From Candidatus Uhrbacteria bacterium (GTDB lineage: Bacteria > Patescibacteriota > Patescibacteriia > UBA9934 > GWF2-40-263), in NCBI GenBank assembly GCA_016844925.1, contig JAERTI010000041.1:1-62867 (forward strand): a stretch of DNA of 62,867 bases. The letters are read 5' to 3'. Each line of letters opens with the position of its first letter. Within the stretch, counting starts at the first letter, position 1. Below the pieces are notes generated by a model. The model had not been told where the DNA came from, searched no databases, and worked only from the letters and a program-made list of their open reading frames with translations. Shown here piece by piece: positions 1 to 62,867 of the stretch. The position numbers were made by a program, and so were the translations under genes.

Positions 1-1
1 A

Positions 2-352
2 GGAGGAACTACAAGTCAGTGTTCCGCTAGCAAACCCCTGTGAGCTACAAGTCTCACCATCGAGATCTGCGCCGTCGCAGGTCTCACCCGGATCGATAAA
101 TCCGTCTCCACAGAAGTACTCGAATCCGTCTCCTGCTTCTACTTCATAACTTGATGATTCTTGAAATCCTGGAATTGCCTCCACAGCCCCCTGCATTTGA
201 TAGCTCGTAGAGGTTGCCTCCGTTCCGTGTGTTGAGAGGAATCCCTGTTCTGGGAGAACCTCATAACTAGTGGAGGAGACCGCGCCCACGCTCCACGGCA
301 AGGCCATGAGCGTGAAAGCCACGAGCAAGAGCGGTAGTGTGTGTAATCTCAT
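2..352 (-). CDS. Secreted Cys-rich repeat protein (myxococcal Cys-rich/DUF4215-like), 5' part only; runs off the window edge
   Basis: Not in the ORF track; translated by hand from ATG at 352: MRLHTLPLLLVAFTLMALPWSVGA (signal peptide)...FCGDGFIDPGETCDGADLDGETCSSQGFASGTLTCSSS. CGDG-x5-E-x-CD motif; no stop before the edge. Confidence 0.8.
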   Translation of the reverse strand, partial: MRLHTLPLLLVAFTLMALPWSVGAVSSTSYEVLPEQGFLSTHGTEATSTSYQMQGAVEAIPGFQESSSYEVEAGDGFEYFCGDGFIDPGETCDGADLDGETCSSQGFASGTLTCSSS

Positions 353-378
353 AATCGTATGCTCGATTGACACGTGAT

Positions 379-1929
379 TTAGAAGGCGCCTGAGTAAGCA
401 ATCGCTGCAACAATGTTCCAGTCCTGATCAGAGCTTGGGAGAGCTCCGAATGCGTCCACAAACGTGGTGACTGCTGCAGACTCTGCCTCTAGGTCCTGCT
501 CCTCCGGTGTGTATCCGTGAACCATATAATCGATGGCGACCCAGTCTTCGTCAGAAGATGGGAGCTCACCTGTCAGCTGACCGAACCAGCCGATTGCCTG
601 CTGTTCAAGGGTCATCTCTTCCTCTTCTCCTGTCTCTTCTTCAACAACCTCTTCTTCCTGAGCCTCCTCTTCCATTGCTTCTTCCTCCTCTACAACCTCT
701 TCTGCTTCCTCACCCTGCTCGTCATAGGTGAGCAGGTCTGTGTAAGCAATCGTATGGAGGACATTCCATTCCATTTCTGTTGCTGGCATCTTGGCGTACT
801 TCTGTCCAAACAAGACGAGTGCATCTTCTTCAGCCTGCAAGTCGCGTGGGTCTCCCTGACATCCGCCGTAGGCAATACAGTGGAGAGCCTCCCAATCGTT
901 ACCAGACGATGGCATGCGTGCGTAGAACGCTCCGAAGTAAACGAGTGCCTCTGCCTCAAGGTTTACATCCTCTTCCATCTCTTCCTCTTCCATTACTTCT
1001 TCTTCCTCAACAACTTCTTCCTCTTCTTCTTCAGCGACCTCCTCTTCTTCTACCTCTTCTGCCACTTCCTCCTCTGCAGCCTCTTCTTCTGCTGCCTCAA
1101 GTGGGGTCAAGCCGAGTAAACCAGCTCCTACCTCTGTATAGGCCAGAGCGTGGATAGCGTACCAATCCATGTCTGAGGAAGGATTTGTTCCAAACACTTC
1201 ATTATAATAGGTAATGGCTGCCACCTCGTAAGCGGTGTCACGGTGGTCTGCATCGTAGCAATCATCGTAGGCAATACAGTGGAGCATATCCCACTGAGCC
1301 TCTGTAGAAGGAAGGGTTCCAGCCAGCGCGGCGTAGTAACCAAGCGCATCAGATTCTGCTGTTGCAGAAGATGTTCCTCCACTCACTTCTTCTTCCTCAC
1401 CTGCGTCTGTAGTCACCTCTTCAGCCTCACTATCAACAGCCTCACCGTCGATGGTGATGGTTGATGAGCCGAGGTTGTCTGTGTCGAGCATCTCCTCACC
1501 ATCGGCAATTAATCGTGAGTCGCTGGTAATGGAGATCGTGGCGGTACCAGAAGTGAGAGCACGGAACGTGATAGTTCCGAATGTACCTGAGCTCTCGACG
1601 GGGTCACCAAACTTGAAGGCTCCCTGAGAAAGCTCACCTGCGGTGTTATCAATCTCGTTTGATGGTGACACGTATGGAAACAAGCTCCCCAGATCAAACG
1701 CGGTGACCTCGAGCAAACTTTCGTCAAACTCGATCTCGACACGCGCAGTGTCTAGTGACTCTCCACTTGGGTCGACCATGACGCTCAAACTAAAACTGTC
1801 CCCTGTTGAGACCGAAGTGTTGGTCGGGGACAGCGAGAACGTAGCCGCGCCTGAGGCGTGGGCCGTGGAGATGCCGAAGCTTGCGATGGACATCGCAAGA
1901 CCTAGGAAGAGGACGGCGATCTTCTGCAT
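379..1929 (-). CDS. Secreted cohesin-domain protein with Glu-rich linkers and six C-terminal ~35-aa repeats
   Basis: Signal peptide; cohesin-like beta-sandwich (FSLSP...GDSFSLSVMVD...FDESLLEV...GTFGTITFRALTSGTATIS); three pairs of E-x2-A-x3-F/Y-x6-P-x4-W-x2-h-x2-hAY repeats. Confidence 0.85.
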   Translation of the reverse strand: MQKIAVLFLGLAMSIASFGISTAHASGAATFSLSPTNTSVSTGDSFSLSVMVDPSGESLDTARVEIEFDESLLEVTAFDLGSLFPYVSPSNEIDNTAGELSQGAFKFGDPVESSGTFGTITFRALTSGTATISITSDSRLIADGEEMLDTDNLGSSTITIDGEAVDSEAEEVTTDAGEEEEVSGGTSSATAESDALGYYAALAGTLPSTEAQWDMLHCIAYDDCYDADHRDTAYEVAAITYYNEVFGTNPSSDMDWYAIHALAYTEVGAGLLGLTPLEAAEEEAAEEEVAEEVEEEEVAEEEEEEVVEEEEVMEEEEMEEDVNLEAEALVYFGAFYARMPSSGNDWEALHCIAYGGCQGDPRDLQAEEDALVLFGQKYAKMPATEMEWNVLHTIAYTDLLTYDEQGEEAEEVVEEEEAMEEEAQEEEVVEEETGEEEEMTLEQQAIGWFGQLTGELPSSDEDWVAIDYMVHGYTPEEQDLEAESAAVTTFVDAFGALPSSDQDWNIVAAIAYSGAF

Positions 1930-1996
1930 AAGAAAAATGTTAGGCGGTTAAATGTAAATGGATGGCGTGGGTCGCGCCAAAAAAGATTCGCAAAAA

Positions 1997-2005
1997 TTAT
2001 AACAC
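1997..2005 (-). promoter_or_regulatory. Extended -10 element (TGTTATAAT) upstream of the cohesin gene
   Basis: Exact TGn-TATAAT on the minus strand ~68 nt upstream of the ATG at 1929. Confidence 0.55.
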
Positions 2006-2303
2006 GTGAGTCAACGTCACCGTAGTCAAAACTGTGCATAACATGGGGCAAATAAAACACATTTTGTTCACTAGCTTTACGAAAAAAAATGAAGAGCTCG
2101 ATGCTCTTCATTTTCTTCTCTTCCACCCTCTCACCTTCCTACCGACGTACCTCCTTGAGTGAGTACTGAGACAACCTTGAACCAACTATCACAGGCCCTG
2201 ATCTCAACGCTCGCACTGAGAATCGACTCATCATCCATCAACAAGTTACGCACCTACTTCTGTCCACGTACGATTAGACAAACAGGTCTGTCCACACCGA
2301 TTC

Positions 2304-3623
2304 TTACACTTCTGACCGAGGGAAAAATAATCGTGCCGTCTTTAAAATAATCAACACATCAAGCAGAAGCGACCGGTTCTTAATGTAGTACAAGTCATAC
2401 TCAAACTTCTCTCGAGAATCCATCACTGAGCGGGCATAGCGAAAATTAATTTGCGCCCATCCAGTGAATCCTGGCTTAATCAAATGACGAATGTGATAGT
2501 GCGGAATTTCTTTTTCTAGCTTCGCCACGAACTCTGGACGCTCCGGACGTGGCCCAACAAGCGAGATATCCCCACGCAACACATTGATAAGCTGCGGCAA
2601 CTCATCCAGGTGTGAGGCGCGCAAAAACGCTCCGACACGCGTCACACGTGAATCACGCTTCTGTGCCCACTGTGCCCCATGTACCTCCGCATTCTTTCGC
2701 ATGGACCGAAACTTGTAGATGGAAAACAGTCGCCCATTCTTCCCCACCCGCCTCTGACTGTAAAACGCGGGACCACGATCCTCGATCTTCACCGCCAGAG
2801 CAATCAAGAGCCAGACAGGTAGTGTCAGCACAAGAATCACTAATGCAATGAGGAAATCCCCAATGCGCTTCACTTGCTGATACAGCCCATCGTGACGCTC
2901 AGCGACATTTTGCAAAAACCATTTCTGATCCACAGCAGACAACGGAATCTTCTTAGAAAAACGCTCATACACCTGAGCGAAACTCATGTACGACGTCCCC
3001 ATAGGGAGTGTGGCATACATCACCTGCATGAGTCCTGGATCAGAAACGGACAGGTGTGGTAGCGCAATAACATGAAGACGGTGCTGTTGAATCTTTACTG
3101 AGAGGGACGCGTCCAGATCTGAAAAGACCATGCTCTCAAAACCCAAATGCCCATGCAGACGAATGAGGGCATGCAAATCCTGCGCCTCTCTTGGGCTACC
3201 AAAAATCCCAATCCGCCATGGATTCAGCTTTGCTAACTTCCGAAAAAACAAACTGCGCCACAAAAGCGCCACACCCCCAAACAACGCCACATGAACAAGA
3301 AGGTTTACCTTAGGAGTAATGGCCGTTGTAGGAACTAGGTAAAAGTATGCTGAGCCCAGAGCAAACAACAGGATAAGGCCCCCAAGGAATCGTCCAAAGA
3401 ATCGCTGAGAGGAGGGCATTAGGGAGAGGTCATAGAGGCCCAGGACGTAAAAACCCACTAACCAAAGGATATAGACAAAGGAAAAAGGAAGGACATGTGT
3501 GGAAAATGGCTCTGCATAGATCTCCCCAAACCGAACCCACATGGTGAGCGCGAGCGTTCCGTACATGAGTACTATGTCCCCTAGAAGCAGGATGAATTTT
3601 TTCTCTCGTAAATGCATGTACAC
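2304..3623 (-). CDS. Polyprenyl glycosylphosphotransferase (WcaJ/WbaP-family initiating sugar transferase)
   Basis: N-terminal TM helices; Bac_transf motifs KR-x2-D, F-x-h-YKFRSM, D-x-RVT-x-VG-x-FLR-x3-LDELPQ, SLVGPRPE, KPG-x-TGWAQ, YDLYYIKN. Confidence 0.92.
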   Translation of the reverse strand: MYMHLREKKFILLLGDIVLMYGTLALTMWVRFGEIYAEPFSTHVLPFSFVYILWLVGFYVLGLYDLSLMPSSQRFFGRFLGGLILLFALGSAYFYLVPTTAITPKVNLLVHVALFGGVALLWRSLFFRKLAKLNPWRIGIFGSPREAQDLHALIRLHGHLGFESMVFSDLDASLSVKIQQHRLHVIALPHLSVSDPGLMQVMYATLPMGTSYMSFAQVYERFSKKIPLSAVDQKWFLQNVAERHDGLYQQVKRIGDFLIALVILVLTLPVWLLIALAVKIEDRGPAFYSQRRVGKNGRLFSIYKFRSMRKNAEVHGAQWAQKRDSRVTRVGAFLRASHLDELPQLINVLRGDISLVGPRPERPEFVAKLEKEIPHYHIRHLIKPGFTGWAQINFRYARSVMDSREKFEYDLYYIKNRSLLLDVLIILKTARLFFPRSEV

Positions 3624-3649
3624 GATGCGTTATCTGTCTGAGGGCCATC

Positions 3650-5560
3650 TTAGTAGAACTCTGCCAGAAGCGCGAGTGTCACCCCCTCTTCCACCATCTG
3701 CTGGGCAAGTGCGTGCAGCTTCTGAGCTCGTACCACTTCTGGTCCAGCCGCCAGTGAAGCTGAGGTTAAAGCCAAGGCCTCGTCTGTACGACCTTGCTCT
3801 AGATACACCGCCGCCAGAGCCCAATGAAGCTCATGTGAGTCGGGAGACACTTCAAGCCCCCTCTTAAGGAGTTCTTGAGCATCCTCAAGAGAGTACCCGT
3901 CAAAGTACCGCGCAGCTCCCTGATAGACGTACGCCAAATAAATATAGCTGCGAAGATAATGCGGAGCCCTCTCAATGGTTTGAAGATTCGCCCGCTCTGT
4001 CAGGGCAATCTCCTTTGTAAACAGCTCGCTAAGGGCTTCTGCCTGCACCGCATCGACGCGCCAGAGCGCGTTCCCTGTTTCGTTTGCCAAAAAAGCGCGA
4101 CGGAAATCAATGCCATAACCAGATCGTGTTGTCGCCACCTCATATAATTCCAGTCGTTGCTCCGCTGTTGGCGCCGAGAGCACGCGCACGGTCGCACGGT
4201 GCCCAGAAAATGGAAGGGCTACAAAAAAAACGAGAGCAGCTGGTAAAAGAATGGTTGCTGCCGCAGGAACCCATGTCGCCACCTGACGTGGAGCCTTCTT
4301 TGCTCCCAAAACGTGCCCCACAAGTGCGAGTGCCACGATCCACATGAGGAGCGTGGTCAACGAATCGAAGACGGTCAGACTTTGTACGACATACGCCGCG
4401 AGCCCCGCAAGCAGAACTGAAGCGGCAAGGTCTCCTTCCCTAAGCCTGCGGAACAATCCGCGTACCACTACCGCCCACAGGAGAACAAACACCATCAAAC
4501 CAACCAGGCCCACATCAAGAAGAAGATCTAAGGGCTTGCTATGTACGCGATCGAACCAAGGATTCTCGTCGCAGCGCAGAGAACCAAAGCAAGGGTCATA
4601 ATGTGTGGCGATCACCGCGGGAACGTTCTCAGGACCCCATCCAAAAATAGGACGTTCAGCAGCCCCTTCAAGGGCAATGTCCCAAACAACGAATCGTGCC
4701 TCGCCCGTCTGATGAATAATCGCCTCACGCACGGCACTACCAGGCACGAAGGCGAGTGTGACAATCGAGACGAACGTTAGAGCAAGCACTGTCACAAGAC
4801 CCACGGCCGTCAGTCGGCCCGCGCGTGAACGTGCCCTCTGCCAAAGAGCCAAGGCGGCAAACAAAACGCCACCACCAAAGAATGCATAGATCGAAGCGTA
4901 GGCCGTTGTTGAAAGAAGTGTAAAGATGAATAGAGCCAGAACACTAAGAGCCAACAGGCGAGACCGTCTCATTGCAGATCGCACCGCCAAGACCCCGACG
5001 AACATCATGTTTAACAGCAAATACGCCCCAAAAAATGAAGAATTCCCAATGGTCGATCCACCCGTGCTCCCAAGGACTGCACGTAGCCCTACCACTTCCC
5101 CGAGGTGCGCCAGGGACACGAGAGTCGCCACCATCGCAGCGACGGCCAAGAACGCATTCCAATCTCGCTGTGATCGCAACACTCCCGTCAGGACCGGGTA
5201 GAGGGCACCTAAATGAAACCAAAAGAGCAGCCCCGTGGACCGCTCTATGCCAGAGTAAAAACTCATCAGTGGATCAACACCAAACACTGTTGCCAATGCC
5301 AATGCTCCGATAAATACGTAGAGCCACACGCCAACGCTTCCGATCCGTGGCGCGTACTCCTTTCGACGGGAAGCTAACCACAGATACAACACCACGGTCA
5401 GCTCGCTGAGCAAAAGAAACGCATGAGCCTTGGTCGAACCTAATGGAAACAAGAGGCCTCTCCACTGCACCAGTGGGATCAACAAGTGAAGCGCCAGCCC
5501 CACGCGCACTGCCCAAAGCAGACCCACGTCCCATCTCGTCATTTGGGGAAGCTTGTTCAT
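3650..5560 (-). CDS. O-antigen ligase (Wzy_C)/O-oligosaccharyltransferase-like membrane protein with C-terminal TPR, paralog 1
   Basis: Many TM segments; GSTIGNSSFFGAYL; R-x2-W...RP-x-FGWG-x-EN; DRVHS; TPR-like C-terminus (LHWALAAVYLEQGRTDEALAL). Confidence 0.85.
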   Translation of the reverse strand: MNKLPQMTRWDVGLLWAVRVGLALHLLIPLVQWRGLLFPLGSTKAHAFLLLSELTVVLYLWLASRRKEYAPRIGSVGVWLYVFIGALALATVFGVDPLMSFYSGIERSTGLLFWFHLGALYPVLTGVLRSQRDWNAFLAVAAMVATLVSLAHLGEVVGLRAVLGSTGGSTIGNSSFFGAYLLLNMMFVGVLAVRSAMRRSRLLALSVLALFIFTLLSTTAYASIYAFFGGGVLFAALALWQRARSRAGRLTAVGLVTVLALTFVSIVTLAFVPGSAVREAIIHQTGEARFVVWDIALEGAAERPIFGWGPENVPAVIATHYDPCFGSLRCDENPWFDRVHSKPLDLLLDVGLVGLMVFVLLWAVVVRGLFRRLREGDLAASVLLAGLAAYVVQSLTVFDSLTTLLMWIVALALVGHVLGAKKAPRQVATWVPAAATILLPAALVFFVALPFSGHRATVRVLSAPTAEQRLELYEVATTRSGYGIDFRRAFLANETGNALWRVDAVQAEALSELFTKEIALTERANLQTIERAPHYLRSYIYLAYVYQGAARYFDGYSLEDAQELLKRGLEVSPDSHELHWALAAVYLEQGRTDEALALTSASLAAGPEVVRAQKLHALAQQMVEEGVTLALLAEFY

Positions 5561-5563
5561 ATA

Positions 5564-7570
5564 CTATAAGTACAACTGATACAGCAATGCTTGTCTATCT
5601 GAGTCGAGCAACTCTTCAATCTTCGTAGAAAGGTTTGGATGAACATCAAGCGCCTCAACAATCGCTATGTCCAGAGCCTCTTGGTCTTCATCAAACGTAA
5701 GCGCCAACACGTGAAACAAATGCGCATTGGAAACACCTGGCGAGACCTCACGAATGAACCCCGTAAGAGCCAGCGCCTCATCTACTCTCCCCTGATCCAG
5801 ATACACAGAGGCGAGTTCCCAATACGCCTGTGGGTGCAAAGGGTTCTGCTCGATGGCTCCGAGCAGGACACGCTCAGCGTCCGCATAGGCCGCTGGATCA
5901 ATAAAGTGGGCTCTGGCGTGATGAAGAAGCCCTAAGTCAATCCAGGCTCGCAAAGGATTCGGTGAGTTATCGATCGTATCGTTAAGCGCCTCCGTAGCTA
6001 GATCAAGCTCCACCATCACAAGCGGGAGAATTTGCTCGAGTGTCTGTTCATCAACACTCCAAATCACTGCCCCAGTTTGGTTCGCCATGTACACCCGGCG
6101 ATCATCGATGCCGATCTTGCCTGACGTAACTGCCGTACGATACGCCGCAATACGTTCTTCTCCCGTCGTGGCATTGCTCGCATCTACCACAGCCGCTGTT
6201 CCCTCAATGGAAGGAAGGACTCCCTTGGTAAATAGCATGACCGCACCAACCGTGACGAGGATCGGCACCACGGCAAACCAGCGACCGTATGCAGGTGAAC
6301 TCTTGCGTTCATCCGTTACGAGTGTCTCCACCATCGCTAGAGTAAGAACCCACATCACCAGAACAACTGGAATATCTAGGATCGTTAAATTCTGAACGAA
6401 GTGGGCAGCGAAAATCGCTGTAAGCACGGCCGCAATAGGAGCCTTTATGTTTTTGTTACGCACCCCTCGATACAGTCCCCACAAAGCGATACCAAGAATC
6501 GAAAGATAACTTACGAGCCCAAGTACTCCCATCTCAATCCAGACATCTAAAAGTTTGTTGTGCGCACGATCCACCCACATCTCGTACCCACACAATGCTG
6601 ATCCAAAACAAGGATCGTAATGATTGAGAGAGACGATTTGAAACGTCTCAGCCCCCCAACCAAACCCAGGGCGCTCAAGAATCCCCTGCCAAGCGTGATC
6701 CCAAATAATGAGCCGCGAGCTCGATGAAAGCTCTGTAAATGTTTGATGAATGAAACTCCCAGGCTGAAACGTGGAAGCTATCACCCCCACGGTAGTAAGC
6801 GTTAACACAATCAGCCCTGCGATACCTACCCGACGCCGACCAATTGATGGACTGACTACCAACAGAAGCCCTCCTAGCAACACCAATCCACCGATCGTAG
6901 AAATAAGCGCCGCATACGCCGTGGAAAGCGAAAGGGTGCCGAGAAGAAACGTGGCTGTACCAAACCCATACCACCGAGAGGCCGTGGCTTGCGCTCGTAT
7001 CGCAATAAGGAGAGCAAAGAATATGTGAAAGAGCAGGTAGGCTCCCAAAAACGACGAGTTCCCTATCGTCGAACCGTTCGCTGCCGCATAGGCCACGTCT
7101 ATCCCTGAAAGGTGAAGGAGCTGTATCACGGCAATAACGACAGCCATACCTGTACTCACATGAAGGAGCTTGAGCCAGTCGGCCTCAGGACGGAATAATC
7201 CACAAACAACAACAAACAAGGCCAGTAAGTGGAGCCACATAAACCCGCCACTGTGCCGATCAAGACTCCCCCAAAAACTTAAAGATGGATCCACTCCCAA
7301 GGCCCCTGTCACGAGCACAAGCGCGACAAATATCGAGAGAGCGATGCCAACTGGACCTAAGCGTGGAGCCTTACTGGGACGTACATACACTAGCCAGGCG
7401 TAGCCGATCACGAGCAACTGAATCATTCCCATCAACGCAAAGGCCTTGGCGGAAGAGTAGGAATAGTAGAGCTGCGGCGTGTTCAACAAAGGGACCCCCA
7501 AAAGGACAAACACACCGACTTGAAGCATCCGCTCAAGCCAGTGTGCCGCATCTCGCTCTGATTGTTTCAT
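5564..7570 (-). CDS. O-antigen ligase/O-OTase-like TPR protein, paralog 2
   Basis: Same motifs: GSTIGNSSFLGAYL, RPGFGWGAETF, DRAHNK, AYWELASVYLDQGRVDEAL. Confidence 0.85.
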   Translation of the reverse strand: MKQSERDAAHWLERMLQVGVFVLLGVPLLNTPQLYYSYSSAKAFALMGMIQLLVIGYAWLVYVRPSKAPRLGPVGIALSIFVALVLVTGALGVDPSLSFWGSLDRHSGGFMWLHLLALFVVVCGLFRPEADWLKLLHVSTGMAVVIAVIQLLHLSGIDVAYAAANGSTIGNSSFLGAYLLFHIFFALLIAIRAQATASRWYGFGTATFLLGTLSLSTAYAALISTIGGLVLLGGLLLVVSPSIGRRRVGIAGLIVLTLTTVGVIASTFQPGSFIHQTFTELSSSSRLIIWDHAWQGILERPGFGWGAETFQIVSLNHYDPCFGSALCGYEMWVDRAHNKLLDVWIEMGVLGLVSYLSILGIALWGLYRGVRNKNIKAPIAAVLTAIFAAHFVQNLTILDIPVVLVMWVLTLAMVETLVTDERKSSPAYGRWFAVVPILVTVGAVMLFTKGVLPSIEGTAAVVDASNATTGEERIAAYRTAVTSGKIGIDDRRVYMANQTGAVIWSVDEQTLEQILPLVMVELDLATEALNDTIDNSPNPLRAWIDLGLLHHARAHFIDPAAYADAERVLLGAIEQNPLHPQAYWELASVYLDQGRVDEALALTGFIREVSPGVSNAHLFHVLALTFDEDQEALDIAIVEALDVHPNLSTKIEELLDSDRQALLYQLYL

Positions 7571-7581
7571 AAAGGAACCGA

Positions 7582-9585
7582 TTAAAAGTGAAGGAGCACG
7601 AGAAGACGTTCACGCTGCTGCTCTAAGTCTGCCGCTAAGAGCGTAAGAACATCTGCCTCCGATTTTGGATCCAGAAGAAGAGTCTGCTCTGCCGCAGCCT
7701 CAAGCGCTTCTCGATCTCCTGTAAACAACAAGGCCATCATATGAAAAATATGTGCCCGTGGAACATCCGGAGAAACGGTGACGATGTGCTGTGTAAGCGC
7801 CACGGCCTCATCCACTCTCCCCTGATCCAAATAGATAGATGCCAAAGCCCAGTGTGCTTGGGGTTGTAAGGGGTTATTCTCAACTGCCTCAACGAGAAGA
7901 TCTTCAGCACGATCCAACATTTCAGGATCGAGTTTGCGCGAGGCCCCCTGCAGCGCATAGGCAAGCTCCAGCTGTCCGCGCAAATAATTTGGCGACTCTT
8001 CTAATGTCTCGCCAATGACCTCTTCAATGAGGGCCAACTCTTCTCGTAGGAATGTCTCAATTTGAGGAACAGATTCAACAGGCACATCCCACATCACCTT
8101 GGCGGTCTGGTTCACAAGGTAAACACGTCTAAAATCAATACCAATTGGAGAGAGCGTAACAGCACGTTCATAGGCCTGTGAACGATCTTCAAGTGTTGTT
8201 GCCAACACAGTCCGGCCAACCGCCGTGTTCCCCTGCGCTGGCTGCACGACAAAAAAGATCAGGGCGAACACCGTCACAATACTGGCCGCCAGAGGCATGA
8301 GGACAGGAAGCTGCTTACCCTCATGGACCTTAGGTGCGCGCGTGAAAGCTTTTGAACCCGCAGAAGCAGCGAAAGCTAACGTGAGTACAAACATGAGCAG
8401 GCCTGATGACATGTCCAGAATTGTCAGGTTCTGCACAACATACGCAGCCAACACACTCCCAAGCACCGCAAGCTCAGCCACGCGCTCTTTCACAAGAGAG
8501 CGAATAGCCACCACAAAGATCCCAACATAACTCACAAGCCCAACAATGCCGGCCTCCACGAGCAGGTCAAGGACCTTGTTGTGCGCTCGATCAAACCAAA
8601 GCTCGTGACCACAGTACTCGCTTCCAAGACACGGATTGTAAAACTCGAGTGAGACGAGCTGGAAGTTTTCCAGACCCCACCCAAACAACGGACGGGTGAG
8701 GAATGCCTGCCACGCCATATCCCAGACGACGAACCGCGACCCCGTGGCAATATCTGTAAACCACGTGTACACGACGCTCCCTTCTTGGAAGGCGAGCGCA
8801 ACGGTAGCAAGGAACCCAAGAGCAAGCGCCAGGAAGAGCCCCCAGCCAGCCTTGCGTCGACCAGAAGTTTTCCCGCCAGCCATCAACAAGAGTGCGGCGC
8901 AAAGAATCGCTCCACCAACCAACGAAATCTTTGCGGCGTTGGCTGTCGTCAGCATGAGCGTCACCGCGAGAATAGCCCCTGAGACCATCCCATACGTGCG
9001 TAATCGCCCTTTTGCTCTGAGTCCAAGATAGGCCGCGAAGCCGATTTGAAAAAGAAGATACGTCCCAAAAAATGAGGAGTTTCCAAACGTGGATCCGCCA
9101 CGCTGCGCGCCAATCGCCTCAATCCCCATGAGCGTAAACAAGTGCACCGCAGCTGTAACAAGAGCCACACTCACTGATACGGCAAACAATCCAAGCCACT
9201 GCTCTCGTGAACGAAAGAGCGTGGTGACCACCCAGAAAAACCCAAGCAGATGCAGCCACATGAGCCCACCGGTAATACGGTCGACGCTGGCCCAGAAACT
9301 AAACGAAGGGTCGACGCCAAAAAACGATGTAACGAGTAGGATCGCCACAAACACACTCAGGGCGATTCCCACTGATGTGCGGACTGGTCGGATATCTGGG
9401 CGCAGCCACATGAGCCAAATCACTCCCAAGACGAGAAGATCGACAAGGCCCATAATCACATACGCCTTGGTTGTTGTGTAAGGAAACAGAAACGCTTTGG
9501 AGTACACAAGAGGTACCAACACGGTGGCATACACCCCCCACCTCAGAAGCGTTTGTAAATGATCTGCCGGAGTAGATTCGGTCAT
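7582..9585 (-). CDS. O-antigen ligase/O-OTase-like TPR protein, paralog 3
   Basis: Start revised to ATG 9585 (MTESTP) because the longer track ORF overlaps paralog 4 and matches no paralog. GSTFGNSSFFGTYL, RPLFGWGLENF, DRAHNK. Confidence 0.85.
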   Translation of the reverse strand: MTESTPADHLQTLLRWGVYATVLVPLVYSKAFLFPYTTTKAYVIMGLVDLLVLGVIWLMWLRPDIRPVRTSVGIALSVFVAILLVTSFFGVDPSFSFWASVDRITGGLMWLHLLGFFWVVTTLFRSREQWLGLFAVSVSVALVTAAVHLFTLMGIEAIGAQRGGSTFGNSSFFGTYLLFQIGFAAYLGLRAKGRLRTYGMVSGAILAVTLMLTTANAAKISLVGGAILCAALLLMAGGKTSGRRKAGWGLFLALALGFLATVALAFQEGSVVYTWFTDIATGSRFVVWDMAWQAFLTRPLFGWGLENFQLVSLEFYNPCLGSEYCGHELWFDRAHNKVLDLLVEAGIVGLVSYVGIFVVAIRSLVKERVAELAVLGSVLAAYVVQNLTILDMSSGLLMFVLTLAFAASAGSKAFTRAPKVHEGKQLPVLMPLAASIVTVFALIFFVVQPAQGNTAVGRTVLATTLEDRSQAYERAVTLSPIGIDFRRVYLVNQTAKVMWDVPVESVPQIETFLREELALIEEVIGETLEESPNYLRGQLELAYALQGASRKLDPEMLDRAEDLLVEAVENNPLQPQAHWALASIYLDQGRVDEAVALTQHIVTVSPDVPRAHIFHMMALLFTGDREALEAAAEQTLLLDPKSEADVLTLLAADLEQQRERLLVLLHF

Positions 9586-9586
9586 A

Positions 9587-11605
9587 CTAAAGATGTAGTC
9601 CGTATAAGAAATAGATGCGACGCTCGCTGAGATCCGCCTGAAGCAGAACGGATACTTTTTCGAGCAATGCAGGATAGGTATCAAGAGCCTCTGTGGCCGC
9701 CTGGCGAATAACCTCTTCGTCTTGGAGGAAGACGGCGCCAACCACGTAGTTGTAATAGCTCACTGGGAGCTCTGGAGCAAACGTTCGTACTTGCTCAAGA
9801 AGCTCGAGAGCCTCTGTTGTCTTTCCTATCTCCAAGTAGAGAGACGCAAGTGCCCAATAAGGTTCTGGGTGCACAGGGTTGCGAGCCACCGCTTCAACCA
9901 TGACCTGTTCAGCAACCTGGTAATACTGTGGGTCAAAGTGACGGCCGCGTGCCTGTTCCAAAATAGCGATCGCCAGCGGTGCTCGCAAGTAGTTTGGCGA
10001 TGTGTCCATGGTAGCAAAAAGGGCCTCAACCTGCTGATCAACTTCACTCATCACCTGACTCTCCATGCCCGAGAGCACCTCAATCGATGTAGACCAAAGC
10101 ATGCGCCCAGTCTCATTTGCCGCATAAACACGGCGTAAATCCTCCCCCTGAGGAGATCCGTGCATGGCGCGCGGAAGATTCTCCAGGCGCTCGTCAAAAC
10201 TCATGCCGTAGCTAGAGGCGATCAGAGCGGCGTTGGCGCGCACAGGCTGAATGACAAGGGTGGTAAGGGTGATGGGCAAAAGCAAGGAAGCGAGCACGGC
10301 CGATGGGAGCACCCATGCTGATCGCTTGGCCGTCGGGGTTGTATCCACCGAAGACGTGAGCGACGAGATCCAGGCAAGGGTGAGCACCCAGAACATCATC
10401 GTTGTTGCCACATCTAGCACCGTGAGATTCTGGACAGCGTACGCTGCCAACAGCCCCACCCCCAAGGCTGCCATCTCTCGCATGGATCGCTTTGTTACTC
10501 GCCTGAGCAACGCACGTATGGCGACAAAGAACACGGCCAGGTAACTGAAGAGTCCGAGGAATCCAGCCTCGACCCCGACGTCAAGCAACTTGTTGTGTGC
10601 GCGGTCGTACCACATCTCATGACCACATCGCTGCGAACCGAGGCAGGGATTGTAGTACTCCAAACTGACATACTGAAAATTCTCAAGCCCCCAACCAAGG
10701 AGAGGACGATCCTTCATCGCCTCCCAGGCCATGTCCCACACAATAAATCGAGAAGAGGTTGAGAGGCCTGTGAACGTCTGTTGGAGAGCTGAGCCGGGAG
10801 TGAATGCCAGGGCGACCGTGAGAAAAAAGATAAGGGCGAGTGTAATCGTGAGTGCTTGGCCAGCGCGAGATACTTCGTCTCGAGATGATCCCCACAGCCA
10901 GATCCCCAGCGCAAGAATCGCTCCACCAGCCAGAGAGATCGTCGCAGCGTTTGCCCCCAAGGTGAGCAAGATACCGATCAACACAAGCGCCGCCACCCCC
11001 CCATAAATACGCCGGCGTTTCGTGCTCCCCACTCTCCAGAGCCACGCAGCGAAAAAGATTTGGAAAAGAAGATACGCCCCATAAAAGGACGTGTTCCCGA
11101 GTGTTGAACCCCCAGAGGTACCGACCATGTGCGCAATGCCAAGTACGTCCAACAGGTGAATCGCCGCGCTCACAAGAGCCACAGCAACCGAGACCGTAAG
11201 CAAACGCTGCCAATCTTCCTTCGTGACAAACACCGTACGGGCGACCAAGTACAGCGCTAATACATGCAACCACATGAATCCACCAGTAATACGATCGACG
11301 CTCGCCCAAAAACTAAACGACGGATCTACGCCAAATAGTGAGGCAAGCATGAGTATCGCAACAAATACCGTCAGGGCCACCGATGTCGCATCCCAGCGCC
11401 ACCTGCGCTCAGGCCGCTTCACCAAGAGCCAAAGTGCCCCCACAGCAATAACCTCAACCAGGGCGAAGATGACGTATCCCTTTGTTGAACTGTGCGGAAA
11501 CAGAAGACGCGGCGAAAATACGAGAGGAGTACACATCAGGAGGTAAACTCCCCAACGAACCAAACGCTCGAGCCAGTCAGATTGGGCAAATGATGGGCGT
11601 TTCAT
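9587..11605 (-). CDS. O-antigen ligase/O-OTase-like TPR protein, paralog 4
   Basis: GSTLGNTSFYGAYL, RPLLGWGLENF, DRAHNK, TPR-like tail. Confidence 0.85.
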   Translation of the reverse strand: MKRPSFAQSDWLERLVRWGVYLLMCTPLVFSPRLLFPHSSTKGYVIFALVEVIAVGALWLLVKRPERRWRWDATSVALTVFVAILMLASLFGVDPSFSFWASVDRITGGFMWLHVLALYLVARTVFVTKEDWQRLLTVSVAVALVSAAIHLLDVLGIAHMVGTSGGSTLGNTSFYGAYLLFQIFFAAWLWRVGSTKRRRIYGGVAALVLIGILLTLGANAATISLAGGAILALGIWLWGSSRDEVSRAGQALTITLALIFFLTVALAFTPGSALQQTFTGLSTSSRFIVWDMAWEAMKDRPLLGWGLENFQYVSLEYYNPCLGSQRCGHEMWYDRAHNKLLDVGVEAGFLGLFSYLAVFFVAIRALLRRVTKRSMREMAALGVGLLAAYAVQNLTVLDVATTMMFWVLTLAWISSLTSSVDTTPTAKRSAWVLPSAVLASLLLPITLTTLVIQPVRANAALIASSYGMSFDERLENLPRAMHGSPQGEDLRRVYAANETGRMLWSTSIEVLSGMESQVMSEVDQQVEALFATMDTSPNYLRAPLAIAILEQARGRHFDPQYYQVAEQVMVEAVARNPVHPEPYWALASLYLEIGKTTEALELLEQVRTFAPELPVSYYNYVVGAVFLQDEEVIRQAATEALDTYPALLEKVSVLLQADLSERRIYFLYGLHL

Positions 11606-11666
11606 AGAGTAGGCTCGTGCTGGATAATATCCCCAGAATATGTGCTATTGTAGGGGACAAACCCGT

Positions 11667-13760
11667 ATGTCGCAACGAAAGAACGGACATCTCAGACGCG
11701 TCCTGGAGTGGGGCCTGACCCTCACCCTCTTGCTCCCGCTAGCCGTCGTAGCGAACCCGTTTTCAGATACCTCCTACACCACGTTCTTCACCCAAGGCAT
11801 GCTCTTTCAGCTCCTGGTGGAAGGCCTCGTAATCGCCTGGCTCTTTGCCATGGCAAAAGACAACGCACTGCGCCCACCATGGCGCCACCCCATCGTGCTA
11901 ACAGCCACGATGTTTTTGTTTGCGACCGCATTCACCCAACTCTTCAGTATCTGGCCCGAAAGGTCATTTTGGTCCACGCAGGACCGCATGACGGGCGTCT
12001 TTCATAATCTACACGTGTGGGCCTATCTGCTTGTTCTCGTTTCGACGGTCGACACGCAGGCCATGTGGGAGCGTCTCGTTCGCTGGTCTGTGAGCGTCTC
12101 GGGAATCGTCAGTGCCTTGGCCATGATCCAATGGCTTGCGCTTGATGGGGGCCGCATCACTTCAACCCTCTCGAATCCAAACAATCTTGCACTCTACGCC
12201 CTACTCCACATCTTCCTCGCGCTCTGGCTGCATGCACGTACAAAGAAGCGTTGGCCCCTTGCCATTGGTGCACTACATATCCTGACGATCTTCATCGCAG
12301 GCTCTCAGGGGGGACTCGTTGCGCTCTCCGTTGGTGGAATAACTTGGGCTGCACATCGATGGATACAAAAACCTCTAACAAAAACGGTGGCGATTACCCT
12401 CTTGGGGGCAGCTCTCCTCGGGGCGCTACTCACATTTGCAAACGCAGGCATACTCGCACAGCACCTTAACCAAGAAACCCGTGGCACGCTCGTCCACAGC
12501 GTGACAGAGCGCCTTGAGCTCTGGAACATCGGCTGGCAGGCATTCACGCAGCACCCCGTCGTCGGCTGGGGCTACGAAACCTTTACTGTGCCATTTGATC
12601 AACTCCGTGATGCTCGCGTGCAAACCAACATGACCGAACGCTGGGCCGACCGCGCCCACAACCAGTGGCTCGACGCGCTGGTAAGCACGGGCCTCATCGG
12701 CTTCACGGCCTTGATCGCCCTGTGGGGAGCCGCTCTCTGGTCCAGCCGAGAGGACCGAGCGCTCTTCTGCGCCCTTGTCGCGATCCCAATCTTCCAATCC
12801 GTCCAGTTTGATACCCTCTATTCAACGATCTTCCTGACATTCATCTTTGGACTCATTGCATACCAGTCTCGACACACCTCCACAAAGAACACCGACGCCC
12901 ACGGCACAACCTTGCTATGGCTCCCCGTTGTAGCGAGTGTGATTCTGCTCCCCATCGCCTCATACGCCAACATCAACTCTCTCACCCTCAATATGCAGAA
13001 AACTGCTGCGGTGCAGGCGCTCAACACAGACCTGGTCGTAGCACTAGAAAAAACAGCGGCAACGCTAGCAAACCCTTCTCCCTATCGCTACAACATGCGC
13101 CGACAAATCGCCGCGGAAGTCTTTGAGCACCCGTCAGGAATCCTGAAAATGAACACTGATGAATCACACGCTCTCATCGCCCTCCTTGCCGATCAAATTC
13201 ATGATGAAAACCAGAAAGACCCAGCTGAACTCCGCCTCCTGCTCGCCAGCTTTTGGCTCCACAGCAGTCTGGCTACGTCCGATGCAGACGCGGCCGAGAG
13301 AGCACGGCAGAGCGTCTTGCTGATGCAAGATATTGCCCCCACACGCCCAGAGACGTATGCTTCTTTGGCCATCCAACATGTGGTAGATGGGAACATCATG
13401 GAGGCCATCGACGCCTACGAGATGGCAACTGCACTGGCGTTTGATCAATCATCAGAAACGTCTTATCGCATTGAACAAGCAAATCTCTATGCCGGGCTCG
13501 GAGCGTGGGAAAACATGCTCACAAGCCTCGAGGGCATCGATACCATCGCTACGACACAGCTAGCACGAATCGTCCTCTCGGCAGCAAGTGCTGTTTCACA
13601 AGACAACCCTCCCCCAGACCTCTTCCTTTCCTACGTGGTCATGACGGCAAACAACAGTGCAGACAATCACTCTGTGCTGGAAGCAGCCATCACCATCCTG
13701 GAAACCGGAGGTCGGATGGAAGATGCAAACATGATTCGAAATTATCTTGAGGGGCGCTAA
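11667..13760 (+). CDS. O-antigen ligase/O-OTase-like protein, divergent paralog 5
   Basis: STLSNPNNLALY, HPVVGWGYETF, DRAHNQWLD, helical-repeat C-terminus. Start taken at ATG 11667, downstream of TGCTATTGT. Confidence 0.8.
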   Translation: MSQRKNGHLRRVLEWGLTLTLLLPLAVVANPFSDTSYTTFFTQGMLFQLLVEGLVIAWLFAMAKDNALRPPWRHPIVLTATMFLFATAFTQLFSIWPERSFWSTQDRMTGVFHNLHVWAYLLVLVSTVDTQAMWERLVRWSVSVSGIVSALAMIQWLALDGGRITSTLSNPNNLALYALLHIFLALWLHARTKKRWPLAIGALHILTIFIAGSQGGLVALSVGGITWAAHRWIQKPLTKTVAITLLGAALLGALLTFANAGILAQHLNQETRGTLVHSVTERLELWNIGWQAFTQHPVVGWGYETFTVPFDQLRDARVQTNMTERWADRAHNQWLDALVSTGLIGFTALIALWGAALWSSREDRALFCALVAIPIFQSVQFDTLYSTIFLTFIFGLIAYQSRHTSTKNTDAHGTTLLWLPVVASVILLPIASYANINSLTLNMQKTAAVQALNTDLVVALEKTAATLANPSPYRYNMRRQIAAEVFEHPSGILKMNTDESHALIALLADQIHDENQKDPAELRLLLASFWLHSSLATSDADAAERARQSVLLMQDIAPTRPETYASLAIQHVVDGNIMEAIDAYEMATALAFDQSSETSYRIEQANLYAGLGAWENMLTSLEGIDTIATTQLARIVLSAASAVSQDNPPPDLFLSYVVMTANNSADNHSVLEAAITILETGGRMEDANMIRNYLEGR

Positions 13761-13772
13761 CCCTCCTTCTCT

Positions 13773-14738
13773 ATGAAAAAAACGATTCTTATCACTGGCG
13801 GCGCTGGATTCATTGGTGCGCACTTAGCCAAGCGACTCGGACAAGACGGTCACGAGCTTATCCTCGTTGATAACTTTAACGACTACTACGATCCAGGACT
13901 CAAAGAGGCGCGCATCAGCGAGCTGCTCAAGGACACACCACACACCCTCTACCGCGCGGACCTGAGCGACCTGCCCGCCATGGAAGCCATTTTCAAAGCG
14001 CACCAGATCGACCACATCGCCCACCAAGGAGCGCAAGCCGGCGTACGCTACTCACTTGAGAATCCCTTCACCTATGGCGAGTCGAACCTCATGGGCACGC
14101 TCTACCTCCTCGAGCTCGCGCATCGCCACGGGGTCAAGGGCATCACACTCGCCTCTAGCTCCTCCGTCTACGGCGACGCCAAGGTCATCCCTATCAAAGA
14201 ATCCGACTGCGAAGACAAGCCCATTTCCCTCTACGCCGCCACCAAGCGCGCCACCGAGCACATGGCGCACGCCTACCACCACCTCTACGGCATGCCCATT
14301 ACCTGCCTGCGCTACTTCACCGTCTACGGCCCTTGGGGGCGCCCAGACATGGCCTACTTCAAGTTCCTTGATCTTGCCTACGCCGGCAAAGGCATTGATG
14401 TCTACGGCCAAGGCAAGATGGCACGCGACTTCACCTACATCGATGACATTGTCGAGGGCATTGCGCTCTCCATCGAAAAAAACCACCCATGGGCGGTTCT
14501 TAATCTCGGTCGTGGCCACGCTGAGCAGCTCATGGACATGATCTCTCTCATCGAGGGCTACACCGGCATCACCTTTGAAAAAACATTCCTCGACATGCAA
14601 CCCGGCGACGTTCGTGAGACTTGGGCGGATACGAGCCAGGCGAAAGAACTGCTTGGCTGGGAGCCGAGTGTTCCGCTCGAAGAAGGACTCAAACGTTTTG
14701 TCGCATGGTATAAGGAATACTATCGAAAGGACGCATAA
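13773..14738 (+). CDS. NAD-dependent nucleotide-sugar epimerase (UDP-glucuronate 4-epimerase-like)
   Basis: TGGAGFIG, QAGVRYSLENP, ASSSSVYG, YAATK, RYFTVYGPWGRPDMA, RDFTYIDD, QPGDV. Confidence 0.9.
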   Translation: MKKTILITGGAGFIGAHLAKRLGQDGHELILVDNFNDYYDPGLKEARISELLKDTPHTLYRADLSDLPAMEAIFKAHQIDHIAHQGAQAGVRYSLENPFTYGESNLMGTLYLLELAHRHGVKGITLASSSSVYGDAKVIPIKESDCEDKPISLYAATKRATEHMAHAYHHLYGMPITCLRYFTVYGPWGRPDMAYFKFLDLAYAGKGIDVYGQGKMARDFTYIDDIVEGIALSIEKNHPWAVLNLGRGHAEQLMDMISLIEGYTGITFEKTFLDMQPGDVRETWADTSQAKELLGWEPSVPLEEGLKRFVAWYKEYYRKDA

Positions 14739-15823
14739 AGCCCCTCGAACGTCTCGATCATCTTCTTAAAGGTAAACTTCTCTAAAATCTGCTGACTCGC
14801 GCGCTGAAGTAACACAGACTGCTCCTGATCTGACAGAGAGAGCGCCCGGTCAATCGAATCAGCAAGACTCTCCACAGAACCAGGCTCCGCAAGGAAGCCT
14901 GTTTTTGTATCCTCGAGGAGTTCAGGTACGCCTCCCACAGCCGTCGCAACACACACAGTCCCCTGCGCCATGGCTTCCATCAGAACGTTCGGCATACCTT
15001 CGCGCAATGACGGGAGCACGAGTAGATCGAGCGAGCCGGTGTAGTTACGGGCCTCGTCGACATGGCCGAGGAGATGCACGCGACCACTCAGGCCAAGTGT
15101 GTTGATCTGTTTTTGAATCGCCGTGCGCTCGGGACCATCCCCTATGAGCACCGTGACCACATCTCGATCAAGTCGAGAGAGTGCTGGCAATAAAACGTAC
15201 AGACCTTTTTGTTTCGAGAGCGTTCCAACAAACCCGACGATGGTTGCAGACTCTGGTACGTCGACAAGGTTCCGTATGTCGTCTCGACGTGGGGCTGGCT
15301 CTACGCCGTTGTAAATCACGTCGATCTTGTCAGGCGAAACGCCATGACGTTGAACGAGCTTGTCCTTACCTGCCCGTGTGTTGCTGACAATCTTGTTGCA
15401 GAGCAACTCCGTAAGACGGTCGAGCCAGAATCGAACGGCTGGCTCATGTCGAGCGTTGCGTTGCCCACAAATAATCACAGGCACACGTGCCAGACGACCG
15501 AAGATACGAGCGGCGATATTGTCGAAGTACAAAAAGCTCTGAAGCACATCCGGACACTCTCGCCTAAGCAGGCCATAGAGCCGAAGAAGCTTCCAACCCT
15601 GCCACTTCGATCCAATGCCCAGCGTCCGTGTCCGTATTCCAAGCTCGGAAAGCTTGTCTAAAAGCGGCCCCTCAGATGGGTCTTTGAGTGTACAAACCGT
15701 CACGTCATATCGATCAGTGTCTAGACGGCTCGCCAGCTCAAAAAGCATCTTCTCTGCTCCAGCCATACGAGCAGAGGTCGTGAGAAAAAATAGGCGAGTC
15801 TTTTTTGTTATACTGGCTTGCAT
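14720..15823 (-). CDS. Glycosyltransferase family 4
   Basis: AGAEK N-terminal motif, DLLVLPSLREGMPNVLMEAMA. Start revised to ATG 15823 (MQASIT); the upstream track extension is antisense to asnB. Confidence 0.88.
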   Translation of the reverse strand: MQASITKKTRLFFLTTSARMAGAEKMLFELASRLDTDRYDVTVCTLKDPSEGPLLDKLSELGIRTRTLGIGSKWQGWKLLRLYGLLRRECPDVLQSFLYFDNIAARIFGRLARVPVIICGQRNARHEPAVRFWLDRLTELLCNKIVSNTRAGKDKLVQRHGVSPDKIDVIYNGVEPAPRRDDIRNLVDVPESATIVGFVGTLSKQKGLYVLLPALSRLDRDVVTVLIGDGPERTAIQKQINTLGLSGRVHLLGHVDEARNYTGSLDLLVLPSLREGMPNVLMEAMAQGTVCVATAVGGVPELLEDTKTGFLAEPGSVESLADSIDRALSLSDQEQSVLLQRASQQILEKFTFKKMIETFEGLYASFR

Positions 15824-17683
15824 ATGTGCGGTATTGCCGGAAAACTTGCTTTTCATCCTACTGAGTGGCCCGAGGAAACTCAACTCCAGGCCATGAGTGA
15901 GGCTATTATACACCGCGGCCCAGATAGTGCCGGTGTATTTATCGATGGCCCCTGTGGACTCGCCCATCGCCGCCTTGCGATCATTGATTTGTCTGAGCGC
16001 GGGCACCAACCCATGTCCATCATGGACGGCCGCTACACCATCTCGTTTAACGGAGAAATCTACAATTACCAAGAACTTCGAGACGAACTGACAGACCAGG
16101 GCATCACCTTCAACTCTGACACGGACACGGAAGTTCTCCTCCATCTATTTGCCCAAGAAGGTGCCAACTGCCTCCAGCGCCTGCGAGGCATGTTCGCCTT
16201 TGCTATTTGGGACAAGAAAAAGCAGGAGCTGTTTCTTGCGCGCGACCGTGTAGGACAAAAGCCTCTCAAGTACTTCATCGACGATAAGCGTATCGTCTTC
16301 GCTTCAGAACTTAAGGCTCTCCTGCAGGCAGGCGCACCAAAAATAATCGACTGGGACGCTGTGCGCGACTATCTCAAGTTGGGATACGTACCAGCCCCCA
16401 TGACCGGCTTCAAGGATATCGCCAAACTTCCACCGGCACACTACGCCATCGTGAGTGCAGACGGCACCATGGTAACGGAACGCTACTGGGAGTTGGATTA
16501 CGAAACGAAATCTACACAGTCGACTCGTGCGTGGCGAAAGCAAGTCACCGAGACGCTGAAAGAGTCTGTCCGCCTACGCATGATCTCCGACGTTCCCGTC
16601 GGCGCTCACCTCTCAGGCGGCATCGACTCAGGAGTCGTCACGGCCCTTATGGCTCACCAAAGTTCTGAACCGGTTCGCACCTTCTCCATCGGCTTTGAAG
16701 GAGACACTGACAGCGAGCTCCCGCGTGCGAGGCAAATCGCCGACCGTTACGGCACACAGCATCATGAATTCGTTGTCAGTCCATCGAACACAAACATCCT
16801 CGCCCAGGTTGCCGCACACTACGAGGAACCTTTCGCTGACTCCAGCGCCCTGCCGACCTGGCTCCTGAGCGAACTCACCCGAGAACATGTCACTGTCGCC
16901 CTCAATGGCGATGGCGGAGACGAGAACTTTGCCGGCTACAACCGTTACCACCTCATGGGGGTCTACGAGTCGCTCCGCAAGATCGATCCGATCGTGAGGC
17001 TCCTGCGCAAACCTGGCGTCGACCTCGGACAAGCACTCTACCGAATGTCACGAGTCGGGTCGTTCAGAAAGATCCAAAAACTCTTGAAGTGGTACTCGCA
17101 GCACCCTCATGAGACCTACCAGCTCCAGTTTGGGTACTTCGACGAGGCATCAGTCGAACAACTCTTAGAGGCCTCAACCTCTTCATCACCGCTCGAGAAC
17201 CTCTTTAACCAAACACAGTCTCTCCAGAGCATCGACCAACTTTTGGCTGTAGACATTGCCTCCTATCTCCCCGACGACCTTCTCGTTAAAGTCGATATAG
17301 CCTCCATGGCCCACGCCCTTGAGGTGCGCTCGCCGTTTCTCGACCACAAACTCCTTGAGCTCACCGCTTCGATGCCGACGAAACTCAAACGTCGAGGAAG
17401 AGGTGGAAAGATCTTGCTCAAACACATCGCAAAAGACCTCCTCCCGAAAAACATCATCAAACAAAAAAAGCGAGGCTTTGGCATCCCGCGTGAACAATGG
17501 TTACGAGGGTCTCTGCAGACCTATGTAGAAGAACAACTGCTTGATGAAACATTTCTCCGTCATGGATTCGATCGATCCAACATCGAACGTCTCATCGAAG
17601 AACACACAACAGGACGAACCGACCACTCTCTACGACTCTGGGCACTCATCATGCTCAAACACTGGATCACCGCCTGGTTCTAA
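15824..17683 (+). CDS. asnB: Asparagine synthase (glutamine-hydrolysing)-family amidotransferase, probably glycan-modifying
   Basis: MCGIAG N-terminal Cys, HRGPD, RLAIIDLS, FNGEIYN, RDRVGQKPL, LSGGIDS, GDGGDE, EVRSPFLD. Confidence 0.93.
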   Translation: MCGIAGKLAFHPTEWPEETQLQAMSEAIIHRGPDSAGVFIDGPCGLAHRRLAIIDLSERGHQPMSIMDGRYTISFNGEIYNYQELRDELTDQGITFNSDTDTEVLLHLFAQEGANCLQRLRGMFAFAIWDKKKQELFLARDRVGQKPLKYFIDDKRIVFASELKALLQAGAPKIIDWDAVRDYLKLGYVPAPMTGFKDIAKLPPAHYAIVSADGTMVTERYWELDYETKSTQSTRAWRKQVTETLKESVRLRMISDVPVGAHLSGGIDSGVVTALMAHQSSEPVRTFSIGFEGDTDSELPRARQIADRYGTQHHEFVVSPSNTNILAQVAAHYEEPFADSSALPTWLLSELTREHVTVALNGDGGDENFAGYNRYHLMGVYESLRKIDPIVRLLRKPGVDLGQALYRMSRVGSFRKIQKLLKWYSQHPHETYQLQFGYFDEASVEQLLEASTSSSPLENLFNQTQSLQSIDQLLAVDIASYLPDDLLVKVDIASMAHALEVRSPFLDHKLLELTASMPTKLKRRGRGGKILLKHIAKDLLPKNIIKQKKRGFGIPREQWLRGSLQTYVEEQLLDETFLRHGFDRSNIERLIEEHTTGRTDHSLRLWALIMLKHWITAWF

Positions 17684-17700
17684 ACGAACACATCAATTCC

Positions 17701-18618
17701 TTACAAACCGCGCGCTCTATGCGCGCGTTTTAGTTGCGTGAGTGTGCGGTAGACGCGCGTGCCTAGAAGAGAAAGGACGAGATACACATAGGTGAGCCCA
17801 TTGAAAGGATCGTAGCGCAAGGATCGCAGGAAGGCTGAACGAGCGCGTGCACCTGCACCAGCAAGCATGTAACGTGTCCCATCAAATCGCAACTTGCGAC
17901 TGTAAATTTTTGGGCGAGCCAGATAGAGCTCCTGATGTTTACGTTCAATGTACTGCAAATCCAAATCCCGACGATCAACGTCCATTTTAGAAATGTTTCC
18001 ACCATGCTGGTGGTAACGGACCAACGGTGACCCATCCACAAATGCAAACGGATGCGTCTGAGCCAAACGAATACGCATATCCCAATCTTGCCCACTGCGT
18101 AACACCTCATCAAATCCTCCCACCTCATCAAACACCTCTTTACGATACATCGTACTAGAACCCGGCCCCATGTAATCCGACTGCAGTATACGACTCAACA
18201 CATCAAGCATCTGCACCAGACGCGTCTTCTTTTCCATGCCGTTCGTCTCGACAATCAACGTGTTGCACCCAACAAATCCTAAATCTGGTCCTGCCGCGAA
18301 CAAGGCAAGCTGCTTCTCGAGCTTCGTCGGCATCCACTCATCATCACTATCGAGTACAGCAATAAACTCGCCACGCGCATGTGCCAACCCCACGTTCTTT
18401 GGCTTCGCTGCTCCACCAGAATTCTCTTCCAATTGAAATGTCCGAATGCGCGCGTCACGCGCAGACCACATATCCAACAGCTGTGCCGTGTTATCATCCG
18501 ACGCGTCATCAATAATCAATATTTCAAAGTCCTGCTCAGTTTGATCAAGCACGCTGGAGAGTGTTCGATTCAAAAACTGAGCACTGTTGTATGACGGGAT
18601 GATGACAGAGACTTTCAT
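17701..18618 (-). CDS. Glycosyltransferase family 2
   Basis: MKVSVIIPSYN, IIDDASDD, LDSDD (DxD), DWDMRIRLA. Confidence 0.92.
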   Translation of the reverse strand: MKVSVIIPSYNSAQFLNRTLSSVLDQTEQDFEILIIDDASDDNTAQLLDMWSARDARIRTFQLEENSGGAAKPKNVGLAHARGEFIAVLDSDDEWMPTKLEKQLALFAAGPDLGFVGCNTLIVETNGMEKKTRLVQMLDVLSRILQSDYMGPGSSTMYRKEVFDEVGGFDEVLRSGQDWDMRIRLAQTHPFAFVDGSPLVRYHQHGGNISKMDVDRRDLDLQYIERKHQELYLARPKIYSRKLRFDGTRYMLAGAGARARSAFLRSLRYDPFNGLTYVYLVLSLLGTRVYRTLTQLKRAHRARGL

Positions 18619-18638
18619 GCTACAATACTAGCGAAATT

Positions 18639-19892
18639 ATGACGTTTTCTTCAATAAAACGAGGAGTCTACCGTTTCCTGAAGTGGTCTGAAAAGTATAC
18701 ACGAACGGACATGATCTATCTGGCAAGAGGGAGCTTTTGGATGTCTGCCAAACGCGTTGTGTACGTGGCCACAGCTTTTGTTGTCGCCATCACCTTCGCG
18801 AACTTCTTCCCTCAAGAAGCCTACGGTGAATACAAATATCTTCTCTCCATGGCAGGACTCCTGGCCATTGTCACCATGCGTGGACTCAATACGTCCTACC
18901 TCAGAACCGTCTCAAGGGGGTATGAGGGGATGTTCTGGCCTGTACTGCGCTCGCGTTTAAAATGGGGACTCTTGGCAAGCGTAGCTTCCGCTGCCGTTGC
19001 ACTATACTACTTCTACCAAGGAGATATCACCATGGCCACGGGATTCTTTCTCTCGGCACTATTTGTTCCGCCACTCAATGCCTTCACCGTATTCATCCCG
19101 CTGCTGAACGGACGAAAACATTTCCAGCTTTCCGCGCAATACGAAACCATCGTCCAGATAGTCGCAGCCACATCCATCATCGTCACGGTGCTCGCCACCG
19201 ATACCGTTGGCTGGGTGCTCCTCAGCTACTTTGTTTCGTATACCCTCATGCGCATCATCGTGACACATATCGTCACACAACGACATGCGCCCAACAACAA
19301 CACCGAAGACGACACCATCTCCTACGGAAGGCATCTCACCGCTATGGTCGCCATAGGGGACGTGGCCTCACGCATTGATTCTATTTTGACCTGGCATTTT
19401 TTAGGAGCCGTTCCACTTGCGATCTACTCCTTTGCCAACATGCCAACAAAACACCTGCGCTCCCTTGTCTCCAGCACAGGTCTTCTTGCCCTTATCAAAC
19501 TCTCTGAAAAAGATAAGGACAAAATAAAAAAGACCCTCCCCAGGAAGATCGGCATCTTTTTTCTTGGCATCGTGCCCATTGTCATCGCCTACATTCTTGC
19601 GGCACCCCTTCTTTTTCAAATCGCCTTTCCACAATACATCGAGGCGGTTCCCTACACCCAGGTCCTCTCACTGTCCCTGCTCTTCTATCCAAAGATTCTC
19701 TTTGGCTCTGCGCTCACTGCCCACGCAGAAAAAAAGTCGCTCTACATCATGAACATCACTACTCCCCTGGTGAACATCACTCTGCTACTCATCCTCCTTC
19801 CACTCTACGGAATTTGGGGACTTGTGGGTGCAACGCTCGGAACACAAGTCTTTAAAACAGGACTGCTCACCTGGCTCTTTATCCGAATGTAA
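18639..19892 (+). CDS. Wzx-like oligosaccharide flippase
   Basis: About 12 TM segments, MOP-family pattern (YGEYKY, G-x-YS-x-A, YGIWGLVGAT). Confidence 0.82.
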   Translation: MTFSSIKRGVYRFLKWSEKYTRTDMIYLARGSFWMSAKRVVYVATAFVVAITFANFFPQEAYGEYKYLLSMAGLLAIVTMRGLNTSYLRTVSRGYEGMFWPVLRSRLKWGLLASVASAAVALYYFYQGDITMATGFFLSALFVPPLNAFTVFIPLLNGRKHFQLSAQYETIVQIVAATSIIVTVLATDTVGWVLLSYFVSYTLMRIIVTHIVTQRHAPNNNTEDDTISYGRHLTAMVAIGDVASRIDSILTWHFLGAVPLAIYSFANMPTKHLRSLVSSTGLLALIKLSEKDKDKIKKTLPRKIGIFFLGIVPIVIAYILAAPLLFQIAFPQYIEAVPYTQVLSLSLLFYPKILFGSALTAHAEKKSLYIMNITTPLVNITLLLILLPLYGIWGLVGATLGTQVFKTGLLTWLFIRM

Positions 19893-21648
19893 ATCGTCGA
19901 AGTGTGCTCCGGATATACTTGATGAGCGACCGGCGCTTTGAATACTGTTCAACAATAAAACGGGCGGCCGCGGCATCTTGATCCGGCGCCTGTTTTTTAT
20001 ACCAAGGGCCTCCAAGATTCTTCTCCGCCCCCTGAAGGATGTAGGCTTCGATAGAATTACTCGTTGAAATCTCCTCTCCGTCCTTTAAGGCGAACTGAAA
20101 GTCCACAAGGGACACGGCCCCATCTTTTGTCAGAAGAATGTTACTTGGCCGAATATCTCGATGCTGTATCCGATGACGCTTGAGTGCCGCAAGGACTCGA
20201 TCTAGATCCCCCTTAAGCCCCTGTTGTTGCTTGGTACTTAGCGCATAAACCGACGCAAGACTTCTCCCTGGCTTTCTCTCAAGAACAAGATATCGTTGCC
20301 CCCCGTGATCAAACGCATCAATTACATCAGGAAAGAACGACTCAGATGCGACCTCGCGCAAGAACCGTTCCTCATGTTTGAGCAAAAATGTCCGCTGCGA
20401 ATCAGTCGTCTTGATAATAAGGTCTCGCCCCACAGCATACACACCGTACTTAATCCTCTTCGTACGTTTTAGTTCAGCCGTCCTACTTGAGAGACTTGGT
20501 TGCTCAGATAAATAGGAGAGATCCTCCGTCTGTGATACGAGCATATTCTTGAGAGCCCGAAAGAACGCCTTCGACCAGAAGAACGCTCGGTCGAACCCGT
20601 CTTTATGAAATTTTACTGACCGATCTTTTGGGACAGAGACTCTATAGTGATGCCCCTTAAGGTATTGCATCAACGTCGAACGACGCGGTTCTTGAAACAG
20701 CATTCCTGTAAGACGACTCTTATACTCCGGAGACAGTCCGCGTTTGTGAAAGACGCCGTGGTACAGAAGCGTCCAAAAATAATCCTCGTCGCTGAGCCGG
20801 TAAAACCCATCCTGCTCCACGCGTCGATTCAACAGATCCTGCTGCCATTTTTGATCGTAGTATCCATCCCCCACAAACCGAACATCAAATGGGATAGCGC
20901 CGTCTCCAACCTCGACCAAATGATGCACCCGATAGTTCTGTGGGAACACGGGACGTGCCCCGAGCAATAGAAGCGTCTTGTAATAGTCGTTCGTCAGAAC
21001 ATCAATGTCCTCATGCTCCATAGAGGTCCAGGCCTCAGGCCACCCCTCCCAGTTGCGCAGCACGGCGTAACGCGTGTGCTCGTTCAAAACATGGAAGACA
21101 TCTTGTGCCCGATCAAACTGTGGCACAGGAAGCTCCTTCAAACTCAATCCAGACGCTGTCTGCTCCGGCAGATAGATAACAGACTCTCTCGACTTGATCT
21201 CATCAAATGCTTCTCGCGACCCCCCCGTCAATGCCTGGAAGTTAAAAAATGCCTCCGTCTCCAGATCAGACGCATGAAGGTAATTGACGTTTTTTACTCG
21301 TCCAAGAAACACCGAATGGCCCTGAGAGGTAGATCGGTGACGCCGCTTGTGTCTGAGCGCCCGTTGATTGACCTCGCCCTTAATCTCAGGGGATTTATCG
21401 ACTACAAAAATAAAAACGAGTTGGTTTCCACCAATCTCCTTCATCTTTGGGCTGTTGTGATCAAAGTCACGATTGGGATACATGCGCGTGAGCATCTGCG
21501 GAACTTCCTCTTTCTCCCACTCAAGATGCTGGGCAAACTTGATTTCAAACTCTAACGAGAGCTCCCACAATATCTGAGAAAGATGCGCAAACCCGGACTG
21601 CCAGACAACAAAAATGTGAGCCTGAGGATCAACCGCGTTCATACCCAT
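19879..21648 (-). CDS. Multidomain protein: NDK-like N-terminus, nucleotidyltransferase-like middle, kinase-like C-terminus
   Basis: NYLHASD; YAVLRN...EDIDVL (DxD); HRDIRPSNILL...LVDFQFA. Confidence 0.65.
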   Translation of the reverse strand: MGMNAVDPQAHIFVVWQSGFAHLSQILWELSLEFEIKFAQHLEWEKEEVPQMLTRMYPNRDFDHNSPKMKEIGGNQLVFIFVVDKSPEIKGEVNQRALRHKRRHRSTSQGHSVFLGRVKNVNYLHASDLETEAFFNFQALTGGSREAFDEIKSRESVIYLPEQTASGLSLKELPVPQFDRAQDVFHVLNEHTRYAVLRNWEGWPEAWTSMEHEDIDVLTNDYYKTLLLLGARPVFPQNYRVHHLVEVGDGAIPFDVRFVGDGYYDQKWQQDLLNRRVEQDGFYRLSDEDYFWTLLYHGVFHKRGLSPEYKSRLTGMLFQEPRRSTLMQYLKGHHYRVSVPKDRSVKFHKDGFDRAFFWSKAFFRALKNMLVSQTEDLSYLSEQPSLSSRTAELKRTKRIKYGVYAVGRDLIIKTTDSQRTFLLKHEERFLREVASESFFPDVIDAFDHGGQRYLVLERKPGRSLASVYALSTKQQQGLKGDLDRVLAALKRHRIQHRDIRPSNILLTKDGAVSLVDFQFALKDGEEISTSNSIEAYILQGAEKNLGGPWYKKQAPDQDAAAARFIVEQYSKRRSLIKYIRSTLRRFTFG

Positions 21649-22456
21649 TGATAATCAACCTACAAATCTTAATCCAATCCTTCTTTTCTCTTAAACCTTT
21701 CCGGCGTAGAAGATAAGGACCAATAACTGGGAGCGCGTAAAACTTCCCCTTAAGTCCTTTCTGATATTTATTCGCCCCAAGACTCGAACCTCGGCCAAAG
21801 TGAGAAGCAAAAAACCGCCCATCATCTCCATCGAGATAATACTCTGCAATTCCAACAAGAGCAGCAAAGGGACCCCCTTGGAATGTACGTGTGTTTCTCA
21901 TTTCAATGAGCCCTCCTTCATACCCTTCGGCAAGATACTTCTCTCTAAGCTCAAAACCCGTATCCTGTTTTGCCTCGATGTCCTTTGGACGAAAATCGAT
22001 ATTCAATTTTCTAAATGTCTCCGTCTCAAACAAGATACAAAACATCAGTGGAAAATCTTGAGGCTTTGGTTTTGGCGCTTGTGTGCCAATCACCTTCACC
22101 TTGTCATTAAAACGCTCGATCAACGTTTGATCCCACCCCTTAGCCAACCAGGTGGCATCTGCATCTAGAATAGAGAAGTACGGCGTATCAACCCTCTCCA
22201 CCAACTCGTTCAACGTTGTTCCATGAGCCATACTTCCTCGCAGTTTGAAGTTTCCCTTTCTGTACACTTCAACATTCTCAAACTCCGCACAGCCCCGCTC
22301 AAGCTTCTCATAATCCTGAAAAGATGAACCATTATCCGCAATGATCACCTTGTACGGATGTGTTGTGATGCGCTCAAGACACCAAAGTGTATTGAGCACA
22401 AAATCAGCCGAGTTGAAATTGACCGTAAGGATAGTTGTCACCGGAACCTGCCCCAT
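21629..22456 (-). CDS. Glycosyltransferase family 2
   Basis: TILTVNFNS, IIADNGS, ILDAD. Confidence 0.85.
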   Translation of the reverse strand: MGQVPVTTILTVNFNSADFVLNTLWCLERITTHPYKVIIADNGSSFQDYEKLERGCAEFENVEVYRKGNFKLRGSMAHGTTLNELVERVDTPYFSILDADATWLAKGWDQTLIERFNDKVKVIGTQAPKPKPQDFPLMFCILFETETFRKLNIDFRPKDIEAKQDTGFELREKYLAEGYEGGLIEMRNTRTFQGGPFAALVGIAEYYLDGDDGRFFASHFGRGSSLGANKYQKGLKGKFYALPVIGPYLLRRKGLREKKDWIKICRLIINGYERG

Positions 22457-22460
22457 AAGT

Positions 22461-23465
22461 CTAGACTTTATGCTCGTGCGTTTTCATGAATGCAGCGTTG
22501 TTGTAACGAACATCCTTATGATCCTCAACACGACCATCCTGAAGAGCCTCAACCATCTCTTGTACACCCATAGCAATACTCCACTCAGGCTCAAATCCGA
22601 CCATCGATCGAATCTTTGTAAAATCAATTCTGTAGTTTCGTTGATCAACATCCGTCTCCAGTACTTGAATTTCTGCTGTCGGAATCTGTTCGTGGATAAT
22701 CTGACCCAGCTCCATCATCTGATAGTTCAAATTGTTTCCACCGACATTAAATATCTCACCCGCCACCTTCTCTAGAGGAGACTCAACCATCAACATCATG
22801 GCACGAGCGGCATCTTGAACATGAATATTTGGTCGCCACTGCTGACCACCGAATATCGTAATCACCCCTTCGCGAATTGCCTTGGCAGTCAACAAATTAA
22901 CGACAATATCAAACCGAGGGCGATACGATAGACCAAACACGGTACTCAAACGCAGGATGGTTGGAGCAAAATCTGGTGTCGACATTTCTCGCAACGCTTG
23001 CTCAGCATCAAACTTCGTTTCCGCATACAGAGACACTGGATTTAACGCTGACTTCTCATGAAGGAGAACCGTGTCATCTTCTGAAGCTCCATAAACAGAG
23101 CAGGAAGAGACATAAACTAAACGCTTGACGCCGTAGAACTTACACATCGAACCAATCACCGAAGTAGCGAAGTAATTTGACTCCAGGGTCTTCTGAGGAT
23201 TCATGGCACACATAGGGTCACCAACAAGCTCTGCGAGATGCACAACAGCATCAATCCCCTTGATGGCTTCTGTAAGGACTTCTATGTGCTTTGTTTCCCC
23301 ATGAACTACCTCCAATCGATCACTTTGAATTCCCTCAAGAGACTGCGTTCCGTAAAGAAACTTATCGAGCACACGTACACGACATCCTTTTTCTAAAAGC
23401 ATTCGTGTCAACATTGACCCGATATATCCACCTCCACCAATAACTAAAACGTGTTGTGCGTTCAC
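22461..23465 (-). CDS. NAD-dependent sugar epimerase/dehydratase
   Basis: GGGGYIGS, HLAELVGDP, SSCSVYG, YAETK, RLSTVFG, WRPNIHV. GTG start overlaps the upstream stop. Confidence 0.88.
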   Translation of the reverse strand: MNAQHVLVIGGGGYIGSMLTRMLLEKGCRVRVLDKFLYGTQSLEGIQSDRLEVVHGETKHIEVLTEAIKGIDAVVHLAELVGDPMCAMNPQKTLESNYFATSVIGSMCKFYGVKRLVYVSSCSVYGASEDDTVLLHEKSALNPVSLYAETKFDAEQALREMSTPDFAPTILRLSTVFGLSYRPRFDIVVNLLTAKAIREGVITIFGGQQWRPNIHVQDAARAMMLMVESPLEKVAGEIFNVGGNNLNYQMMELGQIIHEQIPTAEIQVLETDVDQRNYRIDFTKIRSMVGFEPEWSIAMGVQEMVEALQDGRVEDHKDVRYNNAAFMKTHEHKV

Positions 23466-24604
23466 AAATTTTGAAAGTAATGAGTTATCTTTTTTGTCAG
23501 AAGCGTTATGTGCTCATCCGACATAATGGCACTCATTGGAAGAGCTAGCACACGATCCGATAGACGCTCCGTCTTTGGGAGATCACCTTGCGCACACCCG
23601 AACTGATTACGATAGAGTGTCTTTAGATGAATTGGATGAAAGTACACCTTTGTCATGATCTTTTCATCCCGTAAAAATTTCTGGAGTCCGTCACGCAATT
23701 CTTTTGTTTCAAGAAGTATCATGTACATCTGATAAATATGCACTGCCCCATCTGGGGTCACGGGTTTCCGTATCTGAGGAACTTCCACAAGACCTTCTGA
23801 GATTTTTTTCGCCACAGCTTTTCGCATAGCATGAATCCGATCGATCTTTTCAAACTGGGAAGCCAGTAACGCCGCCGACATGGTCGATAAACGAAAATTA
23901 TACCCAAGTTCAATGTAATCACTCTCACCCGTCTTTGAAAAGAAATCTTCCCCCGTGTTCTCGACACGTCCATGCGAACGAAGCAGCTTCATGCGTTCAT
24001 ACGCGCGCTTCGAATTTGTTAACACAACCCCCCCCTCACCACAGGTAATCAATTTATTCTGACAAAAACTAAAAATCGCACCGTCACCTAAGGCACCAAC
24101 ATGTTCACCCTCAATCGTTGCCCCAAACGACTGTGCTGCATCTTCAAGGAACAAAATTCCTCTCTCCTGACACAGCGCACGTATCGCAAGACTCTCCTTT
24201 GCCGGGCATCCACCACAGTGCATAATCATGACGGCTTTTGTTTTATCAGTAATCTTTCGCTCAACATCTTTTACCGTAAGCCCAAACGTCTCATCCTCTG
24301 ACTCAGCAAACACCGGCGTCGCTCCCGCAAGAAGCACGGCATTGGCTGTTGCCACAAAAGAAAAGGAGGGAACAATCACTTCTCCGCCAGAAACATCATT
24401 TGCACTAAGCAACATGTGCAGCGCCGATGTCCCTGAATTACATAGGAGTGCGTACTCCACACCCAAGTAGCTTGCTATCTTCTTTTCCAATTCAACAATC
24501 TCTGAACCACAGGCCCAAAATGTTCCACGCCGAAGCACGCGCGCAACGGCCTCAACATCTTCTTCGTCAGAATAAGTGGCAAACAGGGGGATATCCCAAT
24601 CCAT
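23462..24604 (-). CDS. DegT/DnrJ/EryC1/StrS sugar aminotransferase
   Basis: NSGTSALH, EDAAQSFGA, FSF-x2-NK-x-ITCGEGG, GYNFRL. Confidence 0.93.
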   Translation of the reverse strand: MDWDIPLFATYSDEEDVEAVARVLRRGTFWACGSEIVELEKKIASYLGVEYALLCNSGTSALHMLLSANDVSGGEVIVPSFSFVATANAVLLAGATPVFAESEDETFGLTVKDVERKITDKTKAVMIMHCGGCPAKESLAIRALCQERGILFLEDAAQSFGATIEGEHVGALGDGAIFSFCQNKLITCGEGGVVLTNSKRAYERMKLLRSHGRVENTGEDFFSKTGESDYIELGYNFRLSTMSAALLASQFEKIDRIHAMRKAVAKKISEGLVEVPQIRKPVTPDGAVHIYQMYMILLETKELRDGLQKFLRDEKIMTKVYFHPIHLKTLYRNQFGCAQGDLPKTERLSDRVLALPMSAIMSDEHITLLTKKITHYFQNL

Positions 24605-24609
24605 AAACG

Positions 24610-25290
24610 TTACATTCGACTCTTATCAACCTGTGCTGTTTCTTGTGTTTGACGCAACTTCACAATGGTTTCTGATGGGATGAACCCACGAAGTAAGCTT
24701 AGTGGATACCCGTACACATCTTTCCCAATAAACGTCGCCGGTTGAATGACAGTGTTGCATCCGAGTGAACTGTTATCTCCAATGATGGCCCCAATCTTCA
24801 TAAGACCCGTCCCAACTCCAGCAATCTGAATTTCGTTTCGAGTAATTTTAAAATTTGAAATCTTTGTTCCTGCCCCAAGGTTCACATGATTTCCTAGAAT
24901 GCTATGACCGACGAAAGCAAAGTGCGGTGCACGGGAGTGATTAAGAAACACCGAATTGGAAACCTCGCTAGCGTGACCAACTACCACGTTATCTCCCATT
25001 AATGTATTTGCTCCCACATACGCTCCGTGACGAATCTCACAATTCTTTCCAATAATGGCCGGGCCATGAACCCAAGCACCTGGCTGAACAACGCTCCCCT
25101 CTCCAAGAAACACATTATCCCCCACAAAAGCCCCCTCCATAACCGTGCCACGAATCTCAGGAAGCAGGTTCTCCTGAATATATTCTGGAAGCTGTTTTAA
25201 GAAATCGTAGACGTATTCTGATCCATCAAACAGAGCTTTGTGTTCAAATGTTGAAACATCAACGTAATAACTGAGATTCTTTAATTCCAT
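24610..25290 (-). CDS. Hexapeptide-repeat (LbH) acyltransferase, GlmU C-terminal-like
   Basis: Hexapeptide repeats; H-x-AFVGHSILG-x2-VNLGAGT...N; GAIIGD. Confidence 0.82.
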   Translation of the reverse strand: MELKNLSYYVDVSTFEHKALFDGSEYVYDFLKQLPEYIQENLLPEIRGTVMEGAFVGDNVFLGEGSVVQPGAWVHGPAIIGKNCEIRHGAYVGANTLMGDNVVVGHASEVSNSVFLNHSRAPHFAFVGHSILGNHVNLGAGTKISNFKITRNEIQIAGVGTGLMKIGAIIGDNSSLGCNTVIQPATFIGKDVYGYPLSLLRGFIPSETIVKLRQTQETAQVDKSRM

Positions 25291-25775
25291 ACCTTCATAA
25301 AATCACGAATTACATTTTGATTGCTATCAAACGCAATCTGTTCAGGGATTTCTTCTTTAGAAAACCACCGACTTTCACATACGTCATCAAAGGCCTGTGC
25401 ATCCCCGCTGTCACTGGTAGCTAGATAAATCATGCTCAAAATATGAAACGGCTCTGTGTCGGACGGATATGTCCCAGGATAGATACCGAACAATTTATCA
25501 ATGCGAATATCTAATTCCGTCTCTTCCATGAGCTCACGCTTGATCGCTTCTTCAGGTGTCTCCCCTTTGTCCATAAATCCACCTGGAAGATCCCACCAAT
25601 CCTTAAAAGGTGCCCCTGCGCGCTTGGTCAGTAGCAACTTATTCTCATGAAGAACCAAACCGGTTACCGTTGGTCGCGGATTTTGATAATTTACAAAATC
25701 ACATTTTGTGCATGCAAGATTACCACTTTGCTCAACAAGATCCGCTCCACACATGGAACAATATGAATAGGTCAT
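25281..25775 (-). CDS. NUDIX hydrolase with N-terminal Zn ribbon
   Basis: CSMCG...CTKC; Nudix box GGFMDKGETPEEAIKRELMEET. Confidence 0.88.
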   Translation of the reverse strand: MTYSYCSMCGADLVEQSGNLACTKCDFVNYQNPRPTVTGLVLHENKLLLTKRAGAPFKDWWDLPGGFMDKGETPEEAIKRELMEETELDIRIDKLFGIYPGTYPSDTEPFHILSMIYLATSDSGDAQAFDDVCESRWFSKEEIPEQIAFDSNQNVIRDFMKVWN

Positions 25776-25776
25776 A

Positions 25777-26394
25777 CTATGACGTTAGCTTCTTTATAAA
25801 CTTAGCAGGATTTCCATAATATACTGAATCAGGCTCCGTATCCTTCACGACATTTGAAGCCGCTCCAATCAAACAGCCATCTGCCACAACGGTGCGATCC
25901 CGCAAGGTAGAGCCGATGCCAAAAAATACTCTGTCGCCAATGGTGGCCTCACCCGCAGTAACAACACCTGGCGTAAGATGACTAAAGAGACCAACACGAT
26001 TATCGTGCTCAACAATGCAACCATTGTTGATGAACGTCCCATCGCCAATGACGGTATTCACATTTACATACGCAAACGCCCCTACCATAACATTTACCCC
26101 TAACTCGACGCCTGGTTCGACACAGGCCTTTGGGTGAATGGCATTCACAAACGTGACTCCCCCCATTTTAAACTGCTCAAACAAACGCTTGCGAACATCA
26201 TTGCTACCGATTGAGATAAAAAAAGCACGACCTTCTTGAGCGTGCTTTTTATAATCTGCCACTGGCCCCAAAACTTCTTCCCCCTGCTTCCCGTCATCCA
26301 AAAATCCCACCACATCAAATCCCCCCAAAGAAAGAATATTTGCGACGACGCGTCCATTCTGACCCGCACCAACCACCACAACTTGTTTTGACAT
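25777..26394 (-). CDS. NeuD/PglD-family sugar N/O-acetyltransferase
   Basis: VVVGAGQNG, GFLDD, NAIHP, IVEHD, LbH repeats, YYGNPAK. Start revised to ATG 26394. Confidence 0.88.
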   Translation of the reverse strand: MSKQVVVVGAGQNGRVVANILSLGGFDVVGFLDDGKQGEEVLGPVADYKKHAQEGRAFFISIGSNDVRKRLFEQFKMGGVTFVNAIHPKACVEPGVELGVNVMVGAFAYVNVNTVIGDGTFINNGCIVEHDNRVGLFSHLTPGVVTAGEATIGDRVFFGIGSTLRDRTVVADGCLIGAASNVVKDTEPDSVYYGNPAKFIKKLTS

Positions 26395-26401
26395 ATTTCG
26401 T

Positions 26402-27373
26402 CTATCTTGAAAAAAGTTCGTTATAAATATCCATGTACCCCTGCGCCATACTCTCCAAAGAAAACTGATTCTCAATCCGTGCACGAACCTGTTTTCGCAT
26501 CTCTTGATCATCTAGATAGTTCCGTATCTTCTCGACATAGGCACTCGCGGGAGCGTCAACGGGTACAAGTAAATCACTCTCTTCACCAAGTGCCTCTGGG
26601 ATACCATCAACGGCACGACCCACAACAGGCACGCCACAAGCCATTGGCTCCAAGCAGTTAAAGCCAAGTGCCTCTGAATTAGAGGTTACCACACCTATCC
26701 TTGCCTGGTTAATCAACTGTGGAACCTCCTCATGAGCCACAAATCCTGTCACACGATCGCGCCCTTCTTTTACCAAAGCACGCGCACGTTGCTCATACGC
26801 ATTCATCCTGTTTCCTGTTCGATTATGTGTTCCCCCAACGATAATGAAAGAAAAATTCCCCTCCTTACAAATATCCAAAAAGAGCCCGGGGTTCTTAATT
26901 TCTCGTAAGCGGCCTAGAAACAAAATATCGTATTTCTTCTCCACATCCATTGGGTAGAACTTCTGTGTATCAACACCTGAATACACCACCCGATGACCAC
27001 GTCCGAGATTTTTTCCAACGGCTTTTGAAACCGCCACAGGGTTGGGAGAAAATCTTCGTCGGTTCCAGAGCGTGCGCTTGCGTCTAGCCGACCCAACCAA
27101 CATAACTGTTTTCTTCCACTTCTTGCCAAAAGTCTTTCTATTCACCTTCATCTCCATTCCATCGAGCTGAATCAAATCACTCCAATCAAGAAGCTCCTCA
27201 GGTGTCATCTGACGAAATCCCTCTAGCATCTTAAGCATCAAAGGGTCAGCATTTTTCATTGAAAGTATACAAAAAGCCACCTCATGGTGACCTTCTGCGT
27301 AACGCATGAGATTGGCCATGAGCGTCTGAGCACCTCCCATGAGCAAGTTTGTAAAACTAAATCCCACCTTCAT
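26402..27373 (-). CDS. Glycosyltransferase family 4
   Basis: GGAQT, LGRLREIKN, SEALGFNCLEPMACG. Confidence 0.85.
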   Translation of the reverse strand: MKVGFSFTNLLMGGAQTLMANLMRYAEGHHEVAFCILSMKNADPLMLKMLEGFRQMTPEELLDWSDLIQLDGMEMKVNRKTFGKKWKKTVMLVGSARRKRTLWNRRRFSPNPVAVSKAVGKNLGRGHRVVYSGVDTQKFYPMDVEKKYDILFLGRLREIKNPGLFLDICKEGNFSFIIVGGTHNRTGNRMNAYEQRARALVKEGRDRVTGFVAHEEVPQLINQARIGVVTSNSEALGFNCLEPMACGVPVVGRAVDGIPEALGEESDLLVPVDAPASAYVEKIRNYLDDQEMRKQVRARIENQFSLESMAQGYMDIYNELFSR

Positions 27374-27375
27374 AT

Positions 27376-28041
27376 CTATCGTTTACGAGCAACAATATAA
27401 TAGCCTGTTGTGTAATTCCCCAACGTACTATTTTGAACAAACCTTAAACGATCAAGCCGTGTAAGTGTGTCACACAACGGATATGCCAGGTAGCAAAACC
27501 ATCTTACCGGCCTGATTGGCACAATTCGAACAAATGTCTTCCACATCTCCATAGAGACAGTGAAGTAGCGTCCCATAGGAATCAGCTCTTCAATCTCCAA
27601 ACCAACGGCCGCTGCCTCCTGTCGCCACTTGTGTTCAGTCCAGCGCTGGAAATCAGATGGGTCTGCGTGGATGGGAAATAGAAACGGCATGGAAATAATC
27701 ATTGTTCCTCCAGTCTTAAGCACTCGAACACACTCTCGCAGACCCTGCTCTGGATCACTCACATGCTCAAACAACTCGGTAGCATTCACTACGTCAAACT
27801 GCTCATCATTAAGCTCACTCAAATCACAAACATCCGCCAATAAATCCGGTTCATTAGATGAAGCAATATCAACCACAAACCACTCATCTACTTTGTGTCG
27901 TGGCTTAATAAACGCACCTCGGTCTTTTCCCCCGATATCCATTACTCGCCCCCTATAAAAACCCTCGTGACTAACTAGAAGTTTATCGAGCATCTTCCGT
28001 CTATAGGAAGCAGATAAGTAATATTTCAATCGAGATGTCAT
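27376..28041 (-). CDS. Class I SAM-dependent methyltransferase
   Basis: VMDIGG, FDVVNATELFEHV, RVLKTGG, HADPSDFQRWT. Confidence 0.85.
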   Translation of the reverse strand: MTSRLKYYLSASYRRKMLDKLLVSHEGFYRGRVMDIGGKDRGAFIKPRHKVDEWFVVDIASSNEPDLLADVCDLSELNDEQFDVVNATELFEHVSDPEQGLRECVRVLKTGGTMIISMPFLFPIHADPSDFQRWTEHKWRQEAAAVGLEIEELIPMGRYFTVSMEMWKTFVRIVPIRPVRWFCYLAYPLCDTLTRLDRLRFVQNSTLGNYTTGYYIVARKR

Positions 28042-28044
28042 AAT

Positions 28045-29121
28045 TTATGTCGTAAATTCTTGATACAATCTTTGCTCCACAGGGTACAGCAGCTTTTCAA
28101 TCAAGGAAATGCCCCAAAGCAAAAGTGCCGTGCCGTGAATATCTGGTTCTTGCAACCCCTTCGTAATAACAGCCTTGTAGTAGTACGTATTTGCGTTTCG
28201 TTCAAAGAACGAGAAACCTCCGTACTCTGGCCACCAGTGCTTTCGATAGAGATCAAGTCGCTCCATTGCAAAACGACGAATCTCCTCTGGTCGATACGAT
28301 CCCCCAAGAACCTCGTTTGCATACTTGAGCACGTAAATCACATTGAACAGGTTACAGGCATGTGGATCATGGCTAGCTTGAAGCGCCAGATCAACGAGCT
28401 CACGTGCATAGTCAAACTCCATCCGTTCGGCCGCCTTGAGTCCCGTAAGGATCTTCATGGCTCCATTAATCTTCTGTTGCAAACTCGGTGTTCCCCGGAA
28501 CCAACTCCCCGTCTTAGGGTCTTGTATCTGATGTACCCAATCGATGGCATGCTGCACAAGAGCATCTCGATCAGGTAACTCACTTCGATGTAAGAAAAAT
28601 AATAGGTGTGAAAAATGACTCCCCGCTCCCCAAGGCTTGCTCCAGTTTAGCCTACCGAGATACTGGTCGATGCCCTTGTTTGTACGTGGCAGTCCCTGGA
28701 GCCCAATCGAGGGACGCTCCCCAAGAAGCTCCAGTGCGGAGATAGATTGTCGTGTTTCGGCACGAGCCGTCTGCGCATGAAAGAAGTTTTGAACATTTCG
28801 ATGTCGTAAACCTGAAAGTTTTTCTCGCCAAAATGCCTTTCGCGCAACCAGAGGATCAACATATTGCCCACGCCGCGTTCGAAACGATTCGATAAACTGC
28901 GTCATCTGCTCACGCCGCTCTCCCAGCGTACCGAGCAGGCCGAGCGTGTAATAACTCTTCACAGCAAAAACCGTGTTCCCAAGACCCCACAGTGCATGTT
29001 CGTCGAAGAGGTCTCCTGTAAGTGAGTAGCGATAAAAACCTGGTACCGTATACCCCTGCATGGAAACAAGAAACTTAGGTACCTCTTCGCTCACTTGCTT
29101 CAGCCACTCACGCTCATTCAT
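28045..29121 (-). CDS. Conserved hypothetical protein of glycan loci (possible alpha/alpha-toroid fold)
   Basis: 358-aa ORF tightly packed in the operon; W-x2-PWGAGSH, QDPKTGSWF, GGFSF motifs. Function unknown. Confidence 0.6.
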   Translation of the reverse strand: MNEREWLKQVSEEVPKFLVSMQGYTVPGFYRYSLTGDLFDEHALWGLGNTVFAVKSYYTLGLLGTLGERREQMTQFIESFRTRRGQYVDPLVARKAFWREKLSGLRHRNVQNFFHAQTARAETRQSISALELLGERPSIGLQGLPRTNKGIDQYLGRLNWSKPWGAGSHFSHLLFFLHRSELPDRDALVQHAIDWVHQIQDPKTGSWFRGTPSLQQKINGAMKILTGLKAAERMEFDYARELVDLALQASHDPHACNLFNVIYVLKYANEVLGGSYRPEEIRRFAMERLDLYRKHWWPEYGGFSFFERNANTYYYKAVITKGLQEPDIHGTALLLWGISLIEKLLYPVEQRLYQEFTT

Positions 29122-29130
29122 AACACGTTA

Positions 29131-30042
29131 TTACGTCAACGCTTTTTTCTTTACAACGCACATGGAAACACTTCGATCAGGATCAATCTGACCACGAACC
29201 AGTTGAAAATGCTCTTGAATAAACCTGAGGGTCTCCTCTCGCTGGTGCACTGACATCATGCTATCCAACCCGTCGCCATCACCTTTTATATAATCAAACA
29301 CGAGCACCCCTCCATCTTGGAGGCCACGATGAAAACTTTTTACCACCTCTAGGGGATTTGAAATATGTTCTAACACTGTCTGACAAATAATGGCAGAATA
29401 CCCCTTCTCTTCCACGAGATTATTGTGCGGTCCCAAAAACCGATACGAAACATCCTTCTCACCTCCCAATTGATAGATCGCATACAAAAAATTAATCTGT
29501 GGAATATCGGCTATCTCGTACGTGTTCCCGCGACGTGGAAAATACTTCAGTGCCCCTGTTGTATAAGGAGCGATGCCACAACCATATTCAAGGACCTTCC
29601 CTTTTTTCGGTAGATGAAAAAAGGTGGGAAGAAAATTTAGATAGGCTGTCTTTGCGTACTTCCAAACACTCCCAAACAAGAGATAGATATTTTCATCTGT
29701 ATTCCAAGCCTCTAAAAAGTCCTCCGAGTCCATCTCATTTGTGTGTCCAACATCCTGAAATCGTGTCCGATACTGCTGACGAAGAAAATGAAAATCAAAC
29801 ATGTCAATGGGACGACCATCAAGTATTCCGTACCAAAAAGCCTGGAAGTCAACAAACCATTTTGTAAAGCAAAAGGAGTAAATGAACTCCTTTGATCGTT
29901 TTGTTTTGAAGATGACCGCATGAACCACAAGAGCCAATTTTGGCACGATGAATCGTGACACGCTTCGCTTGTTTCCAGATAAAACAGACTGCTTAATGCG
30001 TTCAACATCTAGCGACAACTTATCGAACTTATTATGAGACAT
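29131..30042 (-). CDS. Class I SAM-dependent methyltransferase
   Basis: VLEYGCGIA, IICQTVLEHI, LQDGGVL. Confidence 0.85.
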   Translation of the reverse strand: MSHNKFDKLSLDVERIKQSVLSGNKRSVSRFIVPKLALVVHAVIFKTKRSKEFIYSFCFTKWFVDFQAFWYGILDGRPIDMFDFHFLRQQYRTRFQDVGHTNEMDSEDFLEAWNTDENIYLLFGSVWKYAKTAYLNFLPTFFHLPKKGKVLEYGCGIAPYTTGALKYFPRRGNTYEIADIPQINFLYAIYQLGGEKDVSYRFLGPHNNLVEEKGYSAIICQTVLEHISNPLEVVKSFHRGLQDGGVLVFDYIKGDGDGLDSMMSVHQREETLRFIQEHFQLVRGQIDPDRSVSMCVVKKKALT

Positions 30043-30047
30043 AGGAA

Positions 30048-31091
30048 TTACCTTCTTTTAAAAAACTGAAGTATTTTGTTCTCCACTTTCCAAAAAAACA
30101 CCGTGCAAAGCAACTGCGCAAATCGCACAGTCGACCAGAGCGTGACCCGCTTGGGCACATACGCTCTGTCGCGCAACCGATCGACAATCTCCTGCGCAAA
30201 CTCTGCGTATGCATCTGCAGCCTTCTCAATCGAATACTCGGGAAGCTGCGCGCGGTAGTGATCGAGCTTCTTGGCAACAAGCTCAACCTTTTCGATAGCC
30301 TCATGAGGTAGGTCAAACACCTCTCCTCCATGAGCAACAAGCTCGGGATGCCCCCCATCGTTGAGTACAACTGCAGGAAGACCACTGGCAAGCGCCTCGA
30401 TGAGTGAGTTGGAACAGGGATCCGTCTTTGAGGCAGTAATGAAGATGTCGTGCTCTCGGAGCAAAGCACCGAGCTCCTGTGAACTTACCGGCTTAAGAGA
30501 CGTGATATTTTTAAACTCAATAGGACTATTTCCAACAAATGTCATGTCGAATTGATCGAAATCCAAATGCTCGTCGAGATACCGGTACACATCAAACCCC
30601 TTACGGGGGTTTGCCGACCAACTGGTGGCAATAAGCCGCACCTTCTCACCAACGGGGCGATCATCTGTTGGATAAAATAATACTCCGTCAGGAGCGTTAT
30701 AAACCGTCACCTCATGAGGGGCCGATACACGAAACAACGTCTTATTCTGCTCACGCGACCAATCAGACTGATACACCACACCATCAACAAACACCTTCGC
30801 GAAAAGTGCAATCACTTTATCAAGCACGCGATCCTTTCCTCGAATTAAAGAGATTGGCCCATCCAAACGATAAACAATCACCTTTTCTGGAAACTGACGC
30901 TTAAGACGGTAGAGCTCAAGAAAAAAACGCTCTGCACGAAACGGATAGCTGTTGAAAATTACAACATCAGCATCCTCAGGATTCTCTACATACCTCCCAC
31001 GCTTTTGTAACTGCCCACGCAATGCTTTTAGGAATTGATTCCCACCGCCCCATGGCCCCTCTCGAAAATTAAAAAGTATATGAACCTTCAT
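30048..31091 (-). CDS. Glycosyltransferase family 4
   Basis: GPWGGGNQF, RKGFD, DPCSNSLIEALASGLP. Confidence 0.85.
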   Translation of the reverse strand: MKVHILFNFREGPWGGGNQFLKALRGQLQKRGRYVENPEDADVVIFNSYPFRAERFFLELYRLKRQFPEKVIVYRLDGPISLIRGKDRVLDKVIALFAKVFVDGVVYQSDWSREQNKTLFRVSAPHEVTVYNAPDGVLFYPTDDRPVGEKVRLIATSWSANPRKGFDVYRYLDEHLDFDQFDMTFVGNSPIEFKNITSLKPVSSQELGALLREHDIFITASKTDPCSNSLIEALASGLPAVVLNDGGHPELVAHGGEVFDLPHEAIEKVELVAKKLDHYRAQLPEYSIEKAADAYAEFAQEIVDRLRDRAYVPKRVTLWSTVRFAQLLCTVFFWKVENKILQFFKRR

Positions 31092-32155
31092 AACAGAGGA
31101 GCATAAAGTTCATTATAGTATCTCATTGCAACAGAAGACCATGTGAAGTCTTGAACTCGATTTAATCCGGCTCTGGACAAAGAACTTCTTTGATCTATAT
31201 TCTCCACCAGTTGTTCAATATGCCTACTTAAAAGTGAAACATCTTCACTATCAGCCAACAACACATCCTCTTTATTAACACAGATATCTGCAACCATACC
31301 CACTTTTGTTGACACCACCGGTATTCCAGATGCCCATGCTTCAAGTATGGCTTTTGGGCCTCCTTCAACACGGGAGGAAATAAGATACATATCTAAAGCA
31401 TGATATAAACATGATAATTCAGCAAAATCTTTTACGTACAAGTGTTTATACTCAATTTTCTCTGCTTCCAACCTTTTTTTAACGTACCCACGGGAGGGGC
31501 CAGTTAACAACACAAGTGGTTTTAGGTGCTTTACCTTAATCATAGTTTCAACAAAAACATCTGGTCCTTTCACATACTTTGGCTTCAAACCTTCCCCCCA
31601 ACCCTCTCCATCTTTTTGAAATGACCCAACGACAAAACGATTTTGTGGAACTCCCAATCTCTCCCTAACACTGGATCTACTTTTGGCATTCACAGGTCTA
31701 AATAAGTTTGTATTAACCCCAAGGGGAATAACTCTAATTTTTGACTCATTAACACCTGCCGCTATCAAAGTTTTTTTTGTCGTAAGACATGAGGTGTGAA
31801 TGAATTTAAAAAAAACTTGTGCATGTCTAACTTGTTTCAATCGAGGGTCACCTGGCGCGACATGAAACCAAGTAAGCACTGCTGAATTTGATGGATGAAT
31901 AGATTCCGAAAAATCGTTTCGGAAAAATGTACCCACAGAGCCAAAGTGAATTATTTGGCCACGGACCCCCATTGGAGAATACGAAATCCCAGCATGTAGA
32001 CTCCCAAGGTCATTTAATGCGCCAGTAATTTCCAGTCCATCCTGACGAATGCTCCACCCCCGACCATCGACAACATAAGTCAACGAATTACCAACTACGT
32101 TAGAAAGCCCATTTCTTATCAATGAACTCGCCACTTGCCACTGTCGACCAAGCAT
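31088..32155 (-). CDS. Glycosyltransferase family 4 (AT-rich)
   Basis: GSFQKDG, KGPD, SRVEGGPKAILEAWASGIPVVST. Confidence 0.87.
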   Translation of the reverse strand: MLGRQWQVASSLIRNGLSNVVGNSLTYVVDGRGWSIRQDGLEITGALNDLGSLHAGISYSPMGVRGQIIHFGSVGTFFRNDFSESIHPSNSAVLTWFHVAPGDPRLKQVRHAQVFFKFIHTSCLTTKKTLIAAGVNESKIRVIPLGVNTNLFRPVNAKSRSSVRERLGVPQNRFVVGSFQKDGEGWGEGLKPKYVKGPDVFVETMIKVKHLKPLVLLTGPSRGYVKKRLEAEKIEYKHLYVKDFAELSCLYHALDMYLISSRVEGGPKAILEAWASGIPVVSTKVGMVADICVNKEDVLLADSEDVSLLSRHIEQLVENIDQRSSLSRAGLNRVQDFTWSSVAMRYYNELYAPLL

Positions 32156-32161
32156 ACCAAC

Positions 32162-32800
32162 TTATGATGTTTTTACGGTGGCCCATATCTCACCGAATTG
32201 AATAGAGTAAGACTCAATCTGATACCCCGCCTCTTCTAACTCCTGAGAGAATACTTCAAACGTGTACTCAATAAAATGCGTGGGGTCACACTTCCAATAC
32301 ATCCCAAGCTCCTTTTTATAGAGTGTCACCCAATCGCGATTAATCATTGGGACACGCAAAAGAAATTTCGATGCCAATGGCTTGATGCGACGCAGAAATA
32401 TCTGACGATCCTCAATGTGCTCAAGCACATTGGAAAGCAGCACAACATCGAATGTCTTTCCAAAATCAAACGTGGTCGCATCACCTAAGTGATACGTAAT
32501 GTTCTCACGTCGATAACGTCCATTCCAATAGGACTGATATTTTGGATGAATCTCGATTCCTTCAACAGAAGCCGCTTTCCCGGCCACATCATATGCAAGA
32601 GAACCATTGCCACATCCAATATCCAGGACGCGATCTTGAGAATCAACACGATCGACAAAAAAATCATGGTATCGCATGAGACGATGCTTAGGATGGAGTC
32701 CTCCTTCTGCTCTCACGGCACAGAACCCAAGCCACCTGTAGGCAAACGAATGAATCCTCAAAAGTATCCGCGTGAGATGTTTAAATACGTACGTTTTCAT
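32162..32800 (-). CDS. Class I SAM-dependent methyltransferase
   Basis: VLDIGCGNG, FDVVLLSNVLEHI. Confidence 0.87.
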   Translation of the reverse strand: MKTYVFKHLTRILLRIHSFAYRWLGFCAVRAEGGLHPKHRLMRYHDFFVDRVDSQDRVLDIGCGNGSLAYDVAGKAASVEGIEIHPKYQSYWNGRYRRENITYHLGDATTFDFGKTFDVVLLSNVLEHIEDRQIFLRRIKPLASKFLLRVPMINRDWVTLYKKELGMYWKCDPTHFIEYTFEVFSQELEEAGYQIESYSIQFGEIWATVKTS

Positions 32801-33936
32801 ACAGTAAGTTCTTGATAAAGTTTGTGTTCGCGATGGACTACACGCTCTAACGCATAGTCTTGCAACATCATCTTGCGTGCCTGCTCACCAAGTCTTCGTC
32901 GATGCTCCTCATTATCAAAGAGCTGTTCTATCGCTTCACGCAAGCTCGCGCTGTCCGTTGTTGCGAGCAACCCATCCTTCTCATGCGTAATCACCCCCGC
33001 AATCCCGTTTACATCTGTGCCGATCGCGGGCATGCCACACGCCATAGCCTCGAGCAATACCTTTGGGTGACCTTCATACAGAGACGGGAGGATAAACACC
33101 TCACACCGCTGCATGGCCTCAGGGAGCTGCTCATTCGGCACCCTTCCATGAAACGTCGCTTTCACACTTCGATCTTTTACCAACATGCGTAGTTCATCTT
33201 CCAGAGGGCCTTCACCATACAAATGAAGATGTGTATCAAGACCTGAGAGAGCCTCGATCAGATTGTGAAGGTTTTTCTGCTCAGCAAGTCGTCCGACAAA
33301 ACACAGGCTCCGCGACTGCCTCTGTACCTCTGGCATGGGCCTAAAGAGATCTGTGTCGATGTAATTCCCAATGATCTGCACACGTGGATCATCCATGGCG
33401 ATTCCAAACTGCTCGTGAATAAACTGATGCATGTGCCCGGCCGTCAGTACGATGGCGTCAGCCGCTTGGTACACCCTACGCTCAATCCAGCTGATGAGCT
33501 TGATCCGCCAAGGGTGTACCCCCTTACGCATCGACGCCTGTAACCACTCGTACCCGCAGCGCACGATGAGCTTCTTACGATAGAGACGTTTGGCAATCAT
33601 CGCCGCAAACCCTCCCTTCATCTGGTTCGTCTTGTACACGTCCGCTTCTCGACAGTACTTTCGTGTTAGAAACGGGAGAGCCAACATGTAGAGCAAGCTC
33701 GGTAGCGGTAGCAACTTTGGAACGACGACAATATTCCCCGCAAGCCTGTCTTGGTATCGCAGGTCATCAGATGAGCCGTAGGTAAAAAAATAGATCCGTC
33801 GCAGATGCGGGGCCAGCTCGTTATAGAGGGCAATCTCTCGAGAAAGATTTCCCACCTCGTCCCAGCGCTTGAGGGAAACACCACGGGTGAAAAACAACGC
33901 AAGGGTCAACATTTCTCGTTGTGAATCCGTATTCAT
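32797..33936 (-). CDS. Glycosyltransferase family 4
   Basis: FVGRLAEQKN, LPSLYEGHPKVLLEAMACG. Confidence 0.9.
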   Translation of the reverse strand: MNTDSQREMLTLALFFTRGVSLKRWDEVGNLSREIALYNELAPHLRRIYFFTYGSSDDLRYQDRLAGNIVVVPKLLPLPSLLYMLALPFLTRKYCREADVYKTNQMKGGFAAMIAKRLYRKKLIVRCGYEWLQASMRKGVHPWRIKLISWIERRVYQAADAIVLTAGHMHQFIHEQFGIAMDDPRVQIIGNYIDTDLFRPMPEVQRQSRSLCFVGRLAEQKNLHNLIEALSGLDTHLHLYGEGPLEDELRMLVKDRSVKATFHGRVPNEQLPEAMQRCEVFILPSLYEGHPKVLLEAMACGMPAIGTDVNGIAGVITHEKDGLLATTDSASLREAIEQLFDNEEHRRRLGEQARKMMLQDYALERVVHREHKLYQELTV

Positions 33937-33962
33937 GGCAAGATTGTAGCACCCCTACCCCC

Positions 33963-35114
33963 ATGCTACAATCACCTAAATTTACAGAAAAACATCTGAA
34001 ACTTCTTTATTTCATTACCAAATCTGAAGGGGGCGGAGGCGCGCAAACGCACGTGATGCAGCTGGCGCGTTTTATGGTAAGCCAGGGGCACGAAGTGGCG
34101 ATTATGTCTCAACCCGGAGGTTGGCTTACAGAGCGTGCACAGGAGCTTGGAGTGACGTATTTTGTGAACCCTCACATTGGCAACACCTTAAGCCCCCTAC
34201 GACTCTGGCGTGCTGGACAGACTCTTACCCAAGCCATCAAAACCTTCGCACCTGACCTGATTAGCTGTCACAGCACCATCGCCGGCCTCGTGGGACGGTT
34301 TACTGTACGTGGTCGCATACCAACCGTCTTCACGGCACACGGCTGGGGATTTGCTCCCGGCATTCCACAACCACGCCGCGCACTCGTCGCACTGGCTGAG
34401 AGACTCGCTGCCCCCAAGACAGAAACGATCATCTGCGTCAGTGACTACGATCGTCAGCTCGCACTCTCTACCGGCGTAGGCACGCCCGCTCAACTGATGA
34501 CGATCCATAACGGTGTTGAAGAGATTGCTTCGCTGCAACAAAAGATTGAGGCTCGCAATGACGAAGGGGAAGACATGGTTAGCGCACTCTTCGTCGGCCG
34601 CCTCGCTCGACAAAAGGATCCTTTCGTCCTTGTCCGAGCTGTTGCTGCGCTTGCACAAGACACCCGCGCAAAGCTTGAACTCACGATTATCGGAAATGGC
34701 CCTCTTGAAACACCCACACGCGACTTGATCGCCAGTCTCAAACTAGAGAACACCATCACCCTGTTGCCACGACTCGAACGTCGAGACCTCTTTGCTCGAT
34801 ATACCGCATCAGACCTCTTCATCCTCACCTCTCACTGGGAAGGTCTTCCTCGATCCATTCTTGAGGCCATGGCCCACAATCTTCCCATCATCGCCACAGA
34901 CGTCGGTGGCGTTGCTGAAGCTGTGGGAGATGATGCCGGACTTCTGGTTCCTGAAAATCATCAAGGCGCTCTCACCCAAGCGCTGAAACGACTTGTCTCC
35001 GACAAGAAGCTGCGACACCAGATGGGTGCTGCTGGTCGTACCAAAACCCTCGGAGCATTTTCTCTCAAGAGGATGTGCGAGAAAACGGAAGAAGTCTACA
35101 AAGCCATCGTTTGA
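33963..35114 (+). CDS. Glycosyltransferase family 4
   Basis: GGAQTHV, FTAHGW, VGRLARQKD, SHWEGLPRSILEAMA. Start uncertain (ATG 33963 or slightly downstream). Confidence 0.88.
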   Translation: MLQSPKFTEKHLKLLYFITKSEGGGGAQTHVMQLARFMVSQGHEVAIMSQPGGWLTERAQELGVTYFVNPHIGNTLSPLRLWRAGQTLTQAIKTFAPDLISCHSTIAGLVGRFTVRGRIPTVFTAHGWGFAPGIPQPRRALVALAERLAAPKTETIICVSDYDRQLALSTGVGTPAQLMTIHNGVEEIASLQQKIEARNDEGEDMVSALFVGRLARQKDPFVLVRAVAALAQDTRAKLELTIIGNGPLETPTRDLIASLKLENTITLLPRLERRDLFARYTASDLFILTSHWEGLPRSILEAMAHNLPIIATDVGGVAEAVGDDAGLLVPENHQGALTQALKRLVSDKKLRHQMGAAGRTKTLGAFSLKRMCEKTEEVYKAIV

Positions 35115-35128
35115 TATACTAGAGCCAT

Positions 35129-36493
35129 ATGTCCCAGGAGGAACGACTACAACAACTGCTACGAGAACAAGACTCACTCTTTTGGATTGAAGATTTTCTT
35201 ACCGAGCACCCAGAGGCAGGACTCTATCTTGTTGGCGGCGCTGTACGCGACGGCCTCCTTGGTCGCAAGATGCGCACGATCGATTTTGATTTCGTTATTA
35301 AGGGCCTCGCCCCAGAACGAATCGAAAGCTGGTTCGGCGCTTTTGGAAAACTCTCCCTCGTGGGCCAGAACTTCGGTGTCTATAAATTTCTCCCCACAGG
35401 ATTTACCACAGAACAAATCGAGTTTATCGATATCGCCCTCCCACGAACCGAAGCTGTTTCTAGTGGGGCCTTAGGGGGCTATAAAGACTTCGACATTCAG
35501 TCCGACCCAAACCTCTCGATCGAAGATGACCTCGCACGCCGAGACTTCACCATCAACGCCATGGCATTTGATCTTCGTGAAAAGGTGCTTGTAGATCCCT
35601 TCAATGGACAGATCGATCTGGAGGACCGCCGCATCCGCGCCGTAGGCAACCCAGCCGAACGCTTCCAGGAAGACCTCTCTCGCATGCTCCGTGCACTGCG
35701 CTTTGCCGCAGAACTACATTTCGATATAGAAGAGACCACCTCGCAAGCCATCATCAATCACATCGCGGAAGTAAACCGACTCAAAGAACAGGATGGGAAA
35801 CAGGTCTTCGTCGTACCGCGCGAAACCATCGGTGCTGAACTTGCCAAGGCCCTGAGTCGATCACCTGTACGTGCCATCAAAGAATTCGTCCGCCACAATG
35901 TTCTCGCCACACTCCTTCCCGACATCCAACGCATTGTAGAAGTCGACCAACGTTACCTCGATCCCCTCTGGGAAGTGCGAGCTGGAGAAGCAACCGTTAC
36001 ACTCGCCCTACTGCTCCGCGGTCTCTCTTACGAGACCCTGCGCGAAGCCGTGCGCTTCACAGGTCTAGGAACGCTCCCGCGAGATTCTGCACGACGCATC
36101 AACCCAGACCTTGTTGTCTGGCTCGTCGACCGACTTCACACAGGCCTTACTCCACAAGTGATCGATGAGATGCCGGCGAGTGCCTTTGAAAAACAATTCA
36201 TGAACGGGAAAGGCGAACTCTTGAATCGCTCCCTAGAACTTCTTGGCCACGGGGATGTCGCTCAGAGCGCGCGTGACAGACGTCAAAACATCGAGAGTCG
36301 CTGGCTCGTTGACTCTGATGAGAGCATCGCCCCACTTGTCTCTGGTAACGACGTCTTAAGCGCTGGTATCGAAAGCGGACCTAAAGTGCGCCTCGCGCTG
36401 GACCACATCCGAAGTTTGCAGCTAGATGGCAAACTCATGACGAGAGAAATGGCCCTCCGAGAACTAAAGCAATATAAAAACACCCAGGACTAG
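35129..36493 (+). CDS. cca: Class II tRNA nucleotidyltransferase (CCA-adding/poly(A) polymerase family)
   Basis: LVGGAVRD, DFD, DLARRDFTINAMA, EDLSRMLRALRF, RETIGAEL. No HD domain evident. Confidence 0.85.
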   Translation: MSQEERLQQLLREQDSLFWIEDFLTEHPEAGLYLVGGAVRDGLLGRKMRTIDFDFVIKGLAPERIESWFGAFGKLSLVGQNFGVYKFLPTGFTTEQIEFIDIALPRTEAVSSGALGGYKDFDIQSDPNLSIEDDLARRDFTINAMAFDLREKVLVDPFNGQIDLEDRRIRAVGNPAERFQEDLSRMLRALRFAAELHFDIEETTSQAIINHIAEVNRLKEQDGKQVFVVPRETIGAELAKALSRSPVRAIKEFVRHNVLATLLPDIQRIVEVDQRYLDPLWEVRAGEATVTLALLLRGLSYETLREAVRFTGLGTLPRDSARRINPDLVVWLVDRLHTGLTPQVIDEMPASAFEKQFMNGKGELLNRSLELLGHGDVAQSARDRRQNIESRWLVDSDESIAPLVSGNDVLSAGIESGPKVRLALDHIRSLQLDGKLMTREMALRELKQYKNTQD

Positions 36494-36506
36494 CCTGGGT
36501 GTTTTT
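36476..36506. terminator. Bidirectional intrinsic terminator between convergent genes
   Basis: AAAAACACCCAGG-actag-CCTGGGTGTTTTT perfect inverted repeat. Confidence 0.8.
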
Positions 36507-36513
36507 TCTATGT

Positions 36514-37065
36514 CTATTCAACGATTGTTCGAATCTGTAGGTAAGAGCAATCAAGTCCCTCATGAAAACACACATCAAAGGCACCTCCATGGTCACCGGC
36601 AGTCAATGCCTCCAGCTCAAATGTTACGGCATAGGTCTGCCCAGCAGGAACTGTCTCTTTGAAATAGTGTGTCATGGTTCCATCGTCCAAAGAGAAACTC
36701 TGTGAGTACTCTGGTGTTGTAGATACGATGGCGACCCCATCGAGATACGCCTCAGAGACGTCGATACTATGAAGGAACTGATCTTGCGTGGTGTTGTTTG
36801 TTACCGTGGCAATCACCTCAAACCTCTCCCCTACTGTGGCACGCAGTGGCGCATCAACCTTTGACTGAAGACCATCTGGCATCACATAATCATCCTCTTC
36901 CAGCTCTTCCTCGACATAACTGTAGTCATCCTCATACTCATCGTATGTTTCGAAAGTAGAATCCGTCGCCGTATCGCCATCCAAGAAAAAATTCGATGGG
37001 CTCGTGCACCCAGCGCCCATGAGAAGAAACGCGAGAGCAATAAGCGGGAGAGAAAACTTTGTCAT
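36514..37065 (-). CDS. Acidic putative lipoprotein with Ig-like/DUF11-like domain
   Basis: Start revised to ATG 37065 (MTKFSLPLIALAFLLMGAGC, lipobox); the longer track ORF runs over tRNA-Val. Confidence 0.75.
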   Translation of the reverse strand: MTKFSLPLIALAFLLMGAGCTSPSNFFLDGDTATDSTFETYDEYEDDYSYVEEELEEDDYVMPDGLQSKVDAPLRATVGERFEVIATVTNNTTQDQFLHSIDVSEAYLDGVAIVSTTPEYSQSFSLDDGTMTHYFKETVPAGQTYAVTFELEALTAGDHGGAFDVCFHEGLDCSYLQIRTIVE

Positions 37066-37140
37066 AACATTGATTCCATTTAAGTGCCCTGAGCATATCT
37101 CGTCATCCAAGAACAAACAAGCTTCTTCCGTGCAGAAACA

Positions 37141-37171
37141 AAAAACACCCAGAACAAGTCTGGGTGTTTTT
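37141..37171 (-). terminator. Intrinsic terminator directly after tRNA-Val
   Basis: AAAAACACCCAGA-acaag-TCTGGGTGTTTTT. Confidence 0.8.
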
Positions 37172-37247
37172 GGTGGACGTACGTGGATTCGAACCACGGA
37201 CCTCCACAATGTCAATGTGGCGCTCTAACCAACTGAGCTATACGTCC
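37171..37247 (-). tRNA. tRNA-Val(GAC)
   Basis: Cloverleaf GGACGTA/TACGTCC, anticodon arm CCACA-TTGACAT-TGTGG, TTCGAAT, encoded CCA. Confidence 0.95.
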
Positions 37248-37316
37248 GTTTGTCACAAAATGAAAAGTACCTGTAACGGTGAGGATTGTATTTCAGGGCA
37301 CACCGATCGTCAAGAT

Positions 37317-37769
37317 CTAGAAGAACTTACTCTTGGGATGTGTGGGCTCTTCCTGCTTGGGCTCTGGCCCATCCACCTCGGGCTCAAGAACAATCCATGG
37401 CTTGGTCTTTGCCTTTGAGAGCGACATGATAATGAATCCCCCTATCGTTAGAATCAGTGCGCCCGCGAGGAATGCGCCAAGGATTGTTGCAAATCCACAC
37501 CCAAACACCGCTGTAACTTTCTCGGCATTATTACCTGCCATGGCCAAACATTCACTCACAGCATCCTCAGATTGCTTGATCCCAACAAACGCCGCCCCTA
37601 CGCCAGTAAAAAACGCCAAAACACTAAATAAGCAGCTAAATCTCACTTTTCGCAATCTCCCAAGACGAGCAATGGTAATCACAGCAAAGAAAACCCCTCC
37701 CAGAATCCAATACACGAGAAACCAAAGGATCGACAAAACGATGAGAAATGAGGTAATTTGTGCATCCAT
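37317..37769 (-). CDS. Hypothetical membrane protein (about 3 TM)
   Basis: Hydrophobic ORF; ATG 37769 lies 9 nt after TGCTATACT. Confidence 0.7.
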   Translation of the reverse strand: MDAQITSFLIVLSILWFLVYWILGGVFFAVITIARLGRLRKVRFSCLFSVLAFFTGVGAAFVGIKQSEDAVSECLAMAGNNAEKVTAVFGCGFATILGAFLAGALILTIGGFIIMSLSKAKTKPWIVLEPEVDGPEPKQEEPTHPKSKFF

Positions 37770-37827
37770 ATCACCTGTAGTATAGCATGCAGCGTGGCTC
37801 GTCAATGCTATACTAGATATGAATTAT

Positions 37828-37903
37828 GGGCGTGTAGCTCAACGGTTAGAGCGCCAAGCTTATACCTTGGTGGTTCCTGGTTCGAGTCCAGGCACGCCTA
37901 CCA
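37828..37903 (+). tRNA. tRNA-Ile(UAU), rare anticodon
   Basis: 76-nt cloverleaf, anticodon arm CCAAG-CTTATAC-CTTGG, TTCGAGT, A73 and CCA; TGCTATACT promoter at 37806-37814. Confidence 0.92.
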
Positions 37904-37910
37904 AACATCT

Positions 37911-38081
37911 ATGCCATTTCTCTTTATTGGAATCCTTTTACTCGGAGTAGGAATTTACTTTCTTCGAGAAGCGATAAAAACTGAAGACAAGGAAGGTATC
38001 GTTGGACTTACAGCCATCATTATCGCGGCCGTGATTATGATCCTGTTCTACGGTCTGTTTTACTCACTCACTATTCCCTAA
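37911..38081 (+). CDS. Small 2-TM membrane protein (56 aa)
   Basis: MPFLFIGILLLGVGIYFLRE...GIVGLTAIIIAAVIMILFYGLF; ends 2 nt before rluD. Confidence 0.7.
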   Translation: MPFLFIGILLLGVGIYFLREAIKTEDKEGIVGLTAIIIAAVIMILFYGLFYSLTIP

Positions 38082-38083
38082 CT

Positions 38084-38998
38084 ATGCCAACGACCGTCAT
38101 TACAGCTGAAGCAGCGGGCCAGCGATTGGATCGTTTTTTGGTTTCGCAAATGGAAACCTCGCGCGCACAAATTCAGAAACTGATTAAAGCTGGGGAGGTG
38201 AAAGTAAATGACCAACCGGCTCTTACCAAAACCCTCTTAGAGGAAGGCGACCAGATCTTCTTTCCAGAAATTGAACTCGCCGCTCCAGAAAAAACCGACC
38301 CGCCGCCGATCCTCGATATCGTGTACCAAGACGACGACCTACTCGTCATCAACAAACCTGCGGGCCTACTTGTACATGACGCCACAGAACGAGAGACGCG
38401 ACCGACCGTCGTCGACGGTCTTCTCGAGGTCTTCCCGTCGATCGCTGAAGTGGGAGACAATCCCACACGCCCCGGCATTGTGCATCGACTCGATAAAGAC
38501 GTTTCGGGACTCATGGTCATCGCCAAGACTCAAGAGGCCTTTGATCATCTAAAGAAGCAGTTCCAAGATCGCACGGTCAAAAAAGAATATCTCGCCCTAG
38601 TCTACGGAGAACTTCCAAAACCAGACGACACCATTTCCCTCAAGATCGCTCGCTCGAAAGCACGAGGTCGCATGGTGGCGCGCACGGGAGATCAAGAAGG
38701 AAAAGAAGCTGTTACGGAGTATACCGTTGTTCAACGCCATGCCTTCACTACGTACGCACGTGTCAGAATTCTCACAGGACGCACGCACCAAATCCGCGTA
38801 CACATGATGGCGATTGGTCACCCTCTTGTGGGCGACAAGCTCTACAAAATCAAAACGCTCAAGAAAAAACCCATGGACTTGGATCGCATCTTCCTTCATG
38901 CCACGCGCCTGGAAATCAAGCTCCTCGACGGCACACCGATGAAATTCGAGTCTCCACTCCCTACTGAACTTCAAGCCATTCTTCGATCGCTCAAATAA
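38084..38998 (+). CDS. rluD: RluA-family 23S rRNA pseudouridine synthase with S4 domain
   Basis: RLDRFL S4 domain, NKPAGL, GIVHRLDKDVSG, TGRTHQIRVH, GDKLY. Confidence 0.9.
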   Translation: MPTTVITAEAAGQRLDRFLVSQMETSRAQIQKLIKAGEVKVNDQPALTKTLLEEGDQIFFPEIELAAPEKTDPPPILDIVYQDDDLLVINKPAGLLVHDATERETRPTVVDGLLEVFPSIAEVGDNPTRPGIVHRLDKDVSGLMVIAKTQEAFDHLKKQFQDRTVKKEYLALVYGELPKPDDTISLKIARSKARGRMVARTGDQEGKEAVTEYTVVQRHAFTTYARVRILTGRTHQIRVHMMAIGHPLVGDKLYKIKTLKKKPMDLDRIFLHATRLEIKLLDGTPMKFESPLPTELQAILRSLK

Positions 38999-38999
38999 T

Positions 39000-39569
39000 A
39001 TGAAAGGACGTCTCTACATTTTGACCGGCCCTAGTGGCGTTGGGAAAACAACTGTTGCCAAGGAATTACTTGCACGACGATCTTCTTTGAAAAAAGTCGT
39101 CACGTGTACTACACGCCCCCCTCGTGAGGGGGAAGTAGATGGCACGGCCTATCACTTCCTTGATGAAAAAACCTTCACGGACCAAATCGAACGCGGCGAG
39201 ATGTTTGAATGGGCGAAGGTCTACAACACATATTACGGCTCACGTACATCCGACGTAGAAGCTCTACGCGAAACCGGTGCCGACGTCCTATTCGTCATCG
39301 ACGTGCAGGGAGCACGAGCCATTCAGCAAGAGAACCCTGACGCGATCATTATCTTCCTTACTGCTGAAAGTGAAGAAGCGATCCTGAATCGTATCGACAA
39401 GCGAGACCAAGGAAAGACCGTAAACCTGGAAGCACGTAAAGAGGCCTATGACGATGAAATCGCCTTTGGTGAGACCATCGAGCACAAAATTCTCAACAAA
39501 ACAGGGGCTCTAGATGAGACCCTCTCAGCCATCGAAACGCTCATGGAGAGTCTTGACGAGAAATCCTAA
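39000..39569 (+). CDS. gmk: Guanylate kinase
   Basis: GPSGVGKT, TTRPPREGEVDG-x2-YHF, EWAKVY-x3-YG, IDVQG. Confidence 0.95.
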   Translation: MKGRLYILTGPSGVGKTTVAKELLARRSSLKKVVTCTTRPPREGEVDGTAYHFLDEKTFTDQIERGEMFEWAKVYNTYYGSRTSDVEALRETGADVLFVIDVQGARAIQQENPDAIIIFLTAESEEAILNRIDKRDQGKTVNLEARKEAYDDEIAFGETIEHKILNKTGALDETLSAIETLMESLDEKS

Positions 39570-39661
39570 TTTCGCTATAGTCTCGCCGTATTTAAGCGCT
39601 TATCTACGAACGCTGATCCTTCACGGATGCGGTCCTCTAGAAAGTGACATAAGAAAAAACT

Positions 39662-40288
39662 ATGTCCGACGAAGAGAAGAAGCCAGCTGAAGAGCAGGCA
39701 CCAGAGGCCGCTGCACCTGAGGCAGCTACGGAAGAGACTCCTGCAGCAGAAGCCGCAGAGACACCTGCCGAAGAGCCAGCTAAGGAAGAAGCTCCTGCAG
39801 AGGAAGCTCCAGCCGAAGAGGCTGCACCTGAGGCAGCCGCAGAAGAGACTCCTGCTGAGGAGGCTCCTGAGGCTCCAGCTGAGGAAGCAGCAGCACCAAA
39901 CCCAGCACACGCTTACAAGGAGAAACTTGTTGGCATGACAGACATCAAGCCGGGAATGACGGTTCGTCTCTCAGAGCGCATCAAGGACATCTCTCCTAAG
40001 GGAGAAGAGCGAGAACGAACACAGGTGTTCGAGGGAATCATCCTCGCCATGGGTGGAAAGGGCATTGCCCGCACACTCACGATCCGAAAAGTCTCCAAGG
40101 GATTCGGTGTAGAGAAGATCTACCCAATCAACTCCCCTGTTGTCTCAAAGATCGAGCTGGTCAAGACCGCCAAGGTACGCCGCGCCAAGCTCAACTACCT
40201 CAAGAATCCGAAGCGTCGCTTCAAGCGCAAGCTGAAGGAAACGTTGGTAGCTGTCACAGGTGGAAAGAAAAAGAAGAAACGAAAATAG
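39662..40288 (+). CDS. rplS: 50S ribosomal protein L19 with long acidic N-terminal extension
   Basis: PGMTVR, RTQVFEGI, TIRK-x2-KGFGVEKIYPINSP, KVRRAKLNYL. Confidence 0.93.
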   Translation: MSDEEKKPAEEQAPEAAAPEAATEETPAAEAAETPAEEPAKEEAPAEEAPAEEAAPEAAAEETPAEEAPEAPAEEAAAPNPAHAYKEKLVGMTDIKPGMTVRLSERIKDISPKGEERERTQVFEGIILAMGGKGIARTLTIRKVSKGFGVEKIYPINSPVVSKIELVKTAKVRRAKLNYLKNPKRRFKRKLKETLVAVTGGKKKKKRK

Positions 40289-40292
40289 TTAC

Positions 40293-40319
40293 AAACACGA
40301 CCCTCATGGGGTCGTGTTT
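40293..40319 (+). terminator. Intrinsic terminator after rplS
   Basis: AAACACGACCC-tcatg-GGGTCGTGTTT. Confidence 0.8.
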
Positions 40320-40420
40320 TGATTCACCAAACAAAACACCCCGGGCGGCGAACTCCTGTCTGCGGCTCAAGCCACGACGGAATGTTTTGCCGCACGAGGT
40401 TCGTGCGTAGGTGACGAAGG

Positions 40421-40729
40421 CTACCAACCGTCGTCGCTAGCCAAGTCGAACGGAACGGGCTTCTCCAGAAAACCGCAGACCTGACATTTGCGAAGCTTCA
40501 CTTCAGCCCCAGACTTCTTGAACCCACAGCTATACGTGAGCTCGGTGTACTCGATCACGGGAACCATGCGCTCACCACAGTGCCAATGAAGCAAGTGGAA
40601 ACGTCCTCCAAACCACGTCTGAGACCCTCGAATGAGGCCAAAGACGCGCTCAGTCATCGAACACTTGTGACGAAAGCATCCGTGATGCGGACACGAACCC
40701 GGAAGGCACGTGTCAGGATTGTGCGCCAT
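40421..40729 (-). CDS. Small Cys/His-rich hypothetical protein (putative Zn-binding)
   Basis: MAHNPDTCLPGSCPHHGCFRHKC...HCGE...CQVCG; AAGGAG SD upstream of ATG 40729. Confidence 0.6.
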   Translation of the reverse strand: MAHNPDTCLPGSCPHHGCFRHKCSMTERVFGLIRGSQTWFGGRFHLLHWHCGERMVPVIEYTELTYSCGFKKSGAEVKLRKCQVCGFLEKPVPFDLASDDGW

Positions 40730-40868
40730 GTTCTCTCCTTTTACATGGACTGAGGAATCTACCCTCATTTCATGACTCCGTCAACCCATCACCCAAAAAG
40801 AAACACCCCGCCGACAGCAGGACTACCAGCGTGGCGTCTCTTGCTGACCGCGGGGGTCGTAGCGTTGT

Positions 40869-41297
40869 CTACTCGTCGTTCTCCCAGTCCGGGTACTCGG
40901 CCCCGACCAGGAAGAACATCACGATGATTTCGGTGTCCGTGGTACGCTCGGTCTTGATCCGGACGTGCTTCGCCCAGGCCTCTCCGAGCTGCATGAACAA
41001 CTCCTCGAGCTTCTCGAAGTCCTCGATCCCGGAACAGGAGTCAGTCCCTCTCCAGAACTTGAGGATCCAGGGATGCCCCTTCGCCGAAGCACTGACGATG
41101 TTCTTGATCAGCTTGGGCAATGCCCAGTAGCCGTCGAGTTCGTCCTGCCTGTACCAGCACTGAGACTGCGCCCAGTCCTGGAGGTCACCAGGGATGTCCT
41201 CGGCGAGACTCTCAGCGGCATCGAGCCACACTTTCTCAGCCTCTGCACGCAGACGCTCACGCTCCAGATGAGCTTCCATCACAGAAAGCACTGCCAT
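40869..41297 (-). CDS. Hypothetical protein (GC-rich orphan)
   Basis: GGAGG SD before ATG 41297; strong C/G third-position bias; upstream track extension crosses a terminator hairpin (~41328-41361). Confidence 0.65.
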   Translation of the reverse strand: MAVLSVMEAHLERERLRAEAEKVWLDAAESLAEDIPGDLQDWAQSQCWYRQDELDGYWALPKLIKNIVSASAKGHPWILKFWRGTDSCSGIEDFEKLEELFMQLGEAWAKHVRIKTERTTDTEIIVMFFLVGAEYPDWENDE

Positions 41298-41390
41298 CTC
41301 ACCCTCCAATTGCATCCAACATGGATCCTTGAAACCCTGCATCGAAGCGCAGGGTTTCAAAATTCCTGTTTGATTCTTTGTAATAACTAT

Positions 41391-43124
41391 CTAGATACTT
41401 CGCACATCGTCTCCGTCTTCAACATTGTCTCCCGTGGCGTACTGCCAGAGGTAAGTATCGTTGACCTCGATGATGTCCTGGTTCCAGTCATCTCCGTAGA
41501 GCTCGTCAGCGACGGTCTCAGAGGTGATCCAGTGCAACTTGTAGTCGCTACCGATCACGTAGACACGTGCATTGCTGACGGCCTTCACGCGTGTTCCTGG
41601 AGCGAACTTCAGGTCTCCCATCTGCTCGTATCCATCAAGGTACACGTCGATGGTCGATTCACTCACGCGGAGCACATCGTTCCAAGAGTCGAACCATGAG
41701 AAGTAAACCTGCTCATTTGGAATGGTCCACATCTGCCTGTCAGAGACAAGGTAAACGATAGAACCATCGTATGAAGCAAAGGCCTCAACCTCAGGTCGCT
41801 CAAGATCGATCAGTGGTGAGAATGTCACCTGGTAGACGTTTCCGTCAGCTCCCTGCCAGTACGCATGCTCACGATCCGTCAAAGACGGAGCGGCACCGTA
41901 CCCGATGTTCATCAGGTAGCCATTGGTCAGGTTCTCGTACCAAACGTCACCGTTTGCATCGATACCTACGCGGATGTCCTCATACGCATCGGTTACATGG
42001 TAGGCACGTGTCTCCCACGCACCGCTATCAAACTCATAACAAAGGTAGTCACCGTCGATATTCTGGAAGTAGATAGCGCTATCTGTAAGGGTGAACTCGC
42101 CGTTAAGAGCGACACCAAACTTACTCGCATTACCATCTTGAGAAACGTACAAACCATTTTCGTCGTCTACCCAAGCGCTGTAGTCTCCTTCAACCTGTAC
42201 GTTCTCTGCTGGATCAACATACCAACTAAGGTACGCTCCACCAGCTTCTACAGGAGTCTCATCGACACCCTGTGTGTAAGAGAACTGACGATAGTTGCGG
42301 AAGAACTCAACGGTTCCATCACTCATGAAGTGAGGGGCAACAATCTCTGCACCCGGATCAGTCCAGGTATCAGGAATGGCCTCCATGGTTCGGTCAGTCT
42401 GATTGATAAGCCAGAGCTGTTCATAGCCACCCTCGAACTGGAATCGCACCAAGGCAACTCCGTCCTGAACGTCTACAATCTCCTGCCATGGGGCAGTGAG
42501 CAAGTAACTAAAGTCGTCACGCTCAAATCCGGAAGTGTAGTCAACCACGTTCAAGTGAGACTCAATATCTCCACTATCTTCATCCATGGTTCCGTCGCCC
42601 TCCTCCTCAGAAATAGTCGTATAAAAGATACGGTCTCCTTCGGTGGCAAAGCTCACGAAATCCAGGTCAGTATCCTGACGGACAATCTCTACAAGTTCGT
42701 TCAAAGAACCTGTCTCAGGATCATACTCATAGATCATTCCCCAACTATCCTCATCCTCAGATGGGACACGGAAAATGAATCGATCATCCTGAGCGGTCTG
42801 CCAGAACGTGTCGGTGACAGAATCATCAACACCTTCAATAGTCATAGACTCACCGTTCTTCAAAATGGTGAGGTCGACCAAGTCACACAAATCGGCATAC
42901 TCACAAAGCTCAGATGTCTGAGTAAGGAATACCGTATCGGCAAACTGGTCTGGACCAGAAATATCGTCGTCGAGGTCAAGACGCTCAACGCCGAAGTAAT
43001 CATAGTCCCATGCAGCGGTGGCCAAGTTGGTGGAGAAGCTTCCGGAATCGGCAAACAAGCTCGGTACCAGAGGGCTTACACCCACAGCGATGGCGAACGC
43101 GGCGATAAGTGATTTCTTAAGCAT
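41391..43124 (-). CDS. Secreted acidic protein, beta-propeller-like core with two C-terminal CPR-type repeats
   Basis: Signal peptide; repeats GSIVYLV...TIPNEQVYFSWFDSW and GTRVK...VYVI...WITSETVADELYGDDW. Confidence 0.8.
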   Translation of the reverse strand: MLKKSLIAAFAIAVGVSPLVPSLFADSGSFSTNLATAAWDYDYFGVERLDLDDDISGPDQFADTVFLTQTSELCEYADLCDLVDLTILKNGESMTIEGVDDSVTDTFWQTAQDDRFIFRVPSEDEDSWGMIYEYDPETGSLNELVEIVRQDTDLDFVSFATEGDRIFYTTISEEEGDGTMDEDSGDIESHLNVVDYTSGFERDDFSYLLTAPWQEIVDVQDGVALVRFQFEGGYEQLWLINQTDRTMEAIPDTWTDPGAEIVAPHFMSDGTVEFFRNYRQFSYTQGVDETPVEAGGAYLSWYVDPAENVQVEGDYSAWVDDENGLYVSQDGNASKFGVALNGEFTLTDSAIYFQNIDGDYLCYEFDSGAWETRAYHVTDAYEDIRVGIDANGDVWYENLTNGYLMNIGYGAAPSLTDREHAYWQGADGNVYQVTFSPLIDLERPEVEAFASYDGSIVYLVSDRQMWTIPNEQVYFSWFDSWNDVLRVSESTIDVYLDGYEQMGDLKFAPGTRVKAVSNARVYVIGSDYKLHWITSETVADELYGDDWNQDIIEVNDTYLWQYATGDNVEDGDDVRSI

Positions 43125-43203
43125 AGATTTTTCTTGCCTGAGCCTCTGACGAACCCCAGGGAGTGTTAATGCGGTTAAAGTTGTTTCGCTAAGTTAACGG
43201 CCA

Positions 43204-43232
43204 AAGATACCAGAAAATGACGGTTTTGTCAA
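43204..43232 (-). promoter_or_regulatory. Sigma70-type promoter for the 41391-43124 gene
   Basis: TTGACA-17 nt-TATCTT with TG extension. Confidence 0.65.
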
Positions 43233-43305
43233 TCCCTTAGGGGGGATTCTGCACTAAATTTAGGCAAATAGAAAAGCCCCAGCATGTCGCAAGGGCTTTC
43301 CTTAC

Positions 43306-46140
43306 CTACTTCTTCAATGCATCTTTCAAATACTTCCCTGTAATACTCTCTTTCACCTTTACCACATCCTTTGGCGTCCCTTGAGCCACAACCGTCCCCC
43401 CTTTAATTCCTCCCTCAGGGCCCATATCAATAATCCAGTCCGCTCCTTTAATCACATCCAGGTTGTGCTCAATAATGACGACCGTATTCCCTTTGTCGAC
43501 GAGCTGGTGCAAGACACCCAGGAGCCGTTTGATGTCCTCAAAGTGCAATCCTGTCGTTGGCTCGTCGAGCACGTAGAGTGTTCGACCTGTAGCACGACGC
43601 GAGAGCTCTGTTGCGAGCTTCACACGCTGCGCCTCACCACCAGAGAGCGTGGTTGCCGGCTGCCCGAGTCGGATATACCCCAGTCCCACCTCGTGCAAGA
43701 TGTTCAACTTATCAAAAATGTTTGACTTGTCTGCGAAGAATCGACGCGCTTCCTCCACAGTCATGTTAAGCACGTCGGCGATGTTCTTCTGTTTGTAATG
43801 AATCTCTAGGGACTCATGGTTGTAGCGTGTCCCGCGACACTCAGAACACTCCACGTACACATCCGGCAAGAACTGCATCTCAATGCGACGCATTCCATCA
43901 CCAGAACATACTTCACAGCGCCCACCACCTTTCACGTTAAAGGAAAACTTTCCTGCATCAAACTTTCGCATCACTGCCTCAGGCACTTCTGTGTAGAGAT
44001 CACGAATTGCGGTGAACACTCCTGTGTAAGTCGCTGGGTTGGACCGCGGTGTACGTCCAATTGGCGATTGGTCTACAGCGACGATCTTGTCGATGTGTTC
44101 AATTCCCTTTATCGCCTTGTGGGCACCAGGATAGGTCTTTGCACGATAGAACTTCTTGGAGAGCGACTTGGAAAGAATATCGAGGATCAAGGTGGATTTT
44201 CCTGAGCCTGAAACACCTGTCACACACACCAACTTCCCAAGAGGAATGTCAACATCAACATCTTTTAAGTTAAACGCGCTTGCCCCCTGAATAGAGAGCG
44301 ACTTCCCACTTCCCTTGCGATACTTCTTTGGCAGAGGGATCGATTTCTTCCCTGAGAGATACTGTCCTGTAAGAGAGTCTGATTTTTTCTTGATCTGTGC
44401 AGCTGTTCCTTCTGCTACGACTTGCCCACCATACTCACCCGCTCCTGGACCGATATCAAATACGTAGTCAGCCGCCTCAATCATGGCCTCATCGTGCTCA
44501 ACAACAATGACGGAGTTTCCAAATTCCTTCAGATTCCGAATCGTTTCAATAAGACGGTCGTTATCACGTGGATGCAATCCAATAGATGGCTCATCAAGAA
44601 TGTAAATCACACCAGAGAGCTGAGACCCAAGCTGTGTTGCAAGACGAACGCGCTGAGACTCTCCACCTGAGAGCGTCATGGCACTACGATCAAGCGTAAG
44701 GTACCCGAGCCCCACCTGCGTGAGCTGCTTGAGGCGTGCGCGTACTTCTTTTGCCACACGCTCAACGACAAGTTTCTCGTCGTCACTTAATCCATCAAAT
44801 AATTTCCCGGTGAGCTCTTCGAAAAATACAGCCACATCCTCAACAGGCATGTTCACCACGTCAGCAATCGACTTGTCAGCAATCGTAATCGCAAGCACAG
44901 ACGGCTGCAGACGCTGCGCATCACAACCAGGACAGCGCATACGTCGCATGTAACTCTCTAGCTCACTGCGCACGTACTCGGAATCTGTCTCACGATACTT
45001 CTGCTCAAGCTGCGCCAAAATTCCAGGGAACGTAATCTTTGATCCTTTATAGGTGTACTCATCATCCCCTGTTCCGTAGAGGACAAGATCCATCTTCGCT
45101 TTTGCCACAGAGGACACGGGCTTACTCATGGTGATGCGATGCTTTTTTGCCACCAGCTTCAAAATATCCATGTAACTCGTCTGGTTCCCAGCAATACGTG
45201 TCCATGGTCGCACGGCCCCTTCAGCAAACGTCAGGCGCTTGTTCGGAATAATAAGATCTGCCTCCAGTACCAACTTCTCACCAAGCCCCGTGCATTCTCG
45301 ACACGCTCCATAGGGAGAGTTAAACGAAAACAATCGTGGCTCTGGTTTTGGAAGGTTGATTCCACAAGGGGCACACATGTAGCTCTGTGAAAGCGTCGTC
45401 TCATCACCAGTCTCGTCATTCAATAGTGTGACGAATCCATTCCCGTAGTCGAGTGCTTTCTTGAGCTGCTGCTCGATGTGCTCCTTTGAATAGGACTGCT
45501 CGCTCTCAAAACGGAAGATCACGACATCGATGTCATGAGGCTTTTTCTTGTCACGACGCAAGGTGAGCGCCTCCTCTGTCTCCATAAGAAGTCCATCGAC
45601 ACGCACCTGTGTAAAGCCAGCTGTCAGTGCCGCCTGGAGAGCTTGTTTGTGCTCCCCCTTGAGCTGCTGCACGACAGGTGCCAACAAAAGAATCGGATCC
45701 TCTCCGAGTGTTTCTTCAACGCGAACAATCAACTGTGGCATGGTCTGCTCTCCCACAAGTTGAGAACACTCGGGACAGTGCGGACGACCAGCGCGCGCAA
45801 AGAGCACACGTAGGAAATCATAAATCTCCGTCACGGTACCCACAGTTGAACGCGGGTTGTGTGACGAAGATTTTTGGTCGATCGCAATCGTTGGGGATAG
45901 CCCCAAAATTTCATCGACGTCTGGTTTGTCTTGTAGTTCCAAAAATTGACGCGCGTAACTGGAGAGAGACTCCATGTAACGCCGCTGCCCCTCTGCGTAG
46001 ACTGTGTCAAAAGCGAGAGAAGATTTCCCTGAACCGGACAATCCCGTCACCACGACGAGTTTGTTCTTGGGGATGTCCACATTGATATTCTTCAAGTTGT
46101 GCACGCGAGCCCCCCGGACAGAAATCTTATCTGATGACAT
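43306..46140 (-). CDS. uvrA: Excinuclease ABC subunit A
   Basis: [18 protein letters not shown], Zn fingers, [25 protein letters not shown]. Confidence 0.97.
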
Positions 46141-46298
46141 AGGCTGATTCTAGAAATCACATGTAAATTGAAACGTCTGAGGCACTTCTTTTTTGAAGTG
46201 ATTTGCTCACCCCTTTTAGAAATACCAAGCGCCGGCAAGGCTATCACAAAATAAAACACAGGGCAAGAGATGAGCCCTGTGTTTTTCTTTCTACGAGA

Positions 46299-47813
46299 CT
46301 AGTCGAAGATGGTGTAGTACCACTTACTTGTATCTGGTGTGGTGTTGCAATTGTAATCTGCTGTACCAAGTGCCGCCACTGTATCGGAAATTGCCGTGAA
46401 GCTAAACGACCCTAGATAACACGCTTTTTCACCATCCGTCCGATTCCATGCACAGATGTCATTGAGAGAACCTCCCCCTCCACAAAAACTTCCCATCGTG
46501 ATTTCCCCCAAGTTATCGTAGAGCGTCTTTCCCGCACCGGAATCTGTCCCTGGCAATCCTGAGTTCTTCCCAAGATCAATCGAATCCAATGTCACCTGCT
46601 TTCTACTATCTCCTTCCCAAGTAAAGACAGGCCGTGATTCATAGTCAGAGCATGTTGTCACTTCAGAACAACTCACCACCACTCGAGCACAAGCAGGTCT
46701 TGATGGAACCTCTCCACCACCATCAGGGTCGAATGTATAAAAGCACTGCTCTAATTTTTTTGTAATTTGCTCGGTCCACTCAATCGTCTTCCCTGCATTA
46801 GGTCCACTCGTCGGCTTGAACGAGGCCGTGTGATCACCTACATCTGTCTCGTATCTTGGAAGTGAGTTGAACGCCGAACAAAGAGACGGTGAAGGCGTCA
46901 CAACACCATTGTCGTAAGCCAACTCTTCGCAGGCCATACACTGCGGCTCATCACCGGGGATACACATCTCGCGATCGTTTGCACAGTGTGAAAAATTACA
47001 AACCGTTCCATCTGGCACAGCCCCTCCTCCAGGATCCTCCGTAACGGTTCCGACAGTTCCACATTCCTCCGGGCCAGAAAAGTCGACTTTATATCCCTCC
47101 TCTATCAAATCATCGCACGAAGCACTATCAACAAGCGTTACCGTTTTAATCATTGGGAGCCGCGGCACTTGAAGGCTCACCAGATCTGGATTCACGGTAA
47201 ACAAAATGAGATACGTTGAAAGCAAGAGTACAAGCCCAACGACCGCATTACGAATCATGGTCTTTGCCTTACTGATCTGATCTGAACCTGCCCCTAGAAC
47301 ATAACGGAATCCCGCAATCATGAGCATGACAATGGCAATCACCGTTGCCGAACCCACAAGCCAGGTATACATCTTCCCGATGTACTCCCCAAAATCAATC
47401 GAGGTCGTATAACTTCCAATGTCAACTTGCAACTCGACCTTCTGTTTATTCGTGGGGTCTGGATAGCAGTAGTGATACCCGGACGTACATTCACCCGGCT
47501 GATACTCCTCATCCCACTCGCCGTTTACTTCCGCACACTGATCAACGGTAAAACAAAACGGCGTGCGCGATGGGTGGTCATTGGCCCCACAGGCAAACGC
47601 CGCAACACTCTGTCCTATCTCGGAGCACGATTCATGACATTCATTAGAAGTAACCTTATCTTCCGTTGGTTTTTTTGCCCCAGCAAGACTCGTACAATAA
47701 CAATCACACACCTCCCCCACGGCTGCCTCAGCCACGCTGAATGGAAGAGCAACACCAGCAACAATAAATAAGAGGAGAAAGCCGGCAGCGAATTTTTTTA
47801 AGACCGTCACCAT
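46299..47813 (-). CDS. Cys-rich secreted protein with TrbC/VirB2-like (CPR) pilin core
   Basis: EYIGKMYTWLVGSATVIAIVMLMIAGFRYV-x-GAG...KAK-x2-I-x-NAVVGLVLLLSTYLILFTVNPDL, flanked by domains with more than 20 Cys. Confidence 0.8.
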   Translation of the reverse strand: MVTVLKKFAAGFLLLFIVAGVALPFSVAEAAVGEVCDCYCTSLAGAKKPTEDKVTSNECHESCSEIGQSVAAFACGANDHPSRTPFCFTVDQCAEVNGEWDEEYQPGECTSGYHYCYPDPTNKQKVELQVDIGSYTTSIDFGEYIGKMYTWLVGSATVIAIVMLMIAGFRYVLGAGSDQISKAKTMIRNAVVGLVLLLSTYLILFTVNPDLVSLQVPRLPMIKTVTLVDSASCDDLIEEGYKVDFSGPEECGTVGTVTEDPGGGAVPDGTVCNFSHCANDREMCIPGDEPQCMACEELAYDNGVVTPSPSLCSAFNSLPRYETDVGDHTASFKPTSGPNAGKTIEWTEQITKKLEQCFYTFDPDGGGEVPSRPACARVVVSCSEVTTCSDYESRPVFTWEGDSRKQVTLDSIDLGKNSGLPGTDSGAGKTLYDNLGEITMGSFCGGGGSLNDICAWNRTDGEKACYLGSFSFTAISDTVAALGTADYNCNTTPDTSKWYYTIFD

Positions 47814-47815
47814 AT

Positions 47816-48556
47816 CTACTGTGCCGCAAGGATCGATTCAACAAGTGCCTCCATAATCTCTGCCGGCACAGAGCCCGCCACACGATTACCATTAAAGAAG
47901 AACGTTGGTGTTCCACGAACAGACGCTTCAAGTCCCGCAGCATAATCCTCAAGAACCTCATCTGTGTGTCGTCCAGAATCCAAACAGCTTTCAAACTGAT
48001 CAACATTCATATTGAGCTGCTGGGCAAACTGCACAAACGAATCCTCATCTAGACTCAACTGATTCTGATAAATCTTATCGTGAAACTCCCAAAATCGACC
48101 TTGATCATCTGCACACTCCCCGGCCTCAGACGCCATCTGCGCAATTGGGTGAATTTCTGTGAGAGGGAAATCTCGATACACGTAGTACACCTCATCGGGA
48201 TACTTCGCTGCGAGCTCTCGCATGACAAAGCTCACCTCTTTTGAATACGGACAGCCAAAATCTGCAAACTCCACAATGGTCACTGGAGCGTTTGGACTTC
48301 CGATGGAAGGATCATCTGTTGTCACAACATCGAAGACCCCATCGGCAATAGGTGCTGATGCAAGAGCCGTGGATGTCGTGAAGCTCTGAGCAAAGTCATA
48401 ATCCGAAACCGAAATCTCTCCAGAACGAATCAATTGCACGTAATGCAATACACGCCAAACAAACATGCTCAGCAGTATCAAAACAATCACTGTGACAATT
48501 GTGGCAATCCAGCTTCTTCGGCGATTGATATGCACGTCCGATTCAATGGCCTCCAT
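47816..48556 (-). CDS. Membrane-anchored DsbA-family thioredoxin-fold protein
   Basis: N-terminal TM, GSPNAPVTIVEFADFGCPYS, RDFPL, GTPTFF. Confidence 0.88.
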   Translation of the reverse strand: MEAIESDVHINRRRSWIATIVTVIVLILLSMFVWRVLHYVQLIRSGEISVSDYDFAQSFTTSTALASAPIADGVFDVVTTDDPSIGSPNAPVTIVEFADFGCPYSKEVSFVMRELAAKYPDEVYYVYRDFPLTEIHPIAQMASEAGECADDQGRFWEFHDKIYQNQLSLDEDSFVQFAQQLNMNVDQFESCLDSGRHTDEVLEDYAAGLEASVRGTPTFFFNGNRVAGSVPAEIMEALVESILAAQ

Positions 48557-48588
48557 ATGGGAAAAAGTATATCATATGGGGTAGATGT

Positions 48589-48711
48589 ATGGAGGACTCA
48601 CGCGAAGCTAAACAAGAACAAAAACGTGCGGCACGGCGGACCAAAAAACGGACGCCAAAGATGAAAATGTCCGGGAAGGGCATGAAGCGCACACCTAAGC
48701 GTAAGGATTGA
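48589..48711 (+). CDS. Candidate small basic protein (40 aa, 17 K/R)
   Basis: Hand-translated: MEDSREAKQEQKRAARRTKKRTPKMKMSGKGMKRTPKRKD; fills the dsbA-secG gap. Confidence 0.45.
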   Translation: MEDSREAKQEQKRAARRTKKRTPKMKMSGKGMKRTPKRKD

Positions 48712-48762
48712 CGTAAAGCGCCCGATTTGGTAGCCTTCCGGGCGTTGAATCAAGCGACTCTT

Positions 48763-48984
48763 ATGAATGTAGATCTCGTTTTAAACATTGCTCAAATGGT
48801 ACTTGCAGTGCTGCTGGTTGCAGCCATTCTATTGCAAGCAAGCGGTACAGGTCTTGGCGCTGCCTTCGGGGGCGGCGGCAACGTCTACCGCACTAAGCGC
48901 GGCGCAGAGAAGAAACTCTTTCAGCTTACGGTCGTCTTCGCCATTTTATTTTTTGGTGTCGCGCTCGCAAATGCTCTGATCTAA
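48763..48984 (+). CDS. secG: Preprotein translocase subunit SecG
   Basis: ILLQASGTGLGAAFGGGG...TKRGAEKKLFQLT; TTGACG-17 nt-TAGCCT promoter upstream. Confidence 0.92.
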   Translation: MNVDLVLNIAQMVLAVLLVAAILLQASGTGLGAAFGGGGNVYRTKRGAEKKLFQLTVVFAILFFGVALANALI

Positions 48985-48987
48985 TTT

Positions 48988-50868
48988 GTGCCCGACATAC
49001 GCACATTCTTTCGACGGCTTACGGGAAAGACATCTGAAAGCGTCAAAGACCTGACCATGCGCCAGGTCCTTTCCGTTTCCAAGACACGCACGCTTCCAAG
49101 CTGGCGACAGTGGAAACAACTCCCGAGTGTTCTCTCCCTCGCTGAAAAACGCACCCTTACGGGGGCCGCGTCGGTCATTCTATTATCCTTAGGCGTGATC
49201 GCCATTAGCTACCTCAGTGCACACCGCATTGAAATCCCCGCCGTGGGAGGAGACTACACAGAGGGTCTTGTAGGAGAACCACAATTCATCAACCCCCTGT
49301 ACGCATCCACCAACGACGTCGACCAAGACCTCACACGTCTTGTCTACTCGGGCCTCCTCAAGTGGGATGGTGAGGCGTCATTCATTCCTGACCTGGCTGA
49401 GTCCATCGACATCACAGAAGAAGGAACGGTCTACACACTCAAGATTCGTGACAACGCCCGCTTTCACAACGGCGAAGACGTGCGCGCTCGTGACATCTTG
49501 TTCACCATCAATGCCATTCAGACACCGAGCTACCGAAGCCCCTTGGCTGCCAACTTCCAGGGAGTGAGCGTCGTTCAGGAAGATGATAAAACGATTTCGT
49601 TCATTTTGGACGAACCCTTTGCTCCATTCCTACAACACCTGACCGTCGGCATTCTCCCAGCCAGCCTCTGGGCAGATGTTCTTCCACAGAACGTCCCTCT
49701 GGCAGCTTTGAACCTACAACCGATCGGTACAGGTCCTTACAAGTTCCTTGAATTCACCAAGGATAAAAAAGGAGCGGTTCGTAGCTACACCCTTGAGCGC
49801 AATGAGGACTACTACTTAGAACCAGCGCTCATTGAAACGCTGACCTTTAAATTCTACGGCGACGCGTTCGCCCTGGCAGATGCGCTCGAGAACAAGAACG
49901 TTGAGGGAGCAAGTGTAATCGCCTACGATCAACTTGCTCAGATCAAAGAGAACAAGAACGTTCAGTTGATCTCCTCTCAACTTCCGCGAGAAACCAACCT
50001 GTATTTCAATGACGTCATCAGTCCAGCGTTGAGCGACCTTGCCGTCCGATCAGCCATCTCACAAGCGATCAATAAACTAACGTTAGTCGAGGCATTAGAG
50101 GAAGGGTATGCCGAAATGATTCATGCACCTATCCTGGAAGGCATGATCGGCTACCATGCAGAGCTCACTGATAGTTACGACCCAGAACAAGCTGCATCAA
50201 GTCTTGAAGAAGCAGGTTACCGTGCAAACATCGTGACAGGCATGCGAGAGCTCAAGAGTGGACTTGTGGAGGAGACAGAGGAATCTGCCGACGATCAAAC
50301 CGAGGAAACAACAACGGAAGAAGGAGACGTGGCAGAGACATCTACCGAAGAACCCGGCCTCTCCTTCACCCTCACGGCCGTTGACTCGCAAGAGATGCGC
50401 CTTGCCGCTGAGCAAATCAAACAGAACTTGGTAGATGTGGGTATCAACATTGAACTCGCTTTCACTCCTGCTGAGCTCATGCTCTCAGAGGTCATCGAGC
50501 CACAGAACTTTGAGATCCTCCTGACCTCAGTCATGCTCAAGGCCGATCCAGATCCCTACCCATTCTGGCACTCAAGCCAAGGAAGTGGCATGGGGCTCAA
50601 TCTGGTAAACTATGAAAATGAAGACGTCGATACACTCCTTGAAGAGGCGCGTGTAGAAATCGACGAAGCTATCCGCGAGGAAAAGTACCACCAGTTCCAG
50701 GAACTCCTTGCCAAAGACCTCCCAGCTGTGTTTCTATACCGCTCGCGCTACGGTAGTGCCGTAGCCAGCAAGATCACACTGGAGCCGGTAGAATCGATTC
50801 TCTCTCCAGCAGATCGGTTCACAAACGTGACCGATTGGTACATCAAAACAAAAAAAGCGCTCAGGTAA
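48988..50868 (+). CDS. Family 5 (peptide/nickel) ABC substrate-binding-like protein, membrane-anchored
   Basis: EG-x-VG-x-P-x2-INPL, LVYSGL, FHNGE-x-V-x-A-x-D, PIGTGPYKF, DPYPFWHSSQ, DLPAVFLY. GTG start. Confidence 0.88.
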   Translation: MPDIRTFFRRLTGKTSESVKDLTMRQVLSVSKTRTLPSWRQWKQLPSVLSLAEKRTLTGAASVILLSLGVIAISYLSAHRIEIPAVGGDYTEGLVGEPQFINPLYASTNDVDQDLTRLVYSGLLKWDGEASFIPDLAESIDITEEGTVYTLKIRDNARFHNGEDVRARDILFTINAIQTPSYRSPLAANFQGVSVVQEDDKTISFILDEPFAPFLQHLTVGILPASLWADVLPQNVPLAALNLQPIGTGPYKFLEFTKDKKGAVRSYTLERNEDYYLEPALIETLTFKFYGDAFALADALENKNVEGASVIAYDQLAQIKENKNVQLISSQLPRETNLYFNDVISPALSDLAVRSAISQAINKLTLVEALEEGYAEMIHAPILEGMIGYHAELTDSYDPEQAASSLEEAGYRANIVTGMRELKSGLVEETEESADDQTEETTTEEGDVAETSTEEPGLSFTLTAVDSQEMRLAAEQIKQNLVDVGINIELAFTPAELMLSEVIEPQNFEILLTSVMLKADPDPYPFWHSSQGSGMGLNLVNYENEDVDTLLEEARVEIDEAIREEKYHQFQELLAKDLPAVFLYRSRYGSAVASKITLEPVESILSPADRFTNVTDWYIKTKKALR

Positions 50869-50883
50869 ACCTGGGCACATGAC

Positions 50884-50969
50884 GGGTGAGTGGCGGAATT
50901 GGTAGACGCGCTACGTTCAGGGCGTAGTGAGGTTTCCTCGTGAGGGTTCGAGTCCCTCCTCGCCCACCA
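50884..50969 (+). tRNA. tRNA-Leu(CAG)
   Basis: GGCGGAATTGGTAGACGC D arm, anticodon arm CTACG-TTCAGGG-CGTAG, long variable arm, CCA. Confidence 0.95.
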
Positions 50970-51113
50970 TGTGCACAGGTAGCCAACGTGTTTTTTTCTG
51001 ACCTGATCCTGTCAGGTTTAAAAAGATCACGTTCGTCTGAGGAGACGAGTACTGTCCTTTCACAACTGAATACACCTACACATAACTACAATTACTAACA
51101 ACGTTTTTTATTT

Positions 51114-52928
51114 ATGGTTACAAAAAAACCTACACCGCGCCGTAGCGCGCCAAAGGGTGGGGTCAAGTCCAAACACAAAGGACGTGTCTTTCGCGCAAAG
51201 AAAGGCCCGTCTAAGGGACGACCTCAGTCGCGCCAGCGGTCACGCACACAAACAATTAAAGCTCCTAACGGAGACAAGCTGCGCATCATTGTGCTCGGTG
51301 GTCTCGAAGAAGTTGGGCGCAACTGTACGTTGATCGAGTACAAAAATGACATTGTCATTATCGACATGGGGCTCGAGTTCCCAGAGGAGAACATGCCGGG
51401 AGTGGACTACATCATTCCAAACATGAGCTACCTCAAGGGGAAGGAGAAAAACATCCGAGGAGTGATCATCACTCACGGTCACTACGACCACATCGGAGCC
51501 ATCCCCCATACCGTGCCAAACATTGGCAACCCGCCAATCTACGCACTCCCTGTTTCTGCCGCGATCATTAAGCGCCGCCAGGAAGACTTCCACACAAAGA
51601 AGTTGAACCTGAAGGTTACGAAGGCAGATGACGTCTTGAAACTCGGAAGTTTCAAGGTTTCGTTCTTCCACATCAACCACAACATTCCAGACTCCGTCGG
51701 AATCGTTGTCGACACACCTGTAGGTCGTGTCTGTCACACTGGTGACTGGAAGTTCGACTTCCACCCAACCGGCATGGACCACGCTGACTTCCAGAAGATC
51801 GCTCTTCTTGGAAAAGAAGGTGTGCTCTGTCTGATGGGTGACTCCACCAACGCCAACCGCCCCGGACACCAGGTGTCTGAGAAGGTTATCGGTGATGAGT
51901 TGGAGGGAATTCTTAGCAAGGCGAAAGGTCGCGTTATTATCGGAACCTTTGCCTCTCTGCTGGGACGTGTGAAGCAGCTTATTGAGATCTCAGAGCGACT
52001 CGGAAAAAAGGTGGCCATCGACGGCTACTCCATGCGTACCAACGTAGAGATCGCCAAGGAGATGGGTTTCATTAAATGTAAGCAATCAACCCTGATCAAA
52101 CCAGAACAGATGAGTGGCTACGACGACAGCAAGTGCGTCATGATCTGTACCGGTGCCCAGGGAGAAAAACGAGCGGCACTAAACCGTATCGCCAATGGCG
52201 AACATCGAAGCGTAAAAATCCAGAAAACTGACACCGTGGTCTTTTCATCATCAGTGATCCCTGGAAACGAAGCCGCTGTGCAGCGTCTGATGGACACGGT
52301 CTACCGCAAGGGGGCTAAGGTCATTCACTATCAAATGATGGACGTGCACGCAGGTGGGCACGCGAAGAAGGAAGACATCAAACTGATGCTTGCCCTGTTC
52401 AAACCAAAGTACTACATGCCAATTGAAGGGAACCACTTCCTCCTGCGTGAAAACGCGAGTGTGGCTCACTCCATGGGATGGGATGAAAGCAATGTGTTCG
52501 TTGGTGACAATGGACAGGTGATGGAATTCTGGAAAGGCGGTGGACGCATGACCAATGAAAAAGTTCCAACAGAGTACGTGTTCGTTGACGGCCTTGGTGT
52601 CGGCGACGTTTCACAAGTTGTCTTGCGCGACCGTACTCACCTCGCTGAAGAAGGTATGGTGGTCGTGATCGTAAAGATCGAAAAGAAGACCGGAAAACTC
52701 TACGGCAGCCCAGACATTGTGAGCCGTGGATTTGTCATGATGAAAGACAATCAAAAACTCATCAAAGACACTCGCGACCTGATCAAGAAGGTTACCGTGG
52801 ATACCGACAAGAAATCAGCTGCGGATCCAAAGTACATTCGCGATCAAATCCGAGACAAGGTTGGTAAGCTCTTGTTCAAGCGAACAGAACGCCGACCAAT
52901 GATCCTTCCTGTGATCATTGAAGTCTAA
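51114..52928 (+). CDS. rnj: Ribonuclease J
   Basis: LGGLEEVGRN, THGHYDH, HTGDWK, DSTN, TGAQGE, HAGGHA, RRPMILPVIIEV. Confidence 0.95.
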   Translation: MVTKKPTPRRSAPKGGVKSKHKGRVFRAKKGPSKGRPQSRQRSRTQTIKAPNGDKLRIIVLGGLEEVGRNCTLIEYKNDIVIIDMGLEFPEENMPGVDYIIPNMSYLKGKEKNIRGVIITHGHYDHIGAIPHTVPNIGNPPIYALPVSAAIIKRRQEDFHTKKLNLKVTKADDVLKLGSFKVSFFHINHNIPDSVGIVVDTPVGRVCHTGDWKFDFHPTGMDHADFQKIALLGKEGVLCLMGDSTNANRPGHQVSEKVIGDELEGILSKAKGRVIIGTFASLLGRVKQLIEISERLGKKVAIDGYSMRTNVEIAKEMGFIKCKQSTLIKPEQMSGYDDSKCVMICTGAQGEKRAALNRIANGEHRSVKIQKTDTVVFSSSVIPGNEAAVQRLMDTVYRKGAKVIHYQMMDVHAGGHAKKEDIKLMLALFKPKYYMPIEGNHFLLRENASVAHSMGWDESNVFVGDNGQVMEFWKGGGRMTNEKVPTEYVFVDGLGVGDVSQVVLRDRTHLAEEGMVVVIVKIEKKTGKLYGSPDIVSRGFVMMKDNQKLIKDTRDLIKKVTVDTDKKSAADPKYIRDQIRDKVGKLLFKRTERRPMILPVIIEV

Positions 52929-52940
52929 ACGAGAGAAAAC

Positions 52941-52966
52941 AAAACACCCCCTCATGGGGGTGTTTT
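52941..52966. terminator. Bidirectional terminator between rnj and the CAP gene
   Basis: AAAACACCCCC-tcat-GGGGGTGTTTT. Confidence 0.8.
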
Positions 52967-52981
52967 TGATTCAAGAACAAT

Positions 52982-54409
52982 CTATTCAACGATTCCCTCA
53001 GGGATACCTTTAATCCAGTCGTACATCGTCCCCTCAGAAAGCTCTCGCATGATGCGGTACGCCTCATCGCCATCTGCCATGTAGTGACGTTCGAATGTTT
53101 CGGGATGAACATACCAGGCCTCACCAACAGAATCGACTTGCAGCAGGATGCGCCCAGCAACAGACCGAGCTAAGGAACTCACCGTATCTCCAGATCCTGC
53201 CTCGGGAATCTGCTCAAGGTTGGCTGTTGTGATTCCTAGTCCAAACGTACGGAGGAACTCATAGGCCGTTGGGCCGTCAGCAAGATAGTACCGCGCCTTA
53301 GTCACAGGATCGACATAGTACGCCTCCCCCGCACGGTCGACGGCAAGCATAATCCACCCCTCTAACCGGTCGACAAGCGAACGTACTTCACTGTCAGGTG
53401 TACTCACCAACTCCTCTCCTGTCTCTCCAGCCCAGTGCACCTTGCTGTCGTAGCTAATTGTCTCCCAAGCATTTGGGTAATCAATCTTGCTACTTTTTTG
53501 CACCTTGAATGTCCATGACTCCTCAAAACTCCCAGCGTCAGACTCCCCCTCAACATGAACCGCGTACTCATGATCGAGCTCTAGCTCATCGATTGGATTG
53601 AAGAATACGGCTCCCCAGGAATTCTCATCTTCTAGATCCAACGAGATGATTGAATCAATCGCCTCCTCAGCCGTTAGGTCATACACCGACACCTCTACTG
53701 ATTCGACCGTGTCTCCCAGTGGCCAGTACATGAGGGTTGGTCCGATGAACTGGTACGCATACTCAGGATACGGCATCGGGTTCTCGCTTACATAGAATGT
53801 TGTTGAGATCGTCTGACCGTCATAGGGGTAGGTCACTGCTCCAGTCTCCGTAGTGTACTCACTCCCCCAGTCAGAAATGTTGTACCCAATATCACAGACA
53901 AACCACCCAGAATCAATGACACATCCAACTTCACTAAAGTACGGATACATCATGCTCACGCGGTGATACGGCGTCATCATGAGCGCATCGATCGCACTGT
54001 ACCCATCGCCATTGGCAGCGCCGCCAGCTTGCACCTCCGTACAGCTGCCCGTGTACCCAGCGGCCTCACATCGATCCTGCGTTGTCTCGCCAGTGAACCC
54101 AACGTTCCCCTCGACTTCCCCGTGCGGATCAAACCCACGACCATTGGCCTTCAAATATTCCACGTGCGCCGCCGCGCTCTCCTGCAGCTGACTCGAGACC
54201 TTCAAGCGCGGAACCCCAAGACGTTCACGATAGCGATTCAAATAATGCTCAAGGTCAATCTCACGCACATCCCCATCACGCACATGGGTGTACTCCTCAG
54301 GAGCGGTCAGGTCATCCGTCCACGAATGATCTGTAGAAATCGTCGGTGAAGCAGCAACAAGCTGTAGTGGCAGGGCCAGCAACACGGCAAAAGAAAGAAA
54401 TCGTTTCAT
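52982..54409 (-). CDS. Secreted CAP/SCP-domain protein with two C-terminal CPR-type repeats
   Basis: YLNRYR-x2-LG...L-x2-SA-x2-H...H...PYHR...F-x-EVG; repeats G-x-I-x-L-x-V-x3-GEA-x-YV-x-P...R-x-Y. Start revised to ATG 54409. Confidence 0.82.
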   Translation of the reverse strand: MKRFLSFAVLLALPLQLVAASPTISTDHSWTDDLTAPEEYTHVRDGDVREIDLEHYLNRYRERLGVPRLKVSSQLQESAAAHVEYLKANGRGFDPHGEVEGNVGFTGETTQDRCEAAGYTGSCTEVQAGGAANGDGYSAIDALMMTPYHRVSMMYPYFSEVGCVIDSGWFVCDIGYNISDWGSEYTTETGAVTYPYDGQTISTTFYVSENPMPYPEYAYQFIGPTLMYWPLGDTVESVEVSVYDLTAEEAIDSIISLDLEDENSWGAVFFNPIDELELDHEYAVHVEGESDAGSFEESWTFKVQKSSKIDYPNAWETISYDSKVHWAGETGEELVSTPDSEVRSLVDRLEGWIMLAVDRAGEAYYVDPVTKARYYLADGPTAYEFLRTFGLGITTANLEQIPEAGSGDTVSSLARSVAGRILLQVDSVGEAWYVHPETFERHYMADGDEAYRIMRELSEGTMYDWIKGIPEGIVE

Positions 54410-54498
54410 ATGCACCGAGTATACCAAACAAAACACAGGGCTCGATGCCCTGTGTTTTGTTAACCCCCACCACCCCACCATCCAGCCGTTTCACCACG

Positions 54499-54647
54499 GC
54501 GAACGAGCGCTGGGACAATTTTGAGTCGGACAGTGTCTCTGTAGATCTCAAAATTCGTCCCAGTGATCGGCTCGCCCACTCATAGCAAGACCACACGACC
54601 ACCATCTCAACCCCGCTCAGCGCGGCCATGCAGGCTCGATGAGTATT
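54499..54647. repeat. Structured intergenic repeat, copy 1
   Basis: 102/110 identical to 62739-62848, plus a shared CAGGCTCGATG tail; forms a ~80-nt hairpin. Confidence 0.9.
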
Positions 54648-54697
54648 TGTGCCTTGTTCTATGAATATTCCACCTCTTTTGCTACGATACGGCACAT

Positions 54698-55684
54698 ATG
54701 TCACGTATTCTCACTGCCCTGCAACCATCGGGCATCCTCCACATCGGTAACTACTTTGGAGCCATTGAGCCCATGGTTCGACTCCAAGAAGAAGGGAACG
54801 AAAATATCTTGTTCGCCGTTGATTACCACGCCATCACCGTCCCTCAGGACCCAGGTGATCTTCGCGCCAACCTTTACTATGCCATCGCTACCTACCTGGC
54901 TGCCGGTATCGATCCAGAAAAAACCATCCTCTTCCAACAGTCCCGTGTCCGCGAGCACACTGAACTTGCATGGATCCTCAACTGCATCGCTCACATGGGA
55001 GAGCTTGAGCGCATGACGCAGTTCAAAGATAAAGCCGTTGGCAAAGGAGAAGCTGTAACCGTCGGACTGTTTGATTACCCCGTTCTCATGGCTGCCGACA
55101 TCTTGCTCTACGATACGGAAGTCGTTCCGGTGGGAGAAGATCAAAAACAACACCTGGAGCTTGCACGTGATCTAGCAGAGCGCTTCAACAACCGCTTTGG
55201 TGATACCTTCATCGTGCCAGAGCCACGCATCCGCACTCAGGGGGCTCGCATCATGGGACTAGACGATCCAACCAAGAAGATGAGTAAGTCTGCGAGCTCT
55301 GAGCGCAACTACATCTCCCTCATGGATGATGAAAAGAAAGTGATCAAGAAGATTAAGACAGCGGTGACTGATTCAGAAGGAATCGTGAAAGCCGACCGTG
55401 CTCGTGAAGGTATCTTCAACCTCCTCTCCATCTACTCACTGGTCACCGGACGCCCCGCAAGCGAGATCGAGGTAGATTATGAAGGAAAGGGCTATGGGGA
55501 TTTCAAAAAGGACCTTGCCGGAGAAATCAACACGTTCCTTGCGCCGATCCAAGACAAGATTACCGAGTACCTAGACGACAAACAGCAGCTCATTGAGATC
55601 CTTGATGCCGGCGCTGAGCGCGCGCAGGCATTGGCAGAGGAGAAAATGAAGGTGGTCCGGGATCGCATTGGCGTGACACTTTAA
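54698..55684 (+). CDS. trpS: Tryptophan--tRNA ligase
   Basis: QPSG-x-LHIGNY (HIGH), YPVLMAADILLY, VPVGEDQ-x-QH, KMSKS. Confidence 0.96.
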   Translation: MSRILTALQPSGILHIGNYFGAIEPMVRLQEEGNENILFAVDYHAITVPQDPGDLRANLYYAIATYLAAGIDPEKTILFQQSRVREHTELAWILNCIAHMGELERMTQFKDKAVGKGEAVTVGLFDYPVLMAADILLYDTEVVPVGEDQKQHLELARDLAERFNNRFGDTFIVPEPRIRTQGARIMGLDDPTKKMSKSASSERNYISLMDDEKKVIKKIKTAVTDSEGIVKADRAREGIFNLLSIYSLVTGRPASEIEVDYEGKGYGDFKKDLAGEINTFLAPIQDKITEYLDDKQQLIEILDAGAERAQALAEEKMKVVRDRIGVTL

Positions 55685-55714
55685 ACCCAAAAACAGGGCG
55701 ATGGCCCTGTTTTT
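55678..55714 (+). repeat. 22-bp direct repeat plus terminator at the trpS 3' end (left copy)
   Basis: ACTTTAAACCCAAAAACAGGGC (55678-55699) followed by gatg-GCCCTGTTTTT. Confidence 0.85.
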
Positions 55715-55742
55715 TGACAGAGCAACTTTGAGACCCTATTGT
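55714..55742 (+). promoter_or_regulatory. Sigma70 promoter for the CSLREA gene; -35 overlaps the trpS terminator T-tract
   Basis: TTGACA-17 nt-TATTGT. Confidence 0.6.
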
Positions 55743-55843
55743 AGACTCACAATTAACAACGGATCCTGTGTAGAGCCTTATAGCTTATCCGTTCAACCAT
55801 TACCTAACAGGAAAGGGGTGCTAATCACATTGGCCCTCTTTTT

Positions 55844-58015
55844 ATGTTACTACGCAATACCTTTGCTCGTATCTTCCCCTTGTTTCTAGCAACGATCGTT
55901 GCCCTACTGTTTGCACAACCTGCACACGCAGGAACCATCACCGTCAATACTGTTCTTGATGAACCTCCTAGCAGCATTGGAACACCAAATGGACTTTGTA
56001 CGCTCCGAGAAGCTGTATGGTCTGCGAATAATGACGCGAGCGCAGGTGATTGCGCACCAGGAAGCGGTGCTGACACCATTGTGTTACCCAACCCACTTAC
56101 TGGTGGTGAAGTAACAAATCTCAATCCTGAATACGTCCTGGAATTTCCCGACGCAAGTGCTACTGGTGATAGAGCGCTCACTATTTCAAGTGACGTGACT
56201 ATTCACGCCCCTACTCAGACACTCGTAAAACGATCTACAGCAATAGAAACACCTTTTTTCCGTCTCTTTAACGTAACAAATTCAAGCGACGGTGAGGGGA
56301 ATCCTATTGCATCAACACTTCGTTTAGAAAATCTCACACTCGAAAATGGCCACGTCGAAGGCAGTGTCATTGGCCAAGATCCAACAGATGGTGGAGCCAT
56401 TAAGGTCTACGGAAGCCGACTTGTGCTAATAAACACCCTCATTCAATCAAATACCGCCTCTGGAAGAGGAGGTGCTATTAGCGCATCAAGTGTCGGCATG
56501 CCAGGATCACAATCACACTCATTGATTCATGCCATTGATAGCCGCATTGAAAACAACCAAGCTGGAACTGGAGGAGGTATTTCCATCATGGCTGGCTCAG
56601 AACTCATACTTGATCGATCAAGTGTCTCTTTCAATGATGCCGTTGGTTTTGAATACATCGAAGGTGCCATGGGGACCTCTAATTGGAATGCGGGAGGTGG
56701 AGGCATTCACGTACATTCGAGCGAGATCAGCATAAATGACTCAGCCATCGAAAAGAATTCAGCATATGGTTATTACAATGAAGAACAACCTTCAAGTCAA
56801 CTTGGTGGCGGAGGGGTACACCTGTATAACAGCCGTGCTCACGTATCGAATAGTCGAATCATAAATAACTCAATCAATGGGGACTATCTTGCGTTCGGGG
56901 GCGGTGTCTTTTCTTGGGAAAGTGATGTGCTGTTGGATGAGCAAACCTACATCAGTGGAAACGAATCTATTCGAACAGATGGTCGTGGAGGCGGACTGAC
57001 AGCATTCGACTCAACGCTTAACATCTTTGACTCCATCTTCCTAGCCAATATCTCGCAAGGTAATGCTGGCGGCCTCTATCTAGATGACTCGAGCACCCAC
57101 ATTGAAAACAGCACCATTTCCCACAACGTGGCCATCAAGCAGGGTGGAGGAGTTGGTGCTTTAGGTGGATGGCTATCCATTAACACCAGCCTCCTTCACG
57201 GGAACCAAGGAGAAAATGGTGGAGGGATTTGGCAAACATCCTCAAATGGACTACGTATAGATGACTCCACACTTGTTGGCAACTTCACAACAGGTGATCC
57301 GCACAATCTTGATGGGCTTGGTGGTGGTATCTATGCCGCTGGAGGCACACTCACCCAAATTAACAGGACAACCATCAAAGAGAACATCGCATTCAACGGT
57401 GGAGGAATTCACAGCATAGGAGATCTGCAAGTAGAGGCGAGCACCATTTCTCATAACACAGCCAATGGGGACGGAGGTGGAATTCATACTGACTACGGCC
57501 AACTCATCAACACTACCGTTTCAGAAAACTACGCCAACGAGAATGGTGGAGGGATTTTTGGATCAACTCTCTCTCCATATCGACTCAGAATCTTATCCTC
57601 GACTATTGCAAACAACCATGGACGATACGGTGCAGGAATCTTTGCCCAAAATTCCACAACCCCACAAGTCGTCCTTGCCAATTCCATTGTTGACCAAGGA
57701 CAAACATCCTCCCCAAGTGCTCCAAACTGCTATGGAGATATTGGCTCCGATGGATATAACCTCATCTCCAATAACGTTGGCTGTAACTTCATTGCCACAA
57801 CTGGAGATATTGTCGGAACACCAACCAACCCAATCAGCGCCCTCCTTGGAACACTCACCAATAATGGTGGCCCCACACAAACGCATGCATTAAGCCCGGA
57901 CAGCCCTGCTATAAACGCAGGTGACAACACCCAGTGCCCAACAGAAGACCAACGTGGATTTGCACGAACGTTGAGTGCCACAGACCCATGTGACATTGGA
58001 TCGTACGAACTTTAA
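55844..58015 (+). CDS. Secreted CSLREA-domain/parallel beta-helix (GG-repeat) protein with choice-of-anchor Q-like C-terminus
   Basis: ITVNT-x2-D...CTLREAV-x2-AN; many N-x4-GGG/A-h repeats; L-x-NNGGPTQTHAL-x2-DSPAINAG...C...DQRG-x2-R...CDIGSYE. Confidence 0.88.
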   Translation: MLLRNTFARIFPLFLATIVALLFAQPAHAGTITVNTVLDEPPSSIGTPNGLCTLREAVWSANNDASAGDCAPGSGADTIVLPNPLTGGEVTNLNPEYVLEFPDASATGDRALTISSDVTIHAPTQTLVKRSTAIETPFFRLFNVTNSSDGEGNPIASTLRLENLTLENGHVEGSVIGQDPTDGGAIKVYGSRLVLINTLIQSNTASGRGGAISASSVGMPGSQSHSLIHAIDSRIENNQAGTGGGISIMAGSELILDRSSVSFNDAVGFEYIEGAMGTSNWNAGGGGIHVHSSEISINDSAIEKNSAYGYYNEEQPSSQLGGGGVHLYNSRAHVSNSRIINNSINGDYLAFGGGVFSWESDVLLDEQTYISGNESIRTDGRGGGLTAFDSTLNIFDSIFLANISQGNAGGLYLDDSSTHIENSTISHNVAIKQGGGVGALGGWLSINTSLLHGNQGENGGGIWQTSSNGLRIDDSTLVGNFTTGDPHNLDGLGGGIYAAGGTLTQINRTTIKENIAFNGGGIHSIGDLQVEASTISHNTANGDGGGIHTDYGQLINTTVSENYANENGGGIFGSTLSPYRLRILSSTIANNHGRYGAGIFAQNSTTPQVVLANSIVDQGQTSSPSAPNCYGDIGSDGYNLISNNVGCNFIATTGDIVGTPTNPISALLGTLTNNGGPTQTHALSPDSPAINAGDNTQCPTEDQRGFARTLSATDPCDIGSYEL

Positions 58016-58045
58016 ACCCAAAAACAGGGCCAAAGCCCTGTTTTT
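58009..58045 (+). repeat. 22-bp direct repeat plus terminator (right copy)
   Basis: ACTTTAAACCCAAAAACAGGGC (58009-58030) followed by caaa-GCCCTGTTTTT. Confidence 0.85.
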
Positions 58046-58147
58046 GGATTGACAAAATCCGTATTTTCAGGCAAGGTCGGCCGTTACAACCGCAGGAAAT
58101 AGGCTCATTTAGGGCCCGGTTGTATCCCGCCAGAACAGAGAGGAGTA

Positions 58148-59467
58148 ATGGCACAACCCACATTGGCATGTCTCCAGCTTGATGGAACCATCACGCAGGA
58201 AAGCTGGGATGATGTGCAAGCGAGTGTCCGGCGCATCAAGGCGTTCTTCGCCGCACTGCGCCTGCGCTTCATCGGACGTGACCCACTGATCGACCGGATC
58301 GAGTACGCCATGCTTCGGCGTGGACACGTGCTGACCTACGGAGATGCGGGCACTGGCAAGACCGCCATCACCAAGCAGATCAAGCGTGGCACCGAAGGCA
58401 TGCGCTTGTTCTCCATCGGACTGACCGCCGAGATCACCGAAGACAAGCTCTTCGGTGAGCCGGACTGGGCACACTGGCGCGAGCACCACGAGATGCGCCG
58501 CCAAATCGAGGGTTCCATCCTCGATGCCCACCTGGTGCACCTGGGTGAGTACCTCAACGCCGGTGTTCAGCTCCTGGAGGCTCTCAACGACTTCCTGGAG
58601 GACCGCGACTACCGCCACGGCAAGCAAGTGCTCGAGCACTGCCCGCTGATGACCGCGCTGGCCGACACCAACGTGGACCCCATCAAGGCCATGGAGGAAG
58701 ACGAGAAGCTCATCCCGGTCATCGACCGGTTCATGTTCCTCTTTCCCGTCACCACGCTCACCAAGACCGAGGACCTCAGCCGCATGCTGCGCCTGAACCT
58801 CGGCCGAGAGCGTGCCAAGCCTCTGCCGCCGCTCACCCTCGAGGACCTCGTGCGTGTCAGCGGCGTCAGCCACGGCAGCGACCTGTTCGACGACCCGGTC
58901 ATCGAGCAAGCCTACGTGGAGCTCTACCAGCACTTCAGCGAAGCCACTGGTGAGCGAGTCACCAACCGGACCTTCTGCAAGATCGCAGAGCTGGCCGAGG
59001 TGGAAGCCATGATGCAGGGACGCCAGCGTGTCATGCTGGACGACCTGCGCGTCACGGGCCTCGGGCTCGTGCGCCGCGATGGTGAGCAGGAGGCATTCGA
59101 CGAGGCCATCGCCAAGATTGTCGAAGGCAAGTGGAAGCAACAGGAGCACCGCGCGCGCGTCCGCGCAGAAGAAGAGTTCCTGGACAACGTGGCTCGTCAG
59201 ATTCCCAGCGAGGAAGAGATCGAGGCACAAGCAACCGTTCGGTTCATCAGCATTCTCAAGCAGCTCAAGGACTCCGACGAACTGCTGGACAAGGCCACCA
59301 TGACCTCGCAGCGCAACCGGGATCGTCACGCGCGCCTGCGTGCGGACATCGAGATGCGCAAGCTCGCGCTCTTCGGACGCGCGGACGCTGCCACCGACCC
59401 CAAAAAGGTCGAGGACGACATCTCAGCCCTGCTGCAGGACGAAGACACCGACGAAGAGAGCTCCTGA
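58148..59467 (+). CDS. MoxR/RavA-like AAA+ ATPase with C-terminal helical extension
   Basis: FIGRD-x2-I, Walker A GDAGTGKT, KLFGEP, atypical Walker B LVHLGE, A-x-TN, R-finger DRF; GAGGAG SD. Confidence 0.85.
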   Translation: MAQPTLACLQLDGTITQESWDDVQASVRRIKAFFAALRLRFIGRDPLIDRIEYAMLRRGHVLTYGDAGTGKTAITKQIKRGTEGMRLFSIGLTAEITEDKLFGEPDWAHWREHHEMRRQIEGSILDAHLVHLGEYLNAGVQLLEALNDFLEDRDYRHGKQVLEHCPLMTALADTNVDPIKAMEEDEKLIPVIDRFMFLFPVTTLTKTEDLSRMLRLNLGRERAKPLPPLTLEDLVRVSGVSHGSDLFDDPVIEQAYVELYQHFSEATGERVTNRTFCKIAELAEVEAMMQGRQRVMLDDLRVTGLGLVRRDGEQEAFDEAIAKIVEGKWKQQEHRARVRAEEEFLDNVARQIPSEEEIEAQATVRFISILKQLKDSDELLDKATMTSQRNRDRHARLRADIEMRKLALFGRADAATDPKKVEDDISALLQDEDTDEESS

Positions 59468-60699
59468 TGGATCCGCTCACCCTTGCGGCGCTGATCGCCC
59501 TTGGGGCGAGCGGCGCGATCGGTGGAACAGCCGGAGCCGTTGCGCTCTATCGGGCGATCATCAAGGCAGGTTTCCCCAAGACCACTCCCGCCGGCGAACC
59601 GATCACCTACGAAAGGTTCTCCGTCAAGGAGATGGCCAAGGAGATGGCCCGCCGCGTGGTCATCACCCACACCCTCATCACCGTCGGCAGAGAGCAGACG
59701 GGAAAGAAGGCCGTGGGTGAACGTGTCATTCGCCAAGAAAAGACAGGTGAAAGACAAGTTGACGAGAAGGTGGTGGGGCACCGAATCACTGGCTACCAGA
59801 AGGTAGGCGAGGAGAAAGTAGGTGAAAAACAGGTAGATGAACGCGTGGTTAACCACCGCTGGGAGGAATCCCCGGTGCCAGCAGATCGCGTGCACCTGCG
59901 CCCCATCCGGGGACTGCACGAAGCCCATCGTCGCCCCGCCTCAGAGCTCCTGCTTCCGGACGACATCCAAGAGATGCGCATGATCACCGGTCGTGCCCCC
60001 GTCCTCGTCTTTCAACGCCGCGTCCCCGTCATGGAGCCGGTCATGGAAGACATCATGGAAGACGTGCTCCAGCCGATCACCGAGCCGGTGACCGAACCCA
60101 TCATGGAAGACATCATGGTGGACGTGACTGAGACCATCTGGGAACCCGTCTACGAGCCGATCACCCGCAAGCGCACGCATGGAGTGTACCTGCTCATCGA
60201 CTACTCCAACTCCACGCGCACGTACCTGATGGATACGACGCAAGGTGTCGTCCGAGGGTACCCTTGGCGAGGCAAGCTCAGTGACCAGGCGGCCCAACGG
60301 GTGTTTGAGCGCTGCAAGGAAGAGGGAATCCCCTTCTTCTGCCGCGCCTTCCACCACGAAGCTGAATCGCTTTTCAGCTGGCGACCTGGTGATCCCGAAG
60401 ACGGACTCAAGACGTACTTCCGACGGTGCGACACTGGTGGCACGGACATTGCTCACGCAATCGAGTGCGCCATCCACGATCTGACGGCAGAGGGCCTCGA
60501 CTCGGCGGATCTGATGATCCACACCGACGGCGAGGACCAGAACCTCAGCTCTGCGCTCCGACGACGGCTGGACCAAGTAAACGTGCGCATGCACGTTCAG
60601 CTCTACGGTGTCGAGAACGAGACGCTCCGCCGCCTCGCTCACACCTGGTCGCTCTGCCCGACGGAGAACTACATCTCTCAGGTGGTCACCAACCCCTGA
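59467..60699 (+). CDS. Membrane-anchored vWA-domain protein with repeat stalk (MoxR partner)
   Basis: ATG overlaps the MoxR TGA; N-terminal Gly/Ala-rich TM; MIDAS IDYSNS...GGTDI...TDGED. Confidence 0.85.
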   Translation: MDPLTLAALIALGASGAIGGTAGAVALYRAIIKAGFPKTTPAGEPITYERFSVKEMAKEMARRVVITHTLITVGREQTGKKAVGERVIRQEKTGERQVDEKVVGHRITGYQKVGEEKVGEKQVDERVVNHRWEESPVPADRVHLRPIRGLHEAHRRPASELLLPDDIQEMRMITGRAPVLVFQRRVPVMEPVMEDIMEDVLQPITEPVTEPIMEDIMVDVTETIWEPVYEPITRKRTHGVYLLIDYSNSTRTYLMDTTQGVVRGYPWRGKLSDQAAQRVFERCKEEGIPFFCRAFHHEAESLFSWRPGDPEDGLKTYFRRCDTGGTDIAHAIECAIHDLTAEGLDSADLMIHTDGEDQNLSSALRRRLDQVNVRMHVQLYGVENETLRRLAHTWSLCPTENYISQVVTNP

Positions 60700-60795
60700 G
60701 ACACGCGAGCTCCAAGCTCACCCCACCGGCACGCCCCGGTGGTTTTTTCTTTGCCCAAATCAAAAACCTCGGGAGTCGTATCCCGAGGGGTCGTG

Positions 60796-62076
60796 TCAGC
60801 GCTGGGCGCTGAGGTTCTGCTTGGGCCAGATGGAGCCAGCTCGGTTGTAGTCGACGATCCACTGGTTGCCCACGTTGTAGCGACGAAACTGTCCCACGTC
60901 GGAGGGGTGGTCGGTCCAGGGGCCATTGGCTCCCTCAGGATCGCTCCACTTCACCGTGAGCGTCTGACTCTTGTCGAGCTTCTGGTCACTCCCCCTGGCC
61001 GCCAGAGCTGGCGGCGTAAGGTTGTGATCGCTCCCTCGCGTAGTCTTGCGATCCTTCTCAGGCCAGGTGTCGTACTTGTAGTCGCACCAGTCCTCGTAGA
61101 CCTCGTCGCCACCAGGGTGACAGGCGTCGTGGACGGTCGTGGTGTCCTGACACGTATCCACACAGACCTCTTCCAAGATCTCCGTCTGGGAACCGTCCTC
61201 GTTGTCCTGCCAGTCGCCCGAAGGCACCATGGAACAGTTGCACGGATAGGGCGAACCCACGTTCTCCTCATGCGGATTGCACGTGATGTGCGTGCAGTCG
61301 ACAGTCTCCTTGTGCTTGTTGGTACAGGACTCCGCGTAGGTGCTCATGGGCATGTCGGACTTCCAGTCCGACCCCGTGTGCACCTTGCGCTCCTTGAGCA
61401 CGTGCGTGATCTCCCAGCCGATCGAGTCGACCTGGGCGACGGTCTCGTGCTTGCCGAAGAAGTGAATGCACATCCAGACGATCAGCACGACCGCCAAGAG
61501 GCCTCCACCCCAGACCATGATCTTGGCGAACGGATCGCCATCGACACGGACGGGGCCCGGGTCATCGTAGAGCGGCGCCGGAGCAGGTCGTCGCGAACGC
61601 GTCGACTCAAGTGCCCGGCGAGGGGCAGGTGGTGGTCGCAGCGGAGGCGGCGCAGGTCGCGCAGGCTCCGTTTCCGGCAGCGGACCGTCCGCGTAGTCGC
61701 GTCCATCCATGCCGGCGCCGCAGTTCACACAGCTGCGCAGCGGCTTGCCATCGACGTCGATGACGGTGCTCTCGCCCTCGCAGTACTCGCACGGAACGTT
61801 GGCCCCCTTGGCCGTTCGGTCCAGAGAGTCCTTGTCGGTGATGAGCACGGTCGCGGACGGATCCTGGTACTCCTCCCCCTCTGCCTTGGCCGACTTGGCC
61901 GAGCCGCAGTTGGGACAGTGCGTACGCGTGGCATCGAAGACCTCCTTGGAGATCTCGTCAGCTTGCCACTTCTTGTAGTAGGCACCGATCTCCACGACCG
62001 TGCCACATTGCGCGCAGGGCCATGAAGACCATCTGCGCCTTTTCCCTAGCTGGGTCTTCCCAGTTTTATGAGCCAT
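60796..62076 (-). CDS. Zn-ribbon/Pro-rich/TM/Cys-rich ectodomain membrane protein
   Basis: CAQC, CPNC, CEYC, CVNC; Pro-rich linker; TM IMVWGGGLLAVVLIVWMCIHFF; Cys-rich C-terminal region; GGAGG SD before ATG 62076. Confidence 0.8.
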   Translation of the reverse strand: MAHKTGKTQLGKRRRWSSWPCAQCGTVVEIGAYYKKWQADEISKEVFDATRTHCPNCGSAKSAKAEGEEYQDPSATVLITDKDSLDRTAKGANVPCEYCEGESTVIDVDGKPLRSCVNCGAGMDGRDYADGPLPETEPARPAPPPLRPPPAPRRALESTRSRRPAPAPLYDDPGPVRVDGDPFAKIMVWGGGLLAVVLIVWMCIHFFGKHETVAQVDSIGWEITHVLKERKVHTGSDWKSDMPMSTYAESCTNKHKETVDCTHITCNPHEENVGSPYPCNCSMVPSGDWQDNEDGSQTEILEEVCVDTCQDTTTVHDACHPGGDEVYEDWCDYKYDTWPEKDRKTTRGSDHNLTPPALAARGSDQKLDKSQTLTVKWSDPEGANGPWTDHPSDVGQFRRYNVGNQWIVDYNRAGSIWPKQNLSAQR

Positions 62077-62131
62077 GGGACCTCCGAAGTGTCGAGAACG
62101 CATGCACCTTTTGCTCGTTCTCGGACGCGAT

Positions 62132-62197
62132 AAAGTAAACAAAATCAGGCTTTTTGTCAATACTTCCATTGACAATCGGCCCTTCATTTGTTATTCT
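62132..62197. promoter_or_regulatory. Back-to-back sigma70 promoters (Zn-ribbon gene and rnpB)
   Basis: Minus: TTGACA(62160-62155)-17 nt-TACTTT; plus: TTGACA(62169-62174)-17 nt-TATTCT. Confidence 0.7.
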
Positions 62198-62204
62198 CCT
62201 CCTC

Positions 62205-62634
62205 GTCTTAGGACTATCGGATGGCTACGTGCTGCTTGCAGTACGAGGAAAGTCCGAACACCCGATGTTCCGTAAGGGGCATCGACAAAGAAAGTTGCTA
62301 ACGGCGACCAGGTATAAGATCAGAGATTCAGGAGCTGGAATACTGCTCCTGAGCATCATGATCAAAGCCTAGGGAAAGTGCCACAGAGACAATACTAGCC
62401 CGGCTTGCCGGGTGAAACGTGAAAAGTGATGTGATGTTACTCGATCAGTCGGTCGAGCTGGCTACACATCTCGCCCCGTGGCGACACGGTGGCGTGGTAA
62501 ACCCTTTCTGGTGTAAGAGCAAATTTGGTAGCTCGCACGACCCAGCCAGCAATGGTTGGGCTAGATAAATTGCCATCTCCCCGAGGTAGTCGCCCCGGGC
62601 AGACAAAATTCGGCTTACAGATAGCTCCTAAGAC
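62205..62634 (+). ncRNA. rnpB: RNase P RNA
   Basis: GAGGAAAGTCC and ACAAAATTCGGCTTAC (P4), GAAAGTGCCACAGA, GGTAAACC, P1 GTCTTAGGACTATC/GATAGCTCCTAAGAC. Confidence 0.95.
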
Positions 62635-62705
62635 ACCAAAACACACGGCCAAGCGCCGTGTGTTTTGGTCCCAAAAAATTGAGTCCTCGATGGACTCAAT
62701 TTTTT
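62635..62705. terminator. Two tandem bidirectional terminator hairpins after rnpB
   Basis: ACCAAAACACACGGC-caagc-GCCGTGTGTTTTGGT and AAAAAATTGAGTCC-tcgat-GGACTCAATTTTTT. Confidence 0.8.
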
Positions 62706-62738
62706 ACCATCTCCCCACCTCCCCCGCGGCCTACACCA

Positions 62739-62867
62739 GCGAACGAGCGCTGGGACAATTTTGAGTCGGATAGTGTCCCTATAGATCTCAAAATTCGTAC
62801 CAGTGATCGGCTCGCCCCATCATAGCGAGACCACACAACCACCATCTCGACAGGCTCGATGTGTATT
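62739..62867. repeat. Structured intergenic repeat, copy 2 (reaches the window end)
   Basis: Near-identical to 54499-54647. Confidence 0.9.

Follow-up and report, generated by a model that had tools for sequence, protein, structure and literature searches.

A marine member of the Uhrbacteria (CPR) carries in its tiny genome five intact genes for membrane enzymes of the O-antigen-ligase fold, 636-706 amino acids long, at the edge of a Wzx-type glycan locus of ~33 kb. These five enzymes probably attach the sugar chain built by the neighbouring cluster to surface proteins. What the analysis shows is their fold, their synteny, the stability of the array, purifying selection, the conservation of the catalytic residues and the logic of the topology; which reaction they catalyse, on which acceptor, and how they share the work is inferred. 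We give roughly even weight to the fuller statement that all five are functional, non-redundant transferases that move the glycan en bloc, with Sec-exported surface proteins as the most likely acceptors, in the manner of an O-oligosaccharyltransferase (O-OTase) such as WsfB or PglL.

The original prediction was of a protein-glycosylation array whose diverged TPR tails may choose among acceptors. This is partly supported. Superfamily membership, the catalytic Arg and His, the adjacent initiating transferase, a Wzx-type locus with no separate Wzy or Wzz, and the precedent of WsfB agree with it. The acceptor-selecting tails, as will be seen, fared less well.

The array and its surroundings

The array lies within a window of 62.9 kb, the whole stretch of DNA that was analysed. 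Here, four of the genes are packed on the minus strand. P4 (9587-11605; 672 residues) opens the series and is followed by P3 (7582-9585; 667), P2 (5564-7570; 668) and P1 (3650-5560; 636), with 1, 11 and 3 nt between them. The ATG of P3 is internal to a longer ORF that begins with TTG; 667 residues is the form called in relatives. P5 (11640-13760, plus strand; 706 residues, or 697 from the Met at 11667 that the gene caller chose) diverges from P4 at a distance of 34-61 nt. It heads an operon whose next gene, 12 nt on, encodes an NAD-dependent sugar epimerase/dehydratase (13773-14738, plus strand; Pfam Epimerase, 8.8e-59).

Pfam Wzy_C scores above its gathering cut-off of 31.7 bits in all five proteins (41.6-77.2 bits; E from 1e-10 to 1e-21, with 4.5e-11 for P1 and 1.5e-21 for P5). 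Coordinates, gaps and domain matches thus agree with the arrangement first described, four genes in tight tandem and one divergent. The array was also said to lie directly beside an initiating transferase, and so it does: 26 nt separate P1, the final gene, from that of a polytopic phosphoglycosyl transferase (PGT; 2304-3623, minus strand), a WbaP/WsfP-like initiating enzyme (Pfam Bac_transf, 2.6e-68).

Past the PGT begins a trio of genes whose products carry signal peptides. The first (379-1929, minus strand) encodes a secreted cohesin-domain protein with Glu-rich spacers (Pfam Cohesin, 9.7e-9; the signal peptide is present in the translation). It is acidic and, at 16% Ser plus Thr, not notably rich in these residues, which speaks against the O-OTase reading. 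The second is represented by its C-terminal part (2-373, minus strand), which matches positions 19211-20062 of the related locus L001 at 88% and 16619-17500 of L033 at 71%. As read from those two sequences, the protein is secreted, ~285 residues long and Ser/Thr-rich, with six Cys and a dockerin-like end.

The remainder of the glycan locus (14720-35114), as read by Pfam scans, encodes six GT4 and two GT2 glycosyltransferases, an AsnB-like amidotransferase, a DegT aminotransferase, PglD-like and hexapeptide acetyltransferases, a NUDIX protein, three methyltransferases, a kinase fusion and a Wzx flippase (18639-19892, plus strand). The translation of 28045-29121 is a conserved soluble protein of 358 residues.

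Family knowledge suggests how these parts would work together. The PGT would initiate the glycan on undecaprenyl phosphate, the ~8 glycosyltransferases and the amino-sugar, acetyl, methyl and amido tailoring enzymes would finish it in the cytoplasm, and Wzx would flip it across the membrane. The outward loop of a Wzy_C-TPR enzyme, bearing Arg286 and His337 (P4 numbering), would then move the chain from its lipid carrier to an acceptor on the outer face.

Comparison with relatives, which the original prediction proposed as a check, gave a syntenic core. Across Uhrbacteria, the order epimerase, one to five Wzy_C-TPR genes, PGT and cohesin trio is conserved, while the glycosyltransferase cassettes vary. 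In every Uhrbacteria locus examined, epimerase orthologs (60-88%) border the array and the cohesin/dockerin-like trio lies downstream of it; the PGT holds its position in L001, L033, L005, L006, L007 and L009. The complete five-gene array is covered by contigs from other marine metagenome studies. That the number of copies varies from one to five while the trio stays constant argues against a simple scheme in which one enzyme serves one trio protein. It also implies that not every copy is indispensable.

Descent and maintenance of the copies

The genes were first presented as five paralogs. This is true of P1 to P4, which are 34-45% identical and represent one expansion, a Uhrbacteria-specific clade with a Cys motif. 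P5, in contrast, is 21-24% identical to these and falls in a separate, deep and ancient clade (stem length 2.43); it is neither a recent copy nor part of the expansion that gave P1-P4. Its best other homolog, only 34% identical, occupies the same position in L036 and heads a glycan operon there too. The paralogs share no long DNA-identical tracts or gene-conversion tracts. Judged by their sequences, the copies in the array are real but old duplicates. The five would have come from ancient birth-and-death evolution involving two deep types, P5 and the P1-P4 clade.

P1 has an ortholog (63%) at the same position in L001, and P3 has orthologs in L032 (98%), L001 (60%) and L033 (56%). P2, a lineage-specific paralog on a long branch, is sister to the P4 group. 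Its ortholog is absent from L001 and L033; orthologs at 90-91% (P0012 and P0014) come from other samples.

The dN/dS values are 0.044 for P3, 0.10 for P4 and 0.14 for P5, and purifying selection acts on both domains of these three. With the 90% orthologs of P2 elsewhere and the recurrence of the array as a whole, all copies appear functional. It might be argued that most are redundant or decaying duplicates with no distinct function, since related genomes manage with anything from one to five. However, all five genes are intact and keep every catalytic residue, selection is purifying in both domains where it was measured, the duplications are old, with orthologs across genomes and no gene-conversion tracts, and other populations have kept the array. 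Decay is thus already largely refuted, and we give it almost no weight.

The same comparisons bear on the tails, whose divergence was proposed to select acceptors. Among P1-P4, conservation of the TPR core (28-51% identity) equals that of the full-length proteins (34-45%), and the dN/dS of the tail is 0.02-0.12. The tail shows no significant excess of substitutions specific to ortholog groups (8/49, against 10/122; Fisher p = 0.17). The per-domain dN/dS comparison that had been suggested, run for P3-P5, finds both domains under purifying selection with no preferential divergence of the tail. The proposal that diverged tails select acceptors is not upheld.

Fold, catalytic residues and family

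In the AlphaFold2 model of P4 (pLDDT 94.9, pTM 0.93), a core with the WaaL fold is followed by a 13th transmembrane helix and then by a helical-repeat (TPR) domain of 200-250 residues that is predicted to be extracellular. In a Foldseek search with this model, WaaL (7tpg_B) was the top and sole significant PDB match (E 2.5e-8, TM 0.64 on the target, 437 aligned columns). The model of P5 (pLDDT 87.9) has the same architecture of 13 helices plus repeats. Pfam TPR_19/TPR_16 match P1-P4 (TPR_19 at 7e-8 in P1, which also has the 13th helix). Pfam TPR was not found in P5, whose model nevertheless shows the same helical-repeat tail; a TPR-like tail is therefore common to all five. Loops rich in Lys and Arg, at 64-72, 193-199, 368-377 and 426-428 of P4, place the 268-338 loop and the tail on the outer side. 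The 13th helix is thus predicted to bring the C-terminal solenoid to the outer side of the membrane, where the catalytic loop also lies.

The sequence motifs first reported are confirmed. GWGxE and DRxH[NS], and also the Arg of SR[FL]xxW, are found in all five proteins, and the Cys motif PC[FL]GSxxC is in P1-P4 and missing from P5. The catalytic Arg and His, whose loss from most paralogs would have counted against the original prediction, are present in all five. R286, G304, G306 and H337 of P4 are invariant across 85 homologs. R286 aligns with R265 of CmWaaL and R298 of PglL, and H337 with H313 of CmWaaL and H349 of PglL; the catalytic external-loop residues are R288 and H338 in E. coli WaaL and R298 and H349 in PglL (PMC3643930). 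Together with Wzy_C and the fold, these residues bear out membership in the WaaL/PglL superfamily.

Pfam scans of the ~33 kb locus, which has both Wzx and a PGT, gave no separate candidate for Wzy or Wzz, and no Wzz was seen in the window. This gap would be filled if at least one of the five were a Wzy-type polymerase or chain extender for the locus repeat unit, with the others attaching its product. PF04932 includes some Wzy polymerases, and P5, like its relative in L036, is of a different ancient type that heads its own glycan operon. We find this quite improbable. The single large external loop carries the Arg...His pair of WaaL and PglL and is not the two-loop layout of Wzy; no Wzz-like co-polymerase is seen; and ~8 glycosyltransferases suit an oligosaccharide that is long but not polymerised, of the sort made by general O-glycosylation systems. 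An hhalign comparison gave 62% probability against WaaL and 0.6% against E. coli K-12 Wzy (WbbH), although Wzy sequences are too diverse for the low score to be a decisive negative. In these comparisons and a small reference tree, the paralogs grouped with neither E. coli WaaL nor K-12 Wzy.

Their place between WaaL and PglL is more subtle. The N-terminal profile matches WaaL 7tpg at 4.4e-15 over 176 columns, and 9rmk, a 610-residue "Oligosaccharyltransferase", at 5.5e-13 over 309 columns. The residue numbering of 9rmk agrees with N. meningitidis PglL, and it appears to be that protein or a close homolog. By sequence and in a small reference tree, the family is equidistant from WaaL and PglL, with identity to PglL of ~22% at most. 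Sequence alone cannot distinguish WaaL from PglL-type enzymes (PMC3643930); here, sequence and phylogeny together do not separate a protein O-OTase from a lipid- or wall-acceptor ligase.

The domains PglL_A (PF15864) and Wzy_C_2 (PF11846), which mark the PglL/PglS classes (PMC12645811, PMC3643930), were not detected at E<=0.01 in any paralog. No NCBIfam model passes its cut-off, and no NCBIfam ligase model, WaaL included, matches at E<0.1. A pilin-specific O-OTase of the TfpO/TfpM type was rejected, as no pilin gene adjoins the array (pilin targets are unsupported within the window) and P5 scores 22 bits against a TfpM cut-off of 600. The description of WaaL proper does not fit either: no curated model matches, and its ~400-420 residues and 12 transmembrane helices compare with 636-706 residues, 13 helices and the repeat domain. 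The acceptor of WaaL is lipid A-core, for which CPR bacteria generally lack the genes; no lpx, kds or waa gene lies within the window.

These enzymes might still be ligases for a non-protein acceptor, such as a membrane glycolipid anchor, peptidoglycan or another wall polymer, as TacL, a Wzy_C protein, transfers pneumococcal lipoteichoic acid to a membrane glycolipid anchor. The TPR domain would then be an assembly scaffold, not a reader of acceptors; a scaffolding role of TPR proteins in polysaccharide export is established, according to a reference given within PMC2943079. In both structure and sequence the best match is WaaL, with its lipid-linked acceptor, and the PglL-class marker domains are missing. 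Further, Pfam scans found no LCP-family or other wall-attachment enzyme in the locus, and some enzyme must anchor any non-protein glycan. Yet characterised lipid-acceptor ligases (the 7tpg chain has 413 residues) are without the extra helix and the external repeats, and the alignment to the PglL-like enzyme is the longer one and spans PglL-specific polar positions. Genes for secreted proteins consistently adjoin the array, and five enzymes for a single lipid anchor are hard to explain. We consider such an acceptor unlikely.

Acceptors and related systems

If the acceptors are proteins, as we prefer, the external solenoid would most plausibly hold the protein partner, and the best specific candidates would be the cohesin/dockerin-like trio whose genes lie immediately downstream. 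A protein acceptor is not a necessary ligand of the tail, since TPR domains serve as scaffolds in polysaccharide export too. Labour is probably shared out among the copies, either by acceptor or by donor glycan.

Among the closest systems are WsaB/WsaA of Geobacillus stearothermophilus and WsfB of Paenibacillus alvei CCM 2051T. WsfB joins Wzy_C to a C-terminal TPR, and its slg locus holds a WbaP-like PGT (WsfP) and an Asn-synthase homologue (WsfA) (PMC2943079); a review presents it as a predicted, not reconstituted, S-layer O-OTase. The Uhrbacteria locus shares these features, a likeness of domain layout and locus content, as well as a monoderm-type envelope and a lower G+C in the strain-specific central genes (here 44-46% at 22-32 kb, against ~52%). 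However, P. alvei has one such enzyme and not five, and its locus accompanies a known S-layer glycoprotein, whereas the neighbours here are cohesin/dockerin-like proteins.

PglL, the general O-OTase of N. meningitidis, is also described as Wzy_C with a C-terminal TPR. It and the Uhrbacteria enzymes share the Arg/His pair at an identical spacing (51 in P4), P at +15 and G at +18 and +20 from this Arg, a polar side chain at each of the PglL positions Q178 (N171 in P4) and E404 (D398), a length of ~600 residues, a C-terminal external extension and a diNAc-amino-sugar toolkit (DegT, PglD-like), which here lies within the glycan locus. PglL differs in its marker domains, its low identity, its single copy and its diderm host. 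WaaL (Cupriavidus metallidurans 7tpg; E. coli K-12) gives the best fold and profile matches, and the loop that bears the Cys motif in P1-P4 contains two Cys in CmWaaL as well, but WaaL has no external repeat domain.

There is precedent for several Wzy_C-family transferases that divide acceptor specificity within one genome. Acinetobacter has two OTases, the pilin-specific TfpO/PglS and a general PglL, and Yersinia enterocolitica has three WaaL homologs (PMC12645811, PMC3643930). Those two or three genes are dispersed, whereas the five here form one array; O-OTases of the Acinetobacter type adjoin pilin genes, and the Uhrbacteria array does not.

A bolder reading, possible but doubtful, is that Uhrbacteria hold the largest known protein O-OTase battery, with two ancient types that birth-and-death evolution expanded to two to five tandem copies, each copy serving its own surface acceptor or its own lipid-linked glycan. 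These acceptors and donors may be components of a cohesin-dockerin surface assembly whose genes are adjacent, or products of the composite locus. Were this so, an episymbiont with a genome of ~1 Mb could display a combinatorial, fast-evolving glycoprotein coat.

The homolog family is very large: full-length representatives at 50% identity number at least 150, and perhaps as many as ~21,000. Such an enzyme is therefore ordinary for CPR bacteria; only the copy number is unusual.

Domains, fold, and topology of the five paralogs

The array holds five genes of one family. Four of these lie in tandem on the (-) strand: P1 (3650-5560, 636 aa), P2 (5564-7570, 668 aa), P3 (7582-9585, 667 aa), and P4 (9587-11605, 672 aa), spaced 1, 11, and 3 nt apart. 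The fifth, P5 (11640-13760, 706 aa), is divergent, on the (+) strand. A phosphoglycosyl transferase gene (PGT, 2304-3623 (-), 439 aa, Pfam Bac_transf with E 2.6e-68) follows 26 nt past P1, and the gene after it encodes, by Pfam scan, a secreted cohesin-domain protein.

Wzy_C scores above the Pfam gathering score in all five paralogs. Pfam TPR families are matched by P1-P4; P5 has no Pfam TPR match. In an alignment of the five, the Arg of SR[FL]xxW, GWGxE, and DRxH[NS] are kept throughout, and PC[FL]GSxxC is confined to P1-P4. The original prediction described the array accurately: its open reading frames, spacing, Wzy_C domains, motifs, and adjacent PGT were all reproduced, and the catalytic Arg and His, on which it depended, are both carried by five of five copies.

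The starts of P4 and P5 lie 34-61 nt apart on opposite strands (window 11601-11675). Within this gap are two back-to-back, overlapping sigma-70-like hexamer pairs, TTGCGA-17-TACAAT (-) and TTCATA-16-GATAAT (+), from a promoter scan that overall performed no better than chance (7 found, 7.9 expected).

Profiles were required to relate the family to known structures, as a single-sequence phmmer search of the PDB with the P4 core found no match. A profile made from the N-terminal part of 18 members matched the WaaL ligase 7tpg (4.4e-15, 176 columns) and 9rmk, a 610-aa "Oligosaccharyltransferase" (5.5e-13, 309 columns). The numbering of 9rmk coincides with the Neisseria meningitidis PglL residues Q178, N180, H349, H400, E404, and P406 (Schulz et al., PMC3643930). 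In P4, the invariant residues of the family are Arg R286 and His H337; these align to R265 and H313 of CmWaaL and to R298 and H349 of PglL, with an Arg-to-His spacing of 51 in the family and in PglL alike. Among 85 homologs, the only invariant positions are R286, G304, G306, H337, and G348 (P4 numbering).

The AlphaFold2 model of P4 (mean pLDDT 94.9, pTM 0.93) has a single significant fold match in the PDB, WaaL 7tpg_B (E 2.5e-8), apart from TPR proteins that align to the tail. The model of P5 (pLDDT 87.9) has the same architecture, despite the missing Pfam TPR match. Topology was derived from the AlphaFold2 helices and the positive-inside rule, which replaced a crude hydropathy scan that was too noisy. 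The P4 model has 13 membrane helices, the last at 432-455, and strongly K/R-rich loops at 64-72, 193-199, 368-377, and 426-428. Given the positive-inside rule and the known topology of WaaL, the model would place the catalytic loop (268-338) outside, with the 13th helix carrying a TPR solenoid of 200 aa outside as well.

CmWaaL (7tpg) has two cysteines, C299 and C307, in the loop equivalent to that bearing the Cys motif of P1-P4. Elsewhere in the window (47816-48556, (-)) is the gene for a DsbA-like thioredoxin (Thioredoxin_4 1e-24, DSBA 9e-21). Such a protein fits extracytoplasmic disulfide formation, which would be needed by the two-Cys loop motif of P1-P4 and by a six-Cys surface protein encoded beyond PGT.

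Comparison with known transferases

The closest described analogue is found in Paenibacillus alvei, in its S-layer glycosylation locus. Here, the predicted O-oligosaccharyltransferase (O-OTase) WsfB joins Wzy_C to a C-terminal TPR, as PglL does; the locus also has a WbaP-like initiating enzyme (WsfP), an asparagine-synthase homologue (WsfA), and strain-specific central genes with the lowest G+C (PMC2943079). The window shares all of these features, including a centre (22-32 kb) of 44-46% G+C against about 52% at the edges, where values run from roughly 50 to 55%.

The paralogs differ from other described classes. They are set apart from the PglL/PglS class on domain criteria (PMC12645811), as PglL_A and Wzy_C_2 are absent in the Pfam scan. 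They are set apart from WaaL proper in architecture, by the extra helix and the tail, and from TfpO/TfpM in context, as no pilin gene adjoins the array. In NCBIfam, no curated ligase model matched; the search returned nothing beyond TPR noise below threshold and a TfpM match of 22 bits for P5.

Simple sequence analysis is said to be unable to separate WaaL from PglL (PMC3643930). A small reference tree agrees with this statement: its references (E. coli WaaL and the aligned portions of 7tpg and 9rmk) all join by very long branches at the base of the CPR family, which is itself unresolved, and the tree assigns no function. By hhalign, the family reaches 62% probability over 269 columns against E. 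coli K-12 WaaL and 0.6% against the K-12 Wzy polymerase WbbH; given how diverse Wzy sequences are, the second value is not decisive. The glycan genes at 13.8-35.1 kb include no membrane protein suited as a separate Wzy, and no Wzz. Two alternative readings are less probable: the paralogs may be ligases that act on a lipid or wall acceptor, or, with a somewhat lower probability, some copies may have a polymerase role. The best-supported mechanism is that of an O-OTase, which has a monoderm precedent and is proposed with moderate confidence.

There is precedent for several Wzy_C-family transferases in one genome, with two OTases in Acinetobacter and three WaaL homologs in Yersinia enterocolitica (PMC12645811, PMC3643930). 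A five-gene array is undescribed in the literature searched, where nothing pairs "O-antigen ligase" with "Parcubacteria."

This kind of enzyme is known, abundant, and ordinary for CPR bacteria. When 1.84 billion 50%-identity representatives were searched by profile, at least 150 full-length matches scored above 580 bits; they are 490-852 aa long, for the most part 620-820 aa. At E<=1e-30 the count is 21,329 proteins, an upper bound, since TPR-rich proteins can contribute. Because the family is so common and the proposed activity has Gram-positive precedent, the finding adds to a known theme and does not start a new one. What is unusual is that a very small genome has an array of five genes and two types, maintained by selection.

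History and maintenance of the array

Nearly all relatives of the paralogs come from the Parcubacteria/Paceibacteria branch of the CPR bacteria, with Uhrbacteria, Nealsonbacteria, Niyogibacteria, Giovannonibacteria, and Adlerbacteria among them; one, 31% identical, is labelled Actinomycetota. Copies per locus number five in the window, four in a 51% relative (L033), three in the 56-63% relatives (L001, L003, and a JGI contig) and in L007, two in several other Uhrbacteria, and one in other Parcubacteria. Within 10-kb flanks, copy number shows no simple correlation with cassette type.

In a maximum-likelihood tree, P1-P4 fall in a clade restricted to Uhrbacteria (100/100 support). Orthologs of P3 and P4 occur in both L001 and L033, and one of P1 in L001; P2 is a long, lineage-specific branch. 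P5 falls in a different deep clade, which is set on a stem of 2.43 substitutions per site and includes single-copy proteins from other Parcubacteria. Its nearest other homolog, in locus L036, is only 34% identical and is similarly positioned: it faces a P4-like gene and heads an epimerase and glycosyltransferase operon, whose genes are 51-76% identical to those of the window. The Cys motif follows the Uhrbacteria clade, together with one Paceibacterota protein. No gene-conversion tracts were found between paralogs, and their DNA similarity is limited to short motif-coding stretches. Together, these comparisons indicate an array built by old duplications with later gains and losses, in which two ancient types are combined.

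Against the sister strain (L032), dN/dS is 0.044 for P3, 0.10 for P4, and 0.14 for P5, with 0.02-0.12 for the C-terminal domains and 0.02-0.16 for neighbouring sugar enzymes. For P2, orthologs of 90-91% identity occur in other samples. The whole array is spanned, without a deletion joint, by contigs about 90-95% identical that come from further marine metagenome studies; no RNA-seq run contains this stretch. In run X3, a contig of higher depth (49) joins 2555 to 14424, skipping 11868. As one side of this joint is only 31 letters and the depth differs, the contig was not taken as a deletion; it probably carries the PGT and epimerase segments of another organism, rather than coming from an array-less strain.

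The original prediction also suggested that the diverged tails may select different acceptors. The divergence pattern does not support this. Comparison of P1-P4 shows the highest conservation in the catalytic loop (43-68% identity), and the divergence of the TPR core (28-51%) does not exceed that of the whole proteins (34-45%). Of the conserved sites, 49 lie in the C-terminal part and 122 in the membrane and loop part; the P3 and P4 ortholog groups carry fixed differences at 8 and 10 of them, respectively, a type-II divergence without significant tail enrichment (Fisher p=0.17). The membrane core, which binds the lipid-linked donor, has diverged as much as the tail. The data thus give no reason to mark the tail as the specificity element, and none to dismiss it.

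CPR bacteria (Patescibacteria) account for much of bacterial diversity and spend their lives attached to other cells; their surface chemistry is almost unknown. Here, some 10 kb of genome is spent on five maintained copies of one transferase type, and these copies are the fastest-evolving part of an otherwise conserved locus. This suggests that the attachment of surface glycans is a major adaptive trait, possibly serving host attachment or evasion of phage or predators. The five related enzymes are also a natural set for asking what determines acceptor or donor specificity in the WaaL/PglL fold, a question that bears on bioconjugate glycoengineering.

Surface proteins and glycan cassettes

The conserved core of the Uhrbacteria locus runs epimerase, one to five Wzy_C-TPR genes, PGT, and three genes for proteins with Sec signals; on its other side, the glycosyltransferase cassettes vary. 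Within this core the Wzy_C-TPR genes evolve fastest, with 58-63% identity to L001, compared with 80% for PGT and 88% for the epimerase; AsnB has 80%.

The three Sec-signal genes follow PGT in every Uhrbacteria locus examined (window 2-1929 (-); L001 17670-21403; L033 15609-18845). They encode a secreted cohesin-domain protein, an S/T-rich (26-27%) protein of ~285 aa with six Cys and a terminal dockerin-like motif (DFNEDSxVDDYDFSxLVARW), and a cohesin-like protein whose C-terminus bears a TM anchor and an RRKKS tail. The trio resembles a surface assembly of the cohesin-dockerin kind, here in a CPR bacterium, and its members are the most concrete acceptor candidates. Pilins, also proposed as acceptors, were set aside, there being no adjacent pilin genes.

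The glycosyltransferases encoded between 13.8 and 35.1 kb are six of GT4 and two of GT2; the same region has genes for two epimerase/dehydratases, a DegT aminotransferase, PglD-like and hexapeptide acetyltransferases, an AsnB-like amidotransferase, three methyltransferases, a NUDIX protein, a kinase fusion, and a Wzx flippase. The genes at 22-32 kb (GT4c/d/e, MT1/3, a 358-aa protein, and DegT) match the cassette of L007, L009, and L036, and those at 13.8-19.9 kb match that of L001; on this evidence, the glycan locus seems to be made up of two cassettes. The 358-aa protein (28045-29121, (-)), soluble and without a Pfam match, recurs at 36-60% identity in the cassette of L007, L009, and L036, making it a candidate for an uncharacterised, cassette-linked enzyme. 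Adjoining Wzx, and present in the sister strain too, is a 589-aa protein (19879-21648, (-)) with a Pkinase/APH-like C-terminal part, which may phosphorylate a sugar or regulate the pathway.

Follow-up and report, generated by a model that had tools for sequence, protein, structure and literature searches.

A clade-restricted, structure-conserved intergenic repeat with a predicted terminator role in marine Uhrbacteria

The locus and the modules of the element

The window analyzed here is a whole contig of 62,867 bases from Candidatus Uhrbacteria (CPR), which carries three copies of a non-coding element, all on the plus strand. Copy 1 lies between a CAP-domain gene (52982-54409, minus strand), which diverges from it, and trpS (54698-55684, plus strand), which begins ~50 nt to its right. 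Copy 2 follows the RNase P RNA gene rnpB (62209-62634, plus strand, identified by Rfam) and the gene's own terminator (62638-62668), and is truncated by the contig end. Copy 3, which is decayed (2081-2237), lies between two minus-strand genes, 3' of a paralog of the Bac_transf family, and is antisense to both neighbours. A plain repeat search of the window reveals only the two near-identical copies; the third was detected as a match to a covariance model built on four copies (E = 5e-10), and a second model agrees (E = 3.5e-20). The initial annotation, which described a two-copy feature, was therefore wrong on this point, both because of the third copy in the contig and because of the depth-based estimate of roughly 15-35 copies per genome (see below).

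In all 10 copies identified in the window and in its relatives, which were reached via TrpS homologues and their contigs, the element consists of four modules in a fixed order and orientation: a short hairpin (H1), a spacer, a long imperfect hairpin (H2), and a tail. H1 is a perfect palindrome of 12-16 bp in which an A-run and a T-run are embedded, and each of its strands has a T-run. Its stem is locus specific and its loop, CTCGATG (a C-G closing pair around TCGAT), is invariant; in the ~230 kb scanned, the element follows every stem-loop with a CTCGATG loop. In copy 1, H1 (54428-54460) is a perfect 14-bp palindrome, ACAAAACACAGGGC / GCCCTGTGTTTTGT, with the loop TCGAT (CTCGATG occupies 54441-54447), and the flanking A-run and T-run give it the look of a bidirectional terminator. 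In copy 2, H1 (62673-62705; AAAAAATTGAGTC / GACTCAATTTTTT, loop CTCGATG) starts 4 nt past the terminator of rnpB. The hairpins with a C(TCGAT)G loop that had been reported to the left of these two copies, each followed by a C-rich stretch, are indeed there, and both are perfect. H1 of copy 3 is also intact (2082-2114, AAAAAAAATGAAGAG CTCGATG CTCTTCATTTT) and is followed by a C/T-rich spacer.

The spacer (54461-54497 in copy 1, 62706-62737 in copy 2) is ~26-38 nt long, very C-rich and G-poor (21 C and 2 G among the 37 nt of copy 1), and ends with CACACC-R. H2 is ~79 nt long, is bounded by GCGA...TCGC, forms a palindrome of ~35 bp per arm, and has a conserved apex, GAGTCGG ... GATCTCA, with a bulged T. 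It is the most conserved part of the element and has the highest copy count, and both the conservation and the fixed order reach beyond it on either side. H2 of copy 1 (54498-54576, GGCGA...TCGCC, 32 model pairs) and H2 of copy 2 (62738-62816) are 92% identical. The tail is C/A-rich and nearly G-free. In copy 1 (54577-54647) it bears a 20-nt insert variant and ends with GCAGGCTCGATGAGTATT; in copy 2 (62817-62867) the contig ends right after GCTCGATGTGTATT, which is an assembly break at the repeat. Despite their differing sequences, the spacer and tail have an extreme excess of C and shortage of G on the plus strand, whatever the copy or species; both tails in L023 and the tail of copy 1 in L025, two of the relatives, have only 0-1 G in 31-57 nt.

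The tails differ between lineages. Those of type A (the window lineage) end with GCTCGATGWGTATT, a motif that is absent from types B and C (L023 and L025), and the shared CAGGCTCGATG-x-GTATT stretch that had been noticed after the 20-nt indel is present in both window copies. When the window tails (54577-54647 and 62817-62867) are compared with those of the sister strain L013 (9860-9955 and 19370-19460), both L013 copies are seen to carry two tails in tandem, ...GCTCGATGAGTATT + AATGCGTATACGAAG + CATCTC..CCCGCTCAGCGCGGCCATGCAGGCTCGATGARTATT. Copy 1 of the window retains only the second of these, and the reads suggest that copy 2 retains only the first, so that the window tails look like the products of two different deletions between direct repeats.

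Several features of the neighbourhood are worth recording in their own right. On the minus strand, the spacer complements (54461-54497 and 62706-62737) contain at least four G-runs, such as GGTGGGGTGGTGGGGG, and could therefore form a G-quadruplex; that of copy 2 includes a perfect Shine-Dalgarno-like GGAGGTG. The stem of the rnpB terminator is nearly the same in L025 (17646-17676) and in the window (62638-62668), ACACACGG / CCGTGTGT, and its loop reads CTCGATG in the former and CCAAGCG in the latter, where a separate CTCGATG hairpin comes after it. Stems of the AAAACAC(A)GGG type are common to many terminators of this genome and may therefore come from a small set. The trpS start looks leaderless, behind a predicted extended -10 box, TGCTACGAT, and another predicted extended -10 box, TGGTATACT, is found on the minus strand in the stretch that separates H1 from the ATG of the CAP-domain gene. 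These two genes and the sugar-transferase gene (compared at 54675-54700 and 54409-54428 of the window and at 14135-14165 of L023) seem to start ~7-10 nt past such a box (TGCTATACT in the third case) with no Shine-Dalgarno sequence, and their mRNAs look leaderless or near-leaderless. Two of the three window copies adjoin Bac_transf-family genes, copy 3 being located 3' of one paralog (2304-3623, minus strand) and copy 2 located 5' of another; these paralogs (the second compared at 19487-20899, plus strand, in L013) share 40% identity in the C-terminal domain. Such adjacency may be a coincidence.

Copy number and distribution among relatives

The sequence was found in seawater and marine metagenome runs, where the depth of its core far exceeds that of its flanks. 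The core is covered at 347-614 versus ~30 for the flanks in run X1, the ratios are similar in X2-X4, and further estimates of core depth are 534 versus 30 and 387 versus 30; in the metagenome runs that contain the strain of the window, core depth is ~17-fold the flank depth. Long contigs of the same depth (59, 58, 48, 26, and 11 kb) have an end within the element and differ in their flanks. Summed contig depths suggest ~17 copies in the X1 strain and up to ~30 in the X3/X4 strain, both being rough figures, and by the depth ratio the family has about 15-35 intergenic copies per genome. The exact core of this organism was absent from the large sequence collections scanned: a pattern scan returned only chance matches in unrelated phyla from genome contigs, only coding or unrelated sequence from metagenome contigs, and no matches from viral contigs.

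In the ancestral gene order of this region, rnj - (CAP-domain gene) - trpS - rnpB - sugar transferase (Bac_transf), the element can occupy two sites, one before trpS and one after rnpB. In 233 kb, the models recognize exactly ten copies. The element stands at both sites in the window (which has the additional copy at 2081-2237), in the sister strain L013, and in L023 and L025, each with two copies, and L021 has a single copy, after rnpB. No copies were found in L019 and L027-L031, which were searched with filters off, and the corresponding spacers of L019, L021, and L027 are short and evidently unoccupied. Copies from related species at the trpS and rnpB sites share 55-67% identity in the H2 core. 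In the single-gene TrpS tree, the carriers fall into one clade of six with 100/99 support, and L019, with neither site occupied, branches within this clade. Therefore, both sites were occupied in the ancestor of the clade, and some copies were lost later. So far, the element has been found only in one marine clade of tiny-genome Uhrbacteria.

Both orthologous copies have been kept, along with their pairing, across species whose TrpS proteins are 76-81% identical, and the element runs parallel to its upstream and downstream genes at all four orthologous sites of trpS and rnpB. No insertion junctions or target-site duplications could be defined, the empty sites in L019, L021, and L027 being too diverged for base-exact comparison. 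The earlier statement that CTCGATG brackets the element holds in the window lineage; in L023 and L025 the right-hand CTCGATG is absent, and the direct repeat around the element is confined to type A.

The interval between trpS and rnpB (55685-62208 in the window) is a variable island, which is empty in L021 and L027/L028, contains a small remnant ORF in L019 and two genes in L023, and in the window, L013, and L025 carries a MoxR-vWA-Zn-ribbon module together with different extras. The genomes with an island are those that have copies of the element on both sides of trpS...rnpB. The ORF in L019 (11184-11363, minus strand) encodes a membrane-like product of 59 aa and may represent a vestige or a shortened version of the Zn-ribbon membrane protein found at the same position in the window.

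Conserved pairing and comparison with known families

The segments 54499-54608 and 62739-62848 of the two near-identical copies match in 102 of 110 positions, as originally reported, and differ at 54531, 54538, 54541, 54559, 54578, 54579, 54587, and 54597. The substitution of T-A in copy 2 for the C54531-G54541 pair is a real compensatory change, 54538 is a change in the loop, and the change at 54559 disrupts a pair. The core does fold into a hairpin, both strands of copy 1 being more stable than shuffled sequences (z = -7.4 and -7.0). In agreement with the view that the element is non-coding, there is no conserved reading frame, the changes are mostly non-synonymous, and the stop codons differ between copies; a search with the spurious ORFs translated from the element returned only the query.

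In a model-guided alignment of the ten copies, 90.8% of the cells are paired, and sliding the partners by 1-3 columns lowers the pairing to 30-43%. Changes on both sides are seen in 19 of the 44 pairs versus 9.9 ± 1.8 in shuffled alignments, none of which (0 of 500) reach 19. H1 is 100% paired, and 9 of its 12 pairs covary; H2 has seven covarying pairs. Between two close strains, H1 of copy 2 has undergone two full compensatory swaps, from TTGAGTC/GACTCAA to TGGAGGC/GCCTCCA, with the loop unchanged. In copy 3 only 26 of the 39 scorable pairs are Watson-Crick, all mismatches being within H2. The pairing of the element is thus maintained by compensatory changes, and its structure is under selection. 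The comparison of G-U with A-C cells (11 versus 17) gives no strand signal, which fits a palindrome that acts on both strands or as DNA. Neither does the folding energy single out a strand, type A folding slightly better as the plus strand and type B better as the minus strand.

The modules differ in the way they evolve. Between orthologs from the two strains, H1 is 88-100% identical and the spacer 91-92% identical, versus only 58-64% and 49-57%, respectively, between paralogs. The H2 cores of paralogs, by contrast, share 92-98% identity, and the core of copy 1 in L013 is 98% identical to that of window copy 2 versus 94% to that of its own ortholog. Both L025 copies and copy 2 of L023 belong to type B, and the window copies and the L021 copy to type A. 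The H2 cores are therefore homogenised, whereas the flanking modules evolve in place; gene conversion or replacement from active copies could be what keeps the cores alike.

The absence of a known RNA family, which the initial annotation had concluded by inspection, is borne out by the Rfam scan of the window, in which only rnpB and three tRNAs were recognized. No Rfam 15 family reaches its gathering threshold on the element. The best sub-threshold matches, mir-54 (24 bits versus 70) and ar9 (23 versus 45), are chance hairpin or terminator matches. The element is thus neither a known riboswitch or other Rfam family nor a pair of copies devoid of further covariation: the 19 pairs changed on both sides exceed the shuffled controls. 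A T-box leader, which the position of copy 1 before trpS might bring to mind, was rejected for lack of an Rfam T-box match and since the element also precedes the sugar-transferase gene and is found antisense between other genes. A composite transposon bounded by copies 1 and 2 would have to contain trpS and rnpB, and the variable island lies inside the interval without adjoining the copies. Integron attC sites are not a match either, as the copies do not coincide with cassette boundaries, intI is missing from their vicinity, and reading of the ends shows no GTTRRRY core. Nor are these REP/REPIN units, since a comparison of types A, B, and C shows no conserved palindromes in the H2 arms, and a GTAG-like motif is likewise missing. 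No blastn match pointed to a relation with phages or plasmids.

The closest parallels are in behaviour. Like the BIMEs, REP (PU) sequences, and REPINs of Proteobacteria, the element is extragenic, multi-copy, and hairpin forming, is a mosaic of palindromic and non-palindromic modules, persists vertically, and evolves in concert; the ~100-nt REPIN hairpin resembles H2, and the location at gene ends, as terminators or mRNA stabilisers, parallels the function predicted here. In contrast to those families, the element has no sequence similarity to them and no GTAG-type tetranucleotide, is present in tens rather than hundreds of copies, has H2 arms that are not palindromic REPs, and conserves the loop, not the stem, of its terminator hairpin. 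The ERIC/IRU and RU-1/2/3 "small mobile sequences" of enterobacteria are likewise imperfect palindromes (100-170 bp) with tens of intergenic copies, a MITE-like presence/absence pattern among relatives, and one long hairpin on either strand (PMC2759123), and ERIC sequences are usually co-transcribed with genes (PMC2759123). The element differs from them in phylum and sequence, and its long palindrome is but one module of an oriented H1-spacer-H2-tail unit.

The Correia (Neisseria) and RUP (Streptococcus) MITEs are also short, non-coding, and multi-copy and have inverted-repeat arms; they can carry promoters or terminators and alter the expression of their neighbours, and the element has a predicted terminator. 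Unlike them, the element is conserved beyond its inverted repeat, and its orthologous copies have been kept with compensatory changes over deep divergence. Dispersed copies with presence/absence among relatives, as expected of MITEs, are evident from the depth, the flanks, and the occupied versus empty sites; no cognate autonomous IS was detected among the scanned proteins of the 63-kb window. On the whole, the element behaves most like a BIME/REP/REPIN, an ERIC-type element, or a MITE, and by sequence it is a member of none of these. No described counterpart seems to exist for a conserved loop carried on perfect, locus-specific stems and joined, in a fixed orientation, to a long hairpin that is homogenised, and no paper on dispersed structured repeats in CPR/Patescibacteria was found in the literature.

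Possible roles of the element

Our preferred explanation, to which we give roughly an even chance of being right, is an intergenic mosaic repeat of the REP/BIME/ERIC/MITE kind that is restricted to one clade, present in many copies, and conserved in structure, acting at the DNA level and used as a terminator. Judging from sequence and position, its most likely role would be to end and insulate transcription. H1 combines a stem-loop, a T-run, and a location at gene 3' ends, the attributes of an intrinsic terminator. It begins a few bases past the rnj stop codon in L023 and L025 and is the only hairpin after rnpB in L025, and in copy 3 it follows the minus-strand sugar-transferase gene, with a run of 8 T on the minus strand. 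These positions at the ends of rnj, rnpB, and the gene next to copy 3 are the reason to predict that H1 is used as a terminator from either side. In window copy 1, H1 is located between the predicted divergent promoters of the CAP-domain gene and trpS, and in window copy 2 it is a second hairpin, located behind the rnpB terminator. A simple terminator scan did not call H1, probably because its T-run is inside the stem. The initial annotation had this hairpin ending a minus-strand transcript. Its terminator-like character stands; it is not, however, specific to the minus strand, being symmetric and, in relatives, located on the plus strand directly behind the rnj stop codon and the rnpB 3' end.

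Under the portable-terminator explanation, H1 would stop transcripts that arrive from either side, and the whole unit would both stop transcription and insulate neighbouring transcription units that are closely packed, with the C-rich, G-poor stretch and H2 reinforcing the stop or stabilising 3' ends. The invariant H1 loop and the bulged H2 apex (GAGUCGG / GAUCUC) could be contacts for a putative protein, which may also spread or homogenise the element. Since intrinsic termination needs no invariant loop, something beyond termination appears to be selected. The invariance of the loop and apex and the excess of C over G are more than termination requires and suggest a protein partner and a single-strand (RNA or ssDNA) role. 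The strong C-over-G asymmetry of the spacer and tail in particular points to a single-strand role, which the repeat/terminator model leaves unexplained in detail, and the retention of two orthologous copies with their pairing would be explained by a host function, as an RNA gene or a cis element, no less readily than by a selfish repeat. The Pfam scan of 26 window proteins revealed no transposase, RAYT, or recombinase, and no mobility enzyme was seen beside the copies in the contigs of relatives. Of the two alternatives originally offered for the locus, a new ncRNA or a mobile palindrome, each keeps some probability; what has stood is a structured repeat with compensatory evolution, and what has fallen is the picture of a two-copy ncRNA gene.

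An unlikely alternative is that the copies are minus-strand genes for a family of small RNAs. Transcripts would start within the tail or immediately beyond it on the right, close to the divergent promoter of the gene downstream or overlapping it, run through the complement of H2 and a G-rich single strand (Shine-Dalgarno-like in copy 2, GGAGGUG), and end at H1, where the CAUCGAG loop would act as a protein or RNA contact. Every copy has a T-run on the minus strand at H1; in window copy 1 there is no plus-strand gene for H1 to end, and in copy 2 H1 is a second hairpin behind the terminator that rnpB already has. Conservation of the structure and of some single-stranded motifs across species also speaks for such a family, as does, in copy 1 of L013 (type A), an extended -10-like TGCTATGAT seen by reading on the minus strand just to the right of H2. 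That box, however, is not kept in window copy 1, in copy 2 of L013, or in types B and C, and the sequence revealed no consensus promoter. Multi-copy sRNA families with homogenised cores do exist, namely, Qrr, csRNA, and LhrC. Like Qrr1-5, the csRNAs, and LhrC1-5, the element has homogenised paralogs, each with an intrinsic terminator (predicted in this case) and a conserved single-stranded motif; unlike these families of 4-7 members, it has ~15-35 copies, a number without precedent for an sRNA family in a genome of ~1 Mb, and shows no conserved promoter. The balance of 17 versus 11 cells does not clearly favour the minus strand either, given that one terminal pair contributes 5 of the 17, and copy 3, in a 3' UTR position, is decayed. 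The element was not found in RNA runs, from which the organism is absent, and the runs that matched rnpB contained only conserved rnpB pieces of other organisms.

A further proposal, which we put forward as a conjecture with a low probability, is that the element is the cis-module of an undescribed system specific to this CPR clade, in which a dedicated protein would read the C(UCGAU)G loop on any stem together with the bulged H2 apex. The ~15-35 copies would then be either structured RNAs of ~150-220 nt with their own terminators or hairpin-loop-directed mobile "portable terminators" that copy themselves or convert their relatives.

It is quite improbable, in our estimate, that the element works in cis at the RNA level on the plus strand, where read-through past H1 would expose the C-rich, G-poor stretch as a rut-like loading zone for Rho, H2 would serve as a hairpin for pausing or for RNase III-type processing, and this two-stage terminator would shield the next promoter. 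RNase III cuts long irregular duplexes of just this kind, and H2 is a long irregular duplex. The spacer and tail are C-rich and G-poor on the plus strand in all copies and species, and the element is parallel to the neighbouring genes at the four orthologous trpS and rnpB sites. Copy 3, however, is antisense to both of its neighbours, and such a mechanism does not require the H1 loop or the H2 apex to be invariant.

Still more doubtful is a DNA site for a hairpin-reading enzyme (a HUH nuclease, a RAYT, or a tyrosine or serine recombinase), with the H1 loop as the recognition or nick site and H2 as a folded single-strand substrate, which would make the whole a non-autonomous module for mobility or recombination. 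In Rep/HUH nick sites, the loop is conserved and the stem is variable yet perfectly Watson-Crick paired, a pattern that H1 shares; the conserved bulged base in the conserved H2 apex, the fixed orientation of all copies, the gain and loss of sites among species, and a trpS-rnpB interval that is variable exactly in the genomes with both copies are all in line with such a site. However, no gene of this kind was seen near any of the 10 copies, the element does not form a cassette boundary (the variable island lies between trpS and rnpB and does not adjoin the copies), and no excision or insertion junction was observed. The stem-loops at Rep/HUH nick sites in the dso of rolling-circle plasmids and in circovirus and geminivirus origins share the invariant loop, variable stem, and fixed orientation; the element differs from them in being chromosomal and multi-copy, in its terminator-like A/T-run flanks, and in having no Rep gene nearby, so that the similarity is one of resemblance only. 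Finally, a one-off segmental duplication of a non-functional spacer, suggested by the mere two near-identical copies in the plain repeat search, is refuted by the third copy in the window, by the ~17-fold core depth excess with many distinct flanks, and by the diverged orthologs with compensatory changes in three other species.

CPR/Patescibacteria have small, tightly packed genomes, about whose non-coding DNA very little is known. The family described here is an interspersed structured repeat of the bacterial REP/BIME/ERIC-like type, in a phylum for which none has been described. A genome of ~1 Mb maintains tens of copies of this ~200-nt two-hairpin module, the pairing of which has been preserved over genus-level divergence. 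The repeat explains break points in the assemblies of these organisms, and the two covariance models (R1 and R2) can be used to mark the boundaries of transcription units. The invariant loop on variable stems, in turn, provides a handle for finding the putative protein partner.

What the first reader, a model, noticed from the sequence alone, without database searches (positions are those of the whole stretch)
58148..62076. GC-rich three-gene MoxR / membrane vWA / Zn-ribbon membrane protein module: candidate undescribed envelope or conflict system
Seen: between trpS-CSLREA and rnpB, a translationally coupled MoxR-vWA pair (TGA/ATG overlap) converges on a bitopic protein with two Zn ribbons, a Pro-rich linker and a Cys-rich ectodomain. 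All three are more GC-rich than most of the window (spot count 63%); the MoxR and Zn-ribbon genes have strong SD sites. Established: MoxR AAA+ ATPases act with vWA partners as chaperones or remodellers (RavA-ViaA type), and some MoxR-vWA systems are proposed conflict systems. Unusual here: the vWA has its own TM anchor and a repeat stalk, and the ATPase Walker B reads LVHLGE instead of hhhhDE. Inference: a membrane-tethered remodelling machine whose client or sensor may be the Zn-ribbon protein.
Basis: partly seen in the sequence, partly recalled or inferred. Interest (0 to 1): 0.7.

Follow-up and report, generated by a model that had tools for sequence, protein, structure and literature searches.

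The report
Membrane-tethered MoxR-vWA pair, unrelated neighbour
An uncultured CPR (Uhrbacteria-like) bacterium carries a conserved two-gene unit, an AAA+ ATPase plus a membrane-anchored metal-site adaptor (vWA), in which a key catalytic aspartate of the ATPase seems to have moved to the neighbouring strand; the zinc-ribbon membrane gene beside it is a separate cassette, not a third component.

Summary

- **The pair.** A MoxR-type ATPase gene (58148-59467) overlaps a vWA gene (59467-60699) by one base.
- **The third gene.** They converge on a gene for a bitopic protein with two zinc ribbons and a Cys-rich ectodomain (60796-62076).
- **Composition.** All three genes are GC3-rich.
- **Walker B.** It reads GE instead of DE.

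The "three-gene module" does not hold.

- The ATPase-vWA pair, always with the 1-nt overlap, recurs down to about 30% identity in lineages that lack the zinc-ribbon gene.
- The zinc-ribbon family occurs in at least 12 other contexts without the pair. One is a close relative where the pair is replaced by an unrelated gene.
- Co-occurrence is limited to one narrow set of orthologous trpS-rnpB loci.
- The two units are separate terminator-bounded cassettes, and relatives carry 3.5 kb of other cassettes between them.
- High GC3 marks this clade's flexible gene slots in general.

The ATPase scores as Pfam bpMoxR. However, the vWA has no beta-propeller, and no PADLOC defence model or RavA match applies.

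New here: Walker B D-to-G co-varies with gain of Asp or Asn two residues before the sensor-1 Asn, across a clade of about 40 clusters. One well-placed nested reversal changes both sites. I read this as an active ATPase with a relocated acidic residue.

The biological role is unknown. This is a new variant of a known kind.

The parts
58009..58048 (+). Terminator after the CSLREA/choice-of-anchor-Q gene. It is a 90% copy of the trpS terminator at 55678-55717 and marks the left edge of the MoxR-vWA cassette.
   Evidence: Direct repeat D3 and inverted repeat I1. Relatives have trpS followed directly by MoxR.
58148..59467 (+). MoxR-clade AAA+ ATPase (439 aa) of Pfam family bpMoxR. It has a C-terminal helical extension and an acidic tail.
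   Evidence: PF20030 at 73.1 bits against a cut-off of 27. RavA alignment. Orthologs at 91, 67, 52 and 31% identity.
58340..58363 (+). Walker A motif GDAGTGKT (residues 65-72).
   Evidence: G65, G68, G70 and K71 are invariant in A1. Aligned to RavA.
58532..58549 (+). Walker B motif LVHLGE (residues 129-134). Gly replaces the canonical Asp; the catalytic Glu is kept.
   Evidence: Aligned to RavA IVFLDE. GE is found in 40 of the 154 aligned family sequences (the six query-alignment proteins plus the listed representatives).
58661..58672 (+). Sensor-1 strand ADTN (residues 172-175). D173 co-varies with the loss of the Walker B Asp.
   Evidence: The 95 DE sequences have no D or N at position 173. 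Of 40 GE sequences, 36 have D or N there. The tree shows a nested double reversal.
59467..60699 (+). Membrane-anchored vWA protein (410 aa). Its start codon overlaps the MoxR stop codon by 1 nt.
   Evidence: The profile hits the CLCA1 and BatA/B VWA domains. Foldseek gives probability 1.0 for VWA/MIDAS domains, including NorD of NorQD.
59476..59550 (+). N-terminal TM anchor (residues 4-28). Positive charges follow it, so the predicted topology is N-out, C-in, with the vWA in the cytoplasm.
   Evidence: Sequence. The L020 homolog has RRYRLFRAR after its helix. The AF2 model shows helices 3-34. The topology is inferred from the positive-inside rule.
59683..59862 (+). Repeat array 1: about 12 pentapeptides (residues 73-132). 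It is modelled as one strand of a long beta-ribbon.
   Evidence: AF2 strand E70-137, pLDDT about 80. Its length is conserved in orthologs.
59863..60030 (+). Conserved non-repetitive segment (residues 133-188; HLRPIRGLHE...LLLPDD...). It is the part best conserved to the distant L020 homolog and is a candidate MoxR-docking element.
   Evidence: 38% identity with no gaps to L020, against 32% for the vWA domain. Low pLDDT in the model. The docking role is inferred.
60031..60162 (+). Repeat array 2: acidic tetrapeptides (residues 189-232, net charge -13). It is modelled as the return strand of the beta-ribbon and is absent from the L020 homolog.
60178..60678 (+). vWA domain with an intact MIDAS: D245-x-S247-x-S249 (60199-60213), T326 and D354.
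   Evidence: Invariant columns. Alignment to the CLCA1 VWA. Fold match.
60723..60742 (+). Intrinsic terminator of the MoxR-vWA unit. The same sequence recurs after cassette genes in relatives.
   Evidence: 97% copy at L012 11394-11428.
60767..60788 (-). Intrinsic terminator of the Zn-ribbon gene, which is a separate transcription unit.
60796..62076 (-). Independent neighbour cassette: a bitopic protein with two cytoplasmic Zn ribbons (61906-62016 and 61720-61791), a Pro-rich linker, a TM helix (61456-61524) and a Cys-rich beta-rich ectodomain (60799-61455).
   Evidence: AF2 model at pLDDT 62. No family or fold match.
62209..62634 (+). rnpB (RNase P RNA, class A), the right border of the variable slot.
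   Evidence: RF00010 at 152 bits. It is conserved beside the Zn-ribbon gene in the relatives L001-3, L011-14, L021 and L034/35.

Best explanation
The functional unit is two genes, not three.

**The ATPase.** It is a bpMoxR-family AAA+ ATPase. It is most likely catalytically active even though Walker B reads GE. The Mg2+-coordinating aspartate appears to have been relocated to D173 on the adjacent sensor-1 strand.

**The partner.** It is made in fixed proportion with a vWA partner through a 1-nt stop/start overlap. The vWA is tethered to the cytoplasmic face of the membrane by an N-terminal anchor. It carries an intact MIDAS site and a conserved pre-vWA segment. In this lineage that segment sits between two repeat arrays that are modelled as a long beta-ribbon.

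**Proposed mechanism.** By analogy with NorQ-NorD, CbbQ-CbbO, RavA-ViaA and midasin, the vWA recruits a MoxR hexamer to the membrane. Its MIDAS captures an acidic peptide of a still unidentified client. ATP hydrolysis then remodels or releases that client.

**Setting.** The pair is one cassette in a GC3-rich, fast-evolving, terminator-delimited variable slot between trpS and rnpB. The Zn-ribbon membrane protein is a neighbouring, independently transcribed cassette.

**Shown:**
- gene structure and family membership;
- vWA fold and MIDAS;
- conservation of the pair, and independence of the Zn-ribbon gene;
- the Walker B / position-173 covariation.

**Inferred:**
- topology, ATPase activity and hexamer recruitment;
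- the docking role of the conserved segment;
- the client and the biological role (conflict or envelope function is favoured over housekeeping, but weakly).
For: **The pair is conserved.**
- The 1-nt overlap is present in every lineage seen: L012, L005, L007, L032, L033, L036 and the distant L020 (31% and 28% identity).
- Family: PF20030 at 73 bits.
- vWA: profile hits, invariant MIDAS, Foldseek probability 1.0 including NorD and the MDN1 MIDAS.

**Catalytic residues.**
- Walker A Lys, Walker B Glu, sensor-1 Asn, Arg finger and sensor-2 Arg are conserved.
- With D at position 133, position 173 is T, A, S, C or V in 95 of 95 sequences.
- With G at position 133, position 173 is D or N in 36 of 40 sequences.
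- A 40-row clade (support 93) contains the GE and NE rows. P0029 is a nested reversal that changes both sites (DE with C173). P0043 also reads DE with T173, but sits on a long branch.
- dN/dS is 0.17-0.26.

**The Zn-ribbon gene is independent.**
- tblastn census of loci.
- There is no homology between the Zn-ribbon family and the third genes of other lineages.
- Separate terminators, with a cassette insert exactly between them in relatives.
- Between L005 and L001 the Zn-ribbon gene has dN/dS 0.10, although L001 has lost the pair.
Against: - No biochemical or expression data exist; only DNA metagenome runs hold the sequence.
- No client has been identified.
- Four GE sequences outside the clade have no D or N at position 173, so the coupling is not absolute.
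- In three related lineages (window/L011-14, L005/6/15, L034/35) the Zn-ribbon gene does sit next to the pair. A lineage-specific functional link therefore cannot be excluded.
- The beta-ribbon rests on an AF2 model from only 9 sequences.
I could not test for other copies in the genome, nor survey genomes of relatives.
Confidence: 0.6

Rival explanations
1. One reading: a three-gene MoxR / vWA / Zn-ribbon machine. The bitopic Zn-ribbon protein would be the client or transmembrane sensor of the membrane-tethered remodeller.
For: - The genes are adjacent in the window and in three related lineages.
- Both proteins are membrane-associated, and the Zn ribbons are predicted to lie on the same (cytoplasmic) side as the vWA.
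- All three genes evolve at similar, fast rates.
Against: - The pair occurs without the Zn-ribbon gene (L007-10/16, L033, L020).
- The Zn-ribbon gene occurs without the pair (L001-3, L021, L004, L022-29, L030).
- The genes are convergent, with two separate terminators.
- Relatives carry a 3.5-kb insert of other cassettes between them.
- All co-occurrences lie at one orthologous locus, so there has been no independent re-association.
Confidence: 0.1
2. The pair is a housekeeping maturation chaperone in the style of NorQD, CoxDE, CbbQO or the Bat aerotolerance operon. It would act on a membrane or redox enzyme (cofactor insertion or oxidative-stress tolerance), not in conflict or envelope sensing.
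For: - All experimentally characterised MoxR-vWA pairs of this architecture are assembly chaperones (PMC7159879, section 8).
- NorD and BatA-like VWA domains are among the best fold matches.
- In L020 the distant pair directly follows Fe/Mn-SOD and AhpC on the same strand.
Against: - No client enzyme gene is linked in the CPR loci.
- The pair is dispensable: it is replaced by an unrelated gene in L001-3.
- It sits in a variable cassette slot that also holds SLOG/LSDAT genes.
- Its dN is about 15 times that of trpS.
- The nearest Pfam family is the conflict-associated bpMoxR.
- The SOD-AhpC linkage is a single observation.
Confidence: 0.2
3. The GE Walker B marks an ATPase-dead pseudo-enzyme. 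The MoxR would bind nucleotide but act only as a static scaffold or slow switch for the vWA.
For: - The canonical Mg2+-coordinating Asp is absent.
- Uncompensated GE variants exist elsewhere in the family.
Against: - All other catalytic residues are retained over deep divergence.
- The D/N173 gain is tightly coupled, and P0029 reverses both sites together.
Confidence: 0.15
4. The three genes are one recently imported foreign island from a GC-rich donor, which would explain their shared composition.
For: - GC3 is 0.75-0.82 against 0.4-0.6 in the flanks.
- Distant homologs lie on contigs of 62% GC.
Against: - The same genes sit at the same locus and are GC3-rich in relatives down to 52% protein identity. 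Their dS values (0.22-0.29) are comparable to that of trpS (0.41) in the closest pair.
- There is no integrase.
- Every other gene in the slot is also GC3-rich.
- Earlier unchecked notes on this genome describe the same genome-wide pattern.
Confidence: 0.05

Closest known systems
Beta-propeller-containing MoxR-vWA ternary systems (Kaur, Burroughs, Iyer & Aravind 2020, eLife, PMC7159879; Pfam PF20030 bpMoxR)
   Same: - The ATPase scores well above the bpMoxR gathering threshold.
- It is paired with a vWA gene.
- It acts close to the membrane.
- It sits in a variable, fast-evolving neighbourhood.
   Different: - In those systems the vWA strictly carries a C-terminal beta-propeller of about four blades. 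A third protein has TPR and beta-propeller regions.
- Here the vWA domain ends the protein, and no such third gene exists.
- The reported host phyla were Bacteroidetes, Planctomycetes, Verrucomicrobia and Proteobacteria, not CPR.
- The paper sections I read do not mention a GE Walker B.
NorQ-NorD, CbbQ-CbbO, CoxD-CoxE and RavA-ViaA chaperone pairs
   Same: - A two-gene MoxR AAA+ and MIDAS-vWA architecture.
- The NorD VWA is a top fold match.
- The likely mechanism is MIDAS capture of an acidic peptide, followed by ATP-driven remodelling.
   Different: - There is no linked client enzyme.
- RavA equivalog membership fails (26 against 681 bits).
- The vWA has its own TM anchor and repeat stalk.
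- Walker B is GE.
- The pair is dispensable between close relatives.
Esr threat-sensing pathway of oral Actinobacteria (bioRxiv 2026, PMC13622651)
   Same: A MoxR and a vWA protein act as a relay at the membrane in a biological-conflict setting. That setting involves Patescibacteria, though on the host side.
   Different: - Esr also has surface beta-propeller sensors, a Ser/Thr kinase with phosphatase, and FHA outputs. None of these is linked here.
- Here the pair is encoded by the CPR bacterium itself.
Bat (Bacteroides aerotolerance) operon: MoxR-DUF58-BatA-BatB
   Same: - A MoxR sits with N-terminally TM-anchored VWA proteins.
- BatA/B-type VWA structures match the profile and the fold.
- The distant homolog in L020 lies next to SOD and AhpC.
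   Different: - There is no DUF58 gene, no second vWA and no TPR genes.
- The canonical MoxR genes found in L017-19 have a DE Walker B and are not close relatives.

Membership tests
MoxR clade of AAA+ ATPases | Walker A GxxGxGK[ST] | tested here: met
   GDAGTGKT at residues 65-72. Its G65, G68, G70 and K71 are invariant in homologs.
MoxR clade of AAA+ ATPases | Walker B hhhhDE | tested here: not met
   LVHLGE aligns to RavA IVFLDE. GE is shared by a clade of about 40 clusters, which has a co-varying D or N at position 173.
MoxR clade of AAA+ ATPases | Sensor-1 Asn, Arg finger and sensor-2 Arg | tested here: met
   N175, R194 and R274 are invariant in A1 and align to RavA.
MoxR clade of AAA+ ATPases | Adjacent vWA co-chaperone gene | tested here: met
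   1-nt overlap with a MIDAS-vWA gene in all lineages.
Pfam PF20030 bpMoxR | HMM score above the gathering threshold | tested here: met
   73.1 bits against 27, covering residues 29-217.
Beta-propeller MoxR-vWA ternary system (Kaur et al. 2020) | The vWA component strictly carries a C-terminal beta-propeller of about 4 blades | tested here: not met
   The vWA domain spans residues 238-404 of 410. Neither the AF2 model nor Pfam shows a propeller.
Beta-propeller MoxR-vWA ternary system (Kaur et al. 2020) | [quoted passage not shown] | tested here: not met
   The neighbouring genes give no TPR or propeller hit. The neighbour differs between lineages.
VMAP, iSTAND and FtsH MoxR-vWA ternary systems | A VMAP, inactive STAND or double-FtsH third gene | tested here: not met
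   No such domain was found in the window genes or in neighbours in related loci. P0001 has only a weak sub-threshold nSTAND6 hit over its P-loop.
RavA-ViaA | NCBIfam RavA equivalog score | tested here: not met
   NF010054 at 26.1 bits against a cut-off of 681. RavA is only a remote PDB match at 2.6e-07.
vWA / MIDAS domain | DxSxS...T...D metal site and Rossmann-like VWA fold | tested here: met
   D245, S247, S249, T326 and D354 are invariant. Profile against the CLCA1 VWA gives 5e-05. Foldseek probability 1.0. The single-sequence Pfam hit VWA_CoxE is below threshold (19.6 against 26.4).
Known anti-phage defence systems (PADLOC-DB 2.0) | Any of the three proteins matches a defence-system model | tested here: not met
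   No hits at E<=1.
Bat aerotolerance operon | MoxR followed by DUF58 and two TM-vWA genes (BatA/BatB) | tested here: not met
   There is no DUF58 gene and no second vWA gene in the window or its relatives.

The most novel reading that the evidence does not exclude
The GE/xDTN clade (about 40 clusters at 50% identity) would be a distinct class of active AAA+ ATPases. In it, the Mg2+-coordinating Walker B aspartate has migrated from strand 3 to the sensor-1 strand. Together with its TM-tethered MIDAS-vWA partner it would form a self-contained two-component switch at the membrane, with no third component. In the CPR lineage the ATPase would engage the conserved segment at the tip of a roughly 20-nm beta-ribbon. 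It would mechanically unzip that ribbon to move or release the vWA-bound client. Such a device could serve episymbiont-host or phage conflict.
Probability: 0.15. Interest if true: 0.7.

Novelty: new variant of a known kind. Interest (0 to 1): 0.42.

Why it matters
- **A resolved claim.** A proposed three-gene 'system' becomes a conserved two-gene unit plus an unrelated neighbour. This stops a false system from entering catalogues.
- **An enzymological signature.** MoxR ATPases show a clean, testable pattern. Loss of the Walker B Asp is coupled to gain of an Asp or Asn on the sensor-1 strand, and one well-placed nested reversal changes both sites. If this is functional, it is an example of catalytic-residue migration in AAA+ enzymes. 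It would also give a simple sequence rule for telling active 'GE' MoxRs from dead ones.
- **A minimal bpMoxR form in CPR bacteria.** This conflict-associated family was described in large multicellular-type bacteria. Here a minimal, propeller-less, membrane-tethered form is found in CPR bacteria with reduced genomes.
- **Support for the cassette picture.** The trpS-rnpB slot with its repeated terminators adds another example to the emerging picture of GC3-rich cassette compartments in Uhrbacteria.

Tried and rejected
I could make no own-genome copy count and no survey of relatives.
- **PADLOC** gave nothing for any of the three proteins.
- **PHROGs** gave only a generic ATPase family and a compositional repeat hit.
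- **Zn-ribbon protein.**
  - No Pfam or NCBIfam family.
  - No PDB sequence match, single or profile.
  - The AF2 model is only pLDDT 62, with no Foldseek hit at E<=0.001. The pore-toxin-like hits reflect long hairpins only and were rejected.
  - No match in the phage GenBank collection.
- **MoxR in IMG/VR:** none found.
- **GTDB genome scan with the MoxR profile.** It found only two CPR genomes, plus three canonical DE-type MoxR operons (Myxococcaceae, Archangium, Rickettsiales). I rejected those three as non-members.
- **Remote homology test.** hhalign compared the Zn-ribbon family with the third genes of other lineages (L007 394 aa, L020 267 aa). The result was negative.
- **Plasmid relatives** at 25-29% identity show AAA-x-VWA arrangements in accessory regions, but they are too distant to inform this clade.
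- **Sequencing runs:** only DNA metagenomes (marine/seawater) hold the region, so there is no expression evidence.
- **A recently imported foreign island** was rejected as the explanation of the GC content.

Full report
**1. What is in the sequence**

Three genes lie at the stated coordinates.
- A 439-aa AAA+ protein, 58148-59467 (+).
- A 410-aa protein, 59467-60699 (+). Its ATG overlaps the upstream TGA by one base (TGATG).
- A convergent 426-aa protein, 60796-62076 (-).

The flanks are as described.
- trpS is upstream (TIGR00233, 343 bits).
- Next comes a large secreted repeat protein. It has a clear choice-of-anchor Q domain and only a sub-threshold CSLREA hit.
- rnpB is downstream (RF00010, 152 bits).

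The block is compositionally distinct.
- GC is 0.605-0.635, against about 0.40-0.57 elsewhere.
- GC3 is 0.75-0.82, against 0.40-0.60 for the neighbouring genes.

Strong Shine-Dalgarno sites precede the first and third genes. Two opposed intrinsic terminators lie in the 96-nt gap between the convergent genes. The two units are therefore transcribed separately.

**2. The ATPase**

P0001 scores 73 bits on Pfam PF20030 (bpMoxR; cut-off 27). This family was defined from the MoxR-vWA-beta-propeller ternary conflict systems (PMC7159879).
- It is not a RavA ortholog: NF010054 scores 26 bits against 681.
- Nothing in PADLOC matches any of the three proteins.
- The alignment to RavA structures puts LVHLGE opposite IVFLDE.
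- Walker A, the Walker B Glu, the sensor-1 Asn, the Arg finger and the sensor-2 Arg are all present. They are invariant in homologs down to 31% identity.

**3. Walker B GE is a clade signature with a coupled second change**

A profile search of 1.84 billion cluster representatives gave 266 proteins at E<=1e-30 and 5771 at E<=1e-3. I aligned 154 sequences: the six proteins of the query alignment plus the listed representatives.

| Walker B | Sequences | Residue at position 173 |
|---|---|---|
| DE | 95 | T, A, S, C or V in all 95; never D or N |
| GE | 40 | D in 29, N in 7, S in 3, T in 1 |
| EE | 10 | T in all 10 |
| NE | 7 | D in 2, T in 4, V in 1 |

(Counts.) Position 173 lies two residues before the sensor-1 Asn.

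A FastTree of 149 sequences shows the following.
- 36 of the GE rows and two NE rows fall in one 40-row clade (support 93).
- Every G or N row in that clade has D or N at position 173.
- P0029 is nested within a well-supported GE/D173 sub-clade. It has reverted to DE and at the same time carries C at position 173. P0043 does the same, but sits on a long branch.
- Outside the clade, four GE sequences have no compensating D or N.

In AAA+ folds the sensor-1 strand (beta-4) lies next to the Walker B strand (beta-3). This is established knowledge of the fold. My inference is that the Mg2+-coordinating carboxylate has been relocated and the enzyme remains active. I did not model the geometry, because the structure jobs were exhausted.

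**4. The vWA partner**

A single-sequence Pfam search gives only a sub-threshold VWA_CoxE hit. Stronger evidence comes from other tests.
- A 9-sequence profile hits the CLCA1 VWA (5e-05) and the BatA/BatB VWA domains.
- MIDAS residues D245, S247, S249, T326 and D354 are invariant.
- The AF2 model (pLDDT 75.6) matches VWA/MIDAS domains with Foldseek probability 1.0. The matches include the MDN1 MIDAS and NorD of the NorQD complex.

Topology is inferred. The N-terminus is a hydrophobic helix followed by positive charges. The L020 homolog has even more of them (RRYRLFRAR). By the positive-inside rule this predicts N-out, C-in, which puts the vWA in the cytoplasm with the MoxR.

Two repeat arrays lie between the anchor and the vWA. 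The AF2 model pairs them as two strands of about 60 residues each, forming a beta-ribbon (E70-137 and E180-235). They flank a non-repetitive segment, residues 133-188.
- That segment is the part best conserved to the distant L020 homolog: 38% identity with no gaps, against 32% for the vWA domain.
- The acidic second array is missing in L020.
- The ribbon is therefore lineage-specific. The TM anchor, the conserved segment and the vWA are the conserved modules.
- I propose, as inference only, that the conserved segment is the element that MoxR engages.

**5. Is the Zn-ribbon gene part of the system?**

Homolog searches found very few relatives of each protein among 5.8 billion clusters. I inspected their contigs. 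I also ran a GTDB scan, a metagenome scan and viral scans. A tblastn census of all loci followed.

| Lineage | MoxR-vWA pair | Zn-ribbon gene | Notes |
|---|---|---|---|
| Window | yes | yes | adjacent |
| L011-14 (91-93% identity) | yes | yes | 3.5 kb of other genes in between |
| L005/6/15 (about 65%) | yes | yes | adjacent |
| L034/35 | vWA seen; the contig ends inside it | yes | one small TM gene in between |
| L007-10/L016/L036 (Uhrbacteria, about 52%) | yes | no | unrelated 394-aa membrane protein plus a 183-aa protein instead |
| L033 | yes | no | small ORFs downstream |
| L020 (31% and 28%) | yes | no | SOD and AhpC upstream, a secreted 267-aa protein downstream |
| L001-3 | no | yes | same trpS-rnpB locus; an unrelated 230-aa gene replaces the pair |
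| L021 | no | yes | beside rnpB |
| L004, L022-29 | no | yes | various other contexts |
| L030 (187-kb IMG/VR contig) | no | yes | next to a protein that reads like a dCMP deaminase |

Further points bear on the question.
- The 394-aa and 267-aa third genes show no homology to the Zn-ribbon family.
- Every co-occurrence is at the orthologous trpS-rnpB locus of one narrow lineage. Shared ancestry explains them, and no independent re-association is seen.
- Between L005 and L001 the Zn-ribbon gene is 92% identical with dN/dS 0.10, even though L001 lacks the pair. It therefore functions without the pair.
- Its adjacency to rnpB is actually more conserved than its adjacency to the vWA gene.

**6. 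The slot**

- In the closest relatives the extra 3.5 kb sits exactly between the two terminators. The vWA terminator sequence recurs after the inserted genes.
- That insert encodes two SLOG/LSDAT_prok proteins and several small ORFans, some of which look hydrophobic.
- In the window itself the CSLREA/choice-of-anchor-Q gene is an insertion. It is bounded by a 40-nt duplication of the trpS terminator and is absent from the relatives.
- Every gene in the slot is GC3-rich in every relative.
- Synonymous divergence of the three genes between the window and L012 (0.22-0.29) is of the same order as that of trpS (0.41). Their dN is about 15 times higher.
- Earlier unchecked notes of this scan describe the same genome-wide pattern of GC3-rich flexible slots with repeated terminators in this Uhrbacteria genome. 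My data for this locus agree.

Shared GC-richness is therefore a property of the compartment, not evidence of one module. It does not indicate recent import either.

**7. Mechanism and role**

The best-supported reading is a two-gene, membrane-tethered MoxR-vWA remodelling unit. Its working would follow the common denominator of characterised pairs (PMC7159879, section 8). The MIDAS captures a peptide, and ATP-driven conformational change in the hexameric ATPase remodels or releases the client.

The client is unknown, and the evidence on role points both ways.
- For a conflict or envelope role:
  - the pair is dispensable between close relatives;
  - it evolves fast;
  - it shares a slot with SLOG-domain cassettes;
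  - its nearest Pfam family is conflict-associated.
- For a housekeeping role: the SOD-AhpC linkage in L020 and the NorD and BatA fold matches keep a chaperone reading alive.

A recent preprint shows MoxR and vWA proteins acting as a relay in threat sensing in Actinobacteria (PMC13622651). That pathway has kinase, FHA and propeller parts that are absent here.

**8. Comparison and novelty**

By sequence the ATPase is a member of bpMoxR. As a system it fails the defining features of the beta-propeller ternary systems: there is no propeller on the vWA and no TPR/propeller third protein. It also fails those of the VMAP, iSTAND and FtsH systems, of RavA-ViaA and of the Bat operon.

It is best called a new variant of a known kind: a minimal, propeller-less, TM-tethered bpMoxR-vWA pair with a relocated Walker B acid, found in CPR bacteria.

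I found no paper that mentions bpMoxR by name. Apart from the host-side Esr study and one paper that only mentions both words, none links MoxR with Patescibacteria.

**9. Limits**

- The genomic contexts of the GE-clade representatives could not be fetched.
- No RNA data exist for this organism.
- The Zn-ribbon ectodomain remains without any family or fold assignment.

Noticed in passing
window 54467-54611 and 62707-62851: A direct repeat of about 145 nt (84-91% identical) brackets the whole trpS...rnpB segment. One copy is upstream of trpS and the other is downstream of rnpB. Both copies are kept at the same two places in relatives L011-14, and about 64 nt of it in L001-3 and L005. Its function is unknown; it could be a shared promoter or leader, or a structured element.
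   Followed up: partly
window 55678-58048: The CSLREA/choice-of-anchor-Q surface protein gene is a lineage-specific insertion. It is bounded by a 40-nt duplication of the trpS stop codon and terminator (55678-55717 and 58009-58048, 90% identical). In relatives trpS is followed directly by the MoxR gene.
   Followed up: partly
L011/L012 10609-14149: A 3.5-kb insert sits exactly between the vWA and Zn-ribbon terminators in the closest relatives. It encodes three small proteins (111, 99 and 147 aa), two paralogous SLOG/LSDAT_prok proteins and a 101-aa Cys-containing protein. The vWA terminator sequence recurs after the cassette genes.
   Followed up: partly
L012 13821-14126 and L021 1692-2000: A Cys-containing protein of about 101 aa (37% identity, E=2.6e-18) is the convergent neighbour of the Zn-ribbon gene in two separate lineages. 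It is a better candidate partner for the Zn-ribbon protein than the MoxR-vWA pair. It is absent from the window.
   Followed up: no
L030 5968-7173 (IMG/VR contig of 187 kb): A protein of the Zn-ribbon family (two Zn ribbons, TM, Cys-rich ectodomain; 26% identity) is encoded on a GC-rich putative jumbo-phage contig. Its neighbour reads like a dCMP deaminase. A weaker hit lies on a 393-kb contig, L031.
   Followed up: partly
L004 6678-7424 and 8001-9233: The distant Zn-ribbon homolog has a paralog about 0.6 kb upstream on the same strand that consists of the ectodomain only (27% identity over 216 residues). The Cys-rich ectodomain is therefore an independently duplicating module.
   Followed up: no
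L001 9443-10135: In a close relative (Zn-ribbon protein 92% identical to that of L005), the MoxR-vWA pair is replaced at the same site by an unrelated, family-less, GC3-rich 230-aa gene.
   Followed up: partly
L020 137-4910: The most distant pair of the clade (31% and 28% identity) follows Fe/Mn superoxide dismutase and AhpC on the same strand. A secreted 267-aa protein follows it. This hints at an oxidative-stress link, but it is a single observation.
   Followed up: no
window 59683-60162 (vWA residues 73-232): AF2 pairs the basic pentapeptide array and the acidic tetrapeptide array into a two-stranded beta-ribbon of about 60 residues, with pLDDT about 80. The array lengths are conserved among the CPR orthologs, but the acidic array is absent from the L020 homolog.
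   Followed up: partly
L007 10695-12466 and L005 13355-13918: A conserved 183-187-aa N-terminally anchored protein (72% identical between lineages, GC3 0.85) sits next to rnpB in the Uhrbacteria and Parcubacteria relatives. In L007 it pairs with an unrelated 394-aa two-TM protein. Neither has a Pfam family.
   Followed up: no
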